Source of the DNA: a virus
Lineage: Duplodnaviria > Caudoviricetes
Length of the DNA: 64,000 bases
Reading direction: 5' to 3' (one strand)
Virus record (IMG/VR): IMGVR_UViG_3300033121_002140
Coordinates: 1 to 64,000 of that record
Part shown: one piece after another, positions 1 to 64,000 of the stretch
Layout: each line of letters opens with the position of its first letter
How positions within the stretch are numbered: the first letter of the stretch is position 1
Translations under genes and position numbers: made by a program
The notes under the pieces: generated by a model
The model's database searches: none
Seen by the model: the letters and a program-made list of their open reading frames with translations, nothing else
Told to the model about the DNA's origin: nothing

Positions 1-55
1 TCATGCCCCTACGGGCCAGGACCAGCGACAGCGGCGGCAGCTCCCTCTTTCTCAT
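1..55 (-). CDS. hypothetical protein, 5' part (runs off left edge)
   Basis: ATG at 55 (MRKRELPPLSLVLARRGM...) 5 nt downstream of an ATACCTA motif; not in ORF track. Confidence 0.5.
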   Translation of the reverse strand, partial: MRKRELPPLSLVLARRGM

Positions 56-60
56 GCGGG

Positions 61-67
61 TAGGTAT
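61..67 (-). promoter_or_regulatory. putative late-promoter motif ATACCTA (one of about 16 copies)
   Basis: AT-rich 7-mer recurring mostly 4-8 nt upstream of start codons across the window. Confidence 0.6.
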
Positions 68-161
68 GGGGCCGGACCACCGATGGACGGCCACAGCGCG
101 ACCTGGTCGGGCACGTGGCTGGGCCCGACCAGCCTGTGCACCGCGCCGGGCACAGGGACGC

Positions 162-464
162 TCACGGCACGCTCGCCCGGCGCCGGAGCTCGATCCGCTG
201 CAGCAGGTCCAGCACGCCTGCCTGGAAGGCGGGCGAGCGCGCCATCTCCTCGGCCCGGTCCTGGCCGCCCTCCAGGCCCAGGGCCCGCATGAACGCGGTC
301 GCGAACCGCGCCATGATCCTGAGGACGTGGTTGCGCGCGGAGCTGTGGTTCATGGGATGGCCCATCGCCGTCATGACGGCCGCGATGTCGCGGTAGTTGT
401 CGCCGTCGTCCTGTGCCACGGTCGCGTAGCCCCGCTCGATCTTCTGTCCCTTGCTCAGAGCCAT
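162..464 (-). CDS. hypothetical protein, possible HTH, downstream of sigma gene
   Basis: natural-looking 100 aa sequence; YRDIAAVMTAMGHPMNHSSARNHVLR resembles an HTH. Confidence 0.7.
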   Translation of the reverse strand: MALSKGQKIERGYATVAQDDGDNYRDIAAVMTAMGHPMNHSSARNHVLRIMARFATAFMRALGLEGGQDRAEEMARSPAFQAGVLDLLQRIELRRRASVP

Positions 465-467
465 CTC

Positions 468-704
468 TCACCTCGTTCCATGCCGCCGCGCGCGGTCCTG
501 GGCCGGCTCGGTCGTCCATCCTTGGTTCAACCACAGCATCCGGGCGCCCACCAGGCCCAGGAACCAACCGCTGCTGACGGGCGTCCGCAGCACCAGGCAG
601 GGCCACCGGCGGTCGGCCCGGCCCACCAGGTCGTCGTTGTGGAGCGAGCCGTAGAACGGGCACGACACCATGGTCACGACCAGGTCACCCGGCCGCAGCA
701 GCAT
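468..704 (-). CDS. small SH3/KOW-like paralog-family protein
   Basis: LRPGDLV...CLVL...FLGLVG pattern. Confidence 0.65.
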   Translation of the reverse strand: MLLRPGDLVVTMVSCPFYGSLHNDDLVGRADRRWPCLVLRTPVSSGWFLGLVGARMLWLNQGWTTEPAQDRARRHGTR

Positions 705-948
705 CCGGCCGACCTCCCCTCACGCGCATGGGCACCGAGAAGCGCTCGGTCTGGAACCGCCTGAGGTCGCCCATCAGGCGGTCGCCCGCGCCCCCGTCGC
801 CCGGGGCCTGGGACCGGGCCCGCCCGGGCCGTTCTGTGAGGAGACGCCGGATCCGGCGGGCGGTCCCCAGGGCCAGCGCCGCCGACACGGCGGAGAAGAC
901 CGCGGCCAGCGCCGAGGCGACCGCGCAGGCGAGCACGAGCCCGCTCAC
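685..948 (-). CDS. membrane-anchored hypothetical protein
   Basis: GTG at 948 overlaps upstream stop (GTGA); N-terminal hydrophobic helix. Confidence 0.6.
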   Translation of the reverse strand: MSGLVLACAVASALAAVFSAVSAALALGTARRIRRLLTERPGRARSQAPGDGGAGDRLMGDLRRFQTERFSVPMRVRGGRPDAAAAG

Positions 949-1142
949 GCGGGCACCGGGTGCTGGGGCCCGCCCGGGGTTAGCAGGACCAGGGCGAACA
1001 GGACCAGGCCCGCGGCGCCGGTCGCGACCACCCAGCCCATGGACCAGGCCGTGCCTGCGACGACCAGGGTGCCCAGGACGGCCGGCCCGCCCACGGGATC
1101 GCGCAGGAACGCGACGAGCCTCGAGAAAAACCACGCGATCAT
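945..1142 (-). CDS. small two-TM membrane protein
   Basis: two hydrophobic segments; ATGA overlap with sigma gene stop. Confidence 0.65.
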
Positions 1143-2206
1143 CGTGCCTCCTCCTCCTCCGCGAGGTCTCCCTCGATCTCGGCCAGGTCCGCCTCGGACG
1201 GGCCGCCCGGTCCCATCCCGACCCCGGCCCGGGGCGCGTCGTCCTCCAGGCCCCGGCCCTCGATCAGGCCCTGCAGCTCCGGGCCCGTGATCGGGTACGC
1301 GGCCTCGTCGTGCTCGTCCGCGACCAGGCCGAAGCGCAGCCGCAGCACCGCGTGCTCGCGCGGGCTCAGCTCCTCCAGCACGTCCTGGGCCACGCCCAGG
1401 AGCTCCAGCTCGGCCGCGGCCTCGAACGGGTCGGCCGACGGGTCGGCCACGCTGTCGGCCACGGTCCGGCCCCGGTCCCCGTCCTGGCCGGGCGCCCGGT
1501 CGTCCAGGGAGACCACGCCCCGTCCGGCGTGCAGGGTGGCGCGTGCCACGGTCTCGGAGACGCCCGCCTCGCGGGCCAGCTCCTCACGGTCGGGCACGTG
1601 CTCGCCCCGCTCCCGGCGCCTGTCGGCCGCCTCGATCAGGAGGCGCTGCGCGGCAGCCGCGTGCGCGGGCATCCGGACGTCGCGGCGGTGGTCAGTGACG
1701 TGCCGGTTGATGGCCTGCCGGATCCACCAGGTCGCGTAGGTGCTGAAGCGGAAGCCGCGCTGCCACTCGAAGCGCTCCACCGCGGTCAGCAGGCCGATGT
1801 TGCCCTCCTGCACCAGGTCCAGGAGCTTGACCCCGGGCCGGACCCGCTTCTTCGCGATGGAGACCACGAGGCGCAGGTTGGACTGCGCGATCTCGCTCGT
1901 GACGCGCCTGATCCGCGGGTCGGCCCGGCGCCGTCTCCAGACCGGGTCGGCGCCCGCCTCCCAGGCCTCGTCGTACTCCTTGAGCCGGCGCCGGGCGGCC
2001 TCGCGCTGGGCGCGGTCGGCGGCCCGGTCGCGCGCGGACTCGAGGTCGGCGGCCGGGGGCTCGTAGGCCGGGAGCGGGTACCGCCCGTACTCGGCCTGGA
2101 GCGCGCGGAAGCGGTCCATGAGCCGCTCGTGGGGCAGGATGGGGGTCCTGCCGATCTGCTGCAGGTATGCGGCCTCGGCCGACCTGCCGCCGTCGGTTCG
2201 TCCCAT
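1139..2206 (-). CDS. RNA polymerase sigma-70 family (RpoD/RpoS-like) sigma factor
   Basis: region 1.2 [11 protein letters not shown]; region 2 [12 protein letters not shown] and [17 protein letters not shown]; 2.4 [13 protein letters not shown]; region 4 [15 protein letters not shown]; start moved to ATG 2206. Confidence 0.95.
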
Positions 2207-2288
2207 GCGGTCGTGCGTCCTTCCGGGCCCCGGGGGAGGATGGGACCCATGGGCCCAGAGTACATCGGCCGGGGCGGCCGATACACCC

Positions 2289-2513
2289 TCAGGTCCGGGC
2301 CACCATGGCCCATCCGGGCCTTCCGACCCTGGGCAGCAGGAGCGCCCAGGCGCGCTCCTGCCCGACGGCATCGACGACCGCGAGCACCAGGCACGGGGTC
2401 CTGGGCAGGACCCAGCCCAGGACGAAGGACGCGTCGTCGTCGGCCATGGCAGGCCTGGGCAGCGCGTGCAGCGGCGCCCCGCGCAGGACCACGACGGATC
2501 CAGGACCGATCAC
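2289..2513 (-). CDS. small SH3/KOW-like paralog-family protein
   Basis: IGPGSVV...CLVLAVV...WALLL...PGW; GTGA overlap at 2513. Confidence 0.7.
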
Positions 2514-2737
2514 GGCAGCATGGCCCATCCAGGCGTGCCCGCGCGGGGCAGCACCAACGCCCAGACGCGGCGCAGCGCCTGGGCCGGATCGGCCTCGGCC
2601 GCGGCCAGGACCAGCACGCGCTGGCCCGGGCGCACCGTGCCCAGCACCCTACGGTCGTCGCCGTGCGTCCAGCGACGGTCGTACAGGCACAAGGAGAACG
2701 AGCCGAGCACCGCGTGCAGCCTGCCCGGGACGATCAT
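2510..2737 (-). CDS. small SH3/KOW-like paralog-family protein
   Basis: IVPGRL...VLVLAA...WALVL...PGW; ATGA overlap. Confidence 0.7.
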   Translation of the reverse strand: MIVPGRLHAVLGSFSLCLYDRRWTHGDDRRVLGTVRPGQRVLVLAAAEADPAQALRRVWALVLPRAGTPGWAMLP

Positions 2738-3027
2738 GGCCGCGCCTCCCTGAGGTTGCTGGCCAGGACCCAGCCCGCCGCGCCCGAGGGCAGCAGCACC
2801 AGGCACCATGCCGTGACGTTCCATGCCTGCGCGCGGGAGGGCATGGTCGGGTCCTGGCCAGGATCGACTTCGACCAGGCAGGAAGACAGGACCAGGCCGG
2901 GCTCCCGGTCGTGCTCCAGGCCGAGCCAGCCCAGGACGCCGTCGATCGGATGAGGGCTGTAGGCCGCGGCGACCGAGGAGTAGGCGGGCGCCCCTCCCCC
3001 CCGGCACGCGGTGCCCGGGGCGATCAC
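2734..3027 (-). CDS. small SH3/KOW-like paralog-family protein
   Basis: IAPGT...GLVLSS...WCLVLLPSGAAGW. Confidence 0.7.
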   Translation of the reverse strand: MIAPGTACRGGGAPAYSSVAAAYSPHPIDGVLGWLGLEHDREPGLVLSSCLVEVDPGQDPTMPSRAQAWNVTAWCLVLLPSGAAGWVLASNLREARP

Positions 3028-3236
3028 AGCTCACCCATGCCGATCCAGCCGCAGGTCCCGCCCGAGGCCACCAGGCCGCACCACACGCCGCGGTCCCAGA
3101 CGACCGCCAGCACCAGGGCCGGACCGCTCACGACGCGGCAGAGACCGACGAGGCGCGGCGACGTGCTGCCTGCGTCGTACACGAACCTGGTCCGGTCGGG
3201 CAGCACCCGGCCCGGCTCACACGGGGGCGCGCTCAT
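3024..3236 (-). CDS. small SH3/KOW-like paralog-family protein
   Basis: PPCEPGRVL...ALVLAVV...WCGLVASGGTCGW; ATGA overlap. Confidence 0.7.
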   Translation of the reverse strand: MSAPPCEPGRVLPDRTRFVYDAGSTSPRLVGLCRVVSGPALVLAVVWDRGVWCGLVASGGTCGWIGMGEL

Positions 3237-3433
3237 GAGCGCCCCATGGGGGTCCATCCCCATGTCCTGTCGGAGGCGACGAAGGCCCACCAGGCCCCGT
3301 CATCGTGCACGAGCGCCAGCACCAGCAGCGCGCTCTCCTCGAGGCGGTACCTGTTGTCGCGGCGCAGGCCGACCGACAGGAACCTGGACCGGGGGGGCAG
3401 GACCTCCCCGGGGTTGCAGGGCGGCCGGGTCAC
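3233..3433 (-). CDS. small SH3/KOW-like paralog-family protein
   Basis: PPCNPGEVL...LLVLALV...WAFVASDRTWGW; GTGA overlap. Confidence 0.7.
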   Translation of the reverse strand: MTRPPCNPGEVLPPRSRFLSVGLRRDNRYRLEESALLVLALVHDDGAWWAFVASDRTWGWTPMGRS

Positions 3434-3663
3434 GGGCCACCCGGCCTGGGGCGCATCGCGTCGACGTGGTCGCGCAGCTCGGCGTCGCGGTTGAGCTGGA
3501 TCTCGTGCGCCCGGTCGGCGTGCACGGGCTCGACCACGCCCTGCAGCCTGAAGACGTCGATGGACCCACGACCGAACGTGTCGTACCATCGGTCCGCGCC
3601 CGAGCCCGGAAAAGCGCCGCAGCGTTTCCAGCCGCGTGCGGTGAGGTAGGTGGTGACGTCCAT
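3430..3663 (-). CDS. hypothetical protein
   Basis: 77 aa; TAGGGT -10-like box 6 nt upstream of ATG. Confidence 0.7.
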   Translation of the reverse strand: MDVTTYLTARGWKRCGAFPGSGADRWYDTFGRGSIDVFRLQGVVEPVHADRAHEIQLNRDAELRDHVDAMRPRPGGP

Positions 3664-3669
3664 GCTCGG

Positions 3670-3895
3670 ACCCTACCACTTTCACGGCACCGAACAACAC
3701 GGCACCGTGCGCATGGGACCGGGATGGCCCCAGAGCGGGGCGCCGCTCCCGGCCCACTGGGACCTCATACGGCATCGAATGTCTGGAATTGCCCTGGCGG
3801 GCGAGGAACGCAATCGCAGCGCGTCACGGGAGACCGCGTGCGGAAGTCAGCACGCGCGGGTGCAGGGGGGCAAGGCGAGTGTCACGGCGCCGAAA
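3670..3895 (-). promoter_or_regulatory. promoter region with three YACGGCRYCGAA boxes and a GTGGTAGGGT extended -10
   Basis: boxes at 3683-3695, 3768-3780, 3883-3895; -10 at 3670-3675. Confidence 0.5.
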
Positions 3896-4045
3896 GTTTC
3901 GGGCAAGAGTCGCGATCATGCGTGCTGAGGCACCTTTTTCCCCTCCCGTCCCTTGGCGCCCGTTTTTGGGCCCTGCCCGACCTCCCCCACGACCCGCCCG
4001 GGATGGACCCGTGTCCCCTCGCTCGTGCCCGGAGCGCCGCTGCTA

Positions 4046-4777
4046 CTACTTCCGGTGGCAGGTCAGGCTGCCCGGGGTGCAGCACATGCCGCCGTGGTCG
4101 CAGTTGTTGCCGTACCTGTCGTGCATTTCCACCTCGCAGTTCTCGGCCAGGAACCATCGGGCGTCCTCCTCGTCGTCCGCCCACACCTCCTCGCCCGAGT
4201 AGCTGCAGCCGTCCACCTCCGACTTCTCGTTCACGCAGGTGACGCCGCCGTTGCAGTAGTAGGTGGCGGCCAGGGTCGGCGGGTGCTGGACCGGCTGCGT
4301 CCCGCACGTGATCTCGTGCGGGTGGCACGAGTAGTCGGGATACAGGGCCGCGCACTCCGCCACCAGCTTCTCGGTGGCCTGGGCCTGGCTGGCCTCGGTC
4401 CGCCTGACGTTGACGTAGTGGCACCCCTTCGCGCCCGGGGCGCCGTCCTTGGGAAAGCAGACGGTGTTGCCGTTGCAGAACAGCAGCTTGCCTTCCGTGG
4501 CGTTGCACGGGTCGGCCCCGTCCTCCTCGACGCCCTGGGGCCCGGGCCCCTCCGGGGCGTCGCCCAGCCCGCCTTGGCCCACGATGACCCCGCCCGCGCC
4601 CGTCGTGCCCACGGAGCCGCCCTGGCCCGGGGCCCAGCACGCCCCGTCGGTCCGGTTGCAGCCCACGAGCCCGGCCGTCGCCGTCATTGCCATGATCGTC
4701 AGGGCCAGGAGGCCCCTCGTGATCGTCCTCGAGACGTGCCGGTCCGCCCGGCCCGATGCTGTCACGTCGCTGTGCAT
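4046..4777 (-). CDS. Cys-rich lipoprotein, myxobacterial style
   Basis: lipobox LVG-C, Gly/Thr-rich linker, many Cys; GAGGAG RBS before ATG 4777. Confidence 0.8.
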   Translation of the reverse strand: MHSDVTASGRADRHVSRTITRGLLALTIMAMTATAGLVGCNRTDGACWAPGQGGSVGTTGAGGVIVGQGGLGDAPEGPGPQGVEEDGADPCNATEGKLLFCNGNTVCFPKDGAPGAKGCHYVNVRRTEASQAQATEKLVAECAALYPDYSCHPHEITCGTQPVQHPPTLAATYYCNGGVTCVNEKSEVDGCSYSGEEVWADDEEDARWFLAENCEVEMHDRYGNNCDHGGMCCTPGSLTCHRK

Positions 4778-4915
4778 GCTCTTCTCCTCTCCTTCTTCGT
4801 CTCGTCCGCCGCCGCCCGGTCGTCGGGCGGCGGCGGACCGCGTCGATCTTGCTGCCAGCTGCCCTCTTCTTCTTTCTCCTCCTCTCCCCACCTCACCTCC
4901 CGGCCCCGGGAGGGC

Positions 4916-5470
4916 TCAGCGTGCCCACCTGAGGCTGGGGCCCACCACCACGGTGGCCGCGACGCTGCCCGGCAGCACCAGGCTGTCGCCCCCGTACCAG
5001 CCCAGGTACCCGGTCACGGAGACCCCGAAGTTGTCGAGCGGATAGTAGCTGACCCGCGCCCGGCCGCCCGGGGCCACCCCCATCACCTGACCGCACAGGG
5101 TGGTGCCGCACGCGGGCAGCCAGTATCCCGACACGCTCGCGGCCGCGTCGATGCTGACCGTGGGCCAGGAGTAGCCCACGCCCACCGAGAACCTGTTGTC
5201 GAGCCCGAACCTGCCCGGGCCCGGGAACAGCACCAGGTCGTCCTGCAGCACCAGGTTGAGCCCGTCCCGGGCGCCCAGCCTCACGGCCAGGCCGGGAGCC
5301 ACCGCGAACAGGGTCGAGGTGCCCACCTGGAACGCGCCGAAGGACGCCGTGCCCGCGATCTCAAACGCGTGGACGGGCGGCCCCGTCCACGACATGATCG
5401 CGGCCGCCACCAGCGCGGGCACCAGGCCTCGTCCTGCCCGCGTCTTTCTCGGCCCCGTGGTCCTCCTCAT
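4916..5470 (-). CDS. secreted outer-membrane beta-barrel-like protein
   Basis: signal peptide ending VHA-F; alternating amphipathic strands; C-terminal aromatic (LRW). Confidence 0.7.
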   Translation of the reverse strand: MRRTTGPRKTRAGRGLVPALVAAAIMSWTGPPVHAFEIAGTASFGAFQVGTSTLFAVAPGLAVRLGARDGLNLVLQDDLVLFPGPGRFGLDNRFSVGVGYSWPTVSIDAAASVSGYWLPACGTTLCGQVMGVAPGGRARVSYYPLDNFGVSVTGYLGWYGGDSLVLPGSVAATVVVGPSLRWAR

Positions 5471-5596
5471 CGTGCTTGCCTCTTCCTTTCCTCCGGCGCC
5501 GCGCCCTCTCGTGGAGAGACGGCGGCGACGATAGACCGACATCATACGGCACCCGCGCCCAGGACTACATCCCGCCGCGGTCTCTGCGGGCGCGGC

Positions 5597-6085
5597 TCAC
5601 GTCCAAGGCGTGCCGTCGCCCCGGTCGGTCGTGCCCCCGGGCGCCTCGGCCGCCGCGAGCCGCGCCCGGAGCGCGCGGGCCTCGGCCTCGGCCGTCTCGG
5701 CGGCGCGGCGCAGCCTGCGGACCGCACGGTCCGGCGCGCTCGGGTGGTTCACGTCCTGCGCCCGGCACAGCCCGGTCAGGGTCGCGCGGCGTGCCCCGTC
5801 CTCCGACTCGATCCCCTCCAGGTCCTCGCCCTCCGCGCCCAGGGTCCGCAGGGCCGTGCCGCGACGTCCCCGTCCGGGCCCGTCGCCGGGCCCGAGCCCG
5901 AGGACCCACCGGGCCCGGTCCAGCAGGGCCGTGCCCCGGGGCTCGCGGAGGCACAGGCGCTCCCCCGTGCCGTCGGCCTCGAAGACCATGAACCACCTGC
6001 ACTCCGCCTCGTCGAACCCGGTGCCCAGCACCGTGCACGGGATCCTGCGCGCGGGGGGCGTCGAAACAGCCGCTGTCGTCGTCAT
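5597..6085 (-). CDS. hypothetical protein with C-terminal coiled coil
   Basis: TACGAT -10 box 6 nt upstream of ATG 6085. Confidence 0.65.
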   Translation of the reverse strand: MTTTAAVSTPPARRIPCTVLGTGFDEAECRWFMVFEADGTGERLCLREPRGTALLDRARWVLGLGPGDGPGRGRRGTALRTLGAEGEDLEGIESEDGARRATLTGLCRAQDVNHPSAPDRAVRRLRRAAETAEAEARALRARLAAAEAPGGTTDRGDGTPWT

Positions 6086-6426
6086 GCCCGGATCGTACCG
6101 TCCTCGGCCCGCGCACGACATCGGGCCGGGTCGACCAGGTACATGGGCAGGGTCGTGGCGGCCGGATCCCGGGCCGGGTCCACGTAGGTCCACCCGGCCC
6201 GGCCGTCGGTATCGAGCACCAGCAGGTCGTCGTACCCATGCGGATCAGCCAGGCGTGCCAGCACGATGAACCGGACAGGCCCGTCCATGTACCGCGGGCG
6301 CCACGGCGCCGACCCAGGCCCGGTCCAACCCGCGCGGACGGGCCACAGCTCCGCCTTGAAGGCCTCCGTCAGCAGCACGGTCCTGCCCGGTGCGATGTCG
6401 GGCTGGGTCATCGTCGCCTTCGTCAT
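6082..6426 (-). CDS. small SH3/KOW-like paralog-family protein
   Basis: IAPGRTV...FIVLAR...LLVLDTDGRAGW. Confidence 0.7.
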   Translation of the reverse strand: MTKATMTQPDIAPGRTVLLTEAFKAELWPVRAGWTGPGSAPWRPRYMDGPVRFIVLARLADPHGYDDLLVLDTDGRAGWTYVDPARDPAATTLPMYLVDPARCRARAEDGTIRA

Positions 6427-6695
6427 CTCCGCGCTCCTGTCACCACGCGCCTCAGCTCCACCACCGTCCAGCCCAGGGCGCCAGACGCGGTCAGGACCAA
6501 CGCGTCGGTCCAGCTCCACCCACCCGTGGCAGGCACGACCGCGAGCACCAGCATGGGCTCGTTCGGGGCCACCCTGGGCCCCCGCCTGACCCTGTCACGG
6601 TCCAGCGCCAGGCGCCAGCCCCCAAGGCGCGCGGTCCTGGCCGTGACGCCCGGCCGCAGGGTGGACGATCCGTCAGCCGCCGCTGTCGTCGTCAT
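6423..6695 (-). CDS. small SH3/KOW-like paralog-family protein
   Basis: LRPGVT...MLVLAVV...ALVLTASGALGW. Confidence 0.75.
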   Translation of the reverse strand: MTTTAAADGSSTLRPGVTARTARLGGWRLALDRDRVRRGPRVAPNEPMLVLAVVPATGGWSWTDALVLTASGALGWTVVELRRVVTGARR

Positions 6696-6924
6696 CGTGC
6701 TCGTCCTCCCAGGCCCACAGCGGTGACGCCACCCCGGGCAGCAGCACGACCATCGCCCGCTCCGCGCGGGGGCCCGTGTCGAGCCTGCATGCCAGGACCA
6801 GCGTGGGCAGACCCTGCCCGTCTGGGCGGCCCCTCTGCGCGCGCATGTCGTCCCAGGGCACGCGCCATGTCCTGACGGGCGTCGGGTGCTGGAACACGCG
6901 GCCCGGCATGGGCGTCAGTCGCAT
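6673..6924 (-). CDS. small SH3/KOW-like paralog-family protein
   Basis: PMPGRV...TLVLAC...MVVLL; GGAG RBS. Confidence 0.7.
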   Translation of the reverse strand: MRLTPMPGRVFQHPTPVRTWRVPWDDMRAQRGRPDGQGLPTLVLACRLDTGPRAERAMVVLLPGVASPLWAWEDEHDDDDSGG

Positions 6925-7169
6925 CGTGCGTCTCCTTGGGTCCAGGACCCGGACCAGTACCAGCCTAGCTGGCCACGCGTGCCCAACAGCAGCATGTTGG
7001 GCACGGGCCCGTCCTCGCGGTGCACGCATAGCACCATGAAGAGCTCGGACCGCGGACCCATCACGGGCGTGAGCTGGTGCGTGCCCCTGTAGGCCTCACG
7101 GCGCAGCATCAGGTTGAACTGCACGCCGGACGGCGAGCTGATCACGGCACCCGGCACGATCGGCCTCAC
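6915..7169 (-). CDS. small SH3/KOW-like paralog-family protein
   Basis: IVPGAV...FMVLCV...MLLLGTRGQLGW; GTGA overlap. Confidence 0.7.
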   Translation of the reverse strand: MRPIVPGAVISSPSGVQFNLMLRREAYRGTHQLTPVMGPRSELFMVLCVHREDGPVPNMLLLGTRGQLGWYWSGSWTQGDARCD

Positions 7170-7456
7170 GTCCCGCTCCCTCCCTGGACCGCCTGCCAGG
7201 CCGCGTCGTCGGACCAGGTCCACCCGCACCCCCCGCCCTGCGTCAGCACCAGGGCATCGGGCTTGACGCCGCCGGGCTCGACCACGGCCAGCACCAGGAC
7301 TCGGACGCTGGATCCGAGCCTGGGTCCCCACCTGACCTCGCCGCCGTTGCTCGGAGGATCGCGCGCGAGCAATAGTCCAAACGACAGGGCCCCGAAAGGA
7401 AGGGTGCGCAGCACCGTGCCCGGGACGACCGCGCCCGGGTGCGCCGGCCTAGGCAC
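7166..7456 (-). CDS. small SH3/KOW-like paralog-family protein
   Basis: VVPGTV...VLVLAVV...ALVLTQGGGCGW; start uncertain. Confidence 0.7.
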   Translation of the reverse strand: MPRPAHPGAVVPGTVLRTLPFGALSFGLLLARDPPSNGGEVRWGPRLGSSVRVLVLAVVEPGGVKPDALVLTQGGGCGWTWSDDAAWQAVQGGSGT

Positions 7457-7685
7457 GGTCGCACCGTCCGAGCTCGCGCCAGTTCTCCGGGAGGCGGCCC
7501 GTCCTGAAGACCCTGCTCGAGCCTGGGCGCAGCTCACCTGTGCTGCGTAGGCCCGTGTCTCCGGAGACGGACCACAGCAGCAGCATGACCCGCGTGCCTA
7601 TGCCCTGGGCGCGGGCGTACAGGCGGCCCGGGGACATCGCCGTGAGGTACGTCCCGTCGCCCGTCTTCTTTCCCGCCCGGGTCAT
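7449..7685 (-). CDS. hypothetical protein
   Basis: fills gap in the operon with ATGA overlap. Confidence 0.5.
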   Translation of the reverse strand: MTRAGKKTGDGTYLTAMSPGRLYARAQGIGTRVMLLLWSVSGDTGLRSTGELRPGSSRVFRTGRLPENWRELGRCDRA

Positions 7686-8566
7686 CGGGCTCCCTTCCGC
7701 GCCTGACGCTCCGAGCGGCGCTGCGCCTTTTCCGCGTCGATCACGGCCTGGTCCCTGTTCTTGGAGCCCTTGGGCCGCCCACGCTTCACCTCGCCCCGCG
7801 CCCTGCGCTCCTCGTGCAGGCGCTGGCGCTCCAGCTCCTCGGCCGTGCGCTGGCGCCGCGGCCGGCCCACCTTGCGCTTCGCGACCACGCCGGTGCCCGC
7901 GGCCTGCACGCGGTCCTCCATGCCCTTGGCCTGCTGCAGCAGGCGCATGGCCTCAGTCGAGTCCTCCGGATCGCCCGTCTCGAGCAGGGGCATGGCCCGG
8001 GCCATCAGCTCCTGCTGCGCCTCCCAGATCCGGCGACCAGGCCACCTGACATGCGCGGGATCGTGCGTGGCCAGGGAGAAGCAGCAGTGCTGCTTCCGGT
8101 CCACATCGCGCACTGACACCACGCCGTCCTCGTCCACGCCCGTGATCCGTCCCTTCACGGTCTTCAGGTACGGGCGTCCAGGCAGGACCTCGGCCGAGGC
8201 ATGCACGTTGTAGACCACAACCTGTCCCACGGGCGCGGCTAGCGTCCGGGTCCCGTCGGGAGCCACGTCGACCGCGCCCGGGTACCGGGACAGGTCGGGC
8301 GCCACCGCGGGTTTCCGGTGCAGGAGCTTGAGGGCATACGCGTTGGCGCCCCCGCCCTCGCCCCCGCGTGCGGGGGCGCCGTCGTCGCGCTCGTCCTCCT
8401 GCACGTCTCGGCCCTGTCGGCCCAGCTCGGGCACCGGGTCAGGCTCGGCCTCGACCTCTGCGGCGCGGGCCCGCATGGCCGCGTACCCGGGCGCGGCCAG
8501 GACCGGGTCGCTGTCGGCACCGTCCTGCGCGGCGGGCGCCCCGTCCGTGTCCGTCGTCGTCATCAT
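7682..8566 (-). CDS. putative DNA-binding protein with C-terminal AT-hooks
   Basis: KRKVGRPRR and KRGRPKGSKNR motifs; acidic N-terminus; TAGTAC -10 box close to ATG. Confidence 0.75.
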   Translation of the reverse strand: MMTTTDTDGAPAAQDGADSDPVLAAPGYAAMRARAAEVEAEPDPVPELGRQGRDVQEDERDDGAPARGGEGGGANAYALKLLHRKPAVAPDLSRYPGAVDVAPDGTRTLAAPVGQVVVYNVHASAEVLPGRPYLKTVKGRITGVDEDGVVSVRDVDRKQHCCFSLATHDPAHVRWPGRRIWEAQQELMARAMPLLETGDPEDSTEAMRLLQQAKGMEDRVQAAGTGVVAKRKVGRPRRQRTAEELERQRLHEERRARGEVKRGRPKGSKNRDQAVIDAEKAQRRSERQARKGAR

Positions 8567-8670
8567 GGTCCAGTACTACCCCAGCCGGGTCCTGCTTGAC
8601 ACACGACCGAGGCTAGTTTTTTTCGAAAAAACCTGTGTAGTGTCTCCATTGCGTAAGTTATGAGTGTTTT
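8567..8670. promoter_or_regulatory. divergent promoter region with AT-rich palindrome TTTTTCGAAAAA
   Basis: strand switch; TTGACA at 8596-8601; palindrome at 8619-8630. Confidence 0.5.
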
Positions 8671-9099
8671 ATGTTGGCCAAGATCTCAGGCACCCAGGGC
8701 ACGGGCGACGCGATCACGAGATGGACGACGCAGATCAGGGAGAGGTTCGCGGCGCGCAGTGCGCTGCTGCGGTCGCAGCCCGCGCCCGGCACCGTGGTGC
8801 GGCTGGACGGGACCCGGCGGGCCCTGGTGTTGACGACAGCGCCTGACAGGCTGACCGTGCTGGCGGGCACGCGGCCCGAGCACGTGACGGACATGGCCCG
8901 GTTCTTCTCAAAAACGCTGCCGATCTTGGGAACTGATGGCGACCTCATCAGGTTTCCGCGGTCGGACCAGTTCTCGGACGACTCCTTCGTCGCCGACGCC
9001 ACCTTCACGGTCGCCCGGCACGCCTCGCTCATGGCCAGGAAGAAGAAGGAGTTCACGTTCACGATCCTGAAGGACCGCACGACCTGGGCAGGACAGTGA
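8671..9099 (+). CDS. SH3/KOW-like paralog-family protein
   Basis: PAPGTVV...ALVLT...LTVL. Confidence 0.6.
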   Translation: MLAKISGTQGTGDAITRWTTQIRERFAARSALLRSQPAPGTVVRLDGTRRALVLTTAPDRLTVLAGTRPEHVTDMARFFSKTLPILGTDGDLIRFPRSDQFSDDSFVADATFTVARHASLMARKKKEFTFTILKDRTTWAGQ

Positions 9100-9593
9100 G
9101 GCGCCGCCGCCGGGACGAGCTCGCAGCGTGCCCTGCCGTGCCTCGTCCCGGCGAGGCATGGCTCATCGAGCCCCTCACCGTCGAATGCATGTACGGTGAC
9201 GACCCCGAGAGCGTCACCGACATGTGGGTGTGTGATGGGTGCCCGATGGCGCCTCCGCTCCGGCCGCCGTTCAACGGGCACACAGCACCGCTCTATGGCG
9301 GCTGGGGGCTCACGATCGCCGCCATAAACGACCCGCACGATCACCGTGCGGGTCTCCACGTCCCAGCAGGCACCCGGTGGCGTCTCGGTCTCTGGCCCGC
9401 GCTGCCCTGGTACTTTCGCGACGGCTCGGGCGCCACGTGGCACGAGGTCGAGGGCCGCGTCCTGGTCCTCGTCACTGCCGTCGCCACGCCGCGGGGGACG
9501 GACCAGGTCGCGGCCCAGGTCGTCCTGGGCGACAAGATCAGGGGCTGGGCGCAGTGGGCCTCGGTGTTCACGACGTGGCGTCGACCCGTGTAA
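9096..9593 (+). CDS. SH3/KOW-like paralog-family protein (possibly two units)
   Basis: PRPGEAW; VPAGTRW...VLVLVTAV...VVLGDKIRGW. Confidence 0.65.
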   Translation: MRRRRRDELAACPAVPRPGEAWLIEPLTVECMYGDDPESVTDMWVCDGCPMAPPLRPPFNGHTAPLYGGWGLTIAAINDPHDHRAGLHVPAGTRWRLGLWPALPWYFRDGSGATWHEVEGRVLVLVTAVATPRGTDQVAAQVVLGDKIRGWAQWASVFTTWRRPV

Positions 9594-9624
9594 GGCATGC
9601 CCATGCATGGGGTACGCTGCCCGC

Positions 9625-10299
9625 ATGGGACGAGCGACGAAGGCGGACGGACCGGGCGGCGTGCACGCGAGCGTGGGCAGGGATGCGATGGAGGCCGCAG
9701 TGCGCAGGGTGTGCGGCCTGGCCCGCGCCCGGGGCACCAAGGCGGGGTCGGACGCCCGCCTGATCGAGCAGGCAATGAAGCGCTGGCTCGCGATCTTCAG
9801 GCCTCGGGCCCCGCTCGGTCCCGGCCAGGACCATCCGAGCGTGCCGGCGACGTCTCCGGCCAAGATCCTGGCAGAGGCTCTGCGGGCGCTGGGGGTTGCT
9901 GCCGCCGCGCGCGAGTCCTCCGACGACGGCTTCGAGTCCGAGATCACGGTGGTCCACCACGACGCCTTCTGGACCTCTGTCGACCGCCCATGCGGTGCCG
10001 GGACCATGATGCACCTGCACAGGATTCCTGCCCTGCTCGAGGTCCTCCGGCCCATGTGCGCGGGGTTCACGCCTGACATGCTGTCAGCGTCAGGCGTCGG
10101 ATTCGAGGCCGTCTGGGAGCAGGTCCTGGCGCACGCAGGCAATCCCGAGCGCACGGCTGCAGGGGCCCGGTGCGAGCGCTGCGGCACGACCGAGGGAGTT
10201 ACTCTAGGTCCCTGCCCGTACGCGCAGGACGTCCACGGCGACGACGCTGACCGCGCGCTGTGCGGACAGTGCAGGGACGACGCGGCCGCCGACATATGA
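9625..10299 (+). CDS. hypothetical protein with C-terminal Zn-finger-like Cys cluster
   Basis: CERC...CPY...CGQC; TACGCT -10 box 6 nt upstream of ATG 9625. Confidence 0.7.
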   Translation: MGRATKADGPGGVHASVGRDAMEAAVRRVCGLARARGTKAGSDARLIEQAMKRWLAIFRPRAPLGPGQDHPSVPATSPAKILAEALRALGVAAAARESSDDGFESEITVVHHDAFWTSVDRPCGAGTMMHLHRIPALLEVLRPMCAGFTPDMLSASGVGFEAVWEQVLAHAGNPERTAAGARCERCGTTEGVTLGPCPYAQDVHGDDADRALCGQCRDDAAADI

Positions 10300-10568
10300 A
10301 CGGCCGCTCGACCCGACCGGGCGACGTCGTGATGCCCAGCTGGCGTGCGCTGTGCTTCGAGGACGCATCACTGCGCCGCCGCGCCGACGACCTGCTGCCG
10401 AAGGACGGGCGCAGGGTGCACGCGTTGGTGCTGGCGCAGAGGGACCTCAAGGACCCTGCGGGCGAGCGCGTGCCCCATGCCTACCTGCTGCTCGCTGGGC
10501 GTGCGGCGTGGGTGTGCTGCTACGAGCTGGCGCTCGTCAGGCGGCCTATACGCACGAGGACGCCATGA
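10296..10568 (+). CDS. small SH3/KOW-like paralog-family protein
   Basis: TRPGDVV...ALVLAQ...AYLLLAGRAAW. Confidence 0.75.
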   Translation: MNGRSTRPGDVVMPSWRALCFEDASLRRRADDLLPKDGRRVHALVLAQRDLKDPAGERVPHAYLLLAGRAAWVCCYELALVRRPIRTRTP

Positions 10569-11050
10569 TGATCACGGCGCATGACCTGCCCACAGCACCC
10601 TGGCGCGTCGTCTTCCTGGACGTGGACGGGGTGCTCAACCGCGAGGTCATGGGTGCGCCTGAGCTCGAGCCTGGGCTGTTGGCACTGTTGTCTGACCTGC
10701 TGGCCAGGACGGGCGCGGTGGTCGTGCTGACGTCGTCCTGGCGTCATGACCACACCCCCGCGGAGATGCAAGCAATGCTGACAGCGGCCGGCTGTCCAGC
10801 TGTTATCGTGGGTGCGACGCCCACGGCCCTGGAGGACGTCAACGTGCCCTGGGGCTCCACGCGCGAGCGCGGGGACGAGATCGTGACATGGCTCGGGGAG
10901 CATCCGGGCCTGGTCGCCTCGTACGTCGTCCTGGACGACATGGATGACATGCGGGGCGTGACCCGCAGGCTCGTCCGCACCGACTCGCAGGTGGGTCTGA
11001 CCTCCGAGCACGTCGAGCGCGCGGTCAGGATGCTGCTGGAGGACGCCTGA
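10565..11050 (+). CDS. HAD-family phosphatase (Swiss-Army-Knife RNA-repair-like HAD)
   Basis: FLDVDGVLN, VLTSSWR, RGDEIVTWL, YVVLDD, VGLT motifs. Confidence 0.9.
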   Translation: MMITAHDLPTAPWRVVFLDVDGVLNREVMGAPELEPGLLALLSDLLARTGAVVVLTSSWRHDHTPAEMQAMLTAAGCPAVIVGATPTALEDVNVPWGSTRERGDEIVTWLGEHPGLVASYVVLDDMDDMRGVTRRLVRTDSQVGLTSEHVERAVRMLLEDA

Positions 11051-11283
11051 TGCTGTCAAACGAGATCCGAGACATGATGATGCAGCGGACGCTGCGGGAG
11101 CTCGAAGAGCAGTTCATGGCCATGCTGCTCCAGGATCACCGAAGGCGTGTCGCGGCCCTGAGGGCCACCCTGCCCACGCCCGGCTGTGTCAGGAGCTTCG
11201 GCGGACGGCGCGGCCTCGTGACCGCCGTGACGGTCGACGTGGTCTGGATGGTGGACGCCTCGGGCCAATTCAGGGTCGCCTGA
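11050..11283 (+). CDS. small SH3/KOW-like paralog-family protein
   Basis: PTPGCV...GLVTAV...WMV. Confidence 0.55.
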   Translation: MLSNEIRDMMMQRTLRELEEQFMAMLLQDHRRRVAALRATLPTPGCVRSFGGRRGLVTAVTVDVVWMVDASGQFRVA

Positions 11284-11329
11284 TCGCCTCGCCTCGTTTT
11301 GCCGTCGCCGTGCCATTGACGTGGCCGCA

Positions 11330-11338
11330 TGCTATGAT
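11330..11338 (+). promoter_or_regulatory. extended -10 promoter TGCTATGAT (leaderless type)
   Basis: TGn + TATGAT, 7 nt before ATG 11346. Confidence 0.6.
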
Positions 11339-11345
11339 TCCATGC

Positions 11346-11756
11346 ATGGTGGCAGGCAGGGATCTTGGGCTGACTCCGGCCGAAAAGGCGGCCTTGATCG
11401 CAGGTTGCTTCGCACCCAGCGGCTCGACCGGGGCATCGAGCTTCACGTCTCCGCTCGTGAGAAAGCTGTCGCCGTTGCCTAGCCTGCGCGACATCGTCTC
11501 GATCCAGCCCATGCCGACCCCTAGCTCCCAGCTGTTCTACCTGGACTGGCAGTTGCAAGAGACATACAGGTGGGCCCGGCCCGGCATGGGCCCCAGACCA
11601 GGCGCGATCGTGATCGGCACATGCGAGGGCGAGAAGCCCAGGCGCACCGTGTACCTCGTCACGGCAGTCAAGAACGCACGCGTGGAGCTGACGGCCGGGC
11701 ATGGGTCACGCGGCGTCTCGGTCGCTGACATCGAACCTGCTGACGCGAATACGTAG
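11346..11756 (+). CDS. small protein fusing a gp23 (T4 major capsid) Gol-like segment to an SH3-like domain
   Basis: LVRKLSPLPSLRDIVSIQPMPTPSSQLFYLDW followed by PRPGAIV...YLVTAV. Confidence 0.75.
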   Translation: MVAGRDLGLTPAEKAALIAGCFAPSGSTGASSFTSPLVRKLSPLPSLRDIVSIQPMPTPSSQLFYLDWQLQETYRWARPGMGPRPGAIVIGTCEGEKPRRTVYLVTAVKNARVELTAGHGSRGVSVADIEPADANT

Positions 11757-11763
11757 GGCGCGG

Positions 11764-12573
11764 ATGGGTGGTGACAGGGAAGCGCTCCGGGAGGCCGTGC
11801 GAGCCATCGTCATCGTGGAACTCGCAGGCGGCTGCGCGTACGAGACGCAGGTGATCCGTGCGATCCGCAAGGCAGGCGCTGCGGGCAGGATCAGGCGCGG
11901 GGCCTGCGCCGACTCCACCCTGCCCGACGCCGACATCCGGGTGAACGGCCGGATCTTTCCGGTCGAGGTGAAGGCGGACTCGCACGCCCAGATGGGTGGG
12001 GGCTCCGTCAGGTACTCGGTCGCGAGACGTCGGTTCTCGTGCGGCAGCTCATGCAGCGACATGAGCGCGGCCGCGGTGGAGATGCTGGAGGCGTCAGAGG
12101 ACTCCGCCGCCCTCAAGGACGCGTTGGACGGGCTCGTCGCGTTTCTGGCACCGCGGACCAGGGGCCGCGAGCTCACGGAGTTCCCGCTGAACGGGATCAG
12201 GCCCCGCGACTGGCAGGCCGCGGTGCGCAGGGGGCTGGTCGCGGCCGTCAACCGCTACATGGACGCGGACCCGACCGCGGTCGAGGCCCACTACGCTGCG
12301 AAGGGCACGCACTACATCCAGATCGGCGGCGCAGGCCTGTTCAGGCTGGGAGGGGCCGACCCGGCAGGGCTCGGAGTGCCAAGGCTCGCGGGCCGGGCCC
12401 GGCTCGAGTTCAGGGCGGTCTCAGCGGGCGGGCTAGGCAAGGCCACGACCAGCGTCAGCCTCAGGGTGCAGGCACGGTTGGCAGGCGTCGGTCGGTCGTC
12501 CAGCACGCTGGACGACCCGGAGTCCGTGAAGGCCCTGCTGGACCGTGCGCAGGGAGAGGAAAGGACCTTCTGA
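11764..12573 (+). CDS. PD-(D/E)XK nuclease-like protein
   Basis: PDADI...VEVK motif; late motif ATACGTA upstream; [12 protein letters not shown] leader. Confidence 0.65.
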
Positions 12574-13028
12574 TGAACGAGACGATCGTGAGGGTGACGC
12601 GCCTTCCGCACGCTGAGGGGCTACCGCTGCCCGCGTACCAGACCGAAGGAGCGGCAGCGATGGATCTCTCGGCAGCCCTCGCCGAGGACGCGCCCGTCGT
12701 GCTGTCCCCAGGCGCGCGGGCGCTGGTGCCCACTGGGCTCGTGCTCGCCATCCCGCGTGAGCACGAGGTGCAGGTGAGGTCCAGGTCGGGCCTGGCCCTG
12801 AGGCATGGGGTGACGGTGCTCAACTCACCCGGCACCATCGACAGCGACTACAGGGGGGAGCTGGGCGTGCTCCTCGTCAACCTGGGCACCGAGCCCTTCA
12901 CGGTCAGACGCGGTGACAGGATCGCACAGGCGCTCCTGGCGCCTGTCGCCCGGTGCGCGTGGCGCGAGGAGACGGCGCTCGATCAGACAGCACGGGGCTC
13001 GGGCGGCTACGGAAGCACGGGGCGCTGA
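12573..13028 (+). CDS. dut: dUTP diphosphatase (trimeric)
   Basis: motifs [36 protein letters not shown]. Confidence 0.97.
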
Positions 13029-13132
13029 TGCGATCGCTCGTCATCGGTGCGGTGACCTTCCTGTTGGCCTGCCTGCCCGTGCTCAGGGCGCTTTACCGCC
13101 TCCGCTTGGGACGGCGGGACGTGGGGACGTGA
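13028..13132 (+). CDS. small membrane peptide (34 aa)
   Basis: [34 protein letters not shown]; TGATG overlap with dut. Confidence 0.5.
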   Translation: MRSLVIGAVTFLLACLPVLRALYRLRLGRRDVGT

Positions 13133-13153
13133 CAGGAGGAGGAAGTTTCGACC

Positions 13154-13444
13154 ATGAAGACGGTGAGAAAGAGCGGCAGGAGGGACGCCCGGCGTCCACA
13201 GCCAGGTCAGTTGCTCCACGCGCGCGAGCGCAGGCTGTTCACGAGCACGCCGCAGCGTGCCCTGGACGGTGCACGGTCAGGCAGGTTCATCGAGGCCGGA
13301 CAGGCGTGCATGATCGTGGGCGTCATCAGGACGACGCTGTCGGACGAGTCCATGGAGCTGCACGGCTTCGTGACGCCGGGGACGAGCGCGGTGGGCTGGG
13401 TCGCGCTGCCCACCGAGGCGGCCCGAGGTTTCTGGTCCGCCTGA
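13154..13444 (+). CDS. small SH3/KOW-like paralog-family protein
   Basis: PQPGQLL...CMIVGV...FVTPGTSAVGW; AGGAGG RBS. Confidence 0.7.
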   Translation: MKTVRKSGRRDARRPQPGQLLHARERRLFTSTPQRALDGARSGRFIEAGQACMIVGVIRTTLSDESMELHGFVTPGTSAVGWVALPTEAARGFWSA

Positions 13445-13498
13445 CCTGGCGCATTCGTCACTGTCGCCTGCGCTAATTAGCCCAGGAGGCGCACGTCG

Positions 13499-13762
13499 GT
13501 GGCGGAGCAGCAGCACGTTCCGGGAGACCTCGTGGTCTTCGACATGCCCTGGGCACACCGGGCAGAGGCGCTGTCGCCTGGTTCACCCGAGGGCTGGATC
13601 GAGATCCAGCCGGGCGAGCCGGGCCTGGTCGTCACCGTGGTGCCCGGATCGTCGAAGCCGCTCATCGTCATGTTCGGCCTGCAGGGCGCGCTCGTGCGCC
13701 TGTCGGCGAGCGCCGTGCGCCGCGCGAAGACAGGCAGGGTCAGGCCAGCGGCAGGGCCCTGA
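13499..13762 (+). CDS. small SH3/KOW-like paralog-family protein
   Basis: VPGDLVV...GLVVTV...IVMF; CTAATTA motif and AGGAGG RBS upstream. Confidence 0.75.
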   Translation: MAEQQHVPGDLVVFDMPWAHRAEALSPGSPEGWIEIQPGEPGLVVTVVPGSSKPLIVMFGLQGALVRLSASAVRRAKTGRVRPAAGP

Positions 13763-14018
13763 GGGCCTTGCACCCTCCGTCACCCTCACACTCCAGCACG
13801 GCATCACGCAGGCGGGCCATCTGCGCGTCCCGTCCCTCGAGCCCGCACGCGGCACGCATCCGGACCCAGGCCGCGTCGGAACCGTCGCCCGGCGTCAGCA
13901 GCGCGATCGCCGCGTCGACGACGGCAGCGTCCGTCCACGCATCGTTCTCTCCCACTCTGTGGGGGTACCGATCCTGCAGGAACTCACGCAGCCTCCTCGC
14001 TTCCCTCGACATGCTCAT
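13740..14018 (-). CDS. hypothetical protein
   Basis: AAGGAG RBS; ATGA overlap. Confidence 0.65.
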   Translation of the reverse strand: MSMSREARRLREFLQDRYPHRVGENDAWTDAAVVDAAIALLTPGDGSDAAWVRMRAACGLEGRDAQMARLRDAVLECEGDGGCKALRALPLA

Positions 14019-14269
14019 GCGCCCTCCTTGATGGATGTGCCAGCCTGCTGCAGGACCTCGTTCGCGAAAGCACGAAAGACGGCCATCACGAGCCTTCGTC
14101 GGTACTCGACGCTCACGCCCGGTATGCCGATATCGATGGCATCAAGACCGTCGTCGCCGAACTTGAGCACGAGCTCCCGCTGTGGATAGCTTGGACTGCT
14201 GCCCTTCCACGGACGGTCGATCACGTATCTGCCGATGACTTCATCGAGCACTTCTGCAGGAATGCTCAC
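14015..14269 (-). CDS. hypothetical protein
   Basis: GTGA overlap with groL stop; GAGGAGG RBS. Confidence 0.65.
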   Translation of the reverse strand: MSIPAEVLDEVIGRYVIDRPWKGSSPSYPQRELVLKFGDDGLDAIDIGIPGVSVEYRRRLVMAVFRAFANEVLQQAGTSIKEGA

Positions 14270-15903
14270 GCGCCCTCCTCGACCGGCACGACCACCGCGT
14301 CCAGCGTCGTGAAGATGCATGCCACGCTCGCTGCGTGCTTCAGCGCCGTCCTGCACACTTTCACAGGATCGATGACGCCCGAGGCGATCAGGTCCTCGTA
14401 CGCGCCCGTGCCGGCGTTGAAACCCTGGCCCGTGGGCAGGGCCGCCGTGCGCTCCAGCACGACCTCAGGCACCTCGCCTGCGTTCTGCGCGATCCGCCGC
14501 AGGGGCGCCGAGCAGGCCTTCAGGACCAGCTCCGCGCCTGCCCTCTCGTCCTTGGTGATCTCGGCCAGGGCCAGCTCGGCGCCTGCGTTCCGTGCCGCCG
14601 CGAACAGCGCGGTGCCCCCGCCGGGCACGATGCCTTCCTCCACCGCCGCCCGGGTCGCGTGCAGCGCGTCCTCGATCCTGTGCCGACGCTCCACCATCTC
14701 CAGCTCGGTCGCGCCGCCCACCTTGACGACGGCGACGCCCGACGCGAGCCGCGCGATGCGCTCCTTGAGCCGTGCGCCTGCATGGTCGCCCAGGGTCGGG
14801 TCGGCCAGCTGCGCCCGGAGCTCGCCCACGCGGGCGGCGACCGCGTCCTTGGTCGTGCCCAGCCCCACGATCGTGGTCGTGCGTGCGTCGACCACGAAGC
14901 GTTTGCATCGGCCCAGGTCCACCGCCTTCATCGAAGCAGGGCCGCCCGCGCCTCCGGCGCCTGCGACCCGTGTGCCCGTCAGGACCGCGATGTCCTGCAT
15001 GAAGGCCTCCCGGACGGGACCGTAGCCGGGCGCCTTGACGGCCACCACGCGCAGGTCTGAATTGATCCTGTTGACGATCAGGGCCTGCAGCGCCGCGCCT
15101 TCCACCTCGTCTGCCACGATGAGCAGGGGCTTTCGCTCCTTGTGCACCTGCTCCAGGAGGCCGACGATCGTGTGCATGTCGTCCAGCTTGCCCTGGGCCA
15201 GCAGCACGTACCCGTCGTCGTGCACCGCGTGCATGCGCTCCCTGTGGGTCACGAAGTAGGGCGACAGGTAGCCCGAGTCGAACCGCATGCCCTCGACCAC
15301 CTCGAGCGAGGTGGTCATGCCCTTCGCGTCCTCGACAGTGACGATGCCGTCACGGCCCACGCGCTCCATCGCCTCTGCGATGAGGGCGCCGATCCGGGCG
15401 TCGCCGTTGGCAGAGACGGTCCCGATCTGGGCGACCTCGTCCTTGCCCTCGATCTCGCGCGCGGAGGCGCGCAGGTGCGCGTCGACCGCAGCCGAGCCCA
15501 GCTCGATCCCACGCCGCAGACCGGTCGACGACAGCCCAGCCGCCATCAGGCGACCGCTCTCGGCCGTCATGGCATGCGTGAGCACGGTGGCGGTCGTGGT
15601 GCCGTCGCCTGCGACGTCGTTGGTCCGGCTCGCCGCCTCCTTGATCAGGTCGGCGCCCATGCGCTCGATCGGATCCGACAGCCGGATCGACCTGCTCACC
15701 GTGACGCCGTCTTTGGTCGCCAGGGCCGGCCCGTCGTCCTGCGCGATCAAGACCGTCATGCCCCGTGGGCCCAGGGTGCAACCCACCGCGTCCGCGGCCA
15801 CCTTCATGCCCACCAGCAGCCTGCGACGGGCCTCCTCAGAAAACACGACGCGGGTGGTGGCAGGCGTCGTCCCTGTGCCTGGTTCCTCGAACCGTTGCTT
15901 CAT
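14266..15903 (-). CDS. groL: chaperonin GroEL (Cpn60)
   Basis: TLGPRG, TKDGVTV, AGDGTTTATVL, EGMRF, GGATELE, EEGIVPGGG, IDPVKV; no GGM tail. Confidence 0.97.
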   Translation of the reverse strand: MKQRFEEPGTGTTPATTRVVFSEEARRRLLVGMKVAADAVGCTLGPRGMTVLIAQDDGPALATKDGVTVSRSIRLSDPIERMGADLIKEAASRTNDVAGDGTTTATVLTHAMTAESGRLMAAGLSSTGLRRGIELGSAAVDAHLRASAREIEGKDEVAQIGTVSANGDARIGALIAEAMERVGRDGIVTVEDAKGMTTSLEVVEGMRFDSGYLSPYFVTHRERMHAVHDDGYVLLAQGKLDDMHTIVGLLEQVHKERKPLLIVADEVEGAALQALIVNRINSDLRVVAVKAPGYGPVREAFMQDIAVLTGTRVAGAGGAGGPASMKAVDLGRCKRFVVDARTTTIVGLGTTKDAVAARVGELRAQLADPTLGDHAGARLKERIARLASGVAVVKVGGATELEMVERRHRIEDALHATRAAVEEGIVPGGGTALFAAARNAGAELALAEITKDERAGAELVLKACSAPLRRIAQNAGEVPEVVLERTAALPTGQGFNAGTGAYEDLIASGVIDPVKVCRTALKHAASVACIFTTLDAVVVPVEEGA

Positions 15904-15937
15904 GACCCGCACTGTACTGCATGAACCAAACGCAGTT

Positions 15938-16132
15938 TCAGGCCTTCTCACGCTCCTCGATGACAGAGCGCTTCACCCTGATCACGGCCTTCTGGAGCAT
16001 GAAGAGGTCGGCCTGCCTGAGGCCTTTCAGCACCTCACGCTCTTCGTCCTCGAAGGCGAAACCACCGCCCACGTCCTCCTCGATCGCGTCGATGATGATG
16101 TCCTTGGGCGTCATGCGCGAGTTGTCAGCCAC
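15938..16132 (-). CDS. hypothetical protein
   Basis: natural-looking 64 aa ORF in operon context. Confidence 0.6.
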   Translation of the reverse strand: MADNSRMTPKDIIIDAIEEDVGGGFAFEDEEREVLKGLRQADLFMLQKAVIRVKRSVIEEREKA

Positions 16133-16376
16133 CGGTCCACTCCCGGTAGACGGGCGCGCCCGCGCGCCAACCGACCACGATCATGCCCGACTCATACCTG
16201 CGCACCAGCTCGACCGCGGCCCGACGAGCCTGAGGATCCCGGAGCCCGGTCACGTAGCGCCCGAGCCTGCACAGGGTCAGGTCCCCGAGGGACCCGTCCG
16301 CCGACCTCCGCTGGAACTCCGTCGTGTGCCGTCTGCCGATGGTCTGGTTACCTGCTCGTGCCCCGCTTGCGTCCAT
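16125..16376 (-). CDS. hypothetical protein
   Basis: 83 aa; preceded by GTGAAAAGTGGTAGTGT promoter and GAGG RBS. Confidence 0.65.
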   Translation of the reverse strand: MDASGARAGNQTIGRRHTTEFQRRSADGSLGDLTLCRLGRYVTGLRDPQARRAAVELVRRYESGMIVVGWRAGAPVYREWTGG

Positions 16377-16477
16377 GTTCGACCTCGTGGTTGAACACTA
16401 CCACTTTTCACGGGCAGGAACAGGAAAAAGGAGGAGCCGGAGGACTCGCCTCACACGGTGCCGAGTTTTTGCCGCGC

Positions 16478-16723
16478 TTACCGGCTTGGACGGACCTGCC
16501 AGCGCCGCAGGAGCCGGCACCGACAGAAGACGTTAAGGCTCATGGAGCGCAGCTGCATGCCCCTGCCTGTCGAGACATATGTCACGCCCTCCGAGCCGCT
16601 CTGCAGCACCAGTCCGACCCGGCCCGAGGGCGTGACAAATACGTCGCCCGGACCCGGCGGCCTCCAGGCTGCGTTCACCACACGCGGTCTCATGACGGCA
16701 GAAGGGCGCATGCCTGCAAGCAC
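16478..16723 (-). CDS. small SH3/KOW-like paralog-family protein
   Basis: PGPGDVF...GLVLQ; start uncertain. Confidence 0.6.
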   Translation of the reverse strand: MLAGMRPSAVMRPRVVNAAWRPPGPGDVFVTPSGRVGLVLQSGSEGVTYVSTGRGMQLRSMSLNVFCRCRLLRRWQVRPSR

Positions 16724-17385
16724 GAGCGCAGATGGGCGCTCTCGGGCGCGTTAGGCCAGCCCTTGATCGCCGCACAGTCGGCTGCGTACAGCATGCAGCG
16801 CCCCGCGCATTCCGACGCACGCGAGTCGTCGCACGCGATGCCGGCCTGGACGCACAGGCCGTTGCCCTCGCACAGCTGCGGATCGCACCCCTGCGCGCAC
16901 TCACCACCTGGCCATGGGTCGTCACAGGGCGACGGGTCGCACTGCTCCTGCGCGCAGTCCGAGGAACATCCGTCGCCGTCGACTGCGTTGCCGTCGTCGC
17001 ACTGTTCGAAGTCGACGCCGGACTCGATCCAGACCACGCCGTCGCCGCACGTCGCCGGCTCGCACGCGGAGGAGCATGCGTTGCCGTCGTCTTCATCGCC
17101 ATCGTCGCACTGCTCCTCCGCGGCCTGGACGCCGTCGCCACAGCCGGATGGGACCGACGACGTGGTCGTCGTTGCGTCGCTCGTGGTCGCGGCGCCCCCG
17201 GTGGGCGATCCTCCGGCCCGGCCTGACGTTCCCGCGCCGCCCACGGCTGACGTGCTGGAGGAGCCTCCGGTCCCGGTCACGCTCGTCGCCACAAACTCAG
17301 GCTCGCACGCGGCGAGGCCCAGGCCCAGGCACAGGGCCGCCCCCGCGGCCGCCGCAAGCCTCCGTGCCTGACAGTCGTTTCTCAT
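16690..17385 (-). CDS. lipoprotein with Myxococcus cysteine-rich repeats (DUF4215-like)
   Basis: lipobox LAA-C; two CGDG...EQCDDG...GxxCSSxC repeats. Confidence 0.9.
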   Translation of the reverse strand: MRNDCQARRLAAAAGAALCLGLGLAACEPEFVATSVTGTGGSSSTSAVGGAGTSGRAGGSPTGGAATTSDATTTTSSVPSGCGDGVQAAEEQCDDGDEDDGNACSSACEPATCGDGVVWIESGVDFEQCDDGNAVDGDGCSSDCAQEQCDPSPCDDPWPGGECAQGCDPQLCEGNGLCVQAGIACDDSRASECAGRCMLYAADCAAIKGWPNAPESAHLRSCLQACALLPS

Positions 17386-17415
17386 GATGCTGTGCCTCCT
17401 GGGCGCTGGTGCCCA

Positions 17416-18672
17416 TCAGTCGTCGTCGAGCCACACCTCGTCCACCGGGTCGACGTCCGTCTCCTTGCGGAGCTCGTCGATGCACTCCCTGAGCTCTCGG
17501 ACGGTCTCCTTCACCTCTTCAGGCGCCTGGAACCGCCGCCTTACCACGTATTCTTCGACGTAGACGATGGGCCAGTCCTTGACCGTCTTGAAGGCGTCGG
17601 CGAACTCGGGGCCCAGCAAAGCCTGCACGATCTCGTGGTCGATCACGTCGATCCGGCGGCGCTCGTCGAACCGACCCGGGCGTCGCAGCGGCGCCGGGAT
17701 CTTCTTCTTGTCGTTGCAGGTGCCCAGCACCAGCTTCACACGGCGCTTCAGCATCGTCAGCATCTCGAACATGTGTTCGTGCCCGCCTCGCAGGCGGTCC
17801 AGGTCGTCCACCACGACGGCCTCGGGCCCGAACACGTCCAGGGCCTCGGCCAGCGTCGTGTTCTGCAGCCTGCCCAGGTCCTCGACCCGCAGCCTGAGAC
17901 AACGCAGCCCGAGCTCGTCCACCACCGCACGTGCGAGGCTGGTCTTGCCCGTGCCCGGTGCCCCCCACAGCAGCAGTGATCGCGTGACGCCACCTGCGAT
18001 CGCCCGGCCCAGGTACGCGCTGAGCTCTCGAGAGGTGTGCGAGTGCAGGGGCGCGTCGTCAGAGTCGGGCTCGAATGTGTGATTGACGTGGTCCGTGCTG
18101 CTGTAACTCGCTTCACGGTGACGACGCAGCACGATCGACCTGCCTGCGAAGTGCGTCCACAGCGCCTCCCGGATCCGGGCCCGTGCCTCCTCGATCTGCT
18201 CGCTCCTGACGTACACGTGCTTGCTGGGCCTGTCGAACATGAGCCTGTCGTGCAGCCAGGCCACCTCGCAACCGTCCAGGTCGGCCACGATGATCTGGAT
18301 GCCGGGCCGGGTCGTCGCCATGATACGGCAGGACCTCCTGCGCAGGACCTCGATGATGGTCTTGTTGAACTCGCTGGCGTAGGGCACGGCCCACTCGTCC
18401 CCGTCAAAGTACGTGTCGGGATCGACCTCGGCGGCCGTCACGAGCACCTTGCACACCCGCGCGGCGACGTGCAGGAGGCCGAGTGCGGTGGGCTTTCCGC
18501 CCACCAGGGGCTGGACAGCGTCCGACAGGTCCTGCGCGAGCGCGACGCTGCGCCTGACGGGGGGTTGGTTCACGAACGAGCGACAGACATCGAGCGCGCG
18601 CATCCCGCTCTGGACGGGCGCAGTGCGCATGATGCGCGCAGTGATCGGATCGCGTTGGGATTGGGACTGCAT
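17416..18672 (-). CDS. AAA+ ATPase
   Basis: Walker A GAPGTGKT, Walker B AVVVDD, sensor TCN, arginine finger RPGRFD; start re-assigned. Confidence 0.9.
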   Translation of the reverse strand: MQSQSQRDPITARIMRTAPVQSGMRALDVCRSFVNQPPVRRSVALAQDLSDAVQPLVGGKPTALGLLHVAARVCKVLVTAAEVDPDTYFDGDEWAVPYASEFNKTIIEVLRRRSCRIMATTRPGIQIIVADLDGCEVAWLHDRLMFDRPSKHVYVRSEQIEEARARIREALWTHFAGRSIVLRRHREASYSSTDHVNHTFEPDSDDAPLHSHTSRELSAYLGRAIAGGVTRSLLLWGAPGTGKTSLARAVVDELGLRCLRLRVEDLGRLQNTTLAEALDVFGPEAVVVDDLDRLRGGHEHMFEMLTMLKRRVKLVLGTCNDKKKIPAPLRRPGRFDERRRIDVIDHEIVQALLGPEFADAFKTVKDWPIVYVEEYVVRRRFQAPEEVKETVRELRECIDELRKETDVDPVDEVWLDDD

Positions 18673-19085
18673 CACGCGACGGCTCCCGGCGCTGGGATGG
18701 TCACCACCATCCAAGTGAGCCCGACCCACCTGGGCGACTCGCTGTTGACGTCCTCGCAGGCATCGTCCCTGAACGTGACCTTGAGACCCATCGACTGCAG
18801 CCGCTGCAGCACCTTTCCGCACCAGCCCTTCCTCATGTCACGTTCGTCCTCGGCACACAGCAGGTCGACCGTGCCCTGGCCCTGAGCGGTCGCATCGGCG
18901 ACCCTCTTGGGCAGGCACTCCAGGAAGTCGTCCGCCTGCTTCCAGAGGGCCTCTTCCTCGGCCTGCCTCTTCCGCTCCTGCTCCTCGCGCTCGCGGCGCT
19001 CGTGTTCCTGCCTTTCGGCTGCGATTGACGGAGCGCGCCGAGCCCCCTCTTCGGCCGCACGCCTGATGTCTTCCATCGTCAGCAT
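18672..19085 (-). CDS. hypothetical protein with charged coiled coil
   Basis: GGAG RBS; TGATG overlaps at both ends. Confidence 0.7.
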   Translation of the reverse strand: MLTMEDIRRAAEEGARRAPSIAAERQEHERREREEQERKRQAEEEALWKQADDFLECLPKRVADATAQGQGTVDLLCAEDERDMRKGWCGKVLQRLQSMGLKVTFRDDACEDVNSESPRWVGLTWMVVTIPAPGAVA

Positions 19086-19393
19086 CACCTCGACTCCTTC
19101 ATCTGCTGTGCGATAGCGTTGAGCGCGATCAGGGGCCAGCCGCCCGAAGGCGCCATCCAGACCCACTGGCCCATGTGGTCCTTGTTGAGGGCGACCTCGA
19201 CGAAGTTGCTCCGGACGAGCCGATCGGACATGCCACGCGGCACACCCGGCATCGACTGCACGACGCTGACGACGCGCGCACGGCAATTCTCGTTCGGGGG
19301 CAGCATCGCGCCCTCCCACACGATCCTGGGCGCGAGGTCGCCCGGTGCGCCAAGAGGACCATCAAGCCCTCCCTGGTCTCTGTAGGGATGCAT
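19085..19393 (-). CDS. hypothetical protein
   Basis: TGATG overlap with fpg stop. Confidence 0.6.
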   Translation of the reverse strand: MHPYRDQGGLDGPLGAPGDLAPRIVWEGAMLPPNENCRARVVSVVQSMPGVPRGMSDRLVRSNFVEVALNKDHMGQWVWMAPSGGWPLIALNAIAQQMKESR

Positions 19394-20223
19394 CACTTCT
19401 GCCTTTCTGGGCACCACCACGTGGTGCGTCCGTCCAAAGTCTCCTCGGCGACCACAGCGAGCCCGTCTGGATCGTGCTTCCGCGCATAGCACATGAAGCG
19501 TGAGGTGGCGGAACCCACCTTACCCTCCGGGTCGCGATAGGACTCGATCGTGGCACCACCCAGGGCATACGATTCACGCAGCACCGCTATGATGGCCTCA
19601 TGCAGCGCCACGATCTCATGCGTTCTGAGCCTGTGGACGACCCTGTGGGGCGACAACCGCGCGTGCCACAGGGACTCTGCTTTCACATAGTTGCCCACGC
19701 CGCTGATCGTGCCTTGGTCCATCAGGGCCTCTGCCAGCGTGGCCCTGGGACGTCGCAGGATCCGCAGCGCGAACTCCTCGGGTCCCGGGGGCGCGGCCAG
19801 CATGTCAGGCCCGAGCGACGCGAGCTTCCGGTCGAGCGCGGCCTGCCCCTCCACGAACTTCAGGGTGCCGAAGTGCCGGACGTCGTCGAATGACAGCCGG
19901 ACTCCGCCTTCCAGCTCAAACACGAAGGCGGGATGGGTGGGCTCAAGCGTGGTCCACCCGCCCGTCATGCCGTAGGTGCAGAACAGGTGCCAGCGGTCCG
20001 CGGGCGCGTCGTGCAGGCGACCTAGGCGCCACCACATGAACTTGCCCTTCACGTCGACCTCGAGCAGGCGGGCGTCCGGATCGGACGCCCACGTCCACTC
20101 CGCGAAGCCCACGGGAGGCGTGGTCACGTAGCGGCCGCCCGCCGTCCTGGCGTCCTGGACCCGGAGACCCACGAATTGCTGCAGCGCGTCCCGGCTGTGC
20201 CGGAGCTCAGGCCCCTCGGGCAT
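19393..20223 (-). CDS. fpg: Fpg/Nei-family DNA glycosylase/AP lyase (zincless finger type)
   Basis: N-terminal MPEGPE, KGKF, H2TH LMDQGTISGVGNYVKAESLW, GRTTWWCP. Confidence 0.95.
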   Translation of the reverse strand: MPEGPELRHSRDALQQFVGLRVQDARTAGGRYVTTPPVGFAEWTWASDPDARLLEVDVKGKFMWWRLGRLHDAPADRWHLFCTYGMTGGWTTLEPTHPAFVFELEGGVRLSFDDVRHFGTLKFVEGQAALDRKLASLGPDMLAAPPGPEEFALRILRRPRATLAEALMDQGTISGVGNYVKAESLWHARLSPHRVVHRLRTHEIVALHEAIIAVLRESYALGGATIESYRDPEGKVGSATSRFMCYARKHDPDGLAVVAEETLDGRTTWWCPERQK

Positions 20224-20428
20224 CGTCTTCTCCGCGCGGGGCCCGTCGGCCGACGGGCCCCCTGAGGTTCTCGATCGCGACCGTCATGATCCTCGTCTTG
20301 CCCGCCGAGACCCCGTAGTGCTCGGGCAGGATGCCCAGCACGACCACCGCGGGCACGCCCCTGCGTGTGTCCGTCCAGAGCACGAGGGCGAGTCCGTTCA
20401 TGTCCCACCGAAAGAGCTCACCGGGCAT
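20207..20428 (-). CDS. small SH3/KOW-like paralog-family protein
   Basis: MPGELF...ALVLW...VVVL; AGGAGG RBS. Confidence 0.65.
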   Translation of the reverse strand: MPGELFRWDMNGLALVLWTDTRRGVPAVVVLGILPEHYGVSAGKTRIMTVAIENLRGPVGRRAPRGEDDARGA

Positions 20429-20627
20429 GCCGTCCTCCTGGCATGAGCCTGCGCAAGAACGCAGTTTCCCATACGTTCTCGACATGACCAGAGCTGAGCA
20501 GCACCAAAACAACGTCCATTGCGTCGTCGTCTTTTCCCGTCGATCGTACGGCAAGGACGAGGCCCAGCTCACGGGTTCGATAACGCCCGATCAGCCATGT
20601 CTCTCCCGGACGCTGAACCTCAGGCAC
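20418..20627 (-). CDS. small SH3/KOW-like paralog-family protein
   Basis: QRPGETW...GLVLAV...VLVLLSSG. Confidence 0.75.
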   Translation of the reverse strand: MPEVQRPGETWLIGRYRTRELGLVLAVRSTGKDDDAMDVVLVLLSSGHVENVWETAFLRRLMPGGRHAR

Positions 20628-21204
20628 CGGGCGGCTCCGTCCACAGCGAGCCCTCGGTCTCCCGGGCGAGCTCGACCAGCTCCGAGAGCGGACGCAGGCA
20701 TCGACGTTCCATCATGAGCAGGCCCTCGATGCCCGGGATCTCGCAGGGCCTGAAGAGCTCGGGCAGGCCCATGGTCCAGCCCGGCGCCTCGAACCACAGG
20801 TCGTAGTTTCGCACGCCTCTGATTGGCCATGGACCATCCGTTGGACCGAGCACGTCGCCCAACACGTACGCGACGTGCGGACGCAGGTGACCAGGCGTGA
20901 TGAGCAGGTTATTGCGCGAGTGCGGTCTCCTGCGCGAGAAGGTTGACTTGGCGTCGATCGCGAGCCCGCCGGCCCGAAAGTCGAGCCAGAAGTCCTCGGG
21001 GTGGTGCGCGCCCACGCGCGCCAGGTGTTCACGGCACCGCTCCAGCACGGTCGAACCCAAGTGCCTCGCCAGGGCGAGCTCCCAGCGGGCGCCGAGGTAC
21101 GTGTGCCCATACACCTTGCGCTTGGCCTCGACCATGTAGACCGCGTACTCGTGCGCGGCATCGTGATCCTCGGCCGGTCCCACCACGATGGGTTCCTGCG
21201 TCAT
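20620..21204 (-). CDS. possible PD-(D/E)XK nuclease-like protein
   Basis: DF....IDAKS pattern; TATGTT -10 box 7 nt upstream. Confidence 0.55.
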   Translation of the reverse strand: MTQEPIVVGPAEDHDAAHEYAVYMVEAKRKVYGHTYLGARWELALARHLGSTVLERCREHLARVGAHHPEDFWLDFRAGGLAIDAKSTFSRRRPHSRNNLLITPGHLRPHVAYVLGDVLGPTDGPWPIRGVRNYDLWFEAPGWTMGLPELFRPCEIPGIEGLLMMERRCLRPLSELVELARETEGSLWTEPPGA

Positions 21205-21235
21205 GCACAGGAACATAGCGCGTGGGCAGAGGCTT

Positions 21236-21466
21236 CTACAGCCGCATCTTGCTCCGCAGGGGATGCAACCAGGCGGGCGCAACATGCGACAGCAGCGTCT
21301 CGCCTGCACGCAGAACAGTCACCCAAGTATCCGTGGGATCGTCGTCCACCGCCAGCACCAGCACGGGCATTGGTGCCACGGACGCGATGTACGTGCACGT
21401 CATGCCCGGGCTCAACCTGCGACCGCGCCCGGTGTTGCCGGTCCGGACGACCTCATGCTTGCGCAT
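21236..21466 (-). CDS. small SH3/KOW-like paralog-family protein
   Basis: LSPGMT...VLVLAV...WVTVLRAG. Confidence 0.7.
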   Translation of the reverse strand: MRKHEVVRTGNTGRGRRLSPGMTCTYIASVAPMPVLVLAVDDDPTDTWVTVLRAGETLLSHVAPAWLHPLRSKMRL

Positions 21467-21894
21467 CAGCGCTGCCGGGGGTGCATGACCGGCTGGCCGC
21501 CCCTGGTCGGATCCTTGAAAGCAGCGTAGTCCAAGGCGTCCTGCCAGCCCTCGGGCGAGGCGGGAAAGCGGGCCGCGGGGGCAGGCGCCTCGTCGGGCCC
21601 GCGCTGGGCGGCCTTCTTGGGGTCTGCGAAGTGCGGGTCCATCTTGCGCCACCGCATTCCCGCCGCGGCCGTGGTGTTCAGGAGCACCAGCACCTTGCGG
21701 CCTTCGTAAGCACAGCGACGGCAGCTCGGGTACAGGACCTCGAGCACCATGTGCGGTCCGACGGACTCGACCCGCTGGACCTGGAACTCGTCCGGTCTTG
21801 GGCTGTTGTCGCTCCCGTACACGGTGGGTGCATAGGAGATCTGAGGCCGGTTGGAACCGCAGTTGGGATCGCCAGGGGCGTGTCGACAGATCAT
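21466..21894 (-). CDS. hypothetical phage protein
   Basis: natural sequence (YPSC..CAYEGRKVLV, DPHF, ARFP); AGGAG RBS. Confidence 0.75.
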   Translation of the reverse strand: MICRHAPGDPNCGSNRPQISYAPTVYGSDNSPRPDEFQVQRVESVGPHMVLEVLYPSCRRCAYEGRKVLVLLNTTAAAGMRWRKMDPHFADPKKAAQRGPDEAPAPAARFPASPEGWQDALDYAAFKDPTRGGQPVMHPRQR

Positions 21895-22427
21895 CTTCTC
21901 GTGTCTCCTGTCATCAGAGGTACACCACGTGACCGTCGCTTCGACACAGGCGGGGACTCCACGACGATCGCCCCGTCAGGCAACAGCAGCGTCACGGTCT
22001 TGCCCAGGGCGTGTGCCTTCCTCACGGCGTCTTCCGTGCCGCCCGTCCTATCGGCAGCCACCTGTGCGAGCAGGTCGTGACCCAGGCCCACGACGCGGGA
22101 ATTTCGAGCATGAAGCAGCGCGGTGTGCACCCAGCGCGCTGAGCCCTTTGGTGCAGGCTCTGGCAGGAACCTGATCATGGTCAGGCCCATCGCTGCCGCG
22201 ACCAGCTCTGCGCTCCGGTCCGCGCCCTGGGCACATCCGCCCGACACGAGGACGACAGGCCGATCCCGCGCGCGCTCGACCCTGTCGACCACCGCGAGCA
22301 GCACCTGGTCCCGGTCCGCGGCCGTGTCGCGCCTGCGCGAGCCCCCGACCGCGAGCAGCACAACGTCCGTGGGCGGCGTCCACGGCAGCTCCGCCCAACC
22401 CACGACGTCGATCAGCTCGTGAGCCAT
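21891..22427 (-). CDS. SLOG (YspA/DprA-like) nucleotide-binding protein
   Basis: VGGSR, VSGGCAQGADR, ARNSRVV, GGTEDAVRKA. Confidence 0.85.
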   Translation of the reverse strand: MAHELIDVVGWAELPWTPPTDVVLLAVGGSRRRDTAADRDQVLLAVVDRVERARDRPVVLVSGGCAQGADRSAELVAAAMGLTMIRFLPEPAPKGSARWVHTALLHARNSRVVGLGHDLLAQVAADRTGGTEDAVRKAHALGKTVTLLLPDGAIVVESPPVSKRRSRGVPLMTGDTRR

Positions 22428-22612
22428 GGTGCCACGAAGACTGGGACGTAGGGTGCCCAGACGTAGGCCACATCGCAGTACATGGGCGCATCTGTCCGGG
22501 GCTCCGCGTGGCCCACGCGCGGGCGGACGCCCACGATCATGCGGTCGATGTACTCACACAGGGACTCATCCGGCCGAGGACGTCGATCCCTGCTTTGGTC
22601 AACGTGCTCCAT
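22412..22612 (-). CDS. small protein ending in a gp23-like YxxAPYVP motif
   Basis: DVAYVWAPYVPVF; TAGTGT -10 box 8 nt upstream. Confidence 0.6.
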   Translation of the reverse strand: MEHVDQSRDRRPRPDESLCEYIDRMIVGVRPRVGHAEPRTDAPMYCDVAYVWAPYVPVFVAPWLTS

Positions 22613-22623
22613 GAGCAGCAACA

Positions 22624-22845
22624 CTACGTTGTGGCTCTGCCGTTCTTCAACCCGTGGACCACCATGAGACCCTCGTGAATGATGTCTGTCAGCCTGCCAG
22701 ACGCATCCAGCACGGAGCACGCTGGGTCGCCGCGTGAGACCAGCAGGCCGACGTGGTCCTTCGCGCCGTGGATCGCCCAGGTCGACCACCGCACGACTGC
22801 GCCGGGCCTGAGCCCGCGCCGCGGGATGGGGAAGTCACGCTTCAT
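22624..22845 (-). CDS. small SH3/KOW-like paralog-family protein
   Basis: LRPGAVV...GLLVS...CSVL; GGAGAGG RBS. Confidence 0.7.
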   Translation of the reverse strand: MKRDFPIPRRGLRPGAVVRWSTWAIHGAKDHVGLLVSRGDPACSVLDASGRLTDIIHEGLMVVHGLKNGRATT

Positions 22846-22861
22846 CGGAACCTCTCCGGGC

Positions 22862-23040
22862 CTACTTGACCCATGCCTTGGAGATGATCTCAGGCCGTGA
22901 CTGGCCCGCCTTGAGCACGAGGCACAGCCAGCCTGGGGCATTCTGCCACATGATCCTCGAGGCCAACACCAGGCACGCGCCGGGTGCCAGGGATAGACGG
23001 TGCGCGCCAGGTCTCCTGGTGTAGGATCAGGATCATCCAT
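22862..23040 (-). pseudogene. frameshifted SH3/KOW-like paralog
   Basis: PTPGDLARTVY in one frame and APGACLVLASRIMWQNAPGWLCLVLKAG...WVK* in another; span 179 nt is one base short of a codon multiple. Confidence 0.6.
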
Positions 23041-23057
23041 GTCAGTGTCGGACTTGA

Positions 23058-23441
23058 TCACCCGAGCACCGTCCGGGCGCCCGCCAGCAGCTTGACAGTG
23101 AGCAGGTCGGGCTTGAGCGCAGCCTCCATGGGCGTGAAGCAAAAGCAGCAACCCTCGGTCTCGTTCCAGGTCTCGACCAGGCCGTAGCCCTGGTCCGCCT
23201 CGTCGACCTCGACCCTGAGGACCTCGCACACGAGCGGTTCCCGCACGGTGCCGTAGTGCTTCAACACCACCAGCCTATCGCCCTGCCTGGCGTCGAGCCG
23301 GAAGCCGTCCTGGTTCGCGTTCAGGACCACGCCGTCAGGCAGGGACGAAACGTGGACGTTTCTGTGCAGTTTCTTGGGTGCCGGGCCCAGGCGGGGCTCG
23401 TCTGACTTCTTATCGGTGCCGGGCAGCTTGCGCCTGATCAT
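23058..23441 (-). CDS. hypothetical protein
   Basis: GTGGTAGGTT extended -10 close to ATG 23441. Confidence 0.7.
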   Translation of the reverse strand: MIRRKLPGTDKKSDEPRLGPAPKKLHRNVHVSSLPDGVVLNANQDGFRLDARQGDRLVVLKHYGTVREPLVCEVLRVEVDEADQGYGLVETWNETEGCCFCFTPMEAALKPDLLTVKLLAGARTVLG

Positions 23442-23489
23442 GGTCGAACCTACCACGGTCCGGACCCACCAAACACGGCATCGAATCTG

Positions 23490-23966
23490 TCAGTGAGCCG
23501 CGCACGCGCTGTTCGGTGCCGAGATCATGCCGACCGCGTGCGTTCGCTCGACCCTGGGTCGGGACTCGACCTCGCGCCTGAAGTACAGGTCACACCTGTG
23601 CGGTCCCGCGGACTGGACAGGCGGGACCGTGACGGAGACCAGCTCCCAGCCCAGCGATCCCAGCCTGTCCGCGACTCTGACGACCTCGTCCCGGTCGACC
23701 GAGCGCTCGTCCTTGTGCTCGAATGTCCTCATGGGTCCCATCTTACGTTCGTCAGGCTTGTCGCAACACGTCACCGCATGCTGGATGACGCCCAACGCGA
23801 GTCGGACCTGGGCCAGGGCATGGCCCAGCGCGCGCCTGCGCTCAGGATCCATGCCGTCGAGACAACGGCACGGGCCGTTGGTGCCCTGCCCACGCGGGGG
23901 CATGATGCGGCATGAGTGACTCATGCAGCCCGCGGTCCTCAGGGCCTCAAGGACGCCTGAGATCAC
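23490..23966 (-). CDS. hypothetical protein (Cys cluster plus LGxxGWELVSV motif)
   Basis: GTGA overlap with alkB stop; DUF4177-like C-terminal motif. Confidence 0.6.
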   Translation of the reverse strand: MISGVLEALRTAGCMSHSCRIMPPRGQGTNGPCRCLDGMDPERRRALGHALAQVRLALGVIQHAVTCCDKPDERKMGPMRTFEHKDERSVDRDEVVRVADRLGSLGWELVSVTVPPVQSAGPHRCDLYFRREVESRPRVERTHAVGMISAPNSACAAH

Positions 23967-24664
23967 GGTGCCTCCCGGCGCACGTCCAACGGCGCCCACT
24001 CTGCTCGGGTCCGGGAGTAGCCCCTGAAGGTGAGCGAGACCCTGGGCCCGCATGGCCGGCTCGCCTTCGGGATCCTGTGCTGCCATGCCTCCTGCATGCC
24101 CGGCGCCATCAGGCACAGGCTCCCTCCCGTGAGGAGCAGGCGCTCGGTGGGTCCTGAGTCGACGCGGCGTCCGGCGCCGATCCGCTCGATCCCGCGACGG
24201 TCGGGCACCGCCCCGTCGCGCCTGTCGCCCTCCGCCTCCACGAGTGCGGGAGGCTTGGGTCGGAACCAGATCTCGCGCGCCGCCCCGAGGCTGACCACGG
24301 CGATGGGCCGTGCGTCGTCCATCTCGGGCGAGTCGTCCGCGTGCCAGCCCAGGTGGTCCGAGCCGTCGTCGTAGCGGTTCAAGAAGCACACCTCGAAGGC
24401 AGTGCCCGTCCGCGCCTCCAGCGCGGTCCTGACGGCGACGATCGCTGGGTGCCAGGGCGAGGGCACGTACAGGCGACGGCCCCTGCCGCGACCGTACACG
24501 TACGGGTCAGGATAGTCGTTGCAGTAGTACTCATGCCTGGGCGTGTCGCCCCTGCGCTCCCATGCCAGCTCCTCAAGCAGGGTGCGCAGCACATGCGAGT
24601 GCTCGGGCACGAAATCGTCGATGTGTTCGACAGGAGCCTTGTCGGCAACGGGATCGTCGTTCAT
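23963..24664 (-). CDS. alkB: AlkB-family 2OG-Fe(II) dioxygenase
   Basis: NRYDDGSDHLGWHADD (HxD), VVSLGAAR, HRIPK, RVSLTFR. Confidence 0.93.
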   Translation of the reverse strand: MNDDPVADKAPVEHIDDFVPEHSHVLRTLLEELAWERRGDTPRHEYYCNDYPDPYVYGRGRGRRLYVPSPWHPAIVAVRTALEARTGTAFEVCFLNRYDDGSDHLGWHADDSPEMDDARPIAVVSLGAAREIWFRPKPPALVEAEGDRRDGAVPDRRGIERIGAGRRVDSGPTERLLLTGGSLCLMAPGMQEAWQHRIPKASRPCGPRVSLTFRGYSRTRAEWAPLDVRREAP

Positions 24665-24702
24665 GGCCTCAGGCGACTGTAATGCATGGCAGGGCGCAGT
24701 TT

Positions 24703-24978
24703 TCACCGTGTGCCCGGCTCGACGAACAGCTCCCCGTCGGAGAAGAGAGTCAGCCTGCTGTGCGTGGGACCATCCTGCCAGAGCAGCATGCACATCCTGG
24801 CACAGACGACACGACGCGTCGTGGTCTCGAGCATGTGGGCATTTTTGGACGGCGTCGCCGGCACGGACGAGAGCACGAGCGGGGCAGGCATCCCGAACCA
24901 CAGCGTGTCGAGCGCCCGGCCTGGCAGCAGATCGTGCTCGCAGAATTTTCTAGGAGCCTGCACCATGAGCACCCACAC
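24703..24978 (-). CDS. small SH3/KOW-like paralog-family protein
   Basis: LLPGRAL...PLVLS...CMLL; start uncertain. Confidence 0.55.
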   Translation of the reverse strand: MWVLMVQAPRKFCEHDLLPGRALDTLWFGMPAPLVLSSVPATPSKNAHMLETTTRRVVCARMCMLLWQDGPTHSRLTLFSDGELFVEPGTR

Positions 24979-25420
24979 GCGTCAGCGCCCGCGTCTTCTT
25001 GCCCAGCCACTCCCAGTAGCGCACCAGCGCATGGTCCCTCGGGGGTTCATCGCCGATGATGCCGCGACAGAAGATGTCGTGCGCCCGGCCAGCGTACTGG
25101 CCCACGCCCAGGAGGTCCCGCGAGTCCACCCAACCGGGCCTCAGGTAATCCCGTGAAAGCCCGATGAGGGTCACTGCCCTTCTGTTGCCGAAGCCCAGGG
25201 GCGTGACCAGAGCAGACACGTCGGCGACGTCTGCGTCAGACAGGGCCCGCGCGGTGGGCCAGAGCGAGAGGAACGTGGGCAGCACCCGCTCGACCTGCCG
25301 GCGCTGGGTGCAGTTGAGCATCACGCACGCGACCAGGATGGCCCACTCGTCTGGAAAAAGATCCTCTTGAATCAGGCTGTAGGGGCTTCTGGGTGGGCAC
25401 CAACCGAGCTTGATGGGCAT
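24950..25420 (-). CDS. MBD4-like HhH-GPD DNA mismatch glycosylase
   Basis: WCPPRSPYSLIQEDLF, LNCT, PLGF..RA, HhH LLGVGQYA, IFC, catalytic-region PRDHAL..YWEWL. Confidence 0.9.
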   Translation of the reverse strand: MPIKLGWCPPRSPYSLIQEDLFPDEWAILVACVMLNCTQRRQVERVLPTFLSLWPTARALSDADVADVSALVTPLGFGNRRAVTLIGLSRDYLRPGWVDSRDLLGVGQYAGRAHDIFCRGIIGDEPPRDHALVRYWEWLGKKTRALTRVGAHGAGS

Positions 25421-25433
25421 GGCTCCTCTTGGA

Positions 25434-25724
25434 TCACGAGGCGTCGAGCGCCTCGAGCTCGAGCACCCGAGCGCGACCGGCCCGGGACAGGCCCTGCACG
25501 ACGATCATGACCACGGTGCCGCGACTGTCCAGTGCAGCGCCCCACACAGCGGTGTGAAGCTGCTGTCGTCGACCCCACGGCACGGAACGACCGCTGGATT
25601 CGACCCAGAGGACCAGGAAGGGCCCGCGCTCGTGGCACCAGTCGTCCAGCCTGTCGTCGACGATACCGGTGACGTCGCGCAGCACCCTGCCCGGTCGGAT
25701 CGACGGGACCATCTTCTTGCCCAT
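25434..25724 (-). CDS. small SH3/KOW-like paralog-family protein
   Basis: IRPGRVL...FLVLWV...AALDSRG. Confidence 0.7.
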   Translation of the reverse strand: MGKKMVPSIRPGRVLRDVTGIVDDRLDDWCHERGPFLVLWVESSGRSVPWGRRQQLHTAVWGAALDSRGTVVMIVVQGLSRAGRARVLELEALDAS

Positions 25725-25730
25725 CGTCGG

Positions 25731-26141
25731 TCAGGGGCATCGCTCGACGACCCAGAGCGCGTAGTACATGTCGGCACCGAACCTGCCGTGGTCGTCGTCG
25801 AGGCCCAGCTTCGTGGGCCTGTCCACCGTCACGACGCACGTGTTCTCGGTCGCGTCCTCGGGCCGGACGTTGAGGTCGAACCGCCTGTAGTCGGCGCGGT
25901 TGTGCATGGAGTACGCGCGGACCGTGAGCCTGCCGTACAGCATCCCCTCCGGGTCGTCCACCGTGACCCTGTGGACCGTGCCATGGAACAGCACGCGTTC
26001 CTCCCCGCAGAGCCGGCGGAGCCGGCGCACCTCCACCGTGTCGCCTGCCTTGACCCTGAAGACCTCCAGCAGCGCTCGGGTCGCCTGCCTCTCGATGTCG
26101 CCCATGCGGGTCATGTACCACACCCGTCCGGCGTGGAACAC
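25731..26141 (-). CDS. hypothetical protein (SH3-like VKAGDTVEV)
   Basis: natural-looking sequence in operon context; start uncertain. Confidence 0.6.
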   Translation of the reverse strand: MFHAGRVWYMTRMGDIERQATRALLEVFRVKAGDTVEVRRLRRLCGEERVLFHGTVHRVTVDDPEGMLYGRLTVRAYSMHNRADYRRFDLNVRPEDATENTCVVTVDRPTKLGLDDDHGRFGADMYYALWVVERCP

Positions 26142-26153
26142 CTGAGCGCTTGC

Positions 26154-26561
26154 TCACCTGTAGGCGGTGGCGGTCGCCGGACGAGGGCATTGCCCGCGCC
26201 AACCCAGCTCACGCGCGGTCAGGACCAGGCGCGTCAACAAAGGACGCACAGCCCAGTCAGGCACGCGGATGACCTGCGGCGCGCCGCCCGCAGGCGTGTA
26301 CGTGAGCACGACGTCGGTCATGATCTTGGTCCTGGTCCGCATCTCAGCGGCACCGCAAAGCTCGTACATCACGGCCGTCATCGAGTAGAGGTCGTTACGG
26401 TGCGCCAACTCGACGACGAGATCGGATGCGCCCCATTCGACGATCCTGATCGTCACGGCGTCCGAGTCTGCCTTCTCACGCCTGACCACCACGTCGCGAC
26501 CAGGTCGCAGCTCGCCGAGCCACCATGTCCACCACTTTTTCAGCTTTTTCAGGACACTCAT
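26154..26561 (-). CDS. hypothetical protein
   Basis: TGGTATGAT extended -10, 6 nt before ATG 26561. Confidence 0.7.
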   Translation of the reverse strand: MSVLKKLKKWWTWWLGELRPGRDVVVRREKADSDAVTIRIVEWGASDLVVELAHRNDLYSMTAVMYELCGAAEMRTRTKIMTDVVLTYTPAGGAPQVIRVPDWAVRPLLTRLVLTARELGWRGQCPRPATATAYR

Positions 26562-26642
26562 GCATTGATCATACCATCGTGCAGAGCACGATAACACCCA
26601 TTTCGCTTGGTTCGACCTTGGGTCCACAGCATAGCTACGACC

Positions 26643-27593
26643 ATGGTCGTCTATAAGGTGACGCACCGCACAACGGGCTTGTGCTACGTCGGAAAGACGC
26701 GCGGTACGGTCGAGAGCAGGTGGCGGGCGCACGTCCGCGATGCGCGGCGGGGCTCGCGGACGCGTTTCCACGCGGCCATCCGCGAGCACGACGCCGATGC
26801 TTTCGATGTCGAACAGGTCGAGCAGTGCGCCGACGCTGGCGAGCTCGACCGTGCGGAACGCAGATGGATCGAGCTGCTGGGGACGACGGATCCTGCGCGC
26901 GGCTTCAACAGCACGACGGGCGGACAGAACGGCGCGCTATGCGAGACGTCGAGACGCAAGATCTCGGTCGCGCTATCGGGCAAGTCCAAGGACGAACGCC
27001 ACCGCGCGCAGCTCTCCCACGCGCAGTCCCAAAAGACGGGGCCCCTGAACAGCTTCTTCGGTCGCACGCACTCGGAGGAGACGAAGCGACGCATCGCGGA
27101 TTCGATGCGAGGTGAGCGCGGGCCCTGTTTCAATCGAACAGGAGAGCGCCACCCGATGTGGGGCACGCAGCACAGCGATGAGGCCCGCCAGAAGATGGCT
27201 GCGGCGCATGTAGGCAGGTCTCTCACCCACGAGCACGCGAGAAGCATCTCCGAGGGCCATGGTCGACGCAACGCTGCTCTGCACGAAAAACGGGCCAGGG
27301 CGCTTGAGCTCCTCGACGCAGGGCTGACACGACGGCAGGTGCGCGAGGAATTGGGCGTGACGCTAGGGTTCATTTACGGCGCGACGTCGCGCCGTAACAC
27401 TGCGCGTCGCGCCTCAGGCCTGCAGGCCAGCGGCGATGAACATGCGGGCGTTGTAGGGCCCGAAGCACCCGTCGAGCAGGGCCTGGGGAGGCACCCAGAC
27501 GACCCTGCCGGCCTCGGTCGTCCGGATGGGCCCCCTGCAGTCGTGCCAGTCGGCCTCGAAGGTCGTGGTGACGAAGCCGTCGTGCTCCTCTGA
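26643..27593 (+). CDS. GIY-YIG homing endonuclease with NUMOD3 repeats
   Basis: VVYKVT...YVGKT, RW..H, E..WI, GFNST; FFGRTHSEETK and MWGTQHSDEAR repeats; ATAGCTA 5 nt upstream. Confidence 0.9.
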   Translation: MVVYKVTHRTTGLCYVGKTRGTVESRWRAHVRDARRGSRTRFHAAIREHDADAFDVEQVEQCADAGELDRAERRWIELLGTTDPARGFNSTTGGQNGALCETSRRKISVALSGKSKDERHRAQLSHAQSQKTGPLNSFFGRTHSEETKRRIADSMRGERGPCFNRTGERHPMWGTQHSDEARQKMAAAHVGRSLTHEHARSISEGHGRRNAALHEKRARALELLDAGLTRRQVREELGVTLGFIYGATSRRNTARRASGLQASGDEHAGVVGPEAPVEQGLGRHPDDPAGLGRPDGPPAVVPVGLEGRGDEAVVLL

Positions 27594-27884
27594 CTCATAG
27601 ACGAACCGCAAGGCGCGCGGATCGACCGTGAGCCCAGTCTCCTCCAGCAGCTCGCGCGCGGCAGCCTCGGCCAGGTCTTCCCCGGGCTCCACCTTGCCGC
27701 CCGGACAGCCGAAGTCCGTGGGATCGTGCTTGCGTGAGACCGCGAGCACGCGGCCCATGTGCCTGATCAGCACGCAAGCCGCACGTTTTGACCCAGGTTC
27801 GTCGTTGCGATCTGTGACCTGCACGATGATCATCTCCTCCTCCAGGAGCCCCCGCACGGCGGCACGAAGGAGGTCTGACCTCAT
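27414..27884 (-). CDS. NUDIX hydrolase with LRxxVRxxLEE leader
   Basis: Nudix box GGKVEPGEDLAEAAARELLEETG. Confidence 0.93.
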   Translation of the reverse strand: MRSDLLRAAVRGLLEEEMIIVQVTDRNDEPGSKRAACVLIRHMGRVLAVSRKHDPTDFGCPGGKVEPGEDLAEAAARELLEETGLTVDPRALRFVYESEEHDGFVTTTFEADWHDCRGPIRTTEAGRVVWVPPQALLDGCFGPYNARMFIAAGLQA

Positions 27885-28276
27885 CGTGCGATTCCTCGGG
27901 TCATGTCCTCGCGGCGCGCCGCGAGCTCGCGCGTGACCTGGGTGGACAGGTCTGCTCGCACCAGGCCGATCACGCGGCCGTTGTCTGCCAGGGGCTTGAA
28001 GCGCGGCGGCTGCCCGTCCGGAGCCTCCGTGACGTTCGCCTCGGTGGCCTCCAGCACGTCCTTGACCGCGTCCACCACGTCCTCGCAGACGACGGCCGCG
28101 AGCTTCTGCTTGACCACGACGCCCAGCAACGGGCACGCGATCTGCCCGGCTGCGTCGACCGCTGCTCCTGCCAGCACGGGGTCGACCCTACCGTCGACGC
28201 AGCCCTGCAGGGTGCCGCAGGCGAGCGCGACCGCGAAGAAGGCCGCGTGCGCGGCCAGCCACCTCGAAAATCTCAT
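27881..28276 (-). CDS. lipoprotein
   Basis: signal with lipobox LQG-C; ATACCTA motif and GGGAGG RBS upstream. Confidence 0.7.
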   Translation of the reverse strand: MRFSRWLAAHAAFFAVALACGTLQGCVDGRVDPVLAGAAVDAAGQIACPLLGVVVKQKLAAVVCEDVVDAVKDVLEATEANVTEAPDGQPPRFKPLADNGRVIGLVRADLSTQVTRELAARREDMTRGIAR

Positions 28277-28394
28277 GTCGAAGACCTCCCATCGCTAGGT
28301 ATGGGGCGGTGCCATGACGGCCACAGCACGGTCGCGATCAGGTACAGCAGCCTGCCTGCCTCACGCGGGCACCTGCCCTTTTCGCAGGACTGGC

Positions 28395-28709
28395 TCAAGT
28401 CGACTGGCCCAGGGCCTGGCCGAGCGAAAACCCGAGGTTGAAGCCCAGGCCAGATCCCAGGTCGCACGTCGCTGGGACGCAGGCATCATGCCGAGGACGC
28501 TGCACCGTGAACAGCGTCGTGTGCCCGCAGCCCAGGCACACGTGCTCGTACACGCCGTCGGGTAGGACGATCATGGACGGCGGCGTATGCCCGCTGTGGC
28601 GGCAGGGACTGGGACCGGGCAGGTCCCCCACACGACGAAGGCCTCCCGTGCGCCGTCGTCGGGCCTCCGCAAGCTTCTGCACAGAGATCCACGCATTGGT
28701 TGCCAACAT
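28395..28709 (-). CDS. Zn-binding phage protein
   Basis: CRHSGHTPPSMIVLPDGVYEHVCLGCG; TAGGTT -10 box 6 nt upstream. Confidence 0.7.
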   Translation of the reverse strand: MLATNAWISVQKLAEARRRRTGGLRRVGDLPGPSPCRHSGHTPPSMIVLPDGVYEHVCLGCGHTTLFTVQRPRHDACVPATCDLGSGLGFNLGFSLGQALGQST

Positions 28710-28718
28710 GGTACGAAC

Positions 28719-28910
28719 CTACGCCTTTGGCGCGCACGCAGACACATCGCCGCGTGCGCGCCTGCGTGCCACGATCGACTTGGCCTCTTCCAGGCCCCAG
28801 TTGACCAGGCCCGTCGCCAGCGCGACCACGGCCGCGGTCAGGGCCGCGATGCCCACCTGACGGCGCTCGTCGGGCGTCAACCCGGCATCGTGATGCATGG
28901 GCACGATCAT
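28719..28910 (-). CDS. small single-TM membrane protein
   Basis: hydrophobic VGIAALTAAVVALATGLVNWG; ATGA overlap. Confidence 0.6.
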   Translation of the reverse strand: MIVPMHHDAGLTPDERRQVGIAALTAAVVALATGLVNWGLEEAKSIVARRRARGDVSACAPKA

Positions 28911-29326
28911 CGTCGCTCGTCCGCAGCCTGCCAGGCGCGCCAATGCGGTTCCAGCACGGCCTCGTGCTTGCGCTCGAAGTCGCGCACGTCCTGCTGCCGG
29001 GCTTCATGACCGGGATCGAGCCGTGCTTGACGCTGCAGCCTCGCGTACTCGAAAAAAAGCAACAGCGTCTTCGTCAGCGTCTCCTCCCTGCTCGGAGCAG
29101 GCGGGGGCGGAGGCCTCGGGATGCCCATGAGCTCGTGCTCCACGTAGCGACGCACGTCTCCAGGTCCGATCCCGTAGCCGCCCTCGTCCCAGTCAGTCAC
29201 GCCCAGCAGCTCACCGCAGCCCAGGACCCACGACTTGCCCTCGGGCGACCTGAGCTTCACGTGCTGGCTCCCCACCGCAAATGCCCAGGTGCCTGAAGAA
29301 AGGACGAGGTCACGCATCTTCGCCAT
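28907..29326 (-). CDS. hypothetical protein
   Basis: natural-looking sequence in operon context. Confidence 0.65.
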   Translation of the reverse strand: MAKMRDLVLSSGTWAFAVGSQHVKLRSPEGKSWVLGCGELLGVTDWDEGGYGIGPGDVRRYVEHELMGIPRPPPPPAPSREETLTKTLLLFFEYARLQRQARLDPGHEARQQDVRDFERKHEAVLEPHWRAWQAADERR

Positions 29327-30191
29327 GTTCGACGTCGTTCCTGCCCCAGAGGGGCTCGAAAGTGGGAATGAGACGGTTGGACCAATACGGATCCGACGTG
29401 ACCTTGTTCACGCCCAGGGCACGCAGCTCGGACCTCAGCCCTTCCCAGTCGCGGACCGGACATGACGACTCGACCGCGTCCAGCTCCTCCTCAGGCACCT
29501 CCGCCAGCTTGATGAGGTGAAAGTTGAGGGTCAATCTCTCCTTCCGGCCCTCCACCGCAAGGAAGCGCTCGAGCGCGTCCGGGGTCCGCACCAGCTCCAG
29601 GGCACGCTTCGGCCCGATGCCCTCGAACCCCCTCACGTTGTCGCCCTCGTCGCCCTTCAGCGCCTTCCACAGCACGTATGCGTCGCCTGCCAGCTCGTGC
29701 GTCAGGTAGTCGTCCTTGTGCGCGCTGAAGAGCCTGACGTTCGGTCGGTCCAGGAGCTGGAGGAAGTCTGTGTCGCTTGACACGACCGTGAAGTCGACGG
29801 CCGTCGAGGCGCGTGCGACCAACGTGTTGATCAGGTCATCGGCCTCGAACCTGGGATGGCGCATGACGGCCACAGGCATGAAGCGCCTGACCAGCTCCAC
29901 AGCGTGGCTCGCGACGACCAACATGTCGTCGCGAGCCTGGGCCCGTCGCCGGCCCTCATCGTCCAGCGTGCTCGGGTCGACTCGACGGTTGGCCTTGTAG
30001 GCAGGAAAGAGGGCAAGCCTGTCGACAGGCTTGCCCTCGAACACCATGACCACGCGCGTGGGTGCCAGGCGCTCCACGGTCGCACGCAGGCACGTGAAGA
30101 GCGACGCCAGCGGCATGCCTGAGCCGCAGGCCCGGTGCAGGTAATTCAGCCCGTCGATGATGACTGTGTGAGGTCGGGATCGCAGGCTCAT
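29310..30191 (-). CDS. 5'-3' exonuclease (PolA N-terminal / T4 RNase H-like)
   Basis: IIDGLN, VFEG, YKANR, EADD, SSDTDF, GDEGDNVRGFEGIGPKRA. Confidence 0.93.
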   Translation of the reverse strand: MSLRSRPHTVIIDGLNYLHRACGSGMPLASLFTCLRATVERLAPTRVVMVFEGKPVDRLALFPAYKANRRVDPSTLDDEGRRRAQARDDMLVVASHAVELVRRFMPVAVMRHPRFEADDLINTLVARASTAVDFTVVSSDTDFLQLLDRPNVRLFSAHKDDYLTHELAGDAYVLWKALKGDEGDNVRGFEGIGPKRALELVRTPDALERFLAVEGRKERLTLNFHLIKLAEVPEEELDAVESSCPVRDWEGLRSELRALGVNKVTSDPYWSNRLIPTFEPLWGRNDVEHGEDA

Positions 30192-30248
30192 GCCTGCATG
30201 CTACCAGGTCCAGGCCCCAGGGAACACTGGAACCTCACGGCATGGGCG

Positions 30249-30494
30249 TCAGGAGCCGCAACCGGCGTCCGGCCCGTCGACCGTCGTGGTCGTGCTGGGG
30301 CCCTCGGCCTGGTCTTCTTCCATCGGATCGACGCAGTCGTCGAACATCCCGTCGTCGCCTCCGCCTCCTGCTCCGCCCACGCAGGACGCCCACTGCGTCC
30401 CGACGTCGTCATCGACCAACGTCCAGCCCCGGGCACAGCCGATGAAACCGAGCGCACACAGCACCACCGTGACGCACAGACGAGTCGTGGTCAT
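30249..30494 (-). CDS. small acidic lipoprotein
   Basis: lipobox FIG-C; GGGAG RBS. Confidence 0.6.
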   Translation of the reverse strand: MTTTRLCVTVVLCALGFIGCARGWTLVDDDVGTQWASCVGGAGGGGDDGMFDDCVDPMEEDQAEGPSTTTTVDGPDAGCGS

Positions 30495-30596
30495 GTGTCT
30501 TCTCCCTGTCCCTGGAACGGACTCAGCGCCCGCCCAGAACAAGGACCATACCACGCTCTTTACCGGCAAAACACAGCTAGATCGCAGGCGGTCGAG

Positions 30597-31331
30597 TCAC
30601 ACCCTCGTGAGCTCGAAGTGCATCGGGTCGGGCCTACTCGCGAAGTGGGAGCCCGAGAACCAACCCAGCCTGTTCGCGATCGGAATGAGCTCGGCCACAG
30701 AGCCCGGGGCCCAGGGCGGCACGCCCTGGCGCCCCATCGGGTTCCAAGCCGCGTTGATGTCGAAGGCAGTGCCCCAGGCATGGTTCGACAGCAGGCTCGT
30801 GGACCCACGGACGAACCTGGGGGCCCACATGCCTGCCCACGACAGCACCTTCCCACGCAGGCCCGCGGCCTCCCAGGCCGCGAACAGCTCCAGGAGCCGC
30901 GGACCCACGAGCCTGTGGCACATGACGGCGCCGTCATGTGCCGCGCCGTCGACCCCCACGAGCTGCGGCACCCTCACCACGACGATGTTCTGGGCAGGCC
31001 ACGGCCCGACGATCCTGATCCCGCCTGGGTTCGAGGCAGACGGCGCGGACTCGTATGCGAACTCCCCGAAGAGCGCCCGGCGTGCCTCGTCCGAGAGAGG
31101 GCCGAACCCGGGGGCCGCGGGCCAGGACCAGCCCGGGGCCGATCGTGTCTTTGGACCCACGACGCCGTCTGGCTCAAGGCCGTGCCTACGCTGGAACGCC
31201 TGCGTCGCGGCCCTCGTGACGGGTCCAAACACTCCGTCGACAACGAGCGCTGCGCCCTCGTGCCTGAGCCGCTCCTGCCACGTCCGCACGTCGTCGCCGA
31301 TGACGCCTTCTTTCAACAAGCGCACGGTCAT
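30597..31331 (-). CDS. endolysin: PG-binding domain plus M15-family peptidase
   Basis: GDDVRTWQ...DGVFGPVT...DGVVGPKT; R...SNHAWGTAFDIN; DPMHFE. Confidence 0.92.
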   Translation of the reverse strand: MTVRLLKEGVIGDDVRTWQERLRHEGAALVVDGVFGPVTRAATQAFQRRHGLEPDGVVGPKTRSAPGWSWPAAPGFGPLSDEARRALFGEFAYESAPSASNPGGIRIVGPWPAQNIVVVRVPQLVGVDGAAHDGAVMCHRLVGPRLLELFAAWEAAGLRGKVLSWAGMWAPRFVRGSTSLLSNHAWGTAFDINAAWNPMGRQGVPPWAPGSVAELIPIANRLGWFSGSHFASRPDPMHFELTRV

Positions 31332-31357
31332 AGCTATGCGCCGATCGTCGGTCGTCC

Positions 31358-32767
31358 TCACGTTCGCCTGAGCGGATAGACCTTCCTGAGCCGGCGGACG
31401 TCTGGACTGCGCTCTGCCCTCACGTCTGTGACGTCGAAGGCCGCAGCCCGCGACGTCGTTTGGCCTGACGCGTCCACAGCCGCCACCGCCAGCGTGAATG
31501 TCCTCGACGTCCACCCAGGTTGGTCATGGACCACGGCATAGCGCCTGCCTGCTGACAACGCGGAGCTCGTGCTGCTCACGTCGAATTGGTCGCCGAAGAC
31601 AGAGCCCGAGAACACCATGACCGTGCTGCCGTCGGCCAGCGCGGCAGTGCAGATGGCCGACTCGAGCCCGGCCGACGCCGTGACGTCGATGGTGATCTGC
31701 GCGCCTCGCCCGATCGCCCCGCCGTTGGGCGAGAAAGACACATAGGGCGGCGTGCCCGCGACGAAGTCAGTGACATGGTACGCAGAGTGCGCACGTGCCA
31801 CGGCACCGCTGACGTTGGTGGCGATCGCGTCGATCGCCACCAACGACGCGAACCAGCCCGAGTCAGGCTTGATCGTGAAGCGTGAGCCGCCCGCCACAGA
31901 CGTGGTCGACGAACCCGTCGTGAACCTGCCCACGAAGCCTGTGCCATCCCAGGCCAGCAACGAATCAGCGGACCCGCTCGAGATCCAGATCGCTGAGCAC
32001 GAGACAGGAAACGTCCCGCTCATGACAATCGTGACGTCGACGGAGTCGGCAACCAGCCTGCTGCTACCAGACGAGGGCATGAACGTGATGGAGGGAGCCG
32101 GCCCCACTGACCCCGTGGCGCCTCCGCCCGATCCGGTGCCCGCTGTCAGCGCGGCATCGATGCTGGTCATCATGGCCTCGAAGTTCCTGACGAACGCCAG
32201 CCCGCTGCCGTAGGTGAACCCTGTCTCAGGTAGGCCCGTGGCGCTCGCAGCAAGAAGAGCAGGGCTCGTGCCGATGCCGCCTGAGATGGGCTGGTACATG
32301 ACGCTGACGTCGGGCTCAGGGTAGCCTGAGTTCGTGGTGTAGACGTAGAACGCCCAGGGCGATGACGTCTGCACGCCTGAGACCACGTCATAGGGCCCGC
32401 CCAAGAAGATGCCGCTCGAGACCAACGTCTCCTCATCAGAGGCGGACGGACGCGTCGTCGCCCCGCCGCCGGTGAAACCCGAGGCAGGTGATCGCGAGAT
32501 GTACCACGTGGTATTGTCGCCGCCGCCACCACGTTGGAACAGCCATTGAACGACACCGCTTGGATCCCTAAGAACGGCCCAGGCAAAATCGTTGTCCCAC
32601 CCGCCGGCTCCTGCGTTGCCGCTCGTGATCTGGTCGCCGCTCGCGTTGAACGTGGTGCCGTCGCTTGACTGCGTCACAGTCCACGAGCCGGACTTCAATC
32701 GGGTCTTGTGGTAGTAGAAGACCTCAGGCGGGGTCGTGACTGTCGTGGTGCCGACGTCGATCGCCAT
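31358..32767 (-). CDS. putative virion structural / tail-associated protein
   Basis: Gly/Ser/Thr-rich beta protein with two similar Ig-like repeats (PSITFMPSSG / PYVSFSPNGG). Confidence 0.6.
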   Translation of the reverse strand: MAIDVGTTTVTTPPEVFYYHKTRLKSGSWTVTQSSDGTTFNASGDQITSGNAGAGGWDNDFAWAVLRDPSGVVQWLFQRGGGGDNTTWYISRSPASGFTGGGATTRPSASDEETLVSSGIFLGGPYDVVSGVQTSSPWAFYVYTTNSGYPEPDVSVMYQPISGGIGTSPALLAASATGLPETGFTYGSGLAFVRNFEAMMTSIDAALTAGTGSGGGATGSVGPAPSITFMPSSGSSRLVADSVDVTIVMSGTFPVSCSAIWISSGSADSLLAWDGTGFVGRFTTGSSTTSVAGGSRFTIKPDSGWFASLVAIDAIATNVSGAVARAHSAYHVTDFVAGTPPYVSFSPNGGAIGRGAQITIDVTASAGLESAICTAALADGSTVMVFSGSVFGDQFDVSSTSSALSAGRRYAVVHDQPGWTSRTFTLAVAAVDASGQTTSRAAAFDVTDVRAERSPDVRRLRKVYPLRRT

Positions 32768-32782
32768 CGTGGATCGGCTCTC

Positions 32783-33022
32783 TTACATGCCTGCCACGAG
32801 GGCCTGGACCGCGAGCCCCACCCGCGTCCTGAGCTCTGCTGGCAGCGCGCTCAGGAGCACGTAGGTCTCCGGGTGCTGCGCGCTGGCCGGCACGCCCTCG
32901 ACCATGCCTCCCCGCGCGCTCGTGACGATGGCACGGATCACGAGCGGCGCCGGCCCAGGGCGGACAGCGGCCATGGGTGCCATGAGGTCCACTCGCTGCA
33001 TCTGTTGGTTCTGCTGGCCCAT
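32783..33022 (-). CDS. hypothetical protein
   Basis: GGGAGG RBS; operon context. Confidence 0.6.
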   Translation of the reverse strand: MGQQNQQMQRVDLMAPMAAVRPGPAPLVIRAIVTSARGGMVEGVPASAQHPETYVLLSALPAELRTRVGLAVQALVAGM

Positions 33023-33044
33023 CTTCGTTCCCTCCCTTGCGTCC

Positions 33045-33239
33045 TCAGCCCTTCAGGAGCTGAACTCCTTTGCCCTCGGTCAGCGCGGCCTGCGAGGCCT
33101 GCAGTTTCTGCGCATAGTAGGCACGGTCCTGCTCCATCTGTGCGATCTGTCCGTCTGTGCCGCCGTTGGCTCTGAGCACAGCCAGCGCTTCATCCAAGAG
33201 GACGATCTGCTTGTGAAGCATTTCAGACGTTGCTGACAT
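33045..33239 (-). CDS. hypothetical protein directly downstream of tmRNA
   Basis: GAGAGGG RBS; natural helical sequence. Confidence 0.65.
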   Translation of the reverse strand: MSATSEMLHKQIVLLDEALAVLRANGGTDGQIAQMEQDRAYYAQKLQASQAALTEGKGVQLLKG

Positions 33240-33261
33240 TGTTTCCCTCTCTGTTCGAAAC

Positions 33262-33623
33262 TGGTGGAGCTGCCCGGTACTGCCCCGGGGTCCAAGAGTC
33301 AATCAGTCACATCCTCGTCCACGTGCATGGTCGCAGCATCCCCTGCGACTGGGCCCGCGGTTTCGGCCGCGGCCTATCCCTCGCTGATCTCGACCACGCT
33401 ATCGAGGACGTCCTCGCGTGATCCAGCCCTGTGGTTCATGCCCGTGCGCGAATACCAGGACGATCTCTCCGCCGGACAGCTCAGGCAGCGATCCTACGGA
33501 TATGCGCCGGAGCAGCAGTGCTGTTGTCGTTCGCAGCTGATTCTTCCCGATTGGTCATGGCGGATCAGGAGCCGCCCGCACGCAGATGCGCCTTTCTTCC
33601 CCTGTCGAGTCTATGTCAGCCCC
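33262..33623 (-). ncRNA. ssrA: tmRNA (transfer-messenger RNA)
   Basis: 5' GGGGCTG pairs with 3' CAGCTCC-A-CCA including G3:U70; GACTCGAC D-loop-like segment; T-arm CCCGG/CCGGG; internal tag ORF; 362 nt. Confidence 0.95.
33481..33534 (-). other. tmRNA tag reading frame ANDNSTAAPAHIRRIAA*
   Basis: resume codon GCG at 33534; ANDN start and IAA end typical of SsrA tags. Confidence 0.9.
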
Positions 33624-33657
33624 AGACACGGTAGATATAGCACCCCCGTGCGTGCGT

Positions 33658-34317
33658 TTACACCTGGGCAGGGCCCGCGTGATGGGCACGACCGCGGCGG
33701 CGCGCACGGCGACGAGGCATGGCCGGCATCACGGGCTCGGGCGGGCGACGCCGCGGATACTCTCGGACGGGCTCGTCGTCGCCGAACGGGTCGAGGTCCA
33801 CCTCGACCATCGCGTCGTCCGCCAGCTGGCCCACCTCGATGCTCTCCTGGGCTTGACCCTCCTGGGCCTGCTGGTCGATCCCTGCATGCTGATCGCGTAG
33901 AGCGTCGATCTTCAGCTGCTGCCCCCTGAGGTAGCGCCTGCGCAGCTCCTGCGTGATGATGTCATGCTCTTGGTCGCGGCCCTCGGCGAGCGCCGCCGAG
34001 ATCAGCTCTGTGAGAGGCCGGGTCCGTCTGTTGCGCGCCAGAGCCGCCGTGACCTGCATGCTCAGCAGCAACCGTGCCTTGATCCGAGACAGGGCCTGGG
34101 ACAGGGGAACGGACGGATCGTCCTCGTCCGAGCACTCGAGCGATCCGCACGGCTTGTCGTCCATGCGCTGCACGAGCAGCGCATACAGCGCAAGCACCTC
34201 ATCCGGGGTGAACCTCACCTCGATCGTGCCAGGCCAGTGTCCGGCACGCTTGTCGCAGCAGCCCCCGTCCGAGTCCATCTTTTCTTCCATCACCACGTGC
34301 ACCTTTCGATCCGACAT
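33658..34317 (-). CDS. hypothetical protein
   Basis: natural composition; GAGAGG RBS-like sequence upstream. Confidence 0.65.
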   Translation of the reverse strand: MSDRKVHVVMEEKMDSDGGCCDKRAGHWPGTIEVRFTPDEVLALYALLVQRMDDKPCGSLECSDEDDPSVPLSQALSRIKARLLLSMQVTAALARNRRTRPLTELISAALAEGRDQEHDIITQELRRRYLRGQQLKIDALRDQHAGIDQQAQEGQAQESIEVGQLADDAMVEVDLDPFGDDEPVREYPRRRPPEPVMPAMPRRRARRRGRAHHAGPAQV

Positions 34318-34334
34318 TTGGTTGGCCCTTCCTC

Positions 34335-34775
34335 TCAGGATCCGGTCGGGCCCTTGATCCTTGCCTTGACGACTGCGCCGTCCGGCAGCTGCATCAGGGT
34401 CGTGCCCTGTGTGCCCTGCTCCAGCAGCACTGCTTCCTCATGCTTGGGTGGCTGTTCGTTCTCTGCGCCAGGAAACGCGCGGCGCGAGGCCTCCACCGCG
34501 CGCTCGACCAGCGCATCCACCGCAGCGACTGCTCGCTGCCGCAGCGCCTGCTGGAGCTTCGTGCTGCTGTCGAAGGCCTCGTGCACTGCTGGATCGAGCT
34601 CGAACCTGGACCCATCCTCGACCGCGCTGAGCTGCGCTGTGTACACGGTACGTGTGCCCCCGCCCAGGACCGTGCGCCTGTTCTCCTCGATCACCTGGAC
34701 CGCGACCACGTCCTGCTCTTGGAGCAGGACGAGGAACAGCACCTGGCCCACCGAGAACTGCCAGTCCTGCGTCAT
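34335..34775 (-). CDS. hypothetical phage protein
   Basis: FSVGQVLFLV beta-rich N-terminus. Confidence 0.75.
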   Translation of the reverse strand: MTQDWQFSVGQVLFLVLLQEQDVVAVQVIEENRRTVLGGGTRTVYTAQLSAVEDGSRFELDPAVHEAFDSSTKLQQALRQRAVAAVDALVERAVEASRRAFPGAENEQPPKHEEAVLLEQGTQGTTLMQLPDGAVVKARIKGPTGS

Positions 34776-35233
34776 CGGGACCTCTTCTTGGAGGAAGAAG
34801 GCGTCTCTGGGCTGGGCTCAGCCTGCTCCAGGACGACGTCGAGGAACGCGCTCGGATCCGGGGGCGCCCCCGGATCCGCCTCCTGCCCGGCGGCATCGAA
34901 GCGCTGGACTGCGAGCTCGGGCATGGGCACCGACGTGGGCACGACCACGAAGTCAGGGGCCGCATCACCCAGCGGGACTCCCAGCTCCACGCACACCTGC
35001 TGTAGCTTGTGCCAGAGCCTGGACTCCACGATCGACCTGCCAGTGGCAGTGGCGAGGGACTGGCTCACGGTCCGTGAGCCGTCCGGCGGCAGCACGATCC
35101 CGAACAGGTCCCTCATGTGGACGGCGTCCGCCGCCGTGAGCCTGAGGCTCGCGACAGGCCTGGGCCTGGTGTCGACGTGCTCAGGCCGCGTCTTCCTGCG
35201 GTCGGAGGCCTTTCTTTTCCTCGAGGTCGCCAT
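34772..35233 (-). CDS. hypothetical phage protein
   Basis: TAGGAT -10 box 8 nt upstream of ATG 35233. Confidence 0.7.
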   Translation of the reverse strand: MATSRKRKASDRRKTRPEHVDTRPRPVASLRLTAADAVHMRDLFGIVLPPDGSRTVSQSLATATGRSIVESRLWHKLQQVCVELGVPLGDAAPDFVVVPTSVPMPELAVQRFDAAGQEADPGAPPDPSAFLDVVLEQAEPSPETPSSSKKRSR

Positions 35234-35268
35234 CGCTCTTGATCCTACTGGGCCCGCGGCCCGACGGA

Positions 35269-35547
35269 TCACTCCTCGGGGCCTTGAAGGGCCTCGCGGA
35301 ACGTGTCGGCCGCGTCCCTGTGCGCGATCTCGCTCTCGATCTTCAGGATCCGCATGACGCTCTTCAGGGTCTTCAGGTCCACCTTCTCGGCGAACTCGTC
35401 GTCCAGGGTCCGCATGTCCTCCCTGATGCCGTCGATCTGGCCCTCGAGCATGTCGCGCCGCTCGACGTACTCCTTGACGGCCTTCTTGAGCTCATCGAGC
35501 TCCGCTGGGTCCATCGCCTCGATCTTGTTCACAGCACACTTGGCCAC
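35269..35547 (-). CDS. dsDNA-binding protein, T4 DsbA / GapR-like
   Basis: helical EGQIDGIREDMRTLDDEFAEKVDLKTLKSVMRI pattern. Confidence 0.75.
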   Translation of the reverse strand: MAKCAVNKIEAMDPAELDELKKAVKEYVERRDMLEGQIDGIREDMRTLDDEFAEKVDLKTLKSVMRILKIESEIAHRDAADTFREALQGPEE

Positions 35548-36146
35548 TAGATCACCTCGTCACATGACTGTAGCATGCTGTGCGCCGCCTGTTTCTTCTT
35601 GCCAGAGGAGATGTTTGCTCTGTGCTCTGCTGTCAACGCTCGACCCGTCAAGGCAACAGAGATCTTCGCTCTCACAGACGGATCAGTCATGACCTGCGTG
35701 CTTCCCATGCTGATCTTCCGTCGAGTTTCTCTGCTGAGCTTTCGTCCTATGGCAGCGGCACGCATCTTTGCTCGACTCTCTGCGCTCACTGCACGACCTC
35801 GCTTGGCGTCGCCGATCTTTTCGCGAGTCGCTTTTGAGTGTGCATATCCACACGTACCATCACCGCCGCTGGTCTCATTGTAGCCCTGGGTACCGTTGGC
35901 TCGTGTTGCAGCGATCCAATCTACCTCTGCTGCTTTTGCCTCGAGCTCAGTGTCGAATGTCTCAAGCAGGACGTGGATCCAGGCATCATCACCGTGCTTT
36001 CGAATCGCTCGGTGAAATGCTGTCGTCGAACCGCTTTTCGCAGCTGCTACGTGCATCTTCCAGCGAGCCATCATGTCACGGCTTGTCCAACCGATGTAGC
36101 GCTTTCCCGTCTTGATGCAGAGGTGACAGTAGACAGTAAATCTCAC
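35547..36146 (-). CDS. GIY-YIG homing endonuclease with NUMOD3 repeats
   Basis: TVYCHL...RYIGWT, RW..H, FHRAIRKHG, GYNETSGGDG, HSKATREKIG. Confidence 0.9.
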   Translation of the reverse strand: MRFTVYCHLCIKTGKRYIGWTSRDMMARWKMHVAAAKSGSTTAFHRAIRKHGDDAWIHVLLETFDTELEAKAAEVDWIAATRANGTQGYNETSGGDGTCGYAHSKATREKIGDAKRGRAVSAESRAKMRAAAIGRKLSRETRRKISMGSTQVMTDPSVRAKISVALTGRALTAEHRANISSGKKKQAAHSMLQSCDEVI

Positions 36147-37249
36147 AGTGCCTCGATGGTCCGCACAGCGTCGACGTATGCCTTGACGTAGGGATGGTCC
36201 TTGGGCAGGCCTGCCTTCAAGGCGGCCTCGGCCTGCGCGGTGAGGTTGGCCGCGTACACCTTCTTCATGGCGGCCCTGACGCGACGCAGGACCTCCTCCC
36301 GCGCGGCGTCGGCTTCCTGGCCCTGCAGGGCTCGCAGCTTGTCGAGCCCGGGCAGCCTGCGGCCCACGACCCCTTCCACGTCCTCGAAGCTGCGGGCCCT
36401 GAGCACCACCTTGGCCTTCGCGACCACGTCGCGTAGCGTCTTCTTGATCGCCGTCTGGCCGTCGTGGGCCAGACGGCGAGCGACGGGCGAATCCCGCAAC
36501 GCGGCCCGCACCTTCCTGCTCGTCAGCACCTGCGCGAGCGCGGGCCTCTTCTGTGCCTCCGCGTCCTCGCTGATGACATGACCCAGGAAGACCCCGCCCT
36601 CGAACGCCCACGTGTCCATGCCCGGGTCCTCACGGCGTGACCACTTGTCGCCGCTGCCTGACCCTCCGTGCCCGTACGTCTGCTTGACGCGGGCGACGAA
36701 GCGCTCGACGGCAGGGTTGCCGCCGCCGAGCACGTTGATGACGGCAAGCGCCGCACCGGGGGAACGCGCGACCATGCCCGCGCTCAGAAAGGCCCAGGGC
36801 GCGAACATGAACGCTGCCGCCATGACGTCGTTGCCCAGCAGCGCGCCCTTCGTGGCCCCATAGACGTCCGAGTAGCGCTGCCTGATCGCGTCCAGCCTGC
36901 GCTTTTCCTCGGCGAAGATGTCGGCGTAGTCGCTCGACAGCGCAGGCACCAGCGTCGTCGCGGCTGCCTCGAAGGCGACCTTGACGGCCGACTGTGCCCG
37001 GGCCGACAGCTCGGCGGTCTTACCCGCCGCGGTCTTCACGACGTCCGTGAAGGGCTTCACGAAGGTCGCATACAGCTTGTCGGGGCTGCCAAAGTGCATG
37101 CCGTACGGCATCTCACCCATGGAGGCGCCGTACAGGTCGCCCACGCCGCCATCGTCCTCGACGAGGCGCGGCTCCTTGGTGGACAGCGCATGTCCATGCC
37201 GGGTCGCGGTCTCGATGTTCTTGGCTGCCTCACGCAGGCGTCTAGCCAT
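36143..37249 (-). CDS. late-class hypothetical protein, possibly virion-associated
   Basis: CTAGTTA 4 nt upstream of ATG; LVED and ISED potential cleavage sites. Confidence 0.75.
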   Translation of the reverse strand: MARRLREAAKNIETATRHGHALSTKEPRLVEDDGGVGDLYGASMGEMPYGMHFGSPDKLYATFVKPFTDVVKTAAGKTAELSARAQSAVKVAFEAAATTLVPALSSDYADIFAEEKRRLDAIRQRYSDVYGATKGALLGNDVMAAAFMFAPWAFLSAGMVARSPGAALAVINVLGGGNPAVERFVARVKQTYGHGGSGSGDKWSRREDPGMDTWAFEGGVFLGHVISEDAEAQKRPALAQVLTSRKVRAALRDSPVARRLAHDGQTAIKKTLRDVVAKAKVVLRARSFEDVEGVVGRRLPGLDKLRALQGQEADAAREEVLRRVRAAMKKVYAANLTAQAEAALKAGLPKDHPYVKAYVDAVRTIEAL

Positions 37250-37256
37250 GCCGTAA

Positions 37257-37976
37257 CTAGGCCGCGAGCTTGGCCCTGATCGCAGGCAGTGCCGCTGCGA
37301 TCACGGAGACCTGGTACGCGTGCATGGGCGGCAGCCGGTCGACCGGATGCCAACGCACGGCCACGTTCTCGCCGTCAGCGACCCGGGCCTCGGATCCGGT
37401 CGATCCGACGGCAGGCCGGGCCAAGAAGACCCTGACGGTCTTGTCCTCGTCGAAGGACTCGGTCCGGGTGGGCGGCAGCTCCTCCTCGGCCACCACCGCG
37501 AGCCCTGTCTCCTCGAGCGTCTCGCGGACCGCGCAGTCCCGTGGGTCCTCGCCCTCGTGCACGTGCCCCTTGGGAACGCCCCAGGTGGGCTTCTTGAGCC
37601 ACGGCTTGACCAACAGCACCTCTGGGCCCTCTGGTCCTGCCCGGTACGTCAGGCATCCGCACGACAGGGTCCTACGCTTCGTCTTCAGGGCCTCGAGCGA
37701 GGCCCTGCGCGACGCATGCTCGGCATTCACCTGCTCGACGAGCCCGGCGGGCGCGGGCGGGGACCTGGGCGGAGCTGGCACGATGTTTGATGCCGACAAG
37801 TGCATGACCCTGCCGGTGTCAAGCACGACGGCCCACGTGCGCTGGCCCCGAGGCGCACCGTCGGGCTTGTCGGCCTTCCACTCCTGCCTGAGTACCGTGC
37901 CGAGGTCGTTGCCGACGAAGACCCTGTCACCGCCCCTCGGCTTGACATGATCGTCGTCGCTGCTAGCGGTCCGCAT
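37257..37976 (-). CDS. SH3-like domain fused to NUDIX hydrolase
   Basis: PRGGDRVFV...WAVVLDTG; WGVPKGHVHEGEDPRDCAVRETLEETG; TACGAT -10 box 6 nt upstream. Confidence 0.9.
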   Translation of the reverse strand: MRTASSDDDHVKPRGGDRVFVGNDLGTVLRQEWKADKPDGAPRGQRTWAVVLDTGRVMHLSASNIVPAPPRSPPAPAGLVEQVNAEHASRRASLEALKTKRRTLSCGCLTYRAGPEGPEVLLVKPWLKKPTWGVPKGHVHEGEDPRDCAVRETLEETGLAVVAEEELPPTRTESFDEDKTVRVFLARPAVGSTGSEARVADGENVAVRWHPVDRLPPMHAYQVSVIAAALPAIRAKLAA

Positions 37977-38080
37977 GGGCCCATCGTACGCCGCGCGCCT
38001 CACGCACGACACCACGCCGTGATCGGTGCCAGAGAACCCATGAAACCCGTGCCATGGCAACCACCATGTTGTTTCGCAGG

Positions 38081-39136
38081 TTAAGCGTGGGCCCCGTCGA
38101 AGATGCGACGGACCCGTTCCAGCTGCTGGTCGTTGAGCCTGCGCAGGGCGCGCTCCTTGTCGAGGGCCAGGTCGCGCCCGGCCTTCTTGCTGACGTTGTC
38201 GGCCAGGCCCGTCTCGAACCCATGCAGGACCTGCGCGAGCATCTCGTCCCTGTCATACGCGCCCGCTGCGTCGAGCGTGTTGGCCAGGCCCACGATCCCG
38301 TGCGCGAGGTCGGCCACCGTGACGTTGTCGGGATCGAGGCCCGGATGCCGTCGCAGCACTGGGTCAGGCGTGTAGCCCGGGCCTAGCAGGTGCTCCGCGA
38401 TGTCGGCCAGGAAGGTCCTGAAGCTGGTCGACACGGTCCTGACGTCGACCCCCGTCCTGAACCGGGACGGGACGCGTTCCTTCCCGCGGTATCGTGCCAG
38501 CACGCCCTCTCCCCCGATCGACAGCGTCAGGAAGTCGCCCAGGGCCGCGTACAGGTTGCCCGTCACGTAGCCCTTGATGCCCCGCTCAGGCGTGTAGCGG
38601 CCTGCGGCCCACTCGGCACTGTGCGGGTGCGTGACCACCGTGTCCACCTGGACCAGGCCGCCGTCGGGCATGACGAGGATGACGCTGAGCGGGTCCGACC
38701 CTGAGCCGCCGGAGCGCTTTGTGCCCAGCGTCAGGTCCACGTCGACCCCCTCGGGCGACTCCTCGCGCAGGTACTTGGCCATGAGCTCCGTGTACCTGCG
38801 CAGCGACGCGGCCTGGCCCGCCCTGCGATCTCCCTTGGAGGCGTCCACGGGCAGCGACACGAGGTAATCGATGTCGCCGTAGGTCGCGTCGGGCCTGTCG
38901 ACCTCGTCAGCCGCCGCGTGGGTGGCAGAGCCTGAGGCGCGCACGGGTTGCACTGGCTCGGTGCCGTGCTCCTCGAGCCAGGCGTTCCATCCCGCCAAAA
39001 AGCGCTCGTAGGCACGTGAGGCCTGCCTGACCAGCGCAGGCGTGAGGTCGCGCCTGCGGTCGGCGGGCACCTTGAGCCCGCCCTCAAAGAGAGCACGACG
39101 GACGATGGCGCGGAGCGCGCCCAGCCTGATCTGCAT
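38081..39136 (-). CDS. Pol-beta-fold nucleotidyltransferase with LRxxVRxxLFE leader
   Basis: SGS...YGDIDYLV and VQVD acidic triad. Confidence 0.75.
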   Translation of the reverse strand: MQIRLGALRAIVRRALFEGGLKVPADRRRDLTPALVRQASRAYERFLAGWNAWLEEHGTEPVQPVRASGSATHAAADEVDRPDATYGDIDYLVSLPVDASKGDRRAGQAASLRRYTELMAKYLREESPEGVDVDLTLGTKRSGGSGSDPLSVILVMPDGGLVQVDTVVTHPHSAEWAAGRYTPERGIKGYVTGNLYAALGDFLTLSIGGEGVLARYRGKERVPSRFRTGVDVRTVSTSFRTFLADIAEHLLGPGYTPDPVLRRHPGLDPDNVTVADLAHGIVGLANTLDAAGAYDRDEMLAQVLHGFETGLADNVSKKAGRDLALDKERALRRLNDQQLERVRRIFDGAHA

Positions 39137-39184
39137 CTTGGACCCTGGGCACGTCGACGTGTCATGCGGCGTCGAGTGCGTGGT

Positions 39185-39192
39185 ATAGCTAG
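39185..39192. promoter_or_regulatory. bidirectional late-type motif (ATAGCTA on +, CTAGCTA on -)
   Basis: lies between divergent genes starting at 39136 (-) and 39198 (+). Confidence 0.55.
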
Positions 39193-39197
39193 GCCAG

Positions 39198-39794
39198 ATG
39201 CGTGCGGACAGACCAAGGCGGATCGGGTTGGTGGCCATGAGCGCAAAGCCGTTCACGGCAGGCCATGACAGCATCATCCAGATGGCAGCGAGCGAGTGCG
39301 ACGAGGTGCTCGTGTTCGTGTCACTCGCGGACCGACGCCGGCCCGGTGAGTTCCCGATCATGGGCACTGACATGGCGACGATCTGGCGGGAACTGGTGGA
39401 ACCCGGCCTGCCCACGAACGTCACGATCGAATATGCCAGCAACCCGATGGCCAGGATCTGGGCGACCCTGGGCGCCGCGAACGAGTCGGGCTCGCCCGAC
39501 TCGTTCGCGATCTATGGGGACGAGCGCGACACCGCGGCACGCTTCGGTCCGGCAGCGCTCGCGAAGTATGCCAGCGGTCTGCAGGCCTCAGGCAGGATCT
39601 CGTTTCGGACGCCGCCCAGGATCACGTCAGGCACAGAGATGCGGAAGGCGCTGGCGGATGGGGACCTGGACGCGTTCAGGGCAGGCATGCCAGCCTGGTT
39701 GGACGCCGACCGGGCCTGGCAGGTCCTGCGGGCCCATCGCACGAACGAGGAACTCCTGCGGAGCTTCGTCAGGCGCTCGATAGCTCGCGCCTGA
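39198..39794 (+). CDS. HIGH-superfamily nucleotidyltransferase (cytidylyltransferase-like)
   Basis: KPFTAGH (HxGH variant), VLVFVS, ITSGTEMRKAL. Confidence 0.85.
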   Translation: MRADRPRRIGLVAMSAKPFTAGHDSIIQMAASECDEVLVFVSLADRRRPGEFPIMGTDMATIWRELVEPGLPTNVTIEYASNPMARIWATLGAANESGSPDSFAIYGDERDTAARFGPAALAKYASGLQASGRISFRTPPRITSGTEMRKALADGDLDAFRAGMPAWLDADRAWQVLRAHRTNEELLRSFVRRSIARA

Positions 39795-41838
39795 CGAAGG
39801 CCTCGAGGCGCTCGAGCGGCGCGCCCAGGGCATCGGGCCCACGTTCCTTCACGCGCTCCCTGAGCTTCTCGACGAGCTCCTCGGCCATCTGGTCGAGCTC
39901 GGATGCGAAGGTCTCCGACCTCCGCAATGCCGCCGCGAGCTCCTCGAAGCGTCGGAGGGCCTGGGCCCTGTGCCCAGGCCCCAGCAGGACAGAGACGAGC
40001 TCGTCGGGCCGGTCGGTCACGAGCTCACGCTCGACCGTGCGCCATGCCGTGTGACCGCCCTGCTTGTTGGGCCTCCGCGCCTGCACGACCCGGTGCAGGC
40101 CCCTGTCGGAGTCGACCACGTAGCGTTCGCGATCGAGCTCGCCCTGCTTTCCTGGGAACGCGCGCCCAGACGCATGACGTGCGATGACGTCCAACAGCAT
40201 GTTTCGGACCACACCCTTCACTGTCGAATATTCGGGATGACCCTTCACGGGTGAAGGCCCGTAGCGCGTCCAGCCTAGAAGCCCGACGTCGCCGACCATC
40301 GCGTCCACCTGGACCGCGCCGGACTCCAGCGGAAACGCGATGCTCACGATGTTGGAGCCCACCCTGCGCAGCTCGATGCCTGGGCGTGCAGCGACGAGCG
40401 CGGCGTACAGGCCTTCCCTGCCGCCCGCATGCTCCATCGCGAGGTCGACGTCGCCCATCGGGTCCTTCTTCCATGTCGTGCCGATGGGCGTGATCTTCAG
40501 GGCGCCTGCACGGACCAGGAGGCCTTCGATCTCTGGCCAGGCTGCCTGCAACCCTGCCCTCGTCACAGGCCCAACGTCTGAGAACGAGTGACCGCCCTCG
40601 GCCATCAGGCGCCGACGTGCCTCGACGAGCCCAGCTCCACCCTCGTGCGTGAAGAACCCGAGGATCCTGTTCATCGGTGCGAACGCACCCGTGAGCTTGT
40701 AAGGCCTGCCCTTGTGCATGAAGACGATGCCCTCGATCGGGCTGATGTCGTCCAGGCGCGTGAGCTTGTCCTGCACGGCAGCGAGGATGGCCTTCGCCTG
40801 GGGCGCGCGCGAGCGCCCTAGGGCCGTCATGGCCTTCGCGGTGGCAGCTCGAAGGCGCGCGGCCTCGGCCGAGGGATCGCTGACGAAGAGGGAGCTGACA
40901 CCCCTGAGCACGCCCACCGCGAACTGGCGCATCGTGCGCTCGAGCGGGGCCAACGCCTGTTCGACCAGCCTGCGCTCGTCATCCACCAGCGCCTTCGACG
41001 TGGCGTACATGTCAGGTGCCATCTTCTTGATGGCCGTCAGGGTTGGTGCTCCAGGCACGCCTGCGATCCTCGCTGCGAGCGCGGCATGCAGCGCGTCCGG
41101 AAGGGTCATGTTCGACTCTTCGTCCAAGATCGACTCGATCCTGCGGTGGACGTACTCGCCGATCGTGGCGCCGTCGTCCAAGCGGACCTGGGCCATGGCG
41201 GCATCGAGCCCGGACAGGGCCTGCGCCATCACAGTCCCGTCCACGAGGCGATGGAGCTCCACGGCGGCCCAGGGATGCAGCGTCCATCCCGTCTCACGGG
41301 TCCCGGCACGCATCGTGTCGATCCATCGCGCGAGCCGCGTGCCGCCCAGGCCTTCCTCCTTGATAGGCCGGCCGGTCGCAGGGTCGACGACGAAAACGGG
41401 CTCCCTGTGGAACACGACGTTGTTGCCGTCGTACCTGATCGTGTTCGGCGCCTCGGCGTACATCACCTCGATCGAGTACCACCTGTCGCCTGCCGGACCG
41501 AAGATGTCGATCCGAGCGTCGGCAGGCATGGCCCTCAGGCCGCGCTCAAGCGCGGCGAAGGCGCCTGTCAGCGCGGCCTCGATCACACCGCGGCCTGAGA
41601 ACCTGCGCGCCAAGGCGGGGGCGTCCATGCCGCCCCCCTTGATGTCGGACGAGTTGCGGGCAGCACGGACTCCGCCCGCTTTCTCGTTCCAGGTGAAGAC
41701 CAGGTTGACGCCGTCGGTCTTTTCGGACACGCCCTCAAGCCTGGCCTCCGCGATCGAGGTGACCACGTCCTTGAGGTCGTCGAAGGTCAGATCCCAGTCC
41801 TCGACCAGGTGAGACAGGTGTCCGCTGGCGCCGCCCAT
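39769..41838 (-). CDS. two-domain protein: ligase-like KxDG domain plus Pol-beta-fold nucleotidyltransferase
   Basis: GGASGHLSH, SEKTDGVN, IEGIVF...YKLTGAF; C-terminal IGTT...GDVDLA...VQVDAM. Confidence 0.75.
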   Translation of the reverse strand: MGGASGHLSHLVEDWDLTFDDLKDVVTSIAEARLEGVSEKTDGVNLVFTWNEKAGGVRAARNSSDIKGGGMDAPALARRFSGRGVIEAALTGAFAALERGLRAMPADARIDIFGPAGDRWYSIEVMYAEAPNTIRYDGNNVVFHREPVFVVDPATGRPIKEEGLGGTRLARWIDTMRAGTRETGWTLHPWAAVELHRLVDGTVMAQALSGLDAAMAQVRLDDGATIGEYVHRRIESILDEESNMTLPDALHAALAARIAGVPGAPTLTAIKKMAPDMYATSKALVDDERRLVEQALAPLERTMRQFAVGVLRGVSSLFVSDPSAEAARLRAATAKAMTALGRSRAPQAKAILAAVQDKLTRLDDISPIEGIVFMHKGRPYKLTGAFAPMNRILGFFTHEGGAGLVEARRRLMAEGGHSFSDVGPVTRAGLQAAWPEIEGLLVRAGALKITPIGTTWKKDPMGDVDLAMEHAGGREGLYAALVAARPGIELRRVGSNIVSIAFPLESGAVQVDAMVGDVGLLGWTRYGPSPVKGHPEYSTVKGVVRNMLLDVIARHASGRAFPGKQGELDRERYVVDSDRGLHRVVQARRPNKQGGHTAWRTVERELVTDRPDELVSVLLGPGHRAQALRRFEELAAALRRSETFASELDQMAEELVEKLRERVKERGPDALGAPLERLEAFVRRELSSA

Positions 41839-41842
41839 CTGC

Positions 41843-42796
41843 TCAGCTCATGACCTCGAACCTGGGCTCGCCCTTGGAGATGTACAGGAAACGCAGGTGA
41901 TCGTTCAGCTCCGCGTGCGGGACGATCATGAACTGCTGCGGGCTGACCAACACCACGCCTGCCACGTTGTCGAAGACAGTGCTGGCCTGAACGCCCCTGA
42001 GCCACACGTCCCTGATGAAGGTCCTTGGCTTCCTGAAGGCCGGATGCGAGAACGTGCCCGCGAACAGGTCGCACACCTCGACGCCCATGTCAGAGTCCGA
42101 CAGACCCAGCTCCCGTGAGGTCCTCACGTAGGTGGCAACGTCGATCTCACGCTCGGAACCGTTCCATGACACCTTGCGCTTGCACTTATTGGCGTCCCCG
42201 ATCATGTGCTTGACGTACTCCATCACCTGCAGGAGGCCCACCGGGTTCTTGTGGGTCTTGCCCACGATACGGCCCTGTGACAGCTCCCCGTTCATGACCA
42301 TCGGAATGTCGTGCTCGATGAAGTCCTCGACGTCGAAGGACTTGATGCCGGTCTCAGACTCATACGCGGGCAAGGCGCTCATGTCGATGCGTGAAAAACC
42401 TTGCCGCAGCTGCCTGCAGATCTCCTCGATCTGCTGCCTGATTCCCTCGACCGCACGCCGGCCCTCGACCCCGGGCCTGATCATGTCGCTCGCGTTGGGT
42501 TCCTTGACCTCCCATTTGTTGCCCTGGGCATCGATGACGTCGTACGAGACGCTGTGACCCTGGATCTCGCCACCCAGTTCCCAGGCCAACTTCAATTCGC
42601 CTGGTCCAGTGTCTCGGTCGCCCGCTCGGTACTTGTGCGGGTTGCGTGGGCTCCAGTCGACCCAGACGCCCGTGGGGGGCATGGTCCGACGGGTCGAGGC
42701 AGACGCCTTGGTTGATTGGACCCGCGTGCCCGTGTCACGCTCGACGAGCACGAGTGAGACGTAGCGTCGAAACAGTGGGAGTGTGTGTTGTTCCAT
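41843..42796 (-). CDS. PD-(D/E)XK nuclease-like protein, late class
   Basis: SYDVI...WEVKE; TTACTTA upstream; LFRRYVSLVLVE leader. Confidence 0.65.
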   Translation of the reverse strand: MEQHTLPLFRRYVSLVLVERDTGTRVQSTKASASTRRTMPPTGVWVDWSPRNPHKYRAGDRDTGPGELKLAWELGGEIQGHSVSYDVIDAQGNKWEVKEPNASDMIRPGVEGRRAVEGIRQQIEEICRQLRQGFSRIDMSALPAYESETGIKSFDVEDFIEHDIPMVMNGELSQGRIVGKTHKNPVGLLQVMEYVKHMIGDANKCKRKVSWNGSEREIDVATYVRTSRELGLSDSDMGVEVCDLFAGTFSHPAFRKPRTFIRDVWLRGVQASTVFDNVAGVVLVSPQQFMIVPHAELNDHLRFLYISKGEPRFEVMS

Positions 42797-42938
42797 GTGT
42801 CTCCGCGCGACCAGCACGGTGCGCTGCCTGGACTAAGTAATGCCCTTAGGTGGCACTGTGGAACTACCACCGCGACCGGTGTTTTTTACACCAATGCCGG
42901 TCCAGCAGGTTCACGCTTGACGCGACGTCGACGAGGCT

Positions 42939-43568
42939 TCACTTTCGGTGAGGTTTGATCGGGATCGGAACGGGCGGGGACGCGTCTTCCGCCTTCTTTG
43001 GCGAAGGAGCGCCGCCGCTCTTTTTCACGACCACATTCGGCTTGATGGAACGGCGCTGCTGCCCGCCTGAACCCTGGCCCTCGCCTGAGTCGACGCCGTT
43101 CTTTTTCATCGCGACCGCGGGCTCAGGATCGGCAGGATCGACTGCCTGCTGTCCCGGGACCTCTCCCGTCACGATCTGCGCGATTCCCTTCAGGAAGGCC
43201 AGCAGCGCGACTCTCTCGGGCTTCTTGAGGCTCTTGACGTATGCCTCCATCGCATGCTTGATGTCATCGTCACGGAAGGAACGACCCGACCGGATCGCGT
43301 TCAGCTTGCCCACGATGTTGTCGAAGCTCACCTCGCCCGTCTTGAGCTCTTCGGCGTCGGCGTCCATGGTCTTCGACGGTGTGCCGTCTTCGGCTCCGTC
43401 GTCGTCCGTGACGCCGTCGTCCATGCCCCCTGCGAGCGCAGCCGCAGTCGCGTCCTGGCTGTCCTTTTCTGACAGGCCCTGACGCGCGAGGTCGGCCTTG
43501 ATGCCGTCCTCTGCCAGAAGACGACCCAGCACATCACCCAACAGTGCACCGGTCCTGATCACGGGCAT
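42939..43568 (-). CDS. late-class hypothetical protein (acidic, leader ending LLAE)
   Basis: GGAGG RBS; TGATG overlap. Confidence 0.75.
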   Translation of the reverse strand: MPVIRTGALLGDVLGRLLAEDGIKADLARQGLSEKDSQDATAAALAGGMDDGVTDDDGAEDGTPSKTMDADAEELKTGEVSFDNIVGKLNAIRSGRSFRDDDIKHAMEAYVKSLKKPERVALLAFLKGIAQIVTGEVPGQQAVDPADPEPAVAMKKNGVDSGEGQGSGGQQRRSIKPNVVVKKSGGAPSPKKAEDASPPVPIPIKPHRK

Positions 43569-43777
43569 CAGCGACCTCCTCGAACCGGAGACCCATACAC
43601 GGTCCTGTTCACGGGCGCCTCGCGTCCGCGCCGGTTCAGGCGGCGCTGGGGCGTCTCACCCAGGACCTTGGCGTCCTCCTGCCTGATCCGGCGCTCGCCC
43701 AGCAGGATCGCGTCCATGAACTTGTCGAAGGTGAACGCTCCTTCGTCCATGAGGGCCGAATCGACGTCGTTGTCCAT
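43568..43777 (-). CDS. hypothetical protein
   Basis: ATAGCTA 5 nt upstream of ATG. Confidence 0.7.
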   Translation of the reverse strand: MDNDVDSALMDEGAFTFDKFMDAILLGERRIRQEDAKVLGETPQRRLNRRGREAPVNRTVYGSPVRGGR

Positions 43778-43798
43778 GACGATAGCTATGCAGCGTCC

Positions 43799-44260
43799 CT
43801 AGGGACGTGCAAACGTGAGGGTCAGCGTGCAGATTCCTGCCGAAGTGACAGAACTGACCTCGACCTGGCTGGGCGTGCCTGCGGCGAGCCTGAGAGCGGG
43901 GGATCCTGGGTCTGCCTGACACACGGTGGTGACGCCGTAGGACCTGCCGGTCGCACCCACCGCGTCCATGACCACGCCCAGGGCCTGATCGCACGCAGTC
44001 CTGAGCTCCACCACGAGCTGGCCGGGCTGGCACATGATCCGCAGCAGCTTTCCCACCACCGTCGCGTCCACGGCTGGATCCCCTGACGCCCGGGAGACTG
44101 CGACCATGGGCGATGAGTCCTCGACCTCCTCCATGGTGCCCTGCTCTTCCGGCTCGACATGTTCTTCGTCGAGACCAAGCACGCGGCCCTGCAGCTCCCG
44201 GCTCATGAGCAGCACTTCCCTGTTGGGCTCAATCGTCAGGCGTCGTCCCTGGTCCTCCAT
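43799..44260 (-). CDS. hypothetical protein
   Basis: GAGGAG RBS; start uncertain. Confidence 0.65.
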   Translation of the reverse strand: MEDQGRRLTIEPNREVLLMSRELQGRVLGLDEEHVEPEEQGTMEEVEDSSPMVAVSRASGDPAVDATVVGKLLRIMCQPGQLVVELRTACDQALGVVMDAVGATGRSYGVTTVCQADPGSPALRLAAGTPSQVEVSSVTSAGICTLTLTFARP

Positions 44261-44615
44261 CGTCGTCCCACTCCTCATCGTCATCGGGCGCGTACGCGAC
44301 CTCCCGAAAGAGTACATCGCACGCCTGCGCGTGCTCACGCTCGATCTCGGTGACGACCCCGAGGCCTGCGCGGACGAGCGTCACAGTGACGTCCATGTCA
44401 CGGATCCCGAGCTCAGACTCCGCCCCTGTCTCGGCCTCGAGACCCAGCAGGGACACGACGAACGAGTCGCGCAGGCGCCGGGCCCTGAAGGAGTACGTCT
44501 TGACGAGCGCACCCGGCCTGCCCACGAGGCGCCACCTGGACGACGGCAGCACAGGACAGGGCACGGGCGTCCTGGCGGCGACGACGACAGGGCCTTTTTC
44601 GGTCGCTGGGATCAC
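44229..44615 (-). CDS. pterin-4a-carbinolamine dehydratase-like fold protein
   Basis: W...LVKTYSF....V.VTL....VTEIERE pattern; catalytic His residues not evident. Confidence 0.55.
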   Translation of the reverse strand: MIPATEKGPVVVAARTPVPCPVLPSSRWRLVGRPGALVKTYSFRARRLRDSFVVSLLGLEAETGAESELGIRDMDVTVTLVRAGLGVVTEIEREHAQACDVLFREVAYAPDDDEEWDDDGGPGTTPDD

Positions 44616-45361
44616 GTCATCACCGCCCCTCCGACCACGCACTCTCCCTGGGACGTGCCGTGGGTCCACACCCGCAGCCCCCTGTCGATCGTGCAGGAAC
44701 CGCCCACACCGGCAGCACCGCACGCGCTGGCGACGACCACGTTCGCACGCGTCTCCTCAGCGAGGTCGACCCACTGGGCGTCAGGAGTCCCGTCGGGCGC
44801 CTGACCCCTCGAGGTCAGGAGACACAACACGTCCACTGACCCAGGGCCGTAGAACAACGCCTGGTCGGCGACGCCAAAGGGTCGGGACCTGCGCCACGAG
44901 TTCATCGAGTCGCGCCCGACCAGAACGCCCAGCCTTCCCACGGACGTGGCCACGACGGGCACCGGCAGCTCACCGCGCGTCGCCCAAAGGTGGTCCGTGC
45001 CCGCTAGGTTGCGCTTCTGCGCGTTGGCCATGAGTCCCGCAGGACCGAGCAGGGCGGCGGAGCTGTACAGCTTTCCCCTGCACGACTCGACGTACCCGAA
45101 GACGACATGGCAGCCAAACCTGCGCGTCACGCGCAGGAGGCACTGGGTCTGGTGTCCGTCCCTTGCCTGCGCGCAGGCGGAAGCCTCGCGCAGGCTGCCC
45201 ATGAAAGGCCCGACGGTGCATAGCTCTGGGAGCGCGATCACCTGCGCGCCCTTTGCTGCGGCCTCGAACGCGAGCTGCTCGGCCCGCGCCAGGTTGAGGG
45301 ACGCCTCGCCCGGCACGGGTTCGAACTGGACGGCAGCGACCAGGTGGACCCCGGGCGTCAC
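44612..45361 (-). CDS. carbon-nitrogen hydrolase (nitrilase) fold protein lacking the catalytic Cys
   Basis: VAAVQF, ALPEL, YSSAAL, QKRNL present; ICxD reads VGRD. Confidence 0.85.
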   Translation of the reverse strand: MTPGVHLVAAVQFEPVPGEASLNLARAEQLAFEAAAKGAQVIALPELCTVGPFMGSLREASACAQARDGHQTQCLLRVTRRFGCHVVFGYVESCRGKLYSSAALLGPAGLMANAQKRNLAGTDHLWATRGELPVPVVATSVGRLGVLVGRDSMNSWRRSRPFGVADQALFYGPGSVDVLCLLTSRGQAPDGTPDAQWVDLAEETRANVVVASACGAAGVGGSCTIDRGLRVWTHGTSQGECVVGGAVMT

Positions 45362-46584
45362 TCGTCCTCCGCGTCCTCGCTCCAGTCCTTGTAGGACTTC
45401 TGCACGTAGCCCGACAGGAACTCACGGAACGCGTCCAGGCCCGTCAGGGTGTCGAGGTCGTTGGGCAGCTGCGCCAGCTCGGTCTCGAGGTCGGCCAGCA
45501 GCTGCGTCCTGACGAACTCCGGGTAGCCGTCCAGCTCCGCCACCATGCCCGGGTGGTCCTTGAGCAGCTGCACGTCGGCTCCTGCGAGCTCGCCTGAGCC
45601 CTCAAGGTACCTCGCGTACTCGGCCACGCTGTCGGGCAGCAGCTCCTTCATGTCGCGGCCCGTGAGCAGCGCCAGGATCTTCTGGGCCTTCCTGTCGTCG
45701 TTCAGCGACTCGATGAAGTCACGTGCGGCAGTCAGGATCACCAGCTGCGCCTCCTCGGGCATCGCGCCCTCGCCTGACAGGTCGCCGAACATCATCTTGT
45801 GCATGTGACCGAACCTGCGCATCGCACGCGCGGCCATCGCCTGCGCGCCCATGACAGACATGCCCAGTTCCTTGGAAATGTCGCCGAACTCCTGGCCGTC
45901 GTCGCCCTTGGGCACGGACCACTTGCCCTTCTCGCGCTCGGGCTCGTCGTCCTCAGGCGACTCGTCGACCACCTCGTAGCGAGCGCGCGGGTCCTGCTTC
46001 TTGAGCCGTGCCATCCAGTCGTCGGCGGCCTTCCGCGTGTCGAAGGAAGCGTCGGGCTGCGCCTTTCGTGTGCCCTTGGGCGTGAAGCCGTAGACCTTGA
46101 AGGGCTCGTCGTCGAATGCTGACAGGGCGTAGGTGTCAGGCCCGGAGTAACCCAGATCACGACCGGGCATCGCCTCGGCGATCATGCGCCGGACCGCGCG
46201 CCGGACAGCCTCCTCGACCTGAGAATCACCCCGCGTGTTCCTGTCCTGAGCGCCTGCCATCTTGATCCCCCTCATTCGTCCCTCGTCGTCTCCGTCGTTG
46301 TCGCCGATCGCCTGCAGGGCCGCCTGCACCTGCTTGTACAGGCCCGGCACGTCCTCGTCCCCCAGGTCCTGCGTGAGCCTGCTCAGGGCCACCGCGAACT
46401 CGGCCTTGTCCTTGGGCAGGTAGCTCGCGCCCTCAGGACCGTCGACTGCGGTCGTCGGATCGACGACGGAATTGGGCTCGACGGGTGCCGTCGGCCGCGT
46501 GGGTCCAGCGTCGAGGCCATGACCCTCCATCGCCTCCGAGACCAGCTCGCGGAGGGCGGCCCGTGTGAAGGCGATGGGCCTCAT
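45358..46584 (-). CDS. late-class protein with LRELVSE leader and possible HTH
   Basis: FGDISKELGMSVMGAQ HTH-like segment; internal VRRAVRRMIAEA repeat of leader. Confidence 0.75.
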   Translation of the reverse strand: MRPIAFTRAALRELVSEAMEGHGLDAGPTRPTAPVEPNSVVDPTTAVDGPEGASYLPKDKAEFAVALSRLTQDLGDEDVPGLYKQVQAALQAIGDNDGDDEGRMRGIKMAGAQDRNTRGDSQVEEAVRRAVRRMIAEAMPGRDLGYSGPDTYALSAFDDEPFKVYGFTPKGTRKAQPDASFDTRKAADDWMARLKKQDPRARYEVVDESPEDDEPEREKGKWSVPKGDDGQEFGDISKELGMSVMGAQAMAARAMRRFGHMHKMMFGDLSGEGAMPEEAQLVILTAARDFIESLNDDRKAQKILALLTGRDMKELLPDSVAEYARYLEGSGELAGADVQLLKDHPGMVAELDGYPEFVRTQLLADLETELAQLPNDLDTLTGLDAFREFLSGYVQKSYKDWSEDAEDE

Positions 46585-46853
46585 GCCGTGCCCTCGGGGG
46601 CTGCCTGGTCTGCTCGCGAGTCCGTGAGACGACGACCGAAATAGAGCCCGAGGATGGGCACCAGGTAGGCAGAGGCAGAGGCAGGATCGAAGGCCCTGAA
46701 CTCCACCTGACCGACGCGAGCCAGCATCCCGCATGCGTACGCGAGCGTGACGATGAGGAATGCGACGGCTGCGAACGTGAGGGAGGCCGAGGGCCTCCCA
46801 CGCGTGTCTCGGATCCAGATCCTGGAGGTCGTGCTGGCGGACTGCGGGTTCAT
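46581..46853 (-). CDS. two-TM membrane protein, holin-like candidate
   Basis: two TM helices; ATACTTA 6 nt upstream. Confidence 0.65.
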   Translation of the reverse strand: MNPQSASTTSRIWIRDTRGRPSASLTFAAVAFLIVTLAYACGMLARVGQVEFRAFDPASASAYLVPILGLYFGRRLTDSRADQAAPEGTA

Positions 46854-46886
46854 CGTCGGTAAGTATCGGGCGAGCGTCCGCGCGTG

Positions 46887-47234
46887 TCAGTCGTCGACGG
46901 GTCCGTCGAGGTCCTGAGCCTCGTCGTCGCCTTCCTGGATCAAGGCATACAGGCTCTCCTCGTCATGCTCGAAGACGGGATGCCGCACGTCAGACATGCG
47001 CGATGGAGCCTTAGGCTGGAGCGGACCGAGCTTGCGCCTGAGTTTTTCTGCCGCGAGCCTGTCGAGGACGCCCAGGGTCGACCGCCGCCCGCTGACCACC
47101 TCCTCGGCGAAGGCGTCCATCGCCTCCTGAAGGGACAGGTCCCGTCGCAGCAGCTCCTGGCGCAGGGCGGCATGGACGCCGCGCCTGATCTTCAGGTGCA
47201 CGCACTTTCGCTCGAGCGCGACCTCGGAGCGCAT
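46887..47234 (-). CDS. ribbon-helix-helix-like DNA-binding protein
   Basis: KCVHLKI strand followed by helices VHAALRQELLRR and LSLQEAMDAF. Confidence 0.6.
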   Translation of the reverse strand: MRSEVALERKCVHLKIRRGVHAALRQELLRRDLSLQEAMDAFAEEVVSGRRSTLGVLDRLAAEKLRRKLGPLQPKAPSRMSDVRHPVFEHDEESLYALIQEGDDEAQDLDGPVDD

Positions 47235-47896
47235 CAGGCACCCGTGGGCCCCGCGCCGGCGGCGGCCGGGGCCTGGAAGTCGGCCTCACGCTCGTCGTCG
47301 GTCAGCTCCGTGTCGATGCCGTGCTGGTCGGCGAGCGCCGCCTTGACAGCGTCGACCTCCTCAGGCTTTCGCCCCTTCTGCAGGAAGCCCAGGGCGCGCC
47401 GGGCGAGGGTCTGGCGCACGTCGATGACGGTGTCGAAGTTCTCGATCAGGCGGGCCACCATGCCCGCGAACGCGGCAGGATCGAACTCAGCGCCGCCCTC
47501 GTCGTCACCCACGTCGGCTGGGACCTGAGGCACGTCGTCGTCCCCCTCGTCTGCCTCACGCAGCAGGAAACGCCTCGTCATGCCCCTCAGGGAACCGTCG
47601 CGGCCCTCGGCATGGAGCCCCTTGCCAGAAGCCTCCTTCTCGAAACCGATGAGCTGGCGGTCCACCTGCGAGTCCAACGAAGAGCCGTCTGGCATGGAGG
47701 GCTGCTGCTTTCCGCCGGGTTCGTCCTCGTCGTCGCCGGCGTCCTTCTCATCCGTGTCGTCGACCGCGTCGTCGAACAGGTCGTCGCCTCCCTCGTCCTC
47801 GGCGCTGCCCTTTTCGTCCTTGTCCTCGTCCTCGGGTGCCTCGATCAACAGCGCGGCAGCGATGGTCCGGCGCAGCTCCCCCAGCCTGATCTTCAC
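47234..47896 (-). CDS. acidic late-class protein with LRRTIAAALLIE leader
   Basis: GTGA overlap; very acidic; GGAGG RBS. Confidence 0.75.
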   Translation of the reverse strand: MKIRLGELRRTIAAALLIEAPEDEDKDEKGSAEDEGGDDLFDDAVDDTDEKDAGDDEDEPGGKQQPSMPDGSSLDSQVDRQLIGFEKEASGKGLHAEGRDGSLRGMTRRFLLREADEGDDDVPQVPADVGDDEGGAEFDPAAFAGMVARLIENFDTVIDVRQTLARRALGFLQKGRKPEEVDAVKAALADQHGIDTELTDDEREADFQAPAAAGAGPTGA

Positions 47897-48627
47897 TTCA
47901 GTGCCTCCGCGATCTTTTCGGCCTTCGCCATGCGTTCCTCGACCACCTGCCAGTTGATCTCGCGCATCTGCGCGACCACATACGACTGACGGTCGGTCAT
48001 GTAGTCCCGGAAGTACGCGTGCGACCACACGTCGATCACGAGGACTGGGTACAGGCCCAGCATCACGTGCCCGTCATGTCCATCGATCACGGTGTTGACG
48101 TACCGCCTCAGGAAGGTGCTGTAGCCCATGACGACCCAGCCCTCCTGAGCGGCCATCGCGCATGCGATGAAGTCCTGCTGCCAGTCGTCGAACGTGCCCC
48201 AGTCCCTCTCCAGGCGCATGTAGGACTTGGTGTCGGAGTAGATCTGCGAGTGCGGGTCGAAGCAGTTGGCGAAGTAGAGATCATGCAGCCACACTGCGTT
48301 CGCGGAACGCGCCTCCGTGACCTTTAGGTCCCTGAAGGGCGACTTGTCCGGGCCCGAGCCCCCACGGTCCGCGGTGTCGAGCTCGGCGGACGCCTTGTTC
48401 AGGGCCTGCACGTAGCCCTCGTACAGCGCCTTGTGCGCGGCCTTGGTCTTGTCCGAGACCCGTTCCGACACCTGCGGGAACGTCTTCGCCTGCGCGACGT
48501 AGGACTCGTCCAGGCCTTGCGCCCGGGGAGCGACGCCCGCCTGCTGGAGCGACAGCTGCACGATCCTGTCGATGTTGAGGCCTGCCAGGGTCTGATCAGT
48601 CTTCGCCTCGCTCATCTTCATCAGCAT
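47893..48627 (-). CDS. Fe/Mn superoxide dismutase-like protein (atypical)
   Basis: H..LYEGY, LHDLYF, W..F, GWVV, IDVWSHAY (canonical DxWEHAY). Confidence 0.85.
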   Translation of the reverse strand: MLMKMSEAKTDQTLAGLNIDRIVQLSLQQAGVAPRAQGLDESYVAQAKTFPQVSERVSDKTKAAHKALYEGYVQALNKASAELDTADRGGSGPDKSPFRDLKVTEARSANAVWLHDLYFANCFDPHSQIYSDTKSYMRLERDWGTFDDWQQDFIACAMAAQEGWVVMGYSTFLRRYVNTVIDGHDGHVMLGLYPVLVIDVWSHAYFRDYMTDRQSYVVAQMREINWQVVEERMAKAEKIAEALK

Positions 48628-49256
48628 GACTCCTCTTTCTGAAGGTATCGCCAGGCGAAGCCTCCTGAGCTCCTGATGACACCACGCGCTGCGGCAGCCA
48701 CGGTAGTCTTTTCGAAGCCATCAGCCTGCACCGCAGTCACAGATGGATAAACTTGCAGCACAGCTCCCGTGGCAGGATCGCATCGTGCGACACGTTTGTG
48801 ATGAGCACGTCTACTTGCCTCGATGATCTTTTGGCGTTTTTCGGGAGCCAGCACAGCCATCGCACGTCGCACGTTTGTGCACGCTTCAACTGTGAACTTT
48901 CGGCCCCGGCGCGATTGCGACATCCGCTGCCGTGCTTCCAAGGAGAATTTTCGGCCAGTCATCACGCCGTCGCCACCGATCGTGCTATTGTAGCCCAGCT
49001 CGCCCATCGACCGCAGCCGTGCGATCCACTCACGTTCTGCGTGCTTGACCTGCTCAGGCGTGCCGCAGATCTCGAGCACCTCGTGCTTCCAGCATCCAGG
49101 ACCGTGCAGCGCGATGGCTCTGTGAAAATGACACTTGGAACCCTGCCTTGCAAGCTTGGCGTGACGCATCCAACGCCGCAGCATTGTGAACGACGTCATA
49201 CCGACGTACGACTTGCCATTGAGCACGTTCACGTGCCTGTACACGATGCAGGGCAT
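48621..49256 (-). CDS. GIY-YIG homing endonuclease with NUMOD3/NUMOD1-like tail
   Basis: IVYRHVN...YVGMT, RW..H, FHRAI, GYNSTIGGDG, YPSVTAV. Confidence 0.9.
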   Translation of the reverse strand: MPCIVYRHVNVLNGKSYVGMTSFTMLRRWMRHAKLARQGSKCHFHRAIALHGPGCWKHEVLEICGTPEQVKHAEREWIARLRSMGELGYNSTIGGDGVMTGRKFSLEARQRMSQSRRGRKFTVEACTNVRRAMAVLAPEKRQKIIEASRRAHHKRVARCDPATGAVLQVYPSVTAVQADGFEKTTVAAAARGVIRSSGGFAWRYLQKEESC

Positions 49257-49534
49257 CACGACAGCTCGTATTCTTGCTCGAGCTCTCCGTTGTGAACGAG
49301 GAACTTTTTGCCCTCGGGGGTACGCAGGATCGTGTCCTTGGTCCCCACCGAATCGACCGTGTAGAGCAGACCCGTCTTCTTGTGTCGCAGCTTCAGGCCT
49401 GCCGACAGCACGTTGCGCTGGCCGCCGTCCTTGGTGCCAAACACGACGTCGACGTCCTTGGCGAGCTCCGCCAGACGCCTGGCATGCTCCTCCTTGAACG
49501 CCTGGACGACGTCCGCCTCCGTCAGGGTCCTCAT
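49256..49534 (-). CDS. hypothetical phage protein (SH3-like C-terminus)
   Basis: GLKLRHKKTGLLYTVDSV; GGAGG RBS. Confidence 0.75.
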   Translation of the reverse strand: MRTLTEADVVQAFKEEHARRLAELAKDVDVVFGTKDGGQRNVLSAGLKLRHKKTGLLYTVDSVGTKDTILRTPEGKKFLVHNGELEQEYELS

Positions 49535-50013
49535 CGCCGCCTCCTGCCCTGCCCACGCAGGGCGTCGATGTCAGCGTAGGTGTCCTCGCGTGACTGTCCG
49601 GCGGCATGACCCGCGGCCCATGTCTCCGCTTCCCGCTCAGCCGCGTTCTCCGCGCTCCAGGGCTCGTCCGCGTCCGTCTCCCGGCGCCAGGGTCCAGGCG
49701 CGCCCGATCCTTTGTTCGGGTTCCAGTGCCTGTCATAGTAGGCCTTCGCGGACGCCTTGAGGTCATCCAGCCCAGCAGGCCTGACCTGCCGCACCTCGGC
49801 CGCAGGAGCGTCGGCATCGACGGGTTCGGCGACGCCGTTCTTGACGCCGCGGGCGTACGCCCGAGCCAGCTTCTCCGCGCTGTCTCCGCCGAAGACCCGG
49901 GGTTTGCCCGGCGTGCCGTCCTTTTCCGTGAACGTGACCTGCCAGGACGTCTCAGAGAGACGCATCAGCTCTCTTCGCACGAAAGACCGCAGCTCATTGA
50001 CCGACGATCGCAT
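49531..50013 (-). CDS. late-class protein with LRSFVRRELMRLSE leader
   Basis: ATAGTTA 6 nt upstream of ATG 50013. Confidence 0.7.
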   Translation of the reverse strand: MRSSVNELRSFVRRELMRLSETSWQVTFTEKDGTPGKPRVFGGDSAEKLARAYARGVKNGVAEPVDADAPAAEVRQVRPAGLDDLKASAKAYYDRHWNPNKGSGAPGPWRRETDADEPWSAENAAEREAETWAAGHAAGQSREDTYADIDALRGQGRRRR

Positions 50014-50022
50014 CGTCACTAA

Positions 50023-50796
50023 CTATGCGCGGGTCGCCCAGCCCGGTCGCTCAGGGTCCTCGCGCCACGGCCCAGTGCCCAGCAGCGAACCCCAGGCGGG
50101 TAGGTCCTGCCTGCCCTCCATCAAGAGCCTTGCGACAGCCAGGAACATGGCCTCGGCACGCTCAGGCTCCCAGGGCACGATGGGCAGGTCCTCATAGGGT
50201 GGGATCTTGGTGTGCGCGTAGCGGTGGCTGCCCGGTCCTGGGCCCATGACGTACATGAACTCTGTGCTGAGCATGCGCTTGTCGGCCAGCTTCACGTCGC
50301 CCGGCTCGTCGAGCCGCAGCCTGAAGGCCTTCCTGATGGTCCACATGGCACGGCGCTCGAAGTGCTTGTAGGCCTCGAACATGCCCGATACCTTGAGCGG
50401 CGCGGGTAGGTCCACCAGGTAGGCCTCGCTCGCGTCGTGCAGCAGACCCTCGAGCGCCAGGTCCTTGGGCAGGACCAGCGCGATCAGGACGGAGTGCTGC
50501 GCGACGCTGTAATGACGCTTGGTGTGGCCCGTGAACCTGCACTGGTTGGCCAACGCATGCGCGATGTCGTCGATCACAACCTCGACAGGATCAGGCCTGC
50601 ACGGATGGAAGGCCCGACCCGTGAAGGTCTGGATCCAGTCCATGCCATCGGTGACTGTGAGCTCGAATTGACGGCACCATGAGCACTTGCATGCGTGGCT
50701 CCTGTGCAGCGAGCCCACCTCGCACGGATCACCGCAGGACTCGCACCTGCCAAGGTCCTTGGGACACCAGGGACCTGCCGACATCGAGACGTTCAT
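50023..50796 (-). CDS. HD-domain 5'-deoxynucleotidase (YfbR-like, phage type)
   Basis: IQTFTG, DIAHALANQCRFTGH, YSVAQHS, LLHDASEAY..D. Confidence 0.9.
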   Translation of the reverse strand: MNVSMSAGPWCPKDLGRCESCGDPCEVGSLHRSHACKCSWCRQFELTVTDGMDWIQTFTGRAFHPCRPDPVEVVIDDIAHALANQCRFTGHTKRHYSVAQHSVLIALVLPKDLALEGLLHDASEAYLVDLPAPLKVSGMFEAYKHFERRAMWTIRKAFRLRLDEPGDVKLADKRMLSTEFMYVMGPGPGSHRYAHTKIPPYEDLPIVPWEPERAEAMFLAVARLLMEGRQDLPAWGSLLGTGPWREDPERPGWATRA

Positions 50797-51395
50797 CACT
50801 GGACCTCCTCGCTCGTGGCAGGCTCGTCGCCGATCCTGATGGATGGATGGCATGCCCAGCACCTGGGCTCGTACGTCTCCGACCCACCCACTTCGATCTC
50901 GGTCGACGACCGTGACGGTCCTGTCCGTTTCATCGTGTACCTGGCGTCACCCTTGCATGCAGCACACACGGAAGTCAGCTTCTCGATCCGAGTGGCCCAG
51001 GGCAACGCGGTCTGCACCTCCGTGAACGGCATGCCCGATGCCGACAGGTCCAACGACGACACTGCCACCGAGATGCCAGACTTGAAGGCCTCGATCAAGG
51101 CAGCGCCCCCGCCCGGCACCATGAAGAGCTCGTCCACCGCGATGGCATGAGGCGGCGTGGGTGCCGCCAGGACAGCTTCCAGGATCTCGAGGCCCGTCCT
51201 GACCGGCACCGCCGACGTGCGCCAGCCGCTGTGCGTGACGACGCTGTCATGGGCGTACCTGTCGTCGATCCTGGGCTTGAAGACAATGACGGTCCTGCCC
51301 TGGTGCCTGTAGCGATCGATCGCTGCCAGCAGCGCAGAGGACTTGCCTGACCACATCGGTCCCGTCCACACCACGAACTCAGGGGAGCTTCGCAC
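50796..51395 (-). CDS. tdk: thymidine kinase
   Basis: GPMWSGKS, FKPRIDDRY, VDELF, KLTSVCAAC, IEVGGSETYEPRCWAC; AGGAG RBS. Confidence 0.95.
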   Translation of the reverse strand: MRSSPEFVVWTGPMWSGKSSALLAAIDRYRHQGRTVIVFKPRIDDRYAHDSVVTHSGWRTSAVPVRTGLEILEAVLAAPTPPHAIAVDELFMVPGGGAALIEAFKSGISVAVSSLDLSASGMPFTEVQTALPWATRIEKLTSVCAACKGDARYTMKRTGPSRSSTEIEVGGSETYEPRCWACHPSIRIGDEPATSEEVQ

Positions 51396-51403
51396 GTTTT
51401 CTC

Positions 51404-51631
51404 CTAACACGCTGCAGCCACGGTGTTTTTCGCGGCTGCGAGGTGCAGCGCGGCCACGACCTTCTTGCCCAGCACGTGTCCGCACCGCCTGCACAGGCGC
51501 GAGCCGCCGTCGATCCGTTCGAGGTCTTCGAGTCCACACAGGCCACGGCACTCGCAGGCGGCGCCTGCGATCATGGGCAGAAACCTGAGCAGGCGCCTGA
51601 GGCGACGACGGGCACGGGCCTGGGCGCTCAT
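51404..51631 (-). CDS. small Zn-binding protein
   Basis: CECRGLC...LCRRC. Confidence 0.55.
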   Translation of the reverse strand: MSAQARARRRLRRLLRFLPMIAGAACECRGLCGLEDLERIDGGSRLCRRCGHVLGKKVVAALHLAAAKNTVAAAC

Positions 51632-52368
51632 GCGCCCTCCCAGAAGAGCTCGAGGCTCTTGCCGCGGCTGTGCTTGCCCCGCCGGCTCGTGACGCGCGTG
51701 CCAAATTCCTTGAAGGGCAACCAATCCGGTCTCAGGCCTGTCTTCTTGCACGCTGCCTCGCACACGATCAGGTGGTCTTTCCTCGCCACGATCGCCGCCG
51801 CGAGCCGCCCGTAGTCGAGCGGGGGCTGGCCGTAGCGGTAGTTGTGCTGGTACGGTGGGTCGACGAACCATGTCGCGGCCAGGTCGAACGTCTCGATGAG
51901 GCTCGTGCCGTCGATGTCGTCGCAGAACTGCCAGTGCTTGACGGCACCGATCTCCTCGGCGACCCGCGCGCGCGTGTTCGCGGTCCACTGACCGGGCCTG
52001 TTGCCCCATGGACTGATGGTCCAGCAATCGCCCACGTTGTTCGTGCGCTGCCATGACTTCAGGAGCAGGGCCTGTCCCTGCGACAGGCCCAGGGTCCTGA
52101 TGTCGGTGCCCGCAGGCACGCCGAGCGGGATCTCACGCACGTCCTGGTCCGTTGCCTCGCGGATCAGCCATGGCCACAGCGCGACCAGGTTCTTCTCACG
52201 TTCGCACAGCACGACCCCGAGCTCGCTGTGCCGCAGAGCGTACGCGGCACCGCCCGCGTAGGGCTCGACGAGCACCTCATGCTTGGGCGCAGGCAGGACC
52301 CGGCTCGAGAGCCACTTGCTGCCGAACCACTTGAACAGCGGGCCTGTCACCCTCGACCGTGCGTTCAC
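51628..52368 (-). CDS. D12/Dam-class N6-adenine DNA methyltransferase-like
   Basis: FKWFGSK, VEPYAGGAA (motif I), FVDPPY (motif IV). Confidence 0.8.
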   Translation of the reverse strand: MNARSRVTGPLFKWFGSKWLSSRVLPAPKHEVLVEPYAGGAAYALRHSELGVVLCEREKNLVALWPWLIREATDQDVREIPLGVPAGTDIRTLGLSQGQALLLKSWQRTNNVGDCWTISPWGNRPGQWTANTRARVAEEIGAVKHWQFCDDIDGTSLIETFDLAATWFVDPPYQHNYRYGQPPLDYGRLAAAIVARKDHLIVCEAACKKTGLRPDWLPFKEFGTRVTSRRGKHSRGKSLELFWEGA

Positions 52369-52661
52369 TTGGTGGGCACCTGGTCCGTGAGCTTCAGACG
52401 GTCACCCGGCCACCAGGCCGGGGGCACGACAGCGCCCACCTCGACCTGCAGGCCGTCGATCGCCGTGTGCCGCACGACCAGGTGCCAGCCCAACAGCACC
52501 TTGATCCGGGCCCAAAAGGGCAGCACGTACGTGAATGTCATCATCCTGTGCACGCTCGGGCCATCGTCGTCCGTCTCTGCCGGCAGTCTCACCTGCACGT
52601 GGTGCGACCCGCTCTCCGTGTACCATGCCCTGTGACCAGAGATCTCATGAAACCTGTGCAT
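52365..52661 (-). CDS. hypothetical protein
   Basis: operon context with overlaps. Confidence 0.6.
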   Translation of the reverse strand: MHRFHEISGHRAWYTESGSHHVQVRLPAETDDDGPSVHRMMTFTYVLPFWARIKVLLGWHLVVRHTAIDGLQVEVGAVVPPAWWPGDRLKLTDQVPTK

Positions 52662-53094
52662 GTGTGCCTCCGTCCGGGTTTTCCGGCGTTTTTCCTGACC
52701 TTGCGGCGTCCCGCAGCGCCATCAACATGCGTCCGAGCCAGTTGTGGCCCACTCCTCGACACACGCCGAAATGACGGTCCCCCCACCAGTTCGTCTCGAC
52801 CAGCTCGGCGTCCTGCGTCAGCAGCAGCGCCTCGAGCAGGCCTGGATCGGAGAACTTCCGGAGGAGGCAGGCCCACATGACGGCGTTTTTCGTGGAGTCC
52901 CAGTCAGGACGCAGCACTGCGTGCCGTCCACGGGCTCGTGCCTCCCTGGCCGTGGGTGCCGACATGATCCAGGCGCGCTGGTCCGGGTCAAGGGTCTTCT
53001 CGGCCTGGTAGTGGTGCTCGACGCAGTAACCGTCGTCGGCCACGTGGAAGTTGGAAAGGAACCGGAACGCGCCCCTGAAGCCGTCGATCCTCAT
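52645..53094 (-). CDS. NADAR (YbiA-like) ADP-ribosyl hydrolase family protein
   Basis: FLSNF, VEHHYQAEK, RPDWD, LLRKF, LVE...DRHFG...G.NWLGRMLMALR. Confidence 0.92.
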   Translation of the reverse strand: MRIDGFRGAFRFLSNFHVADDGYCVEHHYQAEKTLDPDQRAWIMSAPTAREARARGRHAVLRPDWDSTKNAVMWACLLRKFSDPGLLEALLLTQDAELVETNWWGDRHFGVCRGVGHNWLGRMLMALRDAARSGKTPENPDGGTHAQVS

Positions 53095-53657
53095 GGGCTC
53101 CTCCGTTTTCGTGTCGAGAGCACGTCAAACGGCCCACGCACCACGACGTTGTAGTGCTCGGCCGCGGCCAGGGCCAACAACAACCTCCTCCGTGGGGGCA
53201 CGTCGAGCCCGGAGAGGGCGTGAAGGGCACCCAGGGCGAGCGGCTCGCCCAGACCGATCGCGATGAAACCCTCAGGCGCACGTGTGACCTGCATGTTAGG
53301 CTCCATCCTGTGGAGGACGCCGTGCCAACCGATCAGCAGCCCAGTGCCGCGCTCTGCCATGCAGGTCCTGTCGTCCCGCAGGGCCTTCCTGACGGATCGC
53401 GCGAACGTTGTCGCCAGGTGCGCGGTCAGGCCCTGGTCGGTGCCTCGGTACGCGGGCAGCTCGACCTCATGGCGCAGCAGTTGTCCGATCCGAAAAGACC
53501 CGCAGAAGCCCAGCAGGAAGCCTGAGCGCATGAAGACCTTGGGCTCACCCCACACGAACGAGGTCGCGCCCAGGCCTGTGCGGCTCCTGTGCACCGCGGC
53601 CCTGTCGCCTGCCATGTAGACCCTGCCCTCGTGCTCAAGACCGACCACGCATGTCAT
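53091..53657 (-). CDS. proteasome-beta / HslV-like Thr peptidase
   Basis: M-TCVVG N-terminal Thr, MAGD, PKVF, GFCGS, AIGxG. Confidence 0.8.
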   Translation of the reverse strand: MTCVVGLEHEGRVYMAGDRAAVHRSRTGLGATSFVWGEPKVFMRSGFLLGFCGSFRIGQLLRHEVELPAYRGTDQGLTAHLATTFARSVRKALRDDRTCMAERGTGLLIGWHGVLHRMEPNMQVTRAPEGFIAIGLGEPLALGALHALSGLDVPPRRRLLLALAAAEHYNVVVRGPFDVLSTRKRRSP

Positions 53658-53938
53658 GCCGTGACCTCCTCTTCGTCTCCAATCCTGATCACCCTGAAGG
53701 CCCAGCCCGCCGGGATCGCGAGGACGAGTGCGGCGGGATCGCGGGCCCTGAGCTCGTCCATGACGTCCCTGAGTCCCGTCTCCATGATCTCACGTGTGGT
53801 CTGCTGCGGCTCGTATTGAAACAGCAGGACGGTGCCCACGCCGTCCGGTATCTCGAAGCGCTCGATGTTGCCACGGCGGGCGGGCAGCTCTTCCCAGGTC
53901 TCGAAGACCCGCAGGATCTTATCGTGTGAACTTTGCAT
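53654..53938 (-). CDS. hypothetical protein
   Basis: operon context; natural composition. Confidence 0.65.
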   Translation of the reverse strand: MQSSHDKILRVFETWEELPARRGNIERFEIPDGVGTVLLFQYEPQQTTREIMETGLRDVMDELRARDPAALVLAIPAGWAFRVIRIGDEEEVTA

Positions 53939-54938
53939 ATCCGTTCCACGATGTGGATGCACGAAGCGCTCGAGACAGCGTCAGCAATCCGAGTCTACCC
54001 GCGCGGTGCGCCGCGAGAACCCTGATCCAATCCATCCAATAGCCATGGAGCAGCTCCAGAGCGCCAGACGCCTCGCGGACAGTCGAAACGACGTCACGAG
54101 CGGACCTCGCGGCACGCAGCTGACACTCCAGTGCTGCCATCGTCACTGTGGGCGGATGCGTCATGATCGCAGGCATCGATTTGTCCTGCTCAATGTCGAT
54201 CGGCGATGCCAGCGTTCGCTGGACCAACCGAAAATCACGCTCGTATACGTGAAGCGAGTTCGACACGTGTGTGTATGAACCCAATCCCACGGCCAGCTCG
54301 AGCGCCATGAGCTCCTGAAAGAGCGTGAAGGCAAAGACGTCGTAGGGCAACCCGATCACGAGATCGCTCGATCTCATCGAGACGATCAAGTGCAGCCTAC
54401 CTTCACGTAGAAAGAACTGCAGGGCAAGCGTGCACGGCACGTCTCTTTTGGCCAACCATGAATCGGTAGCTGACCGGATCTGGATCACAGCCCGGCGTGA
54501 ATCTGGGTCACGTCGCAGCTCTTCCTTGATGTACTCCCACTGGGACTGCATGGGCCCTGCCTTGAGCTCCCACGCTGTTTCCACTTCGTGACCGTGGACC
54601 CGCGGATGCCAACGCCTGAAGATCCTTGCACCGTAGGCCGAGTTCGCGGTCTTTCCATCGTCGCTGATTCCGCGCCAAAAGGGCGCATACCAGCCGATCC
54701 AGTCGGTCTCATCGTTTCCCGTCAGGTACCAGAGCGACTCTGCGACTGCATACGACACGGAACGGTCCGCTGCAGGCACGAATGCGAGCCTGGCTCTCGG
54801 ATCTGCCAACGTGAACTTCACTGCCAGCTGTTCTTTCACCCGTTGACCACGGGGTGCGCATTCATACGTGGGGTTCTCAAACACGCTCTTGAGCAGGTCC
54901 CAGTAGCAAGACGTGAAGCCGCTGTATGCACGTTCCAT
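53919..54938 (-). CDS. thymidylate-synthase-family enzyme, predicted dCMP hydroxymethylase-type
   Basis: PRG, AESLW, YGARI, DSRRAV, catalytic PCT, MRSSDLVIGLPYD (Asp at the ThyA Asn177 position), SNSLHVYE. Confidence 0.9.
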   Translation of the reverse strand: MERAYSGFTSCYWDLLKSVFENPTYECAPRGQRVKEQLAVKFTLADPRARLAFVPAADRSVSYAVAESLWYLTGNDETDWIGWYAPFWRGISDDGKTANSAYGARIFRRWHPRVHGHEVETAWELKAGPMQSQWEYIKEELRRDPDSRRAVIQIRSATDSWLAKRDVPCTLALQFFLREGRLHLIVSMRSSDLVIGLPYDVFAFTLFQELMALELAVGLGSYTHVSNSLHVYERDFRLVQRTLASPIDIEQDKSMPAIMTHPPTVTMAALECQLRAARSARDVVSTVREASGALELLHGYWMDWIRVLAAHRAGRLGLLTLSRALRASTSWNGYAKFTR

Positions 54939-54948
54939 TGCCAGAAGG

Positions 54949-54956
54949 ATACCTAT
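54949..54956. promoter_or_regulatory. bidirectional late-type motif (ATACCTA on +, ATAGGTA on -)
   Basis: lies in a 25-nt gap between divergent TS-like and GIY-YIG genes. Confidence 0.55.
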
Positions 54957-54963
54957 CAAAAAG

Positions 54964-55683
54964 ATGGCGTACATCTACTGCATCACGAACAGGATCGATG
55001 GAAAGCGCTACGTCGGACAGACGGCCACGACATTATCCAGGCGTTGGAACGGCCACAAACAGTCTGCCAAGCGTCATACCAACGATTCACATCTTGCTCG
55101 CGCAATCCGTCTGCACGGTCATGACGCATTCATGATCGAACCGCTGCAAGAATGCCAAATCGATGAGCTCGACGAGCTCGAAAGATGGTGGATCGCGCAG
55201 TTGCGCACGCAAGATCCCAACGTCGGCTACAACCTGTCGCCAGGTGGCCTGGGGGGCAATAGAGGGCTGCGCCGCTCGGACGATGCAAGGGCTAAAATGC
55301 GTGCACGACACTGGGCACGCGACGCTAAGCGTCGAGACCAGGCGACCAGGCGGAACAGCGAATCGCACGTGGGGATCGAGATGGATCACGAGACTCGTGC
55401 CAAGATCTCGAGGAGTCTCGCAGGCCATGTTCGCAGCGAAACAACGAGGACACGCATCGGCGAGACAAAAAAGGGCTCAAGCAACCCGATGTGGGGCAAG
55501 CCCTCCAAAAGACGTCCTGTCGTCCAGTGCACACCTGGTTGGCAGCTTATTGCAGTCCACGGATCGATCGAAGCTGCTGCGAAGGCCGCAAACGTCTCGG
55601 CACCGACCATCCGGTCCGCTTGCGCCCGGGCCGTCATTACGGCGGGATCGCGCTGGTGTTTTCTTGAGGACGACCCTGTCTAA
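54964..55683 (+). CDS. GIY-YIG homing endonuclease with NUMOD3/NUMOD1-like tail
   Basis: YIYCITN...YVGQT, RW.GH, GYNLSPGG, NPMWGK, SIEAAAK. Confidence 0.92.
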   Translation: MAYIYCITNRIDGKRYVGQTATTLSRRWNGHKQSAKRHTNDSHLARAIRLHGHDAFMIEPLQECQIDELDELERWWIAQLRTQDPNVGYNLSPGGLGGNRGLRRSDDARAKMRARHWARDAKRRDQATRRNSESHVGIEMDHETRAKISRSLAGHVRSETTRTRIGETKKGSSNPMWGKPSKRRPVVQCTPGWQLIAVHGSIEAAAKAANVSAPTIRSACARAVITAGSRWCFLEDDPV

Positions 55684-56645
55684 GCAACAATCGGGCGTGG
55701 GCCGCCCCAGTCGCCGCGGGCCTCGAACCACTCGCACGTCGCCTGCAGGCCTTGCCAGAGGCCCACCCTCGGCTCGTACCCAAGCACTGTCCGCGCCAGC
55801 GAGATGTCAGCGTGCGTCGTATGCACGTCTCCTACCCTGGACGGCGCCTGCACCATAGAAAGCTCGCCGTAACGTGCCCGCAGCGCCTGCAGGATCTGGT
55901 CGTTGGTGTGGGTCTCGCCGCAGGCCACGTTGAAGGCCCGGCCGTCCAGGGCATACGGATGCGCGGCGGCGAGCATGTTGGCATCGACGACGTTGTCGAC
56001 ATGGCACATGTCGCGGGATTGCGTGCCGTCTCCATCGCTACGCAGCGGCCGTCGACGCATCACGGCCGTGAGCCACGCCGCGATCGCGGTCGCGTAGGGA
56101 GAGTCCCCCAGGGAACCTGGGCCGAAGACGTTGAAGTACCGCAGGCACACCGACTCGAACCCATAGAGCCGCGCGTACAGGCCCAGGTAGTCCTCCACAG
56201 TGGACTTATGCATCGCGTAGGGTGATGCAGGCCTCCTGGGAGCGTCCTCACGGGTGGGTGTGACGGCACCGGGCCCATACACGGCTGACGAGGACGAGAA
56301 CACGAACCGCAGCCTGCGGCGCGCCAGGCGACATGCCTCGACCAGACGCATGGTGCGGTTGACGTTGACCTCGAACGTGCGCTCTGGATGCTCGACAGTG
56401 TAGGAGACCCTGGGCAGTGCCGCCATGTGGAACACGACGTCGTATCGACCGCTGCGAACCCGGGCCAGCACCTCGTCCGAGGCCATGTCCTCCTCTAGAA
56501 ACGACCAGCACTGTTGGGCCGGCGTCTTGTCGCAGGACGCCGTCAGGTCGTCCACCGCATCCACGGCCCAGCCCTCGCTGAGGAGCCGACGCGTCAGGTG
56601 GGACCCGATGAACCCGCAGGCGCCTGTCACGAGCGATGTCGGCAT
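55680..56645 (-). CDS. NAD-dependent UDP-sugar 4-epimerase-like (extended SDR)
   Basis: VTGACGFIG, SSSAVYG, YAMHK (YxxxK), RYFNVFGP, GDGTQSRD. Confidence 0.93.
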   Translation of the reverse strand: MPTSLVTGACGFIGSHLTRRLLSEGWAVDAVDDLTASCDKTPAQQCWSFLEEDMASDEVLARVRSGRYDVVFHMAALPRVSYTVEHPERTFEVNVNRTMRLVEACRLARRRLRFVFSSSSAVYGPGAVTPTREDAPRRPASPYAMHKSTVEDYLGLYARLYGFESVCLRYFNVFGPGSLGDSPYATAIAAWLTAVMRRRPLRSDGDGTQSRDMCHVDNVVDANMLAAAHPYALDGRAFNVACGETHTNDQILQALRARYGELSMVQAPSRVGDVHTTHADISLARTVLGYEPRVGLWQGLQATCEWFEARGDWGGPRPIVA

Positions 56646-56692
56646 GGCTCAAATTATCGCGCGCCATTGGCGGCTTGGGTCACGCCAGGTGG

Positions 56693-56917
56693 TCAGGCGA
56701 CGCTGGTCGCATGCGCTCGGAAGAAGTCGTACGCGTCCTCGTGGGAGACCTGCGCCGCGCTCGCGATGTAGGCCACCGCATCGTCATCCCCGTAACCCCG
56801 CGCCATCGCGTCGTCCAGGGCGACCGCCATCTCGCCCTCGTCAGCGGGCGTGACGCGTTCCATCTCTTCCCTGATCAGGTGCCGAAGTCGACGCACGGTG
56901 AGCATCATCGTCGTCAC
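56693..56917 (-). CDS. small protein with LRHLIREE leader
   Basis: leader motif; GAGG RBS. Confidence 0.7.
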   Translation of the reverse strand: MTTMMLTVRRLRHLIREEMERVTPADEGEMAVALDDAMARGYGDDDAVAYIASAAQVSHEDAYDFFRAHATSVA

Positions 56918-56922
56918 CTCGC

Positions 56923-57321
56923 TCAGTGCATGCTGAGCAGCGCATCCGTCAGGGGCTGCCTGTACTGCTCGGCGTCGTCGACGTCGCGCCTGCGTGACAG
57001 GTGCGTGATCACAGCTGGCACGACCTCATGCTCCAGGAAGTCCTCGTAGAGGTCGTAACCTTGGGACTCCCACTCACGCCAGGCCTCCCTGAGGCGCTGG
57101 AGCAGGTCGCCGCCCATGTAGCCCAGGTCCGTGACCTCGTCCACGATGTGCTCAGGCACGTCCGCCTGGGTCATCGCGTGGCCCACCCATTCACGAAACT
57201 CGTTCCACGTCGAAGCCTCAGGCGATGTGGGAGGCGGCTTGTTGGGAGCCTTGCCCGCCTCCACCAGGCGAGCAGCCTCTTCCTTGATGATCTGCCTGAG
57301 CCGTCCGACCGCGATGCGCAT
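56923..57321 (-). CDS. acidic protein with LRQIIKEE leader
   Basis: ATACCTA 5 nt upstream of ATG. Confidence 0.75.
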   Translation of the reverse strand: MRIAVGRLRQIIKEEAARLVEAGKAPNKPPPTSPEASTWNEFREWVGHAMTQADVPEHIVDEVTDLGYMGGDLLQRLREAWREWESQGYDLYEDFLEHEVVPAVITHLSRRRDVDDAEQYRQPLTDALLSMH

Positions 57322-57333
57322 ATGGCTAGGTAT

Positions 57334-57891
57334 TCACAAGACCAGCGCGGCCCGCAGCTCCGTGATCTGACGCCCGAGGTCCTCGTCGTCCACCGTGAGC
57401 CGCGTCACCCTGCAGCCGGTCGTCTCGACGAACTCCCGGTAGAGACCGTCGATCTGCATCAGCCGCGCTGGCCCGAGCTCGTCCGGGAACCTGTCGTCCC
57501 TGATCCCGGCGTACGAGGTGCGGGTGCACAGGACCAGGTCGGCACCCAGGGCCGCGTACCTGGCGTCCGCGTGCCACACGGCCGCGTCGTCCCGAGCACG
57601 GCCCATCGCCCTCGAATACACCCACTCGCACGGATAGCCGCGGTCCTTGACCATGCTGGCGCCAGATGCCCGGAGAAACGATGCCAGGTACTCGTCGCCG
57701 TAACGGACCGTGCGTGCGAAGCGCGTCGGGTCGTCCTTGAAAGCGTCCCACTCGCGGTCGTATTTCCAGTATGGGATCCCGACCGCCGCCGACAACCCGC
57801 GCGCGATCTCGGTCTTGCCACATCGATCTGGTCCAACCATCACGATGATGCGCTGTTCACGGTTTTCTGAAGTACTCGAACGTCCGTTCAT
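57334..57891 (-). CDS. dNMP/thymidylate kinase-like P-loop kinase
   Basis: GPDRCGKT, DRGYPCEWVYS; start uncertain. Confidence 0.85.
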   Translation of the reverse strand: MNGRSSTSENREQRIIVMVGPDRCGKTEIARGLSAAVGIPYWKYDREWDAFKDDPTRFARTVRYGDEYLASFLRASGASMVKDRGYPCEWVYSRAMGRARDDAAVWHADARYAALGADLVLCTRTSYAGIRDDRFPDELGPARLMQIDGLYREFVETTGCRVTRLTVDDEDLGRQITELRAALVL

Positions 57892-58669
57892 CCCACTTCA
57901 CTCCTTCAACAGCAAGAAGCTCTTGGAACGAGAGCTTCGGAAAGTCGTCCTCGGTGACTACCCTGAACTCCAGTCCCCGCTCTGCGCAGTACGCCCGGGC
58001 GGCTTCGAACTTCGCCATGTTCTTAGGCGTCTTCGCCAATCTGCTCGGCTTCACCTCGAACAGCAACCCTTGCGATGGCACACCGAAGTCAGGTCGGTAG
58101 GTACCGCCCGACCAGCGAATCAGGTGTGCCTCGTAGTCTAGGTCGTGCTGCACGTCCAAACCCATCGAGCGTTCTGCATGCAAGAGGAATGAGAGCTCGA
58201 ACAAGCTACGGAAGAAGACACCCTTGTACCAGCCTTTGACGGACCGACCGCTGCGGGCATACACTTTCCCCCACGCAGGATTGTTCTCGCCTGAGACAGC
58301 CGCCGACGTCCGCCGAGAGATGTCAGCGGCACGTTCCTCGCCATAGATCTCCGCGTTCGTCTTGCCAGTGCGGTGCTGCGTCACGCGCTGTAGACCATGC
58401 ACATGGTCATGTCGACCGTGCATTGGATTCTTCTCACCGGACGTTGCCTTCGACATCGTCAGCTTGAATCGTCGCGTTCTCTCAGCACCTTCGACGGCAC
58501 CGAGCTTGGCTTCAAAGCGCTCCTGCACTGATCGACCACGCTGCCACGCATTTAGGCATGACACGCAGCAAAACCGCGGCAGCTGCTTTCGAGACGGCCA
58601 CACGGTCTTGACCGCGGTCTTTCCGCACTGCGGGTTCTGACACACGAACTCGTACGCGACGGGCGACAT
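57857..58669 (-). CDS. TnsA-like PD-(D/E)XK homing endonuclease with Zn finger and NUMOD3 repeats
   Basis: CQNPQC...FCCVSC; GEKNPMHG and GENNPAWG; FRSLFE...YRPDF...FEVKP...KFEAA. Confidence 0.85.
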   Translation of the reverse strand: MSPVAYEFVCQNPQCGKTAVKTVWPSRKQLPRFCCVSCLNAWQRGRSVQERFEAKLGAVEGAERTRRFKLTMSKATSGEKNPMHGRHDHVHGLQRVTQHRTGKTNAEIYGEERAADISRRTSAAVSGENNPAWGKVYARSGRSVKGWYKGVFFRSLFELSFLLHAERSMGLDVQHDLDYEAHLIRWSGGTYRPDFGVPSQGLLFEVKPSRLAKTPKNMAKFEAARAYCAERGLEFRVVTEDDFPKLSFQELLAVEGVKWDERTFEYFRKP

Positions 58670-58705
58670 GATCTAAGGTATTGTCAGGGCCTTGAGATGT
58701 GCGGT

Positions 58706-59287
58706 CTATCCTGCCTTCAATCGCCAGTCATCACTCCGTCTCACCATGCCGATTTTTTTCACACGCACAGACTCCGTGGCCCACACCTCACCCGAGTCAC
58801 GAGAATCAGGCACGCAGTGCTTGAACAAGGCTTGCACGGCTGGATCTGCCTTGGCGCGCGTGATGTCAGCATCGTGCTGCCTCTGCGTCCACCGTCTCGA
58901 GCTCGTGACGTAGGGCCCGAAGTATGCTGGAAAGCGAGCATTGATGAACTTGAAGACGTCGAACTGCGCGATTTTCTTCGACGCGTGGCTGGGACACCGG
59001 ACGCGAGCGGGCTCGACCATGCCGGGCAGGTTGTCGACCGCGTAGACGTGGTACGCCTGTGCGAGCGTCTGCAGCCCATCGAGCGCGGCCTCGACGCTGG
59101 TCGCGAACGAGACGCGCGGCGTAAACCAGTCCTCGATGGGCATGCCTCGAAACTCGAGAGGATGCCTGGGAACACGTGGGACCAACACGACAGAAGGTCC
59201 CAGGTCTTTTTCCGAGAGGTGATAGTAGCTCTGGTCGCTGACTGCCTCGCGGATGAGGCTCCGGAGCCAACCCATCGAAACCTGCAT
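58706..59287 (-). CDS. protein with LRSLIRE leader, possible ADP-ribosyltransferase-like fold
   Basis: YYHLS...PRVP...ED.FTPRVSFATS; ATACTTG 6 nt upstream. Confidence 0.6.
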   Translation of the reverse strand: MQVSMGWLRSLIREAVSDQSYYHLSEKDLGPSVVLVPRVPRHPLEFRGMPIEDWFTPRVSFATSVEAALDGLQTLAQAYHVYAVDNLPGMVEPARVRCPSHASKKIAQFDVFKFINARFPAYFGPYVTSSRRWTQRQHDADITRAKADPAVQALFKHCVPDSRDSGEVWATESVRVKKIGMVRRSDDWRLKAG

Positions 59288-59305
59288 GCCAAACAAGTAT
59301 CGGTC

Positions 59306-59518
59306 TCAGGCCGAGGGCTGACACACGCACTCGAGCCCCGCGAAGGGTCCAGTCACGAGCTCGGCGATCACTCGGCCGTCGAGCGTGCGCTCGAGCTCCA
59401 CCGTGTGCGCCGCCTGCGGCTCGTCCGTGTGGATCGTCAGGCGCCTGCACACATGTTCGTCACCGCGCGCGAAGGCGGCCATCTCCTCGAGAAACTCAGC
59501 CGTGAACTCGATTTTCAT
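59306..59518 (-). CDS. hypothetical protein
   Basis: GAGAGG RBS; ATGA overlap. Confidence 0.65.
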   Translation of the reverse strand: MKIEFTAEFLEEMAAFARGDEHVCRRLTIHTDEPQAAHTVELERTLDGRVIAELVTGPFAGLECVCQPSA

Positions 59519-59850
59519 GCCTCTCTCCTCGTCACCAGCTCGACCAGCACGTCCCCATGGCACTCCGCGGGCTTGCACCTGCATGACAGCACGACGTCCC
59601 CCAGTGCCGGTAGGCACCCGAGGATCCACTCCCGGCGCTCGGGCTCCAGCTCCCGGTCGGACTCACCCAGCAGCCACGACCTGTAGCGCGACACGGCCTC
59701 GGCCCTGCTGCCCACGGCGACCGCCGCCAGTGTGCCTGTCGTGTGCGAGAACGGGTTGCCAAAGTGCATGCCCACGCGGCGGCGCGTGATGTCGATCGCG
59801 CCGGGACCCGGGGCCTCCCGGTGAGAGTTGACGACCCTCGCCTGGGTCAC
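59515..59850 (-). CDS. DUF4326-family protein
   Basis: VVN, IDITR...FGNPF, AVSRYRSWL, LSCRCKPAECHGDVL. Confidence 0.88.
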   Translation of the reverse strand: MTQARVVNSHREAPGPGAIDITRRRVGMHFGNPFSHTTGTLAAVAVGSRAEAVSRYRSWLLGESDRELEPERREWILGCLPALGDVVLSCRCKPAECHGDVLVELVTRREA

Positions 59851-60131
59851 TGGGCCCCCTGCGCGTGCCTGTCGTGCTGGCGCAGGACGCCCGCCATGCT
59901 GATCATGTCTTGGCCCGTGATCTCCACGATCGTGCGCCATGCGGTCACGACCTTCCCGAAGCACACTGGGCACAGCCAGATGAACGTGAGCCCGTCGCTC
60001 ACGTCGCAGATGTTGCCGAATCCGGTCTTGCGCCGGATCTCGCCCGCATCGTCTCCTCGGCTGTGCTCACATGAACGTGCGCCACAACGGCACACCAGCG
60101 TCGCCGTCTCATCACACACCGACACGGTCAT
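59847..60131 (-). CDS. Cys-rich hypothetical protein
   Basis: CRCG...CD...LCPVC; GGAGG RBS. Confidence 0.65.
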   Translation of the reverse strand: MTVSVCDETATLVCRCGARSCEHSRGDDAGEIRRKTGFGNICDVSDGLTFIWLCPVCFGKVVTAWRTIVEITGQDMISMAGVLRQHDRHAQGAQ

Positions 60132-60466
60132 CCTCCGATCCTCGCACCGTCCATGACGACGAGCCCGCCTTCGGGCACGGTCGCCAAGCGATCCACCACG
60201 TCGCTCGGCTCGGCATGATCTTGCGCCGACCACGACGCCGTCGAGCGCTCCGAGTCCTCGGCGTCCCAGCGGGCCAACCGTGCCACCACCCAATCGATTC
60301 CGTGTTTTTCTCTGCGGGCGATCGCCCACGCCTCGTCGTACCGAGGGTGATCCATCGCCTTCACGCGAGCCTGCTCTTCTGCACGCTCACGCATCATGCG
60401 GTCCCAGCCGGTCTCAAAGCCCGAGTCGAAGTCGCTGCCGCCGAAGTCGTCGGGTCCCACGTTCAT
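60128..60466 (-). CDS. hypothetical protein
   Basis: ATGA overlaps; natural composition. Confidence 0.65.
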   Translation of the reverse strand: MNVGPDDFGGSDFDSGFETGWDRMMRERAEEQARVKAMDHPRYDEAWAIARREKHGIDWVVARLARWDAEDSERSTASWSAQDHAEPSDVVDRLATVPEGGLVVMDGARIGG

Positions 60467-60807
60467 GACGCCGTCTCCAGGTAGGGCAAGATGTCAGTCG
60501 AATCGACGTCCCACACCATGAGGGTCTTAAAGGCACCCTCCACGTCGCCTTGGGCGTGCTGAAGGGCCTGTGGACCCTTTGGATGAGTCTCGACAGATGC
60601 CTGCATGAAGGCCGACAGCTCGGCCTCGCGCTCTGGGTCGATGGGCACCCACAGCCCAGGCGTCCTGCCGAGCGTGTGGCTCTCGAAGGCGGTTTGCTCC
60701 ATCAGGGCGTCGTCCTGCATCTGCCTCAACAGCGCGGCCTGCACCCCTGGGTCCATGGGCCGGGTCGCCCGGGGCTGCGGCACGAAAGAAGGCGTGTGGA
60801 CCCTCAC
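60463..60807 (-). CDS. hypothetical protein
   Basis: GTGA overlap with glycosyltransferase stop. Confidence 0.6.
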   Translation of the reverse strand: MRVHTPSFVPQPRATRPMDPGVQAALLRQMQDDALMEQTAFESHTLGRTPGLWVPIDPEREAELSAFMQASVETHPKGPQALQHAQGDVEGAFKTLMVWDVDSTDILPYLETAS

Positions 60808-62018
60808 GGCTCCAGCTCTTTCCGGGCCGCGGCCTCGATCATGTCGACCCGGTGCCCAGGCGAGAAGTCGGCCAACGCCCGCAGGGCACGTTCCTGCGCG
60901 GAGACCAGATGGTCGCGGTCCGCGGCCGACATGTCGGCCAGGTTTTTGACCTTCCGCACCACATCCTCGGGACCGTTCACCAGGAGCCCGCAGCCGTCGC
61001 CCACCTCACGCATGGGCAGGCTCTCGGCGGGCACCAGGGCGGGCACGCCCGCGGCGACCGCCTCCAGGTACCGCATCGTGATGTTGCCGTGTCTCGCGTA
61101 CTCGGGCTTCGTGATGTGACACACGGCCACGCTGTCGTTCAGGGTCCCGTACACGTCCCGAAACGGAAGGCGCGGCACGAAGGCTACGCCAGGATACGCC
61201 TGCAGCACCCCACGCGGGTGCTGCCGCTCGGGCGAGGGCGTGAGCCAGTTGCCGTGCACGGTCGTCTGAAGGCCCAGCCTTTCCCGGAGCTCCCGGGCAG
61301 GGCCGGCATAGTAGCGCACGAACTGGTCGTCACGCTCGTAGTTGTTGCCCACGTAGCGGTAGTGCACGGAGCCCTGGCGGGCCTTGTGGACCCTCGTAAA
61401 GTCGCTGCAGAAAGGCATGCGGACCCTGGGCCGCGTCAGCTCCCTAGGCCTGAGGCAGGGATCGCACACGGTCACCTTGGGCCACCGACGCTCGTCCTCC
61501 TCCGACACCTTCAGGTCCGTGTCGAGGACCACGATGGGCGTGCCCATGCGGGAATAGTGGTCCAGGAGCTCGACCTGGCGGTCCCAGTCGATCGTGGGCT
61601 TGCCCACGATCCGCCACCGCCATTCGACGAAGAGCACGTCGAGCTCGGGCAAGCCAGAACCCGCGCTGGAATCATCGACCTCGATCGGATAGCTGAGGAC
61701 GCACGGATCACCCGGCACGGGCGATGAGTCGATCCTGTAGTTTGGCACGGACCTGCCCTGTTCGAAGCAGGCCGCGATCATCGTGGTGCCTGCCTCACGG
61801 ATCGCGGCGGGCGTGCCTGCAAACCTGTTCAAGAATGCGTACCGCGTCTTCTCCCGCCTCTGCTGCAGCTGGATGACGCTGTGCCCCCTGCGCAGGAGCT
61901 CGTCCACCATCAGATGGCGCTCGCCGCGTAGGCCATCGGGCGTCTCGACCACGTGGCTGTCGCAGGGGCGCTCGAGAAAACCCCAGAACGAAACGCCACA
62001 ACGCAAAGACCGACTCAT
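60804..62018 (-). CDS. GT-B glycosyltransferase resembling T4 DNA beta-glucosyltransferase
   Basis: RYVGNNYER, RLPFRDV, ITKPEYARHGNITMRYLEAVAAG, LVNGPEDVVRKV match the BGT C-terminal pattern recalled from memory; AAGGAG RBS. Confidence 0.8.
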   Translation of the reverse strand: MSRSLRCGVSFWGFLERPCDSHVVETPDGLRGERHLMVDELLRRGHSVIQLQQRREKTRYAFLNRFAGTPAAIREAGTTMIAACFEQGRSVPNYRIDSSPVPGDPCVLSYPIEVDDSSAGSGLPELDVLFVEWRWRIVGKPTIDWDRQVELLDHYSRMGTPIVVLDTDLKVSEEDERRWPKVTVCDPCLRPRELTRPRVRMPFCSDFTRVHKARQGSVHYRYVGNNYERDDQFVRYYAGPARELRERLGLQTTVHGNWLTPSPERQHPRGVLQAYPGVAFVPRLPFRDVYGTLNDSVAVCHITKPEYARHGNITMRYLEAVAAGVPALVPAESLPMREVGDGCGLLVNGPEDVVRKVKNLADMSAADRDHLVSAQERALRALADFSPGHRVDMIEAAARKELEP

Positions 62019-62425
62019 AGGGGCTCCTTATACTCAAAAGGAGCTAGCATCGACACATGGCATGCATCTACTGCATCACCAACAAGACAAATGGAAAACG
62101 CTACGTGGGCAAAACGACAGGGTGTCCCGCAGAACGTTGGCGTGGGCACCCGGAGGCACAGCACGGCAGGCGCGGCATCGTTGTCCTGCAGCTTTCGTGC
62201 CAGGATGACGGCGGGCGAGCCGTCCTCGGCGCTGGAGGCATCTGACTGGGCACCCGGCAGCAGGCCTTCCTTGCCCAGGATGTCCACGAGCGACGCAGCG
62301 TCGTTCACGACGTGCCACAGCTCCACCATGGAGCCCGTGGGCACGAAGCGTGCCCATGTCGTTGGGTCTGTCGGATCGAGCGCCTCACTGAGAAAGGCCC
62401 TGACGAGGCAGCGCAGCTCGTACAT
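62015..62425 (-). CDS. truncated ART-like protein with LRCLVRAFLSE leader; C-terminus derived from antisense GIY-YIG relic
   Basis: LWHVV...LVDILGKEGLLP; CTATTTA 7 nt upstream; tail is antisense to 62057-62149. Confidence 0.55.
   Translation of the reverse strand: MYELRCLVRAFLSEALDPTDPTTWARFVPTGSMVELWHVVNDAASLVDILGKEGLLPGAQSDASSAEDGSPAVILARKLQDNDAAPAVLCLRVPTPTFCGTPCRFAHVAFSICLVGDAVDACHVSMLAPFEYKEPL
62023..62044. promoter_or_regulatory. 7-bp hairpin GCTCCTT-(8 nt)-AAGGAGC covering the glycosyltransferase RBS
   Basis: perfect inverted repeat; AAGGAG on both strands. Confidence 0.55.
62057..62149 (+). pseudogene. GIY-YIG endonuclease relic (first ~31 codons)
   Basis: MACIYCITNKTNGKRYVGKTTGCPAERWRGH closely matches the N-terminus at 54964, then homology stops. 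Confidence 0.8.
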
Positions 62426-62454
62426 GCAGGGATAAATAGCTCTCCGGGCGCGCG

Positions 62455-62841
62455 TCAGTCCAGATCCTGCAGCGCCTGCCGCATCGCGGTGACCACCGCT
62501 GAGTACAGCCCATCCTTCGCCTTCTGCGCAGGCGGGAGGTCGTCGTACCCCACCAGGCACGGATGCGTCTTCTTCTCGCCGTCCTTCACGGGACCGTGCG
62601 TCCAGCCGTCGCGCTGTTTCGCCGCCTTCCAGGCCTCGTACGCCGCCTTCCAGGCCTCGTACAGCTGCCTCGGGCTCGCGCCCTGCAGTGTCACTGCGAC
62701 GCTCTCGATCGAGGCCTCCCTCTGCCACTCAGGAGCCTGCTCCCAGTGTCCCTGGGAGGGATCACCCGTCATGTCGCAAAAGACCTTGTTGACCTCGTGC
62801 GCCGCGGCGGCGCACGCTTCCTTGACCTTGTCGCTCGTCAT
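62455..62841 (-). CDS. RyR-domain phage protein
   Basis: W...PEWQREAS, GWTHGPVKDGEKKTHPCLVGYDDLP..QKAKD. Confidence 0.9.
   Translation of the reverse strand: MTSDKVKEACAAAAHEVNKVFCDMTGDPSQGHWEQAPEWQREASIESVAVTLQGASPRQLYEAWKAAYEAWKAAKQRDGWTHGPVKDGEKKTHPCLVGYDDLPPAQKAKDGLYSAVVTAMRQALQDLD
62621..62662. repeat. perfect in-frame 21-nt tandem duplication (YEAWKAA x2)
   Basis: gccgccttccaggcctcgtac at 62621-62641 and 62642-62662. Confidence 0.95.
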
Positions 62842-62857
62842 CGTCCGTCTCCTCTTC

Positions 62858-63064
62858 TCAGTTCACTTCGCTCTCCAGCTTTCGGAGCCTGACCTGGAGG
62901 CGGCGCATGTCGATCGACAGCTCTAGGATCTCCTGGAGGTGGTCCTCCTGCCACACTTCCCTGGCCCGATGCCGTGCCATGATGGCGGCGTCGAGATCGT
63001 CCATCCCCTCCAGCACCTTCGTGATCGAGGGACGCAGGTGCTGCTCCTCGGGCGTGTAGCTCAC
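62858..63064 (-). CDS. hypothetical protein
   Basis: GTGA overlap; GGAG RBS. Confidence 0.6.
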   Translation of the reverse strand: MSYTPEEQHLRPSITKVLEGMDDLDAAIMARHRAREVWQEDHLQEILELSIDMRRLQVRLRKLESEVN

Positions 63065-64000
63065 AGGCTCAGCTCCTTTCCGAAATGCTCGATCGTCGAC
63101 CGCAGCCCATCCTCGAGCGTGATCTTCGGCTCCCAGCCCAGCATCGCCTGTGCCCTGTGGATCGAGGGTCGTCTCCTGCATGGGTCATCCACGGGCAGCG
63201 GCCTGCGCTCCACGTGGAGCGGCCAATCGCCCGTTGCCCGTGACCTCCCGACCATGGTCAGAATTGTCGACGCAAGGTCGTTGATGGTCACCTCATGCGG
63301 GTTTCCGAAGTTCATGGGTCGCCCGGCCCAGGGACCAGGCGCGGTGGTGCCCAGGGCGACCAGGCCACGCACCATGTCGTCCACATGGCACAGGCTGCGG
63401 GTCTGCAGGCCCGTGCCGTACACGGTCAGGCGCTCGCCTCGCAGTGCCTGCACGACGAAGTTGGAGACGACCCGGCCGTCATCAGGCCGCATCCTGGGCC
63501 CGTATGTGTTGAAGATCCGGGCCACCCGCACGTCCACGCCGTGACAACGCCGGTAGTCGTGACACAAGGCCTCGGCCGCGCGCTTGCCCTCGTCATAGCA
63601 TGCCCGGGGCCCGTACGGCTCCACGTTGCCTCTGTAGCTCTCCAGCTGCGGGTGCTCGAGAGGATCGCCGTAGACCTCGGAGGTGCTGGCCTGCACCATG
63701 ACGGCCCCGTTGAGCCGAGCCAGGTCGAGCGCGTTCTGCGAGCCCACCACACACGTCAGCAGGGTGCCCACCGGATCACGTTGGTACGCGGGCGGGCTCG
63801 CAGGACAGGCCAGGTTCCACACGTGCGTCAGGCCACCGCCCTTGACAGAGAGGAAGTGGGCCCCGTTCCAGCCCAGGTCCTTGGGCACGCGCACGTCACC
63901 TGCCATGAAGAAGAACCTGCCCGCGTGCGGACCCGGCTCCAGGTTCTTGGTCCGACCGGTCGACAGGTCGTCGATCACGAGCACGGAGTCACCCCGCGCC
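63061..64000 (-). CDS. UDP-glucuronate decarboxylase (UDP-xylose synthase)-like, 5' end off window
   Basis: IDDLSTG, LACPASP..YQ.DP, ASTSEVYGDP, YDEGKR, IFNTYGPRM..DDGRVVSNF, QTRS. Confidence 0.93.
   Translation of the reverse strand, partial: ARGDSVLVIDDLSTGRTKNLEPGPHAGRFFFMAGDVRVPKDLGWNGAHFLSVKGGGLTHVWNLACPASPPAYQRDPVGTLLTCVVGSQNALDLARLNGAVMVQASTSEVYGDPLEHPQLESYRGNVEPYGPRACYDEGKRAAEALCHDYRRCHGVDVRVARIFNTYGPRMRPDDGRVVSNFVVQALRGERLTVYGTGLQTRSLCHVDDMVRGLVALGTTAPGPWAGRPMNFGNPHEVTINDLASTILTMVGRSRATGDWPLHVERRPLPVDDPCRRRPSIHRAQAMLGWEPKITLEDGLRSTIEHFGKELSL

Follow-up and report, generated by a model that had tools for sequence, protein, structure and literature searches.

Background

MilA, the CMP 5-hydroxymethylase of the mildiomycin pathway in Streptomyces rimofaciens (PDB 5jnh, 5b6d), has an extra five-helix domain, and its substrate was switched to dCMP by the double replacement A176S/K133R (PMC5175136). 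The dCMP hydroxymethylase (dCH) of phage T4, gp42 (PDB 1B5E family), is a protein of 246 amino acid residues. The hydroxymethylation signature of the T4 enzyme consists of an Asp three residues before the catalytic Cys and a Ser two residues before a Tyr (PMC6400193, PMC13326640), and its D145N replacement abolished the formation of 5hm-dCMP (PMC6400193). In the 5-hydroxy-dCMP synthases, Asn is found at the D169 position (PMC13326640). The role of Asp at the position of Asn177 (Escherichia coli ThyA numbering) in cytosine specificity has been described (PMC13326640, PMC6400193, PMC8670742), and positions 177 and 147 were the top two associated with cytosine-modified viral contigs (PMC8670742).

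In the present study, we examined a thymidylate synthase (TS)-like gene in 64,000 nucleotides of viral DNA (hereafter, the window). The window belongs to an 82-kb contig from an uncultured jumbo phage, of whose genome the contig makes up about 24%. We observed the homologies, the fold, the signature residues, and the neighbouring genes, and from these we infer the substrate, the product, and the downstream steps. We found that the gene probably encodes a folate-dependent 5-hydroxymethyl-2'-deoxycytidylate synthase (dCMP hydroxymethylase), which, judged from the sequence, most likely opens a DNA modification pathway like that of T4, in which cytosine is decorated with sugar.

Results and discussion

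The TS-like gene and its fold

The features of the locus are summarized in Table 1. The translation of the TS-like ORF reads RSSDLVIGLPYD and has the TS fold; it also includes MRSSDLVIGLPYD and DVPCTLALQF. The start codon at 54938 (MERAY...) agrees with the N-termini of 41 homologs. An alternative, longer ORF extending to 54974 is at odds with these N-termini.

Table 1. Positions of the features in the window
Feature	Position	Strand	Remarks
Small conserved gene	53654..53962	-	Likely ATG at 53938; overlaps the 3' end of the TS-like gene
TS-fold enzyme gene, predicted 5-hydroxymethyl-dCMP synthase (dCMP hydroxymethylase), MilA-like long form	53919..54938	-	339 amino acids
C-terminal all-helical extension	53922..54206	-	About residues 245-339; helices 264-336 in the AF2 secondary structure
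Asp200 codon (GAC)	54339..54341	-	E. coli Asn177, T4 dCH Asp179, MilA Asp186; cytosine-versus-uracil determinant
Arg189-Ser190-Ser191-Asp192	54363..54374	-	Ser190, deoxyribose-type residue; Asp192, D169 position
Asp166-Val-Pro-Cys169-Thr170	54429..54443	-	Predicted water-activating Asp; catalytic Cys; Thr replacing ThyA His147
Arg148-Arg149	54492..54497	-	E. coli Arg126/Arg127; Arg148 at the MilA Lys133' site, the second ribose-versus-deoxyribose determinant
GIY-YIG and NUMOD3 homing endonuclease gene	54964..55683	+	Divergent from the TS-like gene; Pfam GIY-YIG E 2e-9, NUMOD3
UDP-sugar 4-epimerase (GalE/WbgU/WbpP type)	55680..56645	-	Pfam Epimerase E 4e-54; PDB UDP-glucose 4-epimerases E 1e-45
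P-loop kinase-like protein, candidate (hydroxymethyl-)dNMP kinase	57334..57891	-	Pfam AAA_28, slightly below cut-off
GT-B glycosyltransferase, candidate DNA (5hmC) glycosyltransferase	60804..62018	-	Pfam Glyco_trans_1_2 E 8e-10
UDP-glucuronate decarboxylase (UDP-xylose synthase)	63061..64000	-	PDB human UXS1 E 7e-87; continues past the window to contig position 64101

The protein matched Pfam PF00303 (E 1.5e-21); Pfam, PHROGs, and the source databases all label it 'thymidylate synthase'. Its AF2 model (pLDDT 89.9) matched TS-family structures in Foldseek, with MilA at the top (TM 0.78/0.84 over the full length, 35% identity). MilA was also the best match in the PDB by sequence, both with the single sequence (E 1e-47 over the full length) and with a family profile (E 8e-66, versus 4e-27 for the best ThyA). 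Thus, MilA is the nearest solved protein by sequence as well as by fold. The C-terminal helical extension is common to MilA and the query and is absent from ThyA and T4 gp42. In both MilA and the query, this helical domain replaces the ThyA-type C-terminal tail that closes over the folate, which has no counterpart in the query.

Residues of the active site

The earlier note had proposed that the protein carries the Asn177-to-Asp switch and has Thr in place of the ThyA His after the catalytic Pro-Cys. The alignments bear out both proposals. Asp200 falls in the column of E. coli ThyA Asn177 (RSCDVFLGLPFN; the ThyA sequence was taken from the K-12 record), and Thr170, the residue next after the catalytic Cys169, falls in that of His147. 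When T4 gp42 was aligned with the query, it also had Asp and Thr in these two columns, whereas both the dUMP hydroxymethylase of SPO1 and E. coli ThyA have Asn in the former. Asp166, three residues N-terminal of Cys169, occupies the position of E. coli Leu143 and T4 Asp145, and Ser100, two residues ahead of Tyr102, corresponds to T4 Ser94. All of the T4 residues compared (Ser94, Tyr96, Asp145, Cys148, Thr149, Asp179, and Arg123'/Ser) are matched in the query, although the two proteins are only 28% identical over 132 residues. With MilA, the query shares the determinant Asp, Cys-Thr, and Asp-x-x-Cys. The two differ at the sites of MilA Lys133' and Ala176; the latter is occupied by Ser190 in the query, and its Arg/Ser pair is like that of the deoxy-substrate enzymes. 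In the alignment with ThyA and T4 gp42, RB69 gp48 has Asn at the D169 position, where the query has Asp192.

The query also shares the fold, the catalytic Cys, the phosphate-binding arginines, and the His/Tyr sugar contacts with E. coli ThyA and the PaMx74 and Xp12 enzymes. E. coli ThyA differs, however, in Asn177, His147, Leu143, Gln165, Trp83, and the closing C-terminal tail. All 17 signature residues, including Cys169, Arg148/149, Arg189, Asp200, Asp166, Ser100, Asp192, and Ser190, were identical in each of 119 metagenomic homologs (44-64% identity to the query). Given this invariance, Asp200 is not a chance variant.

From these conserved residues, the following mechanism may be inferred. 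Cys169 would attack dCMP at C6, and Asp200 would bind and protonate the cytosine at N3/N4. The methylene group of CH2-THF would then be transferred onto C5. The resulting exocyclic methylene intermediate would not be reduced by hydride transfer but hydrated by water activated by Asp166, which Ser100 would hold, and the products would be 5hm-dCMP and THF. Arg148' and Ser190 would favour the 2'-deoxy substrate.

Alternative products

By itself, Asp at the position of Asn177 predicts the use of cytosine only, and the enzyme could be a dCMP methyltransferase (5-methyl-dCMP synthase, Xp12/PaMx74 type), which would act on dCMP by hydride transfer and give 5mC DNA and DHF. N177D mutants of ThyA methylate dCMP, 5mdCMP was made by five of the seven tested deaminase-linked Asp177 TS homologs from metaviromes, and deaminase linkage is reported to show strong enrichment among cytosine-modified metaviromes (bioRxiv 10.1101/2024.12.05.627091). 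In the five near-complete relatives of the phage (270-324 kb), the TS-like gene has a gene of the dCMP-deaminase family at a distance of 1-6 kb, which supports a modification of cytosine, hydroxymethylation included, and would also agree with a methylase. However, the query has Asp166, Ser100, and Thr170 and no ThyA-like C-terminal tail, whereas the 5mC-type homolog of PaMx74, the single reference sequence from which this criterion was partly taken, has Asp177 but Asn (position 143), Ala, and Pro (after the Cys) at the equivalent sites, a ThyA-like tail, and a DHFR gene two genes off. No DHFR was found in any of the five relatives. In addition, the conserved neighbouring glycosyltransferase requires a hydroxyl acceptor, and the nearest solved relative, MilA, is a hydroxymethylase. 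We thus regard a methylated product as unlikely. Likeness to MilA could instead indicate a hydroxymethylase of the ribonucleotide CMP, like MilA or BcmA, whose product would be the free 5hmC base or nucleoside or would enter an RNA-related pathway, and not DNA. No other characterised protein comes nearly as close to the query as MilA, which also has the C-terminal domain, and in one near relative, L008, a nucleoside 2-deoxyribosyltransferase-like gene (MilB superfamily) is present at a distance of about 7.5 kb from the homolog. Yet both ribose determinants of MilA are replaced by the deoxy-type Arg148 and Ser190 in all 119 family members. The setting also differs: MilA comes from a bacterial antibiotic gene cluster, whereas the query gene lies in a phage nucleotide-metabolism/replication block with the genes for thymidine kinase, Pol III alpha, and the kinase-like protein, and the family is essentially viral (see below). 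These observations make CMP a very unlikely substrate.

The TS fold, Asp at N177, the acidic residue at L143, and nearby sugar-nucleotide and glycosyltransferase genes in a phage are shared with RB69 gp48, DLP3 gp80, and HY126 AfhB, and AfhB was among the Foldseek matches of the query. A flavin-dependent 5-hydroxy-dCMP synthase of the RB69 gp48/HY126 AfhB type, whose 5-hydroxycytosine would then be glycosylated via an ether link, should carry the diagnostic D169N; the query does not, and all members of the family keep Asp192. As Asp is kept at position 169, it is therefore hardly conceivable that the query is such a synthase. The query also retains Trp88 and Gly196 (the Trp80 and Gly173 positions), which are Ala and Val in RB69 gp48, and the match to AfhB (E 1e-14) is far weaker than that to MilA (E 2.5e-26). 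Those systems use an arabinose-5-phosphate route, while the query locus has a UDP-xylose synthase and a 4-epimerase. The annotation would favour a dUMP enzyme, either a phage thymidylate synthase or a dUMP hydroxymethylase like SPO1 gp29; the latter is likewise of the long form with Asp at the L143 position, and the deaminase that the relatives encode close to their TS-like gene could provide dUMP. Nevertheless, the uracil-type residues Asn177, His/Asn147, and Gln/Asn165 are replaced by Asp200, Thr170, and Met188 in the query. The NCBIfam ThyA equivalogs gave only 25-68 bits against cut-offs of 108-427 (best, 67.8 against 327). All five near-complete relatives encode ThyX, which supplies dTMP, and the nearby thymidine kinase gene argues for thymine being kept in DNA. 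The probability of a uracil substrate is accordingly minimal. Given ThyX in the relatives, DHFR in none of them, and the thymidine kinase nearby, the TS-like protein is very probably not the dTMP synthase of the phage.

The residues, the NCBIfam scores, the match to MilA, and ThyX in the relatives thus agree with the earlier note, which had read the protein as an enzyme of cytosine nucleotides and not a dTMP synthase. It had left hydroxymethylation, methylation, and hydroxylation open; Asp166/Ser100, Asp192, and the contrast with PaMx74 narrow the choice to hydroxymethylation.

Neighbouring genes and the predicted modification

As in T4, where the pathway logic is the same, a kinase-like gene and a glycosyltransferase gene are found near the query gene. 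Among 81 related viral loci, homologs within 10 kb of the TS-like gene were observed in 65 for the epimerase (mostly about 1 kb off), 57 for the kinase-like protein, and 46 for the glycosyltransferase. A thymidine kinase gene is located near the TS-like gene in the window, in L008, and in 44 of the 81 loci. For the kinase-like protein, Atlas feature and structure searches, a single source used as a lead only, gave viral clusters with Thymidylate_kin or dNK in a minority of their members. For the GT-B protein, the Atlas feature matches, also leads only, included clusters of the T4 beta-glucosyltransferase. Sequence searches of the PDB with these two proteins gave P-loop-level matches or none. 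As the leads are weak, we treat both proteins as candidates for their roles.

Both the block and its gene order are kept in L008 and L102, which are 59-64% identical relatives. True orthologs of the UDP-glucuronate decarboxylase were found only in these two near relatives and a few other loci. Homologs of the small gene are located downstream of the TS-like gene in both L008 and L102, and in L008 they follow it directly.

With these genes, 5hm-dCMP may be phosphorylated by the candidate kinase and then built into DNA, where the GT-B enzyme encoded nearby would glycosylate the hydroxymethyl group. For this step, the adjacent 4-epimerase and, in the query phage, the UDP-xylose synthase would tailor a UDP-sugar that serves as the donor. 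In a search of the contig for dCTPase, MazG gave no match and the T4-type enzyme (gp56) was not found, in difference from T4; only a gene of the trimeric dUTPase family was detected at about 12.6-13.0 kb. MazG was found in one of the five relatives. Because dCTPase was not found on the fragment (about 24% of the genome), the replacement of cytosine could be partial.

Distribution and phylogeny

The TS-like family is present on at least 143 viral contigs and is almost never found in cellular genomes. A scan of prokaryotes (one genome per species) gave a single locus, 31% identical, in a Firmicutes MAG, and did not recover MilA. As only this distant relative was detected, the family is essentially viral. 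A megablast search with 19 kb gave no match to cultured or deposited phages. In protein searches of the phage collection, the best matches to the TS-like protein stayed under 40% identity, and the best to Pol III alpha reached about 26%; therefore, this collection contains no cultured relative.

In a quick ML tree of TS homologs, built without MilA, the deep branches were very long and unresolved, with T4 gp42, RB69 gp48, and ThyA each at about 10 substitutions per site. SPO1 gp29 fell into the clade next to the query family, together with further phage enzymes of the long form that bear Asp. Because the deep branches are so long, and because a dUMP enzyme groups with Asp-bearing phage enzymes, we assigned the substrate by residues and not by clade membership.

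The rule for positions 177, 147, and 143 has already been published. Therefore, the query gene is a well-supported, fairly ordinary addition to a known enzyme class, and by itself is a confirmation and not a discovery. The label 'thymidylate synthase', however, obscures what is likely a replacement of cytosine by a modified base in the DNA of uncultured giant phages of a widespread lineage. If our assignment is correct, the DNA of these phages would resist many restriction enzymes, and such phages may be under-represented or mis-sequenced in some types of library. The neighbouring glycosyltransferase and sugar-nucleotide genes are a possible source of new DNA-glycosylating enzymes, and the predicted enzyme, as a natural 'deoxy' counterpart of MilA, would be useful for studying ribose/deoxyribose preference in the TS fold. 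As a tentative extension, the clade with the MilA architecture might be the entry enzyme for an undescribed base, 5hmC-pentose, whose xylose or L-arabinose these uncultured jumbo phages would make themselves with their UDP-glucuronate decarboxylase and 4-epimerase, and MilA and BcmA might descend from this clade via Arg-to-Lys and Ser-to-Ala replacements; we think this possible but doubtful.

Low-GC patch

The earlier note had described the region as less GC-rich than its flanks and suggested its acquisition as a module. The former holds: the GC content of the TS-like gene is 58.5% (GC3 68%), while most flanking genes have 64-67% (GC3 79-85%), and the lowest 1-kb window of the 82-kb contig is 54251-55250 (GC 0.570, z = -3.0). 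The latter is less likely, as the patch is not the modification module. The dip is limited to about 53.9-55.68 kb, which contains only the TS-like gene and the divergent homing endonuclease gene (GC 58.9%, GC3 66%), and in L008 and L102 the endonuclease gene is absent between the epimerase and TS-like genes at the otherwise syntenic position. The low-GC patch therefore points to an allele replacement linked to the endonuclease.

Active site and fold of the TS-like protein

The thymidylate synthase (TS)-like protein of the phage contig is predicted, with good probability, to be a 5-hydroxymethyl-dCMP synthase. Its source is a single IMG/VR record of 81,961 bp (67% GC), and the window covers bases 1-64,000 of it. 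With an estimated completeness of about 24% (CheckV), the record represents only part of a far larger phage genome. The start of the open reading frame at ATG 54938 is matched by 41 homologs; a longer frame extends to 54974. The translation includes MRSSDLVIGLPYD and DVPCTLALQF, and the codon of Asp200 is GAC (54341-54339), so that the sequence observations of the earlier note are exact to the base.

We aligned the protein with references drawn from annotated entries (E. coli ThyA, T4 gp42, RB69 gp48, SPO1 gp29, PaMx74 ThyA, and others) and read the columns named as diagnostic in the literature (positions in E. coli ThyA numbering). Position 177 is the documented switch between uracil and cytosine (PMC13326640; PMC6400193). 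It is Asp200 in the query and likewise Asp in T4 gp42 and in MilA (Asp186), a CMP 5-hydroxymethylase from the mildiomycin pathway; E. coli ThyA and the dUMP hydroxymethylase of SPO1 carry Asn instead. Position 147 is Thr, the same as in T4 and MilA; in a metagenomic association, positions 177 and 147 best split TS homologs on cytosine-modified contigs from others (PMC8670742). Asp166, three residues before the Cys, occupies the position of E. coli Leu143 and T4 Asp145, and Ser100, two residues before the catalytic Tyr, that of T4 Ser94. In T4, the pair positions the water molecule used to hydrate the exocyclic methylene; the D145N mutant no longer formed 5hm-dCMP (PMC6400193). Asp192 is retained at position 169. 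Asn replaces it in the flavin-dependent 5-hydroxy-dCMP synthases, which were described recently (PMC13326640), and RB69 gp48 carries this Asn in the present alignment. The ribose determinants of MilA, Lys133' and Ala176, correspond to Arg148 and Ser190 in the query, the residues of all deoxy-specific enzymes; in MilA, A176S/K133R reversed the preference to dCMP (PMC5175136). All 17 tabulated residues are invariant in 119 of 119 database homologs (44-64% identity to the query), which argues that the signature is under selection and is not a chance substitution.

Pfam detected a thymidylate synthase domain (E 1.5e-21), and all curated ThyA equivalog models of NCBIfam scored far under their cut-offs on the query (for example, 67.8 bits vs 327). 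Among all PDB sequences, MilA was the top match (E 1e-47; query residues 5-315 to MilA 6-299), ahead by about 32 orders of magnitude, and a profile of 42 family sequences gave 8e-66 for MilA and 4e-27 for the best ThyA. A confident AlphaFold2 model built from the family alignment (pLDDT 89.9, pTM 0.91) had MilA as its closest structural match along the entire chain (TM 0.78/0.84, E 2.5e-26), followed by ThyAs and the dCMP hydroxylase AfhB of phage HY126 (about 1e-14 to 1e-15). The all-helical C-terminal third resembles the extra five-helix domain that sets MilA apart from ThyA and T4 dCMP hydroxymethylase (PMC5175136).

The tree was poorly settled at depth. SPO1 gp29, a dUMP enzyme, grouped with other long-form Asp-bearing phage enzymes in a clade beside the family of the query, indicating that substrate switches occurred within the long-form architecture; the assignment therefore rests on residues and gene context. 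Both support the earlier reading of a cytosine-nucleotide enzyme, not a dTMP synthase, and narrow it to the 5-hydroxymethyl-dCMP activity. The reasoning from residues is textbook material, and metaviromes have been analysed with it before.

Distribution and gene neighbourhood

A protein collection search gave 1,361 matches with E < 1e-5 among 8,000 candidates scored. The scan of IMG/VR confirmed 143 loci, many of them from contigs 200-324 kb long, and that of prokaryotes (one genome per species) found a single distant locus; this is a large family that occurs almost entirely in viruses. In 81 related viral loci, we counted homologs of window genes lying up to 10 kb from the TS-like gene: Pol III alpha was found in 72, a UDP-sugar 4-epimerase in 65, a P-loop kinase-like protein in 57, a GT-B glycosyltransferase in 46, and thymidine kinase in 44. 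The query and its two closest relatives, L008 and L102 (TS-like proteins 59% and 64% identical, respectively), share the order UDP-xylose synthase, glycosyltransferase, DUF4326, kinase-like, epimerase, TS-like, small genes, and NADAR. Close relatives also conserve the NADAR gene and a gene weakly matching an HslV-like PHROG, both shortly downstream of their TS-like gene. A nucleoside 2-deoxyribosyltransferase-like gene lies about 7.5 kb from the TS-like gene of L008, and another is near the TS homolog of Mycobacterium phage Send513.

Each of five near-complete relatives (74-100% complete) has ThyX and one TS-like copy, and DHFR was found in none of the five. Such a gene set is consistent with separate roles, dTMP synthesis falling to ThyX and another task to the TS-like enzyme, which regenerates THF. 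In the same five, a dCMP-deaminase-family gene lies 1-6 kb from the TS-like gene; in a preprint, deaminase-TS linkage was about 10 times commoner on cytosine-modified than on unmodified contigs (bioRxiv 10.1101/2024.12.05.627091). On the fragment, no dCTPase was found, and the only match to the dUTPase/MazG families was a dUTPase-domain ORF (see table).

The most serious rival is a 5-methyl-dCMP synthase, since production of 5mdCMP has been demonstrated for Asp177-type enzymes from metaviromes (bioRxiv 10.1101/2024.12.05.627091). The PaMx74 5mC-type homolog shares Asp177 with the query but differs at the remaining three sites (Asn, Ala, and Pro); its C-terminal tail is ThyA-like, and DHFR lies two genes off. 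Against a 5-methyl product stand the Asp166/Ser100 pair and the MilA-like C-terminus of the query, relatives without DHFR, and the glycosyltransferase conserved nearby.

For a 5-hydroxymethyl-dCMP synthase, the identity of the sugar that the base ends up carrying is of greater interest, and this is a matter of the neighbour genes. The epimerase is of the GalE/WbgU type (E 1e-45), and together with the UDP-glucuronate decarboxylase, true orthologs of which occur only in near relatives of the query and at a few other loci, it could be a source of UDP-xylose or UDP-L-arabinose. The kinase and DNA-glycosyltransferase roles of neighbour genes are only leads.

Low-GC patches and endonucleases

The GC dip at the TS-like gene (58.5% GC, GC3 68%) is the deepest of the contig (z = -3.0), holding its lowest-GC kilobase. 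The low GC reported in the earlier note is thus real, but its acquisition as a module did not hold: the dip comprises only the TS-like gene and a GIY-YIG/NUMOD3 endonuclease gene (GC3 of flanking genes, 76-82%), and, given the synteny at this position, the modification pathway was not a new gain as a block. In L008 and L102 (overall GC about 60%), no endonuclease is present at the site and the epimerase directly adjoins the TS-like gene. Identity between the query and L102 is 64% for the TS-like protein and 76%, 72%, and 69% for the epimerase, NADAR, and kinase-like proteins. We infer that the local allele was probably replaced, along with the endonuclease, from a lower-GC relative via homing-associated gene conversion.

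Two further low-GC patches (48.6-49.8 kb and 57.9-58.7 kb) lie over endonuclease genes. The TnsA-like/NUMOD3 product is 82% identical to the L102 protein at the same site, a higher identity than that of any protein nearby and suggestive of recent mobility of the element.

Features of the contig and related loci (L001, a stretch of the query contig; L099, phage Send513)
Feature	Location	Strand	Remarks
TS-like gene	53919-54938	-	339 residues
GIY-YIG/NUMOD3 homing endonuclease	54964-55683	+	free-standing; between epimerase and TS-like genes, divergent; 58.9% GC, GC3 66%
TnsA-like/NUMOD3 endonuclease	57857-58669	-	second low-GC patch
GIY-YIG domain protein	48621-49817	-	398 aa; third low-GC patch
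UDP-glucuronate decarboxylase (second SDR)	63061-64000, on to contig 64101	-	E 7e-87 to human UXS1; adjoins glycosyltransferase
NADAR protein	52645-53094	-	
HslV-like (weak) protein	53091-53657	-	188 aa
dUTPase-domain ORF	12039-13028	+	329 aa; C-terminal trimeric dUTPase-family domain, N-terminal extension of about 195 residues
GNAT/Thg1-like fusion	L001:2080-3456 (contig 64080-65456)	-	GNAT acetyltransferase and tRNA-His guanylyltransferase domains
Polynucleotide kinase-phosphatase	L001:15368-16384	-	AAA_33 and PNKP HAD
RlaP-type nucleotidyltransferase	L001:17748-18815	-	
Nucleoside 2-deoxyribosyltransferase-like protein	L008:462-1649	+	395 aa; MilB superfamily
Send513 gp76	L099:3884-4888	+	annotated thymidylate synthase

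Other genes

Send513 gp76 has Asn at both 169 and 177 and lacks the conserved Glu58, an apparently odd combination that matches none of the described specificities, in an alignment that may be unreliable. On the query contig, the gene of an R2K-clade ATP-grasp protein comes after the GNAT/Thg1-like fusion gene, and that of Pol III alpha comes next. Close to the end of the contig, the polynucleotide kinase-phosphatase and the RlaP-type nucleotidyltransferase make up a pair that resembles RNA-repair enzymes.

Follow-up and report, generated by a model that had tools for sequence, protein, structure and literature searches.

A phage gene cassette predicted to make glycosyl-5-hydroxymethylcytosine, possibly with a pentose from its own UDP-xylose supply

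The locus

The window, a stretch of 64,000 nucleotides, is the beginning of an 82-kb record. This record is a genome fragment, about 24% of the whole, from an uncultured giant phage of high GC content. GC3 frame analysis and ORF lists locate a cluster of five minus-strand genes, i.e., a thymidylate-synthase homolog, a kinase, a glycosyltransferase, an epimerase and a UDP-glucuronate decarboxylase (UXS). All are present at the places given in the original prediction, and its gene identifications are borne out by profile, sequence and fold matches. The thymidylate-synthase homolog, a predicted dCMP hydroxymethylase, is annotated at 53919..54974 (-); its true start is probably at 54938 because the first 13 residues are missing in relatives. 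Next on the same strand are a GalE/WbpP-like NAD-dependent sugar-nucleotide 4-epimerase (55680..56645; Pfam Epimerase, E 4e-54) and a dNMP kinase of the thymidylate-kinase fold (57334..57891), which has a weak AAA_28 match and was identified by fold and profile searches. The adjacent homing-endonuclease-like gene (57857..58669, -) has NUMOD3 and a TnsA-like endonuclease N-terminal domain. It is an insertion outside the pathway: it is missing at the syntenic place in the close relative L003, and its GC3 is below that of its neighbours.

The kinase and the glycosyltransferase are separated further by small minus-strand ORFs (58706..60807). Those of 114, 112 and 196 aa belong to no family; the DUF4326 ORF (59515-59973, -; E 2.6e-14) is the only one shared with L003. 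The GT-B glycosyltransferase, which is restricted to viruses, lies at 60804..62018 (-). Three more small minus-strand ORFs follow (62015..63181): a RyR-domain protein (62455-62841; RyR E 1.8e-8) and products of 107 aa and about 137 aa, with homologs in L003 and L004 only. The UXS gene extends from 63061 to 64101 (-), of which the window holds the part up to 64000; in the full record the protein has 346 aa.

The surrounding genes serve replication and nucleotide metabolism (DnaE, TK, FEN, Fpg, NUDIX) and are not structural. An 'MBD4-like glycosylase' which the original prediction had counted in is indeed present as an HhH-GPD protein (24950-25420), yet it is about 29 kb away and not a member of the cluster. 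The same prediction had pointed beyond 64 kb for a UDP-glucose dehydrogenase and a dCTPase. Neither these (the latter as MazG-type dCTPase) nor a dCMP deaminase was found in the 82-kb record, about a quarter of the genome.

A predicted dCMP hydroxymethylase and its kinase

The synthase homolog matches Pfam Thymidylat_synt (E 1.7e-21). The catalytic cysteine, C146 in E. coli, corresponds to C181 and is invariant in an alignment with T4 gp42 and SPO1 gp29. The position of E. coli N177 is occupied by D212 ('LPYDVFAF'); it is D in T4 gp42 and MilA and N in the SPO1 dUMP hydroxymethylase. Asp instead of Asn at this position specifies cytosine (PMC13326640, PMC5175136). At E. coli L143 we find D178 ('RDVPC'), and an acidic residue there admits water, which results in a hydroxymethyl product (PMC13326640). 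E. coli D169 is retained as D204 ('RSSD') in this protein, and likewise in each of the 37 linked homologs. Asn at this position (D169N) marks the 5-hydroxy-dCMP synthases of the RB69 gp48 type (PMC13326640). With D204 the protein is not of this type, and the predicted acceptor is therefore a hydroxymethyl, not a hydroxyl group. Further, R160 and S202, residues also present in deoxyribose-specific enzymes, occupy the positions of Lys133 and Ala176, which give MilA/BcmA-type enzymes their preference for ribose, i.e., CMP (PMC5175136); this speaks against a CMP (ribo) hydroxymethylase. By its residues the protein carries the full dCMP-hydroxymethylase signature of the T4 gp42 type, with hm-dCMP as the predicted product, in agreement with the dCMP-type assignment in the original prediction. 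The cytosine-hydroxymethylase signature is present in 37 of 37 distinct linked synthase homologs.

Two motifs mark the kinase, GPDRCGKT (the P-loop) and DR-Y-P-x-E-W-V-Y-S; among 23 orthologs 'GPDRCGKT' and 'DRGYP' do not vary. Profiles match SPbeta YorR and deoxynucleoside kinases. The AlphaFold model (pLDDT 92.4) resembles thymidylate kinases, and Foldseek returns those of M. tuberculosis, vaccinia, Thermus and human, along with YorR (E about 2e-6 to 5e-5, TM 0.5-0.66). The modelled thymidylate-kinase/deoxynucleoside-kinase fold thus agrees with a dNMP kinase as predicted, and the enzyme, which always adjoins the glycosyltransferase in relatives, would convert hm-dCMP to hm-dCDP.

Conservation of the cassette

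In 50 IMG/VR records, and likewise in several contigs from ENA, JGI and Logan, the genes for kinase, glycosyltransferase and hydroxymethylase have DnaE only a few kb away. This arrangement beside DnaE persists down to 25% glycosyltransferase identity. Even for glycosyltransferases recognised at profile E-values of only 1e-30 to 1e-36 the linkage is kept; the sugar enzymes are absent there. The cluster is not a chance assembly, since the same set of genes comes up again in more than 50 independent viral contigs. In T4, beta-gt adjoins gene 42. The synteny is the strongest new evidence and supports a T4-like route from hm-dCMP via DNA to sugar transfer. Together with the residue signature it backs the T4 logic originally proposed, i.e., pre-replicative hm-dCMP, a dNMP kinase and transfer from a UDP-sugar, as far as sequences can tell.

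The proposed pathway

According to its signature the synthase homolog would hydroxymethylate dCMP. The kinase would then form hm-dCDP, a host NDP kinase hm-dCTP, and the DnaE-type polymerase of the phage would incorporate the latter into DNA. Synteny and fold suggest that the virus-specific GT-B enzyme would subsequently move the sugar of a UDP-sugar onto the 5-hydroxymethyl group on DNA, while UXS would convert host UDP-glucuronate to UDP-xylose. On the sequence evidence the cassette probably yields some glycosyl-5hmC in phage DNA. The whole explanation, a T4-type route to glycosyl-5hmC with its own donor supply and a pentose as the sugar, we consider an even proposition. If true, the modification would protect the DNA against restriction and other DNA-reading nucleases. 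Pentoses are already known on 5-hydroxycytosine (RB69, DLP3, Thanatos); a pentose on 5hmC would be a five-carbon sugar so far unreported for hydroxymethylcytosine. A literature search brought up neither a UXS-fed pathway nor one leading to xylosyl- or L-arabinosyl-5hmC.

The sugar donor

The identity of UXS is well supported: by sequence it is a genuine UDP-glucuronate decarboxylase, as originally predicted. It matches human UXS1 over its full length (E 7e-87 over 331 residues), and when aligned to it the motifs 'GGAGFIGSH', TSE ('STSEVYG'), YDEGK ('YDEGKR') and RIFNTYGPRM are kept. The catalytic Thr/Glu and Tyr/Lys motifs are shared with human UXS1 and with bacterial UDP-xylose synthases. Different from these, the present gene is phage-encoded beside a DNA-modification cassette, and its product carries 13 extra residues inserted behind the NAD-binding region. 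Within the cassette UXS is accessory: of about 25 distinct lineages only 5 have it, and it is missing from records which are 84-92% complete.

The solved relatives of the epimerase are 10ke, T. maritima GalE, WbgU and WbpP (E 1e-46 to 1e-40). It has the motifs GxxGxxG ('TGACGFIGSH'), SSS ('SSSSAVYG') and YxxxK ('YAMHK') and lacks the acidic residue of dehydratases and decarboxylases. The assignment of this SDR to the 4-epimerase group therefore stands. The proposed step to UDP-L-arabinose is weakened because nearly all cassettes include the epimerase as a core component, about 40 of them in relatives lacking UXS, and because its catalytic and pocket motifs are identical whether UXS is present or absent. 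Judging from these sequences it is probably not a dedicated UDP-xylose 4-epimerase, and its usual substrate is probably a host UDP-sugar. The glycosyltransferase described here could accordingly use a hexose-type donor.

These observations speak for a different sugar on the same base. The DNA would bear glycosyl-5hmC with the epimerase product of a host UDP-sugar, i.e., a galacto-configured hexose, HexNAc or hexuronate, and UXS would serve another purpose. It might contribute to a non-DNA glycan, or provide a second sugar, attached by a glycosyltransferase encoded in the three quarters of the genome beyond the record. The resemblance of the epimerase to WbpP, WbgU and GalE fits this reading, as do the published phage pairs of glycosyltransferase and epimerase which generate Hex-, HexNAc- and HexA-cytosine. 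Yet UXS and the glycosyltransferase share a strand and are 1 kb apart. Five separate lineages have a true UXS gene within 7 kb of the glycosyltransferase, in differing arrangements and in one case without an epimerase. Moreover, searches with PF00535 and PF13524 disclosed no further glycosyltransferase in 82 kb. We regard such an epimerase-made sugar as less likely.

As UXS would supply UDP-xylose, the sugar is most likely a pentose derived from xylose, either xylose or, should the epimerase take UDP-xylose, L-arabinose. Thus, of the originally predicted xylosyl- or L-arabinosyl-hmC, the glycosyl-5hmC is supported by signature and synteny; the identity of the sugar we infer, and the chances that a pentose is attached appear balanced.

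The glycosyltransferase and its acceptor

PF13524 is the sole Pfam match of the glycosyltransferase in hmmscan. Its AlphaFold model (pLDDT 89.9) has a GT-B fold with two Rossmann-like domains. T4 BGT and T4 AGT share the top structural matches with small-molecule and lipid GT4 enzymes, and BshA and PimA tie with T4 BGT. hhalign against T4 BGT gives a probability of 53% over 127 C-terminal columns, confined to the C-terminal domain; R316 and E319 align with an 'RVWE' segment of BGT. Thus, 'T4 beta-glucosyltransferase-like', as it was originally named, holds for the fold and not for the sequence, and membership in the T4 beta-glucosyltransferase family by sequence was rejected. We infer a candidate 5hmC-DNA glycosyltransferase.

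The fold matches, mostly enzymes acting on lipids, thiols and glycans, are compatible also with plain 5hmC in DNA and with glycosyltransferase, epimerase and UXS acting together on virion proteins, on a host envelope glycan or on a small molecule. The family is acidic (median pI 5.96), unlike T4 BGT (pI 9.05), and virion glycosylation by actinophage glycosyltransferases is known. Against such acceptors, the glycosyltransferase adjoins kinase and hydroxymethylase throughout the more than 50 contigs, and this extends to distant contigs that lack sugar genes. It is located among replication genes, not structural ones, and was never found in a cellular genome: 185,579 prokaryote genomes contain no member of the family, and neither does any deposited phage. 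Given the synthase signature and the conserved gene order next to DnaE, DNA is a better candidate for the target than virions, and an acceptor other than DNA is unlikely.

Relation to known systems

The T4 glucosyl-5hmC system consists of the dCMP hydroxymethylase gp42, the dNMP kinase gp1 and alpha- and beta-glucosyltransferases. The present synthase homolog is 24% identical to gp42 and has a C-terminal extension of about 80 residues in common with MilA. In comparison with gp1 the kinase has a thymidylate-kinase fold, and the glycosyltransferase belongs to a separate sequence family. T4 draws on host UDP-glucose, whereas this phage encodes UXS and an epimerase; a dCTPase, in contrast to T4, was not found in the 82-kb record.

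RB69, DLP3 and HY126, with arabinosyl-5-hydroxycytosine, and Thanatos carry a pentose at cytosine C5 in phage DNA, as is proposed here. In these phages, too, a thymidylate-synthase homolog together with a dNMP kinase begins the pathway, and the UDP-pentose is phage-made. They differ by a flavin-dependent 5-hydroxy-dCMP synthase with D169N. The original prediction had referred to arabinosylated cytosines of RB69-like T-even phages; this background is dated, the RB69 arabinose being attached to 5-hydroxycytosine, not to hmC (PMC13326640). The donors are different, too. The RB69-type UDP-arabinofuranose originates from ribulose-5-phosphate via isomerase, kinase/pyrophosphorylase and phosphatase (PMC13326640), and the Shewanella phage Thanatos combines a pentose-type cytosine modification with a UDP-xylose pyrophosphorylase (PMC12838424); here UDP-glucuronate would be decarboxylated.

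Neighbourhoods of GT-B, ThyS and epimerase genes in IMG/VR have already been catalogued, and experiments in E. coli showed that 5hmC acquires Hex, HexNAc and HexA in an epimerase-dependent manner (bioRxiv 10.1101/2023.12.21.572611). As here, the GT-B enzymes in these metavirome clusters adjoin ThyS (or 5mYOX) homologs, often with a partner epimerase. The paper makes no mention of xylose, pentose or a decarboxylase.

Among solved proteins, none comes nearly as close to the synthase homolog as MilA (E 1e-47), the CMP 5-hydroxymethylase from mildiomycin biosynthesis (PDB 5jnh, 5b6d). The two align over nearly the full length including the C-terminal extension and share the Asp at the cytosine-specifying position. 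In the mildiomycin pathway MilA forms hm-CMP, and a glycosyltransferase joins the base to UDP-glucuronate. By analogy the cluster might produce a free hydroxymethylcytosine sugar nucleoside or nucleotide and leave the DNA unmodified; it does include a UDP-glucuronate-using enzyme, and L003 has a nucleoside-deoxyribosyltransferase-like gene nearby. However, the ribose-preference residues Lys133 and Ala176 of MilA are replaced by Arg and Ser, the residues of dCMP and dUMP enzymes; the core partners include a protein of the dNMP-kinase fold, and no MilB-like gene was found among the scanned ORFs of the record. A free product is very improbable.

Finally, automatic annotation labels such genes thymidylate synthase, but an ordinary dTMP synthase or dUMP hydroxymethylase with an incidental linkage to sugar genes is scarcely credible in view of Asp for Asn at N177, Asp for Leu at L143, and scores against the NCBIfam thymidylate-synthase equivalogs which are all far below the cut-offs.

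The gene cluster and its surroundings

The full IMG/VR virus record comprises 81,961 bases. With a completeness of about 24% by CheckV, it covers only part of a phage genome of roughly 300 kb. The GC content is about 66%, and in a GC3 frame analysis nearly all genes from 14 kb on are located on the minus strand. The cluster on which the original prediction was built is confirmed: all five genes are real by ORF and family matches. On the minus strand, these are a thymidylate-synthase homolog (53919-54974), an extended-SDR epimerase (55680-56645), a P-loop protein, the kinase (57334-57891), a glycosyltransferase (GT; 60804-62018) for which PF13524 is the sole match, and a 346 aa UDP-glucuronate decarboxylase (UDP-xylose synthase, UXS; 63061-64101), an ORF which is cut by the window end and was completed from the full record. 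Upstream of the UXS gene are a GNAT-Thg1 fusion, an R2K ATP-grasp protein and a DnaE-type polymerase. On the downstream side the synthase homolog is followed by a NADAR protein, a thymidine kinase (TK) and a weak HD-domain match. Elsewhere the window contains replication, repair and metabolic genes, including a FEN and an endolysin. A structural module adjoining the cluster was not seen in the window.

A predicted dCMP hydroxymethylase and its kinase

The nearest solved relative of the synthase homolog is MilA (E 1e-47), which acts as CMP 5-hydroxymethylase in mildiomycin synthesis. Among the solved structures, canonical thymidylate synthases match at E 1e-15 or worse, and every score against the NCBIfam thymidylate-synthase equivalogs is far under the cut-off. 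The protein was aligned with T4 gp42 and SPO1 gp29; positions are named after the E. coli enzyme, with the protein's own residues in parentheses. The N177 position is occupied by Asp (D212) as in T4 gp42, whereas the SPO1 dUMP enzyme has Asn; the L143 position is also Asp (D178), and D169 is kept (D204). N177D marks cytosine substrates, and L143D/E a hydroxymethyl instead of a methyl product (Lee et al., 2026, PMC13326640). D169N is the mark of the flavin-dependent 5-hydroxy-dCMP synthases in RB69, DLP3 and Thanatos (PMC13326640), from which the synthase homolog differs by retaining D169. Thus, N177D and L143D in combination with a preserved D169 identify a hydroxymethylase, not a hydroxylase type. 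The ribose preference of MilA is attributed to Lys133 and Ala176 (Zhao et al., 2016, PMC5175136); these are Arg and Ser here, as in dCMP and dUMP enzymes. From six diagnostic positions the synthase homolog is predicted to be a dCMP hydroxymethylase. On residue signatures three alternatives were rejected, namely that the enzyme is a usual thymidylate synthase, makes 5-hydroxy-dCMP, or is specific for CMP like MilA.

A pre-replicative pathway needs a dedicated dNMP kinase, as found here. The motifs GxDxxGK(T/S) and DR-aromatic are common to 23 kinase orthologs, the family profile matches SPbeta YorR and deoxynucleoside kinases, and the structural model (pLDDT 92.4) matches thymidylate kinases of several organisms; PHROGs, NCBIfam and PADLOC hold no family for it. 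The substrate is presumably hm-dCMP. In 5-hydroxy-dC assays a synthase homolog is likewise paired with the phage's own dNMP kinase by co-expression (PMC13326640).

A virus-only glycosyltransferase family

The GT had been described as similar to T4 beta-glucosyltransferase (BGT). The GT-B fold is borne out by the structural model (pLDDT 89.9), membership in the BGT family is not: Foldseek places GT4-like enzymes on top and T4 BGT at rank 45, and a profile comparison with BGT yields 53% probability for the C-terminal domain only. In this comparison R316 and E319, which are invariant in the GT family, coincide with BGT's 'RVWE' segment. The median pI of the family is 5.96 compared to 9.05 for T4 BGT, a mild caution concerning DNA binding. 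The window's GT carries an insertion of about 45 residues (residues about 62-118) which is missing from all 34 aligned relatives and is modeled with lower confidence (pLDDT 58-73).

The GT sequence has no meaningful match among solved structures and no family in PHROGs, NCBIfam or PADLOC, and a BFVD fold search returned only generic viral GT-B matches. Among 1.84 billion representatives, 130 clusters belong to the family at an E-value of 1e-30 or better. Searches of 50,697 deposited phage records detected no GT relative by tblastn and no match to the 10-kb region by megablast, and the phage DnaE is at most about 26% identical to those of cultured phages; hence a cultured stand-in relative is lacking. 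GT relatives are also absent from 185,579 prokaryote genomes, and prophages therefore gave no clue to the host.

Conserved synteny ties the GT to the predicted hydroxymethylase

A 294-kb ENA contig, with a GT 64% identical to the window's, has the order UXS, two small genes, GT, DUF4326, kinase, epimerase, synthase homolog, NADAR, TK. A 201-kb marine contig (GT identity 37%) has DnaE, kinase, GT, SDR, synthase homolog, SDR, TK. At 53 IMG/VR loci the kinase adjoins the GT, with the synthase homolog at most 5 kb away and DnaE alongside. Even distant GTs, with profile E-values of only 1e-30 to 1e-36, are found with kinase, synthase homolog and DnaE, then without sugar enzymes. Each of the 37 distinct linked synthase homologs, like that of the distant locus L064, has the cytosine-hydroxymethylase signature. 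The situation resembles T4 in which beta-gt adjoins gene 42. This conserved synteny links the GT with the 5hm-dC pathway much more strongly than likeness of fold does, and it argues against a GT acting on virion proteins or the cell surface.

Across an uncultured clade of giant phages, a GT family found only in viruses is firmly coupled to predicted dCMP hydroxymethylases, with sugar modules that can be exchanged. We consider this clade-wide result at least as interesting as the prediction of a pentose. That the cassette produces glycosylated 5-hydroxymethylcytosine (5hmC) in DNA is, on synteny and residue signature, probable; this part of the proposed pathway is supported. The identity of the sugar as a pentose is less secure.

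Sugar supply

The match of the 346 aa SDR to human UXS1 is full-length (E 7e-87) and the catalytic motifs are conserved; UDP-xylose synthesis is thus well supported. True UXS, at least 47% identical to the enzyme of the window, are present only in the window, in its close relatives L003/L004 and at the related loci L047, L053 and L054. In all five UXS lineages the distance to the GT is at most 7 kb, in differing arrangements. UXS is missing from cassette-bearing records which are 84-92% complete; it is an accessory part of the cassette. A single origin sought on the GT tree was not apparent: four changes are required, not fewer than with shuffled labels.

It had been suggested to look beyond 64 kb for a UDP-glucose dehydrogenase and a dCTPase; the 82-kb record has neither a UDP-glucose dehydrogenase nor MazG, nor a dCMP deaminase or GT2 glycosyltransferases. 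Three UXS-bearing relatives (records 20-52% complete) lack the dehydrogenase as well. UDP-glucuronate would then have to come from the host. Such a supply is plausible since a model of the dehydrogenase N-terminal domain matches in each of 14 control genomes, in 11 with a score above cut-off. Of the relatives searched only G004 has a UDP-glucose/GDP-mannose dehydrogenase (G004:C1 151097-151558; L062, on the record of L052), about 100 kb from the cassette.

With the catalytic Ser and Tyr-x3-Lys and no dehydratase acid, the epimerase is similar to WbpP, WbgU and GalE. It is core to almost all cassettes; L054 has UXS without it. Its catalytic and pocket motifs are alike with and without UXS, and no UXS-linked substitutions were found. 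Consequently, its usual substrate probably is a host UDP-sugar, and conversion of UDP-xylose to UDP-L-arabinose is only possible, not indicated. Of the sugar route originally proposed the UDP-xylose synthase is retained, and the L-arabinose step is weakened. Xylose is the more direct prediction, and L-arabinose has the lower probability. In one marine clade a second GalE-like SDR replaces UXS (L005 11047-12039; L030, L031, L043, L044 and others); among solved structures it is closest to T. maritima GalE (E 1e-46). This suggests that a different sugar may be used in that clade. We read the sugar supply of the cassette as modular.

A hexose-type adduct instead of a pentose is a live rival. IMG/VR has already been mined for GT-B and ThyS neighbourhoods with partner epimerases, and epimerase-dependent addition of Hex, HexNAc and HexA to 5hmC was shown in E. 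coli (bioRxiv 10.1101/2023.12.21.572611). The text on those clusters contains no xylose, pentose or decarboxylase. We regard the chances of a pentose on glycosyl-5hmC as about even.

Known pentoses are of a different making. RB69 and DLP3 carry D-arabinofuranose on 5-hydroxycytosine, derived from ribulose-5-phosphate (PMC13326640). In Thanatos, cytosine bears a group of the pentose type and a UDP-xylose pyrophosphorylase is encoded (PMC12838424); the synthase homolog of this phage belongs to the D169N type (PMC13326640). Full-text literature searches found neither UXS or UDP-xylose synthase in phage DNA modification nor xylosyl- or L-arabinosyl-5hmC.

Possible significance

Glycosylated hydroxymethylcytosine is a classic phage protection from restriction enzymes and CRISPR nucleases, and the type of sugar determines which defence systems still recognise the phage DNA. 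Taken together, we tentatively propose, at slightly below an even chance, that a large, wholly uncultured clade of DnaE giant phages, with marine and high-GC members, glycosylates 5hmC by a single GT-B family found only in viruses and exchanges its sugar modules (epimerase alone, two epimerases, epimerase plus UXS, or UXS alone), and that pentosyl-5hmC occurs in five lineages, i.e., this phage and four others would carry xylosyl- or L-arabinopyranosyl-5-hydroxymethylcytosine. If true, 5hmC would for the first time be found to bear a pentose, a DNA modification would for the first time be supplied by UDP-glucuronate decarboxylation, and known phage DNA chemistry would gain a new base. The GT would be a new virus-only family of DNA glycosyltransferases with a possible use in 5hmC labelling and sequencing. 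More than 50 contigs of uncultured giant phages bear the cassette, and their DNA may be under-represented or misread in metagenomes.

Further genes of the record

All genes of the window listed here are on the minus strand. A NUDIX hydrolase (37257-38060) is a conceivable candidate dCTP pyrophosphatase. A 279 aa protein adjoining the thymidine kinase (50023-50862) resembles YfbR-like HD 5'-deoxynucleotidases below cut-off (E 0.007) and could have a nucleotide-pool role. At L064 a gene of the dimeric dUTPase family (dUTPase_2, weak match; 2550-2927) precedes the distant cassette; it is a candidate dCTPase/dUTPase partner of a type not seen in the window's record. Other genes encode a GroEL-like chaperonin (14266-15951), an Fpg/Nei glycosylase (19393-20223), an AlkB-like 2OG-Fe(II) oxygenase (23963-24901), an HhH-GPD glycosylase (24950-25420), a carbon-nitrogen hydrolase (44612-45361) and an Fe/Mn superoxide-dismutase-like protein (47893-48627).

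The NADAR-domain protein (52645-53094) and a DUF4326 protein (59515-59973) flank the cassette, and L003 has both of them too. NADAR enzymes undo ADP-ribosylation of DNA guanine, and both proteins may be counter-defence genes. A homing-endonuclease-like gene (57857-58669; NUMOD3 and a TnsA-like endonuclease N-terminal domain) lies between the DUF4326 and 196-aa genes and the kinase, the start of which it overlaps by 35 nt. Its GC3 is below that of its neighbours, and L003 lacks it at the syntenic place. Beyond the window, upstream of the cluster, RNA-repair-type genes are located at G000:C1 64080-66099 and 73875-80815 (L002, the remainder of the record): the GNAT-Thg1 fusion (458 aa), the R2K ATP-grasp protein, a metallophosphatase, a PNKP-type kinase-phosphatase and an RlaP nucleotidyltransferase.
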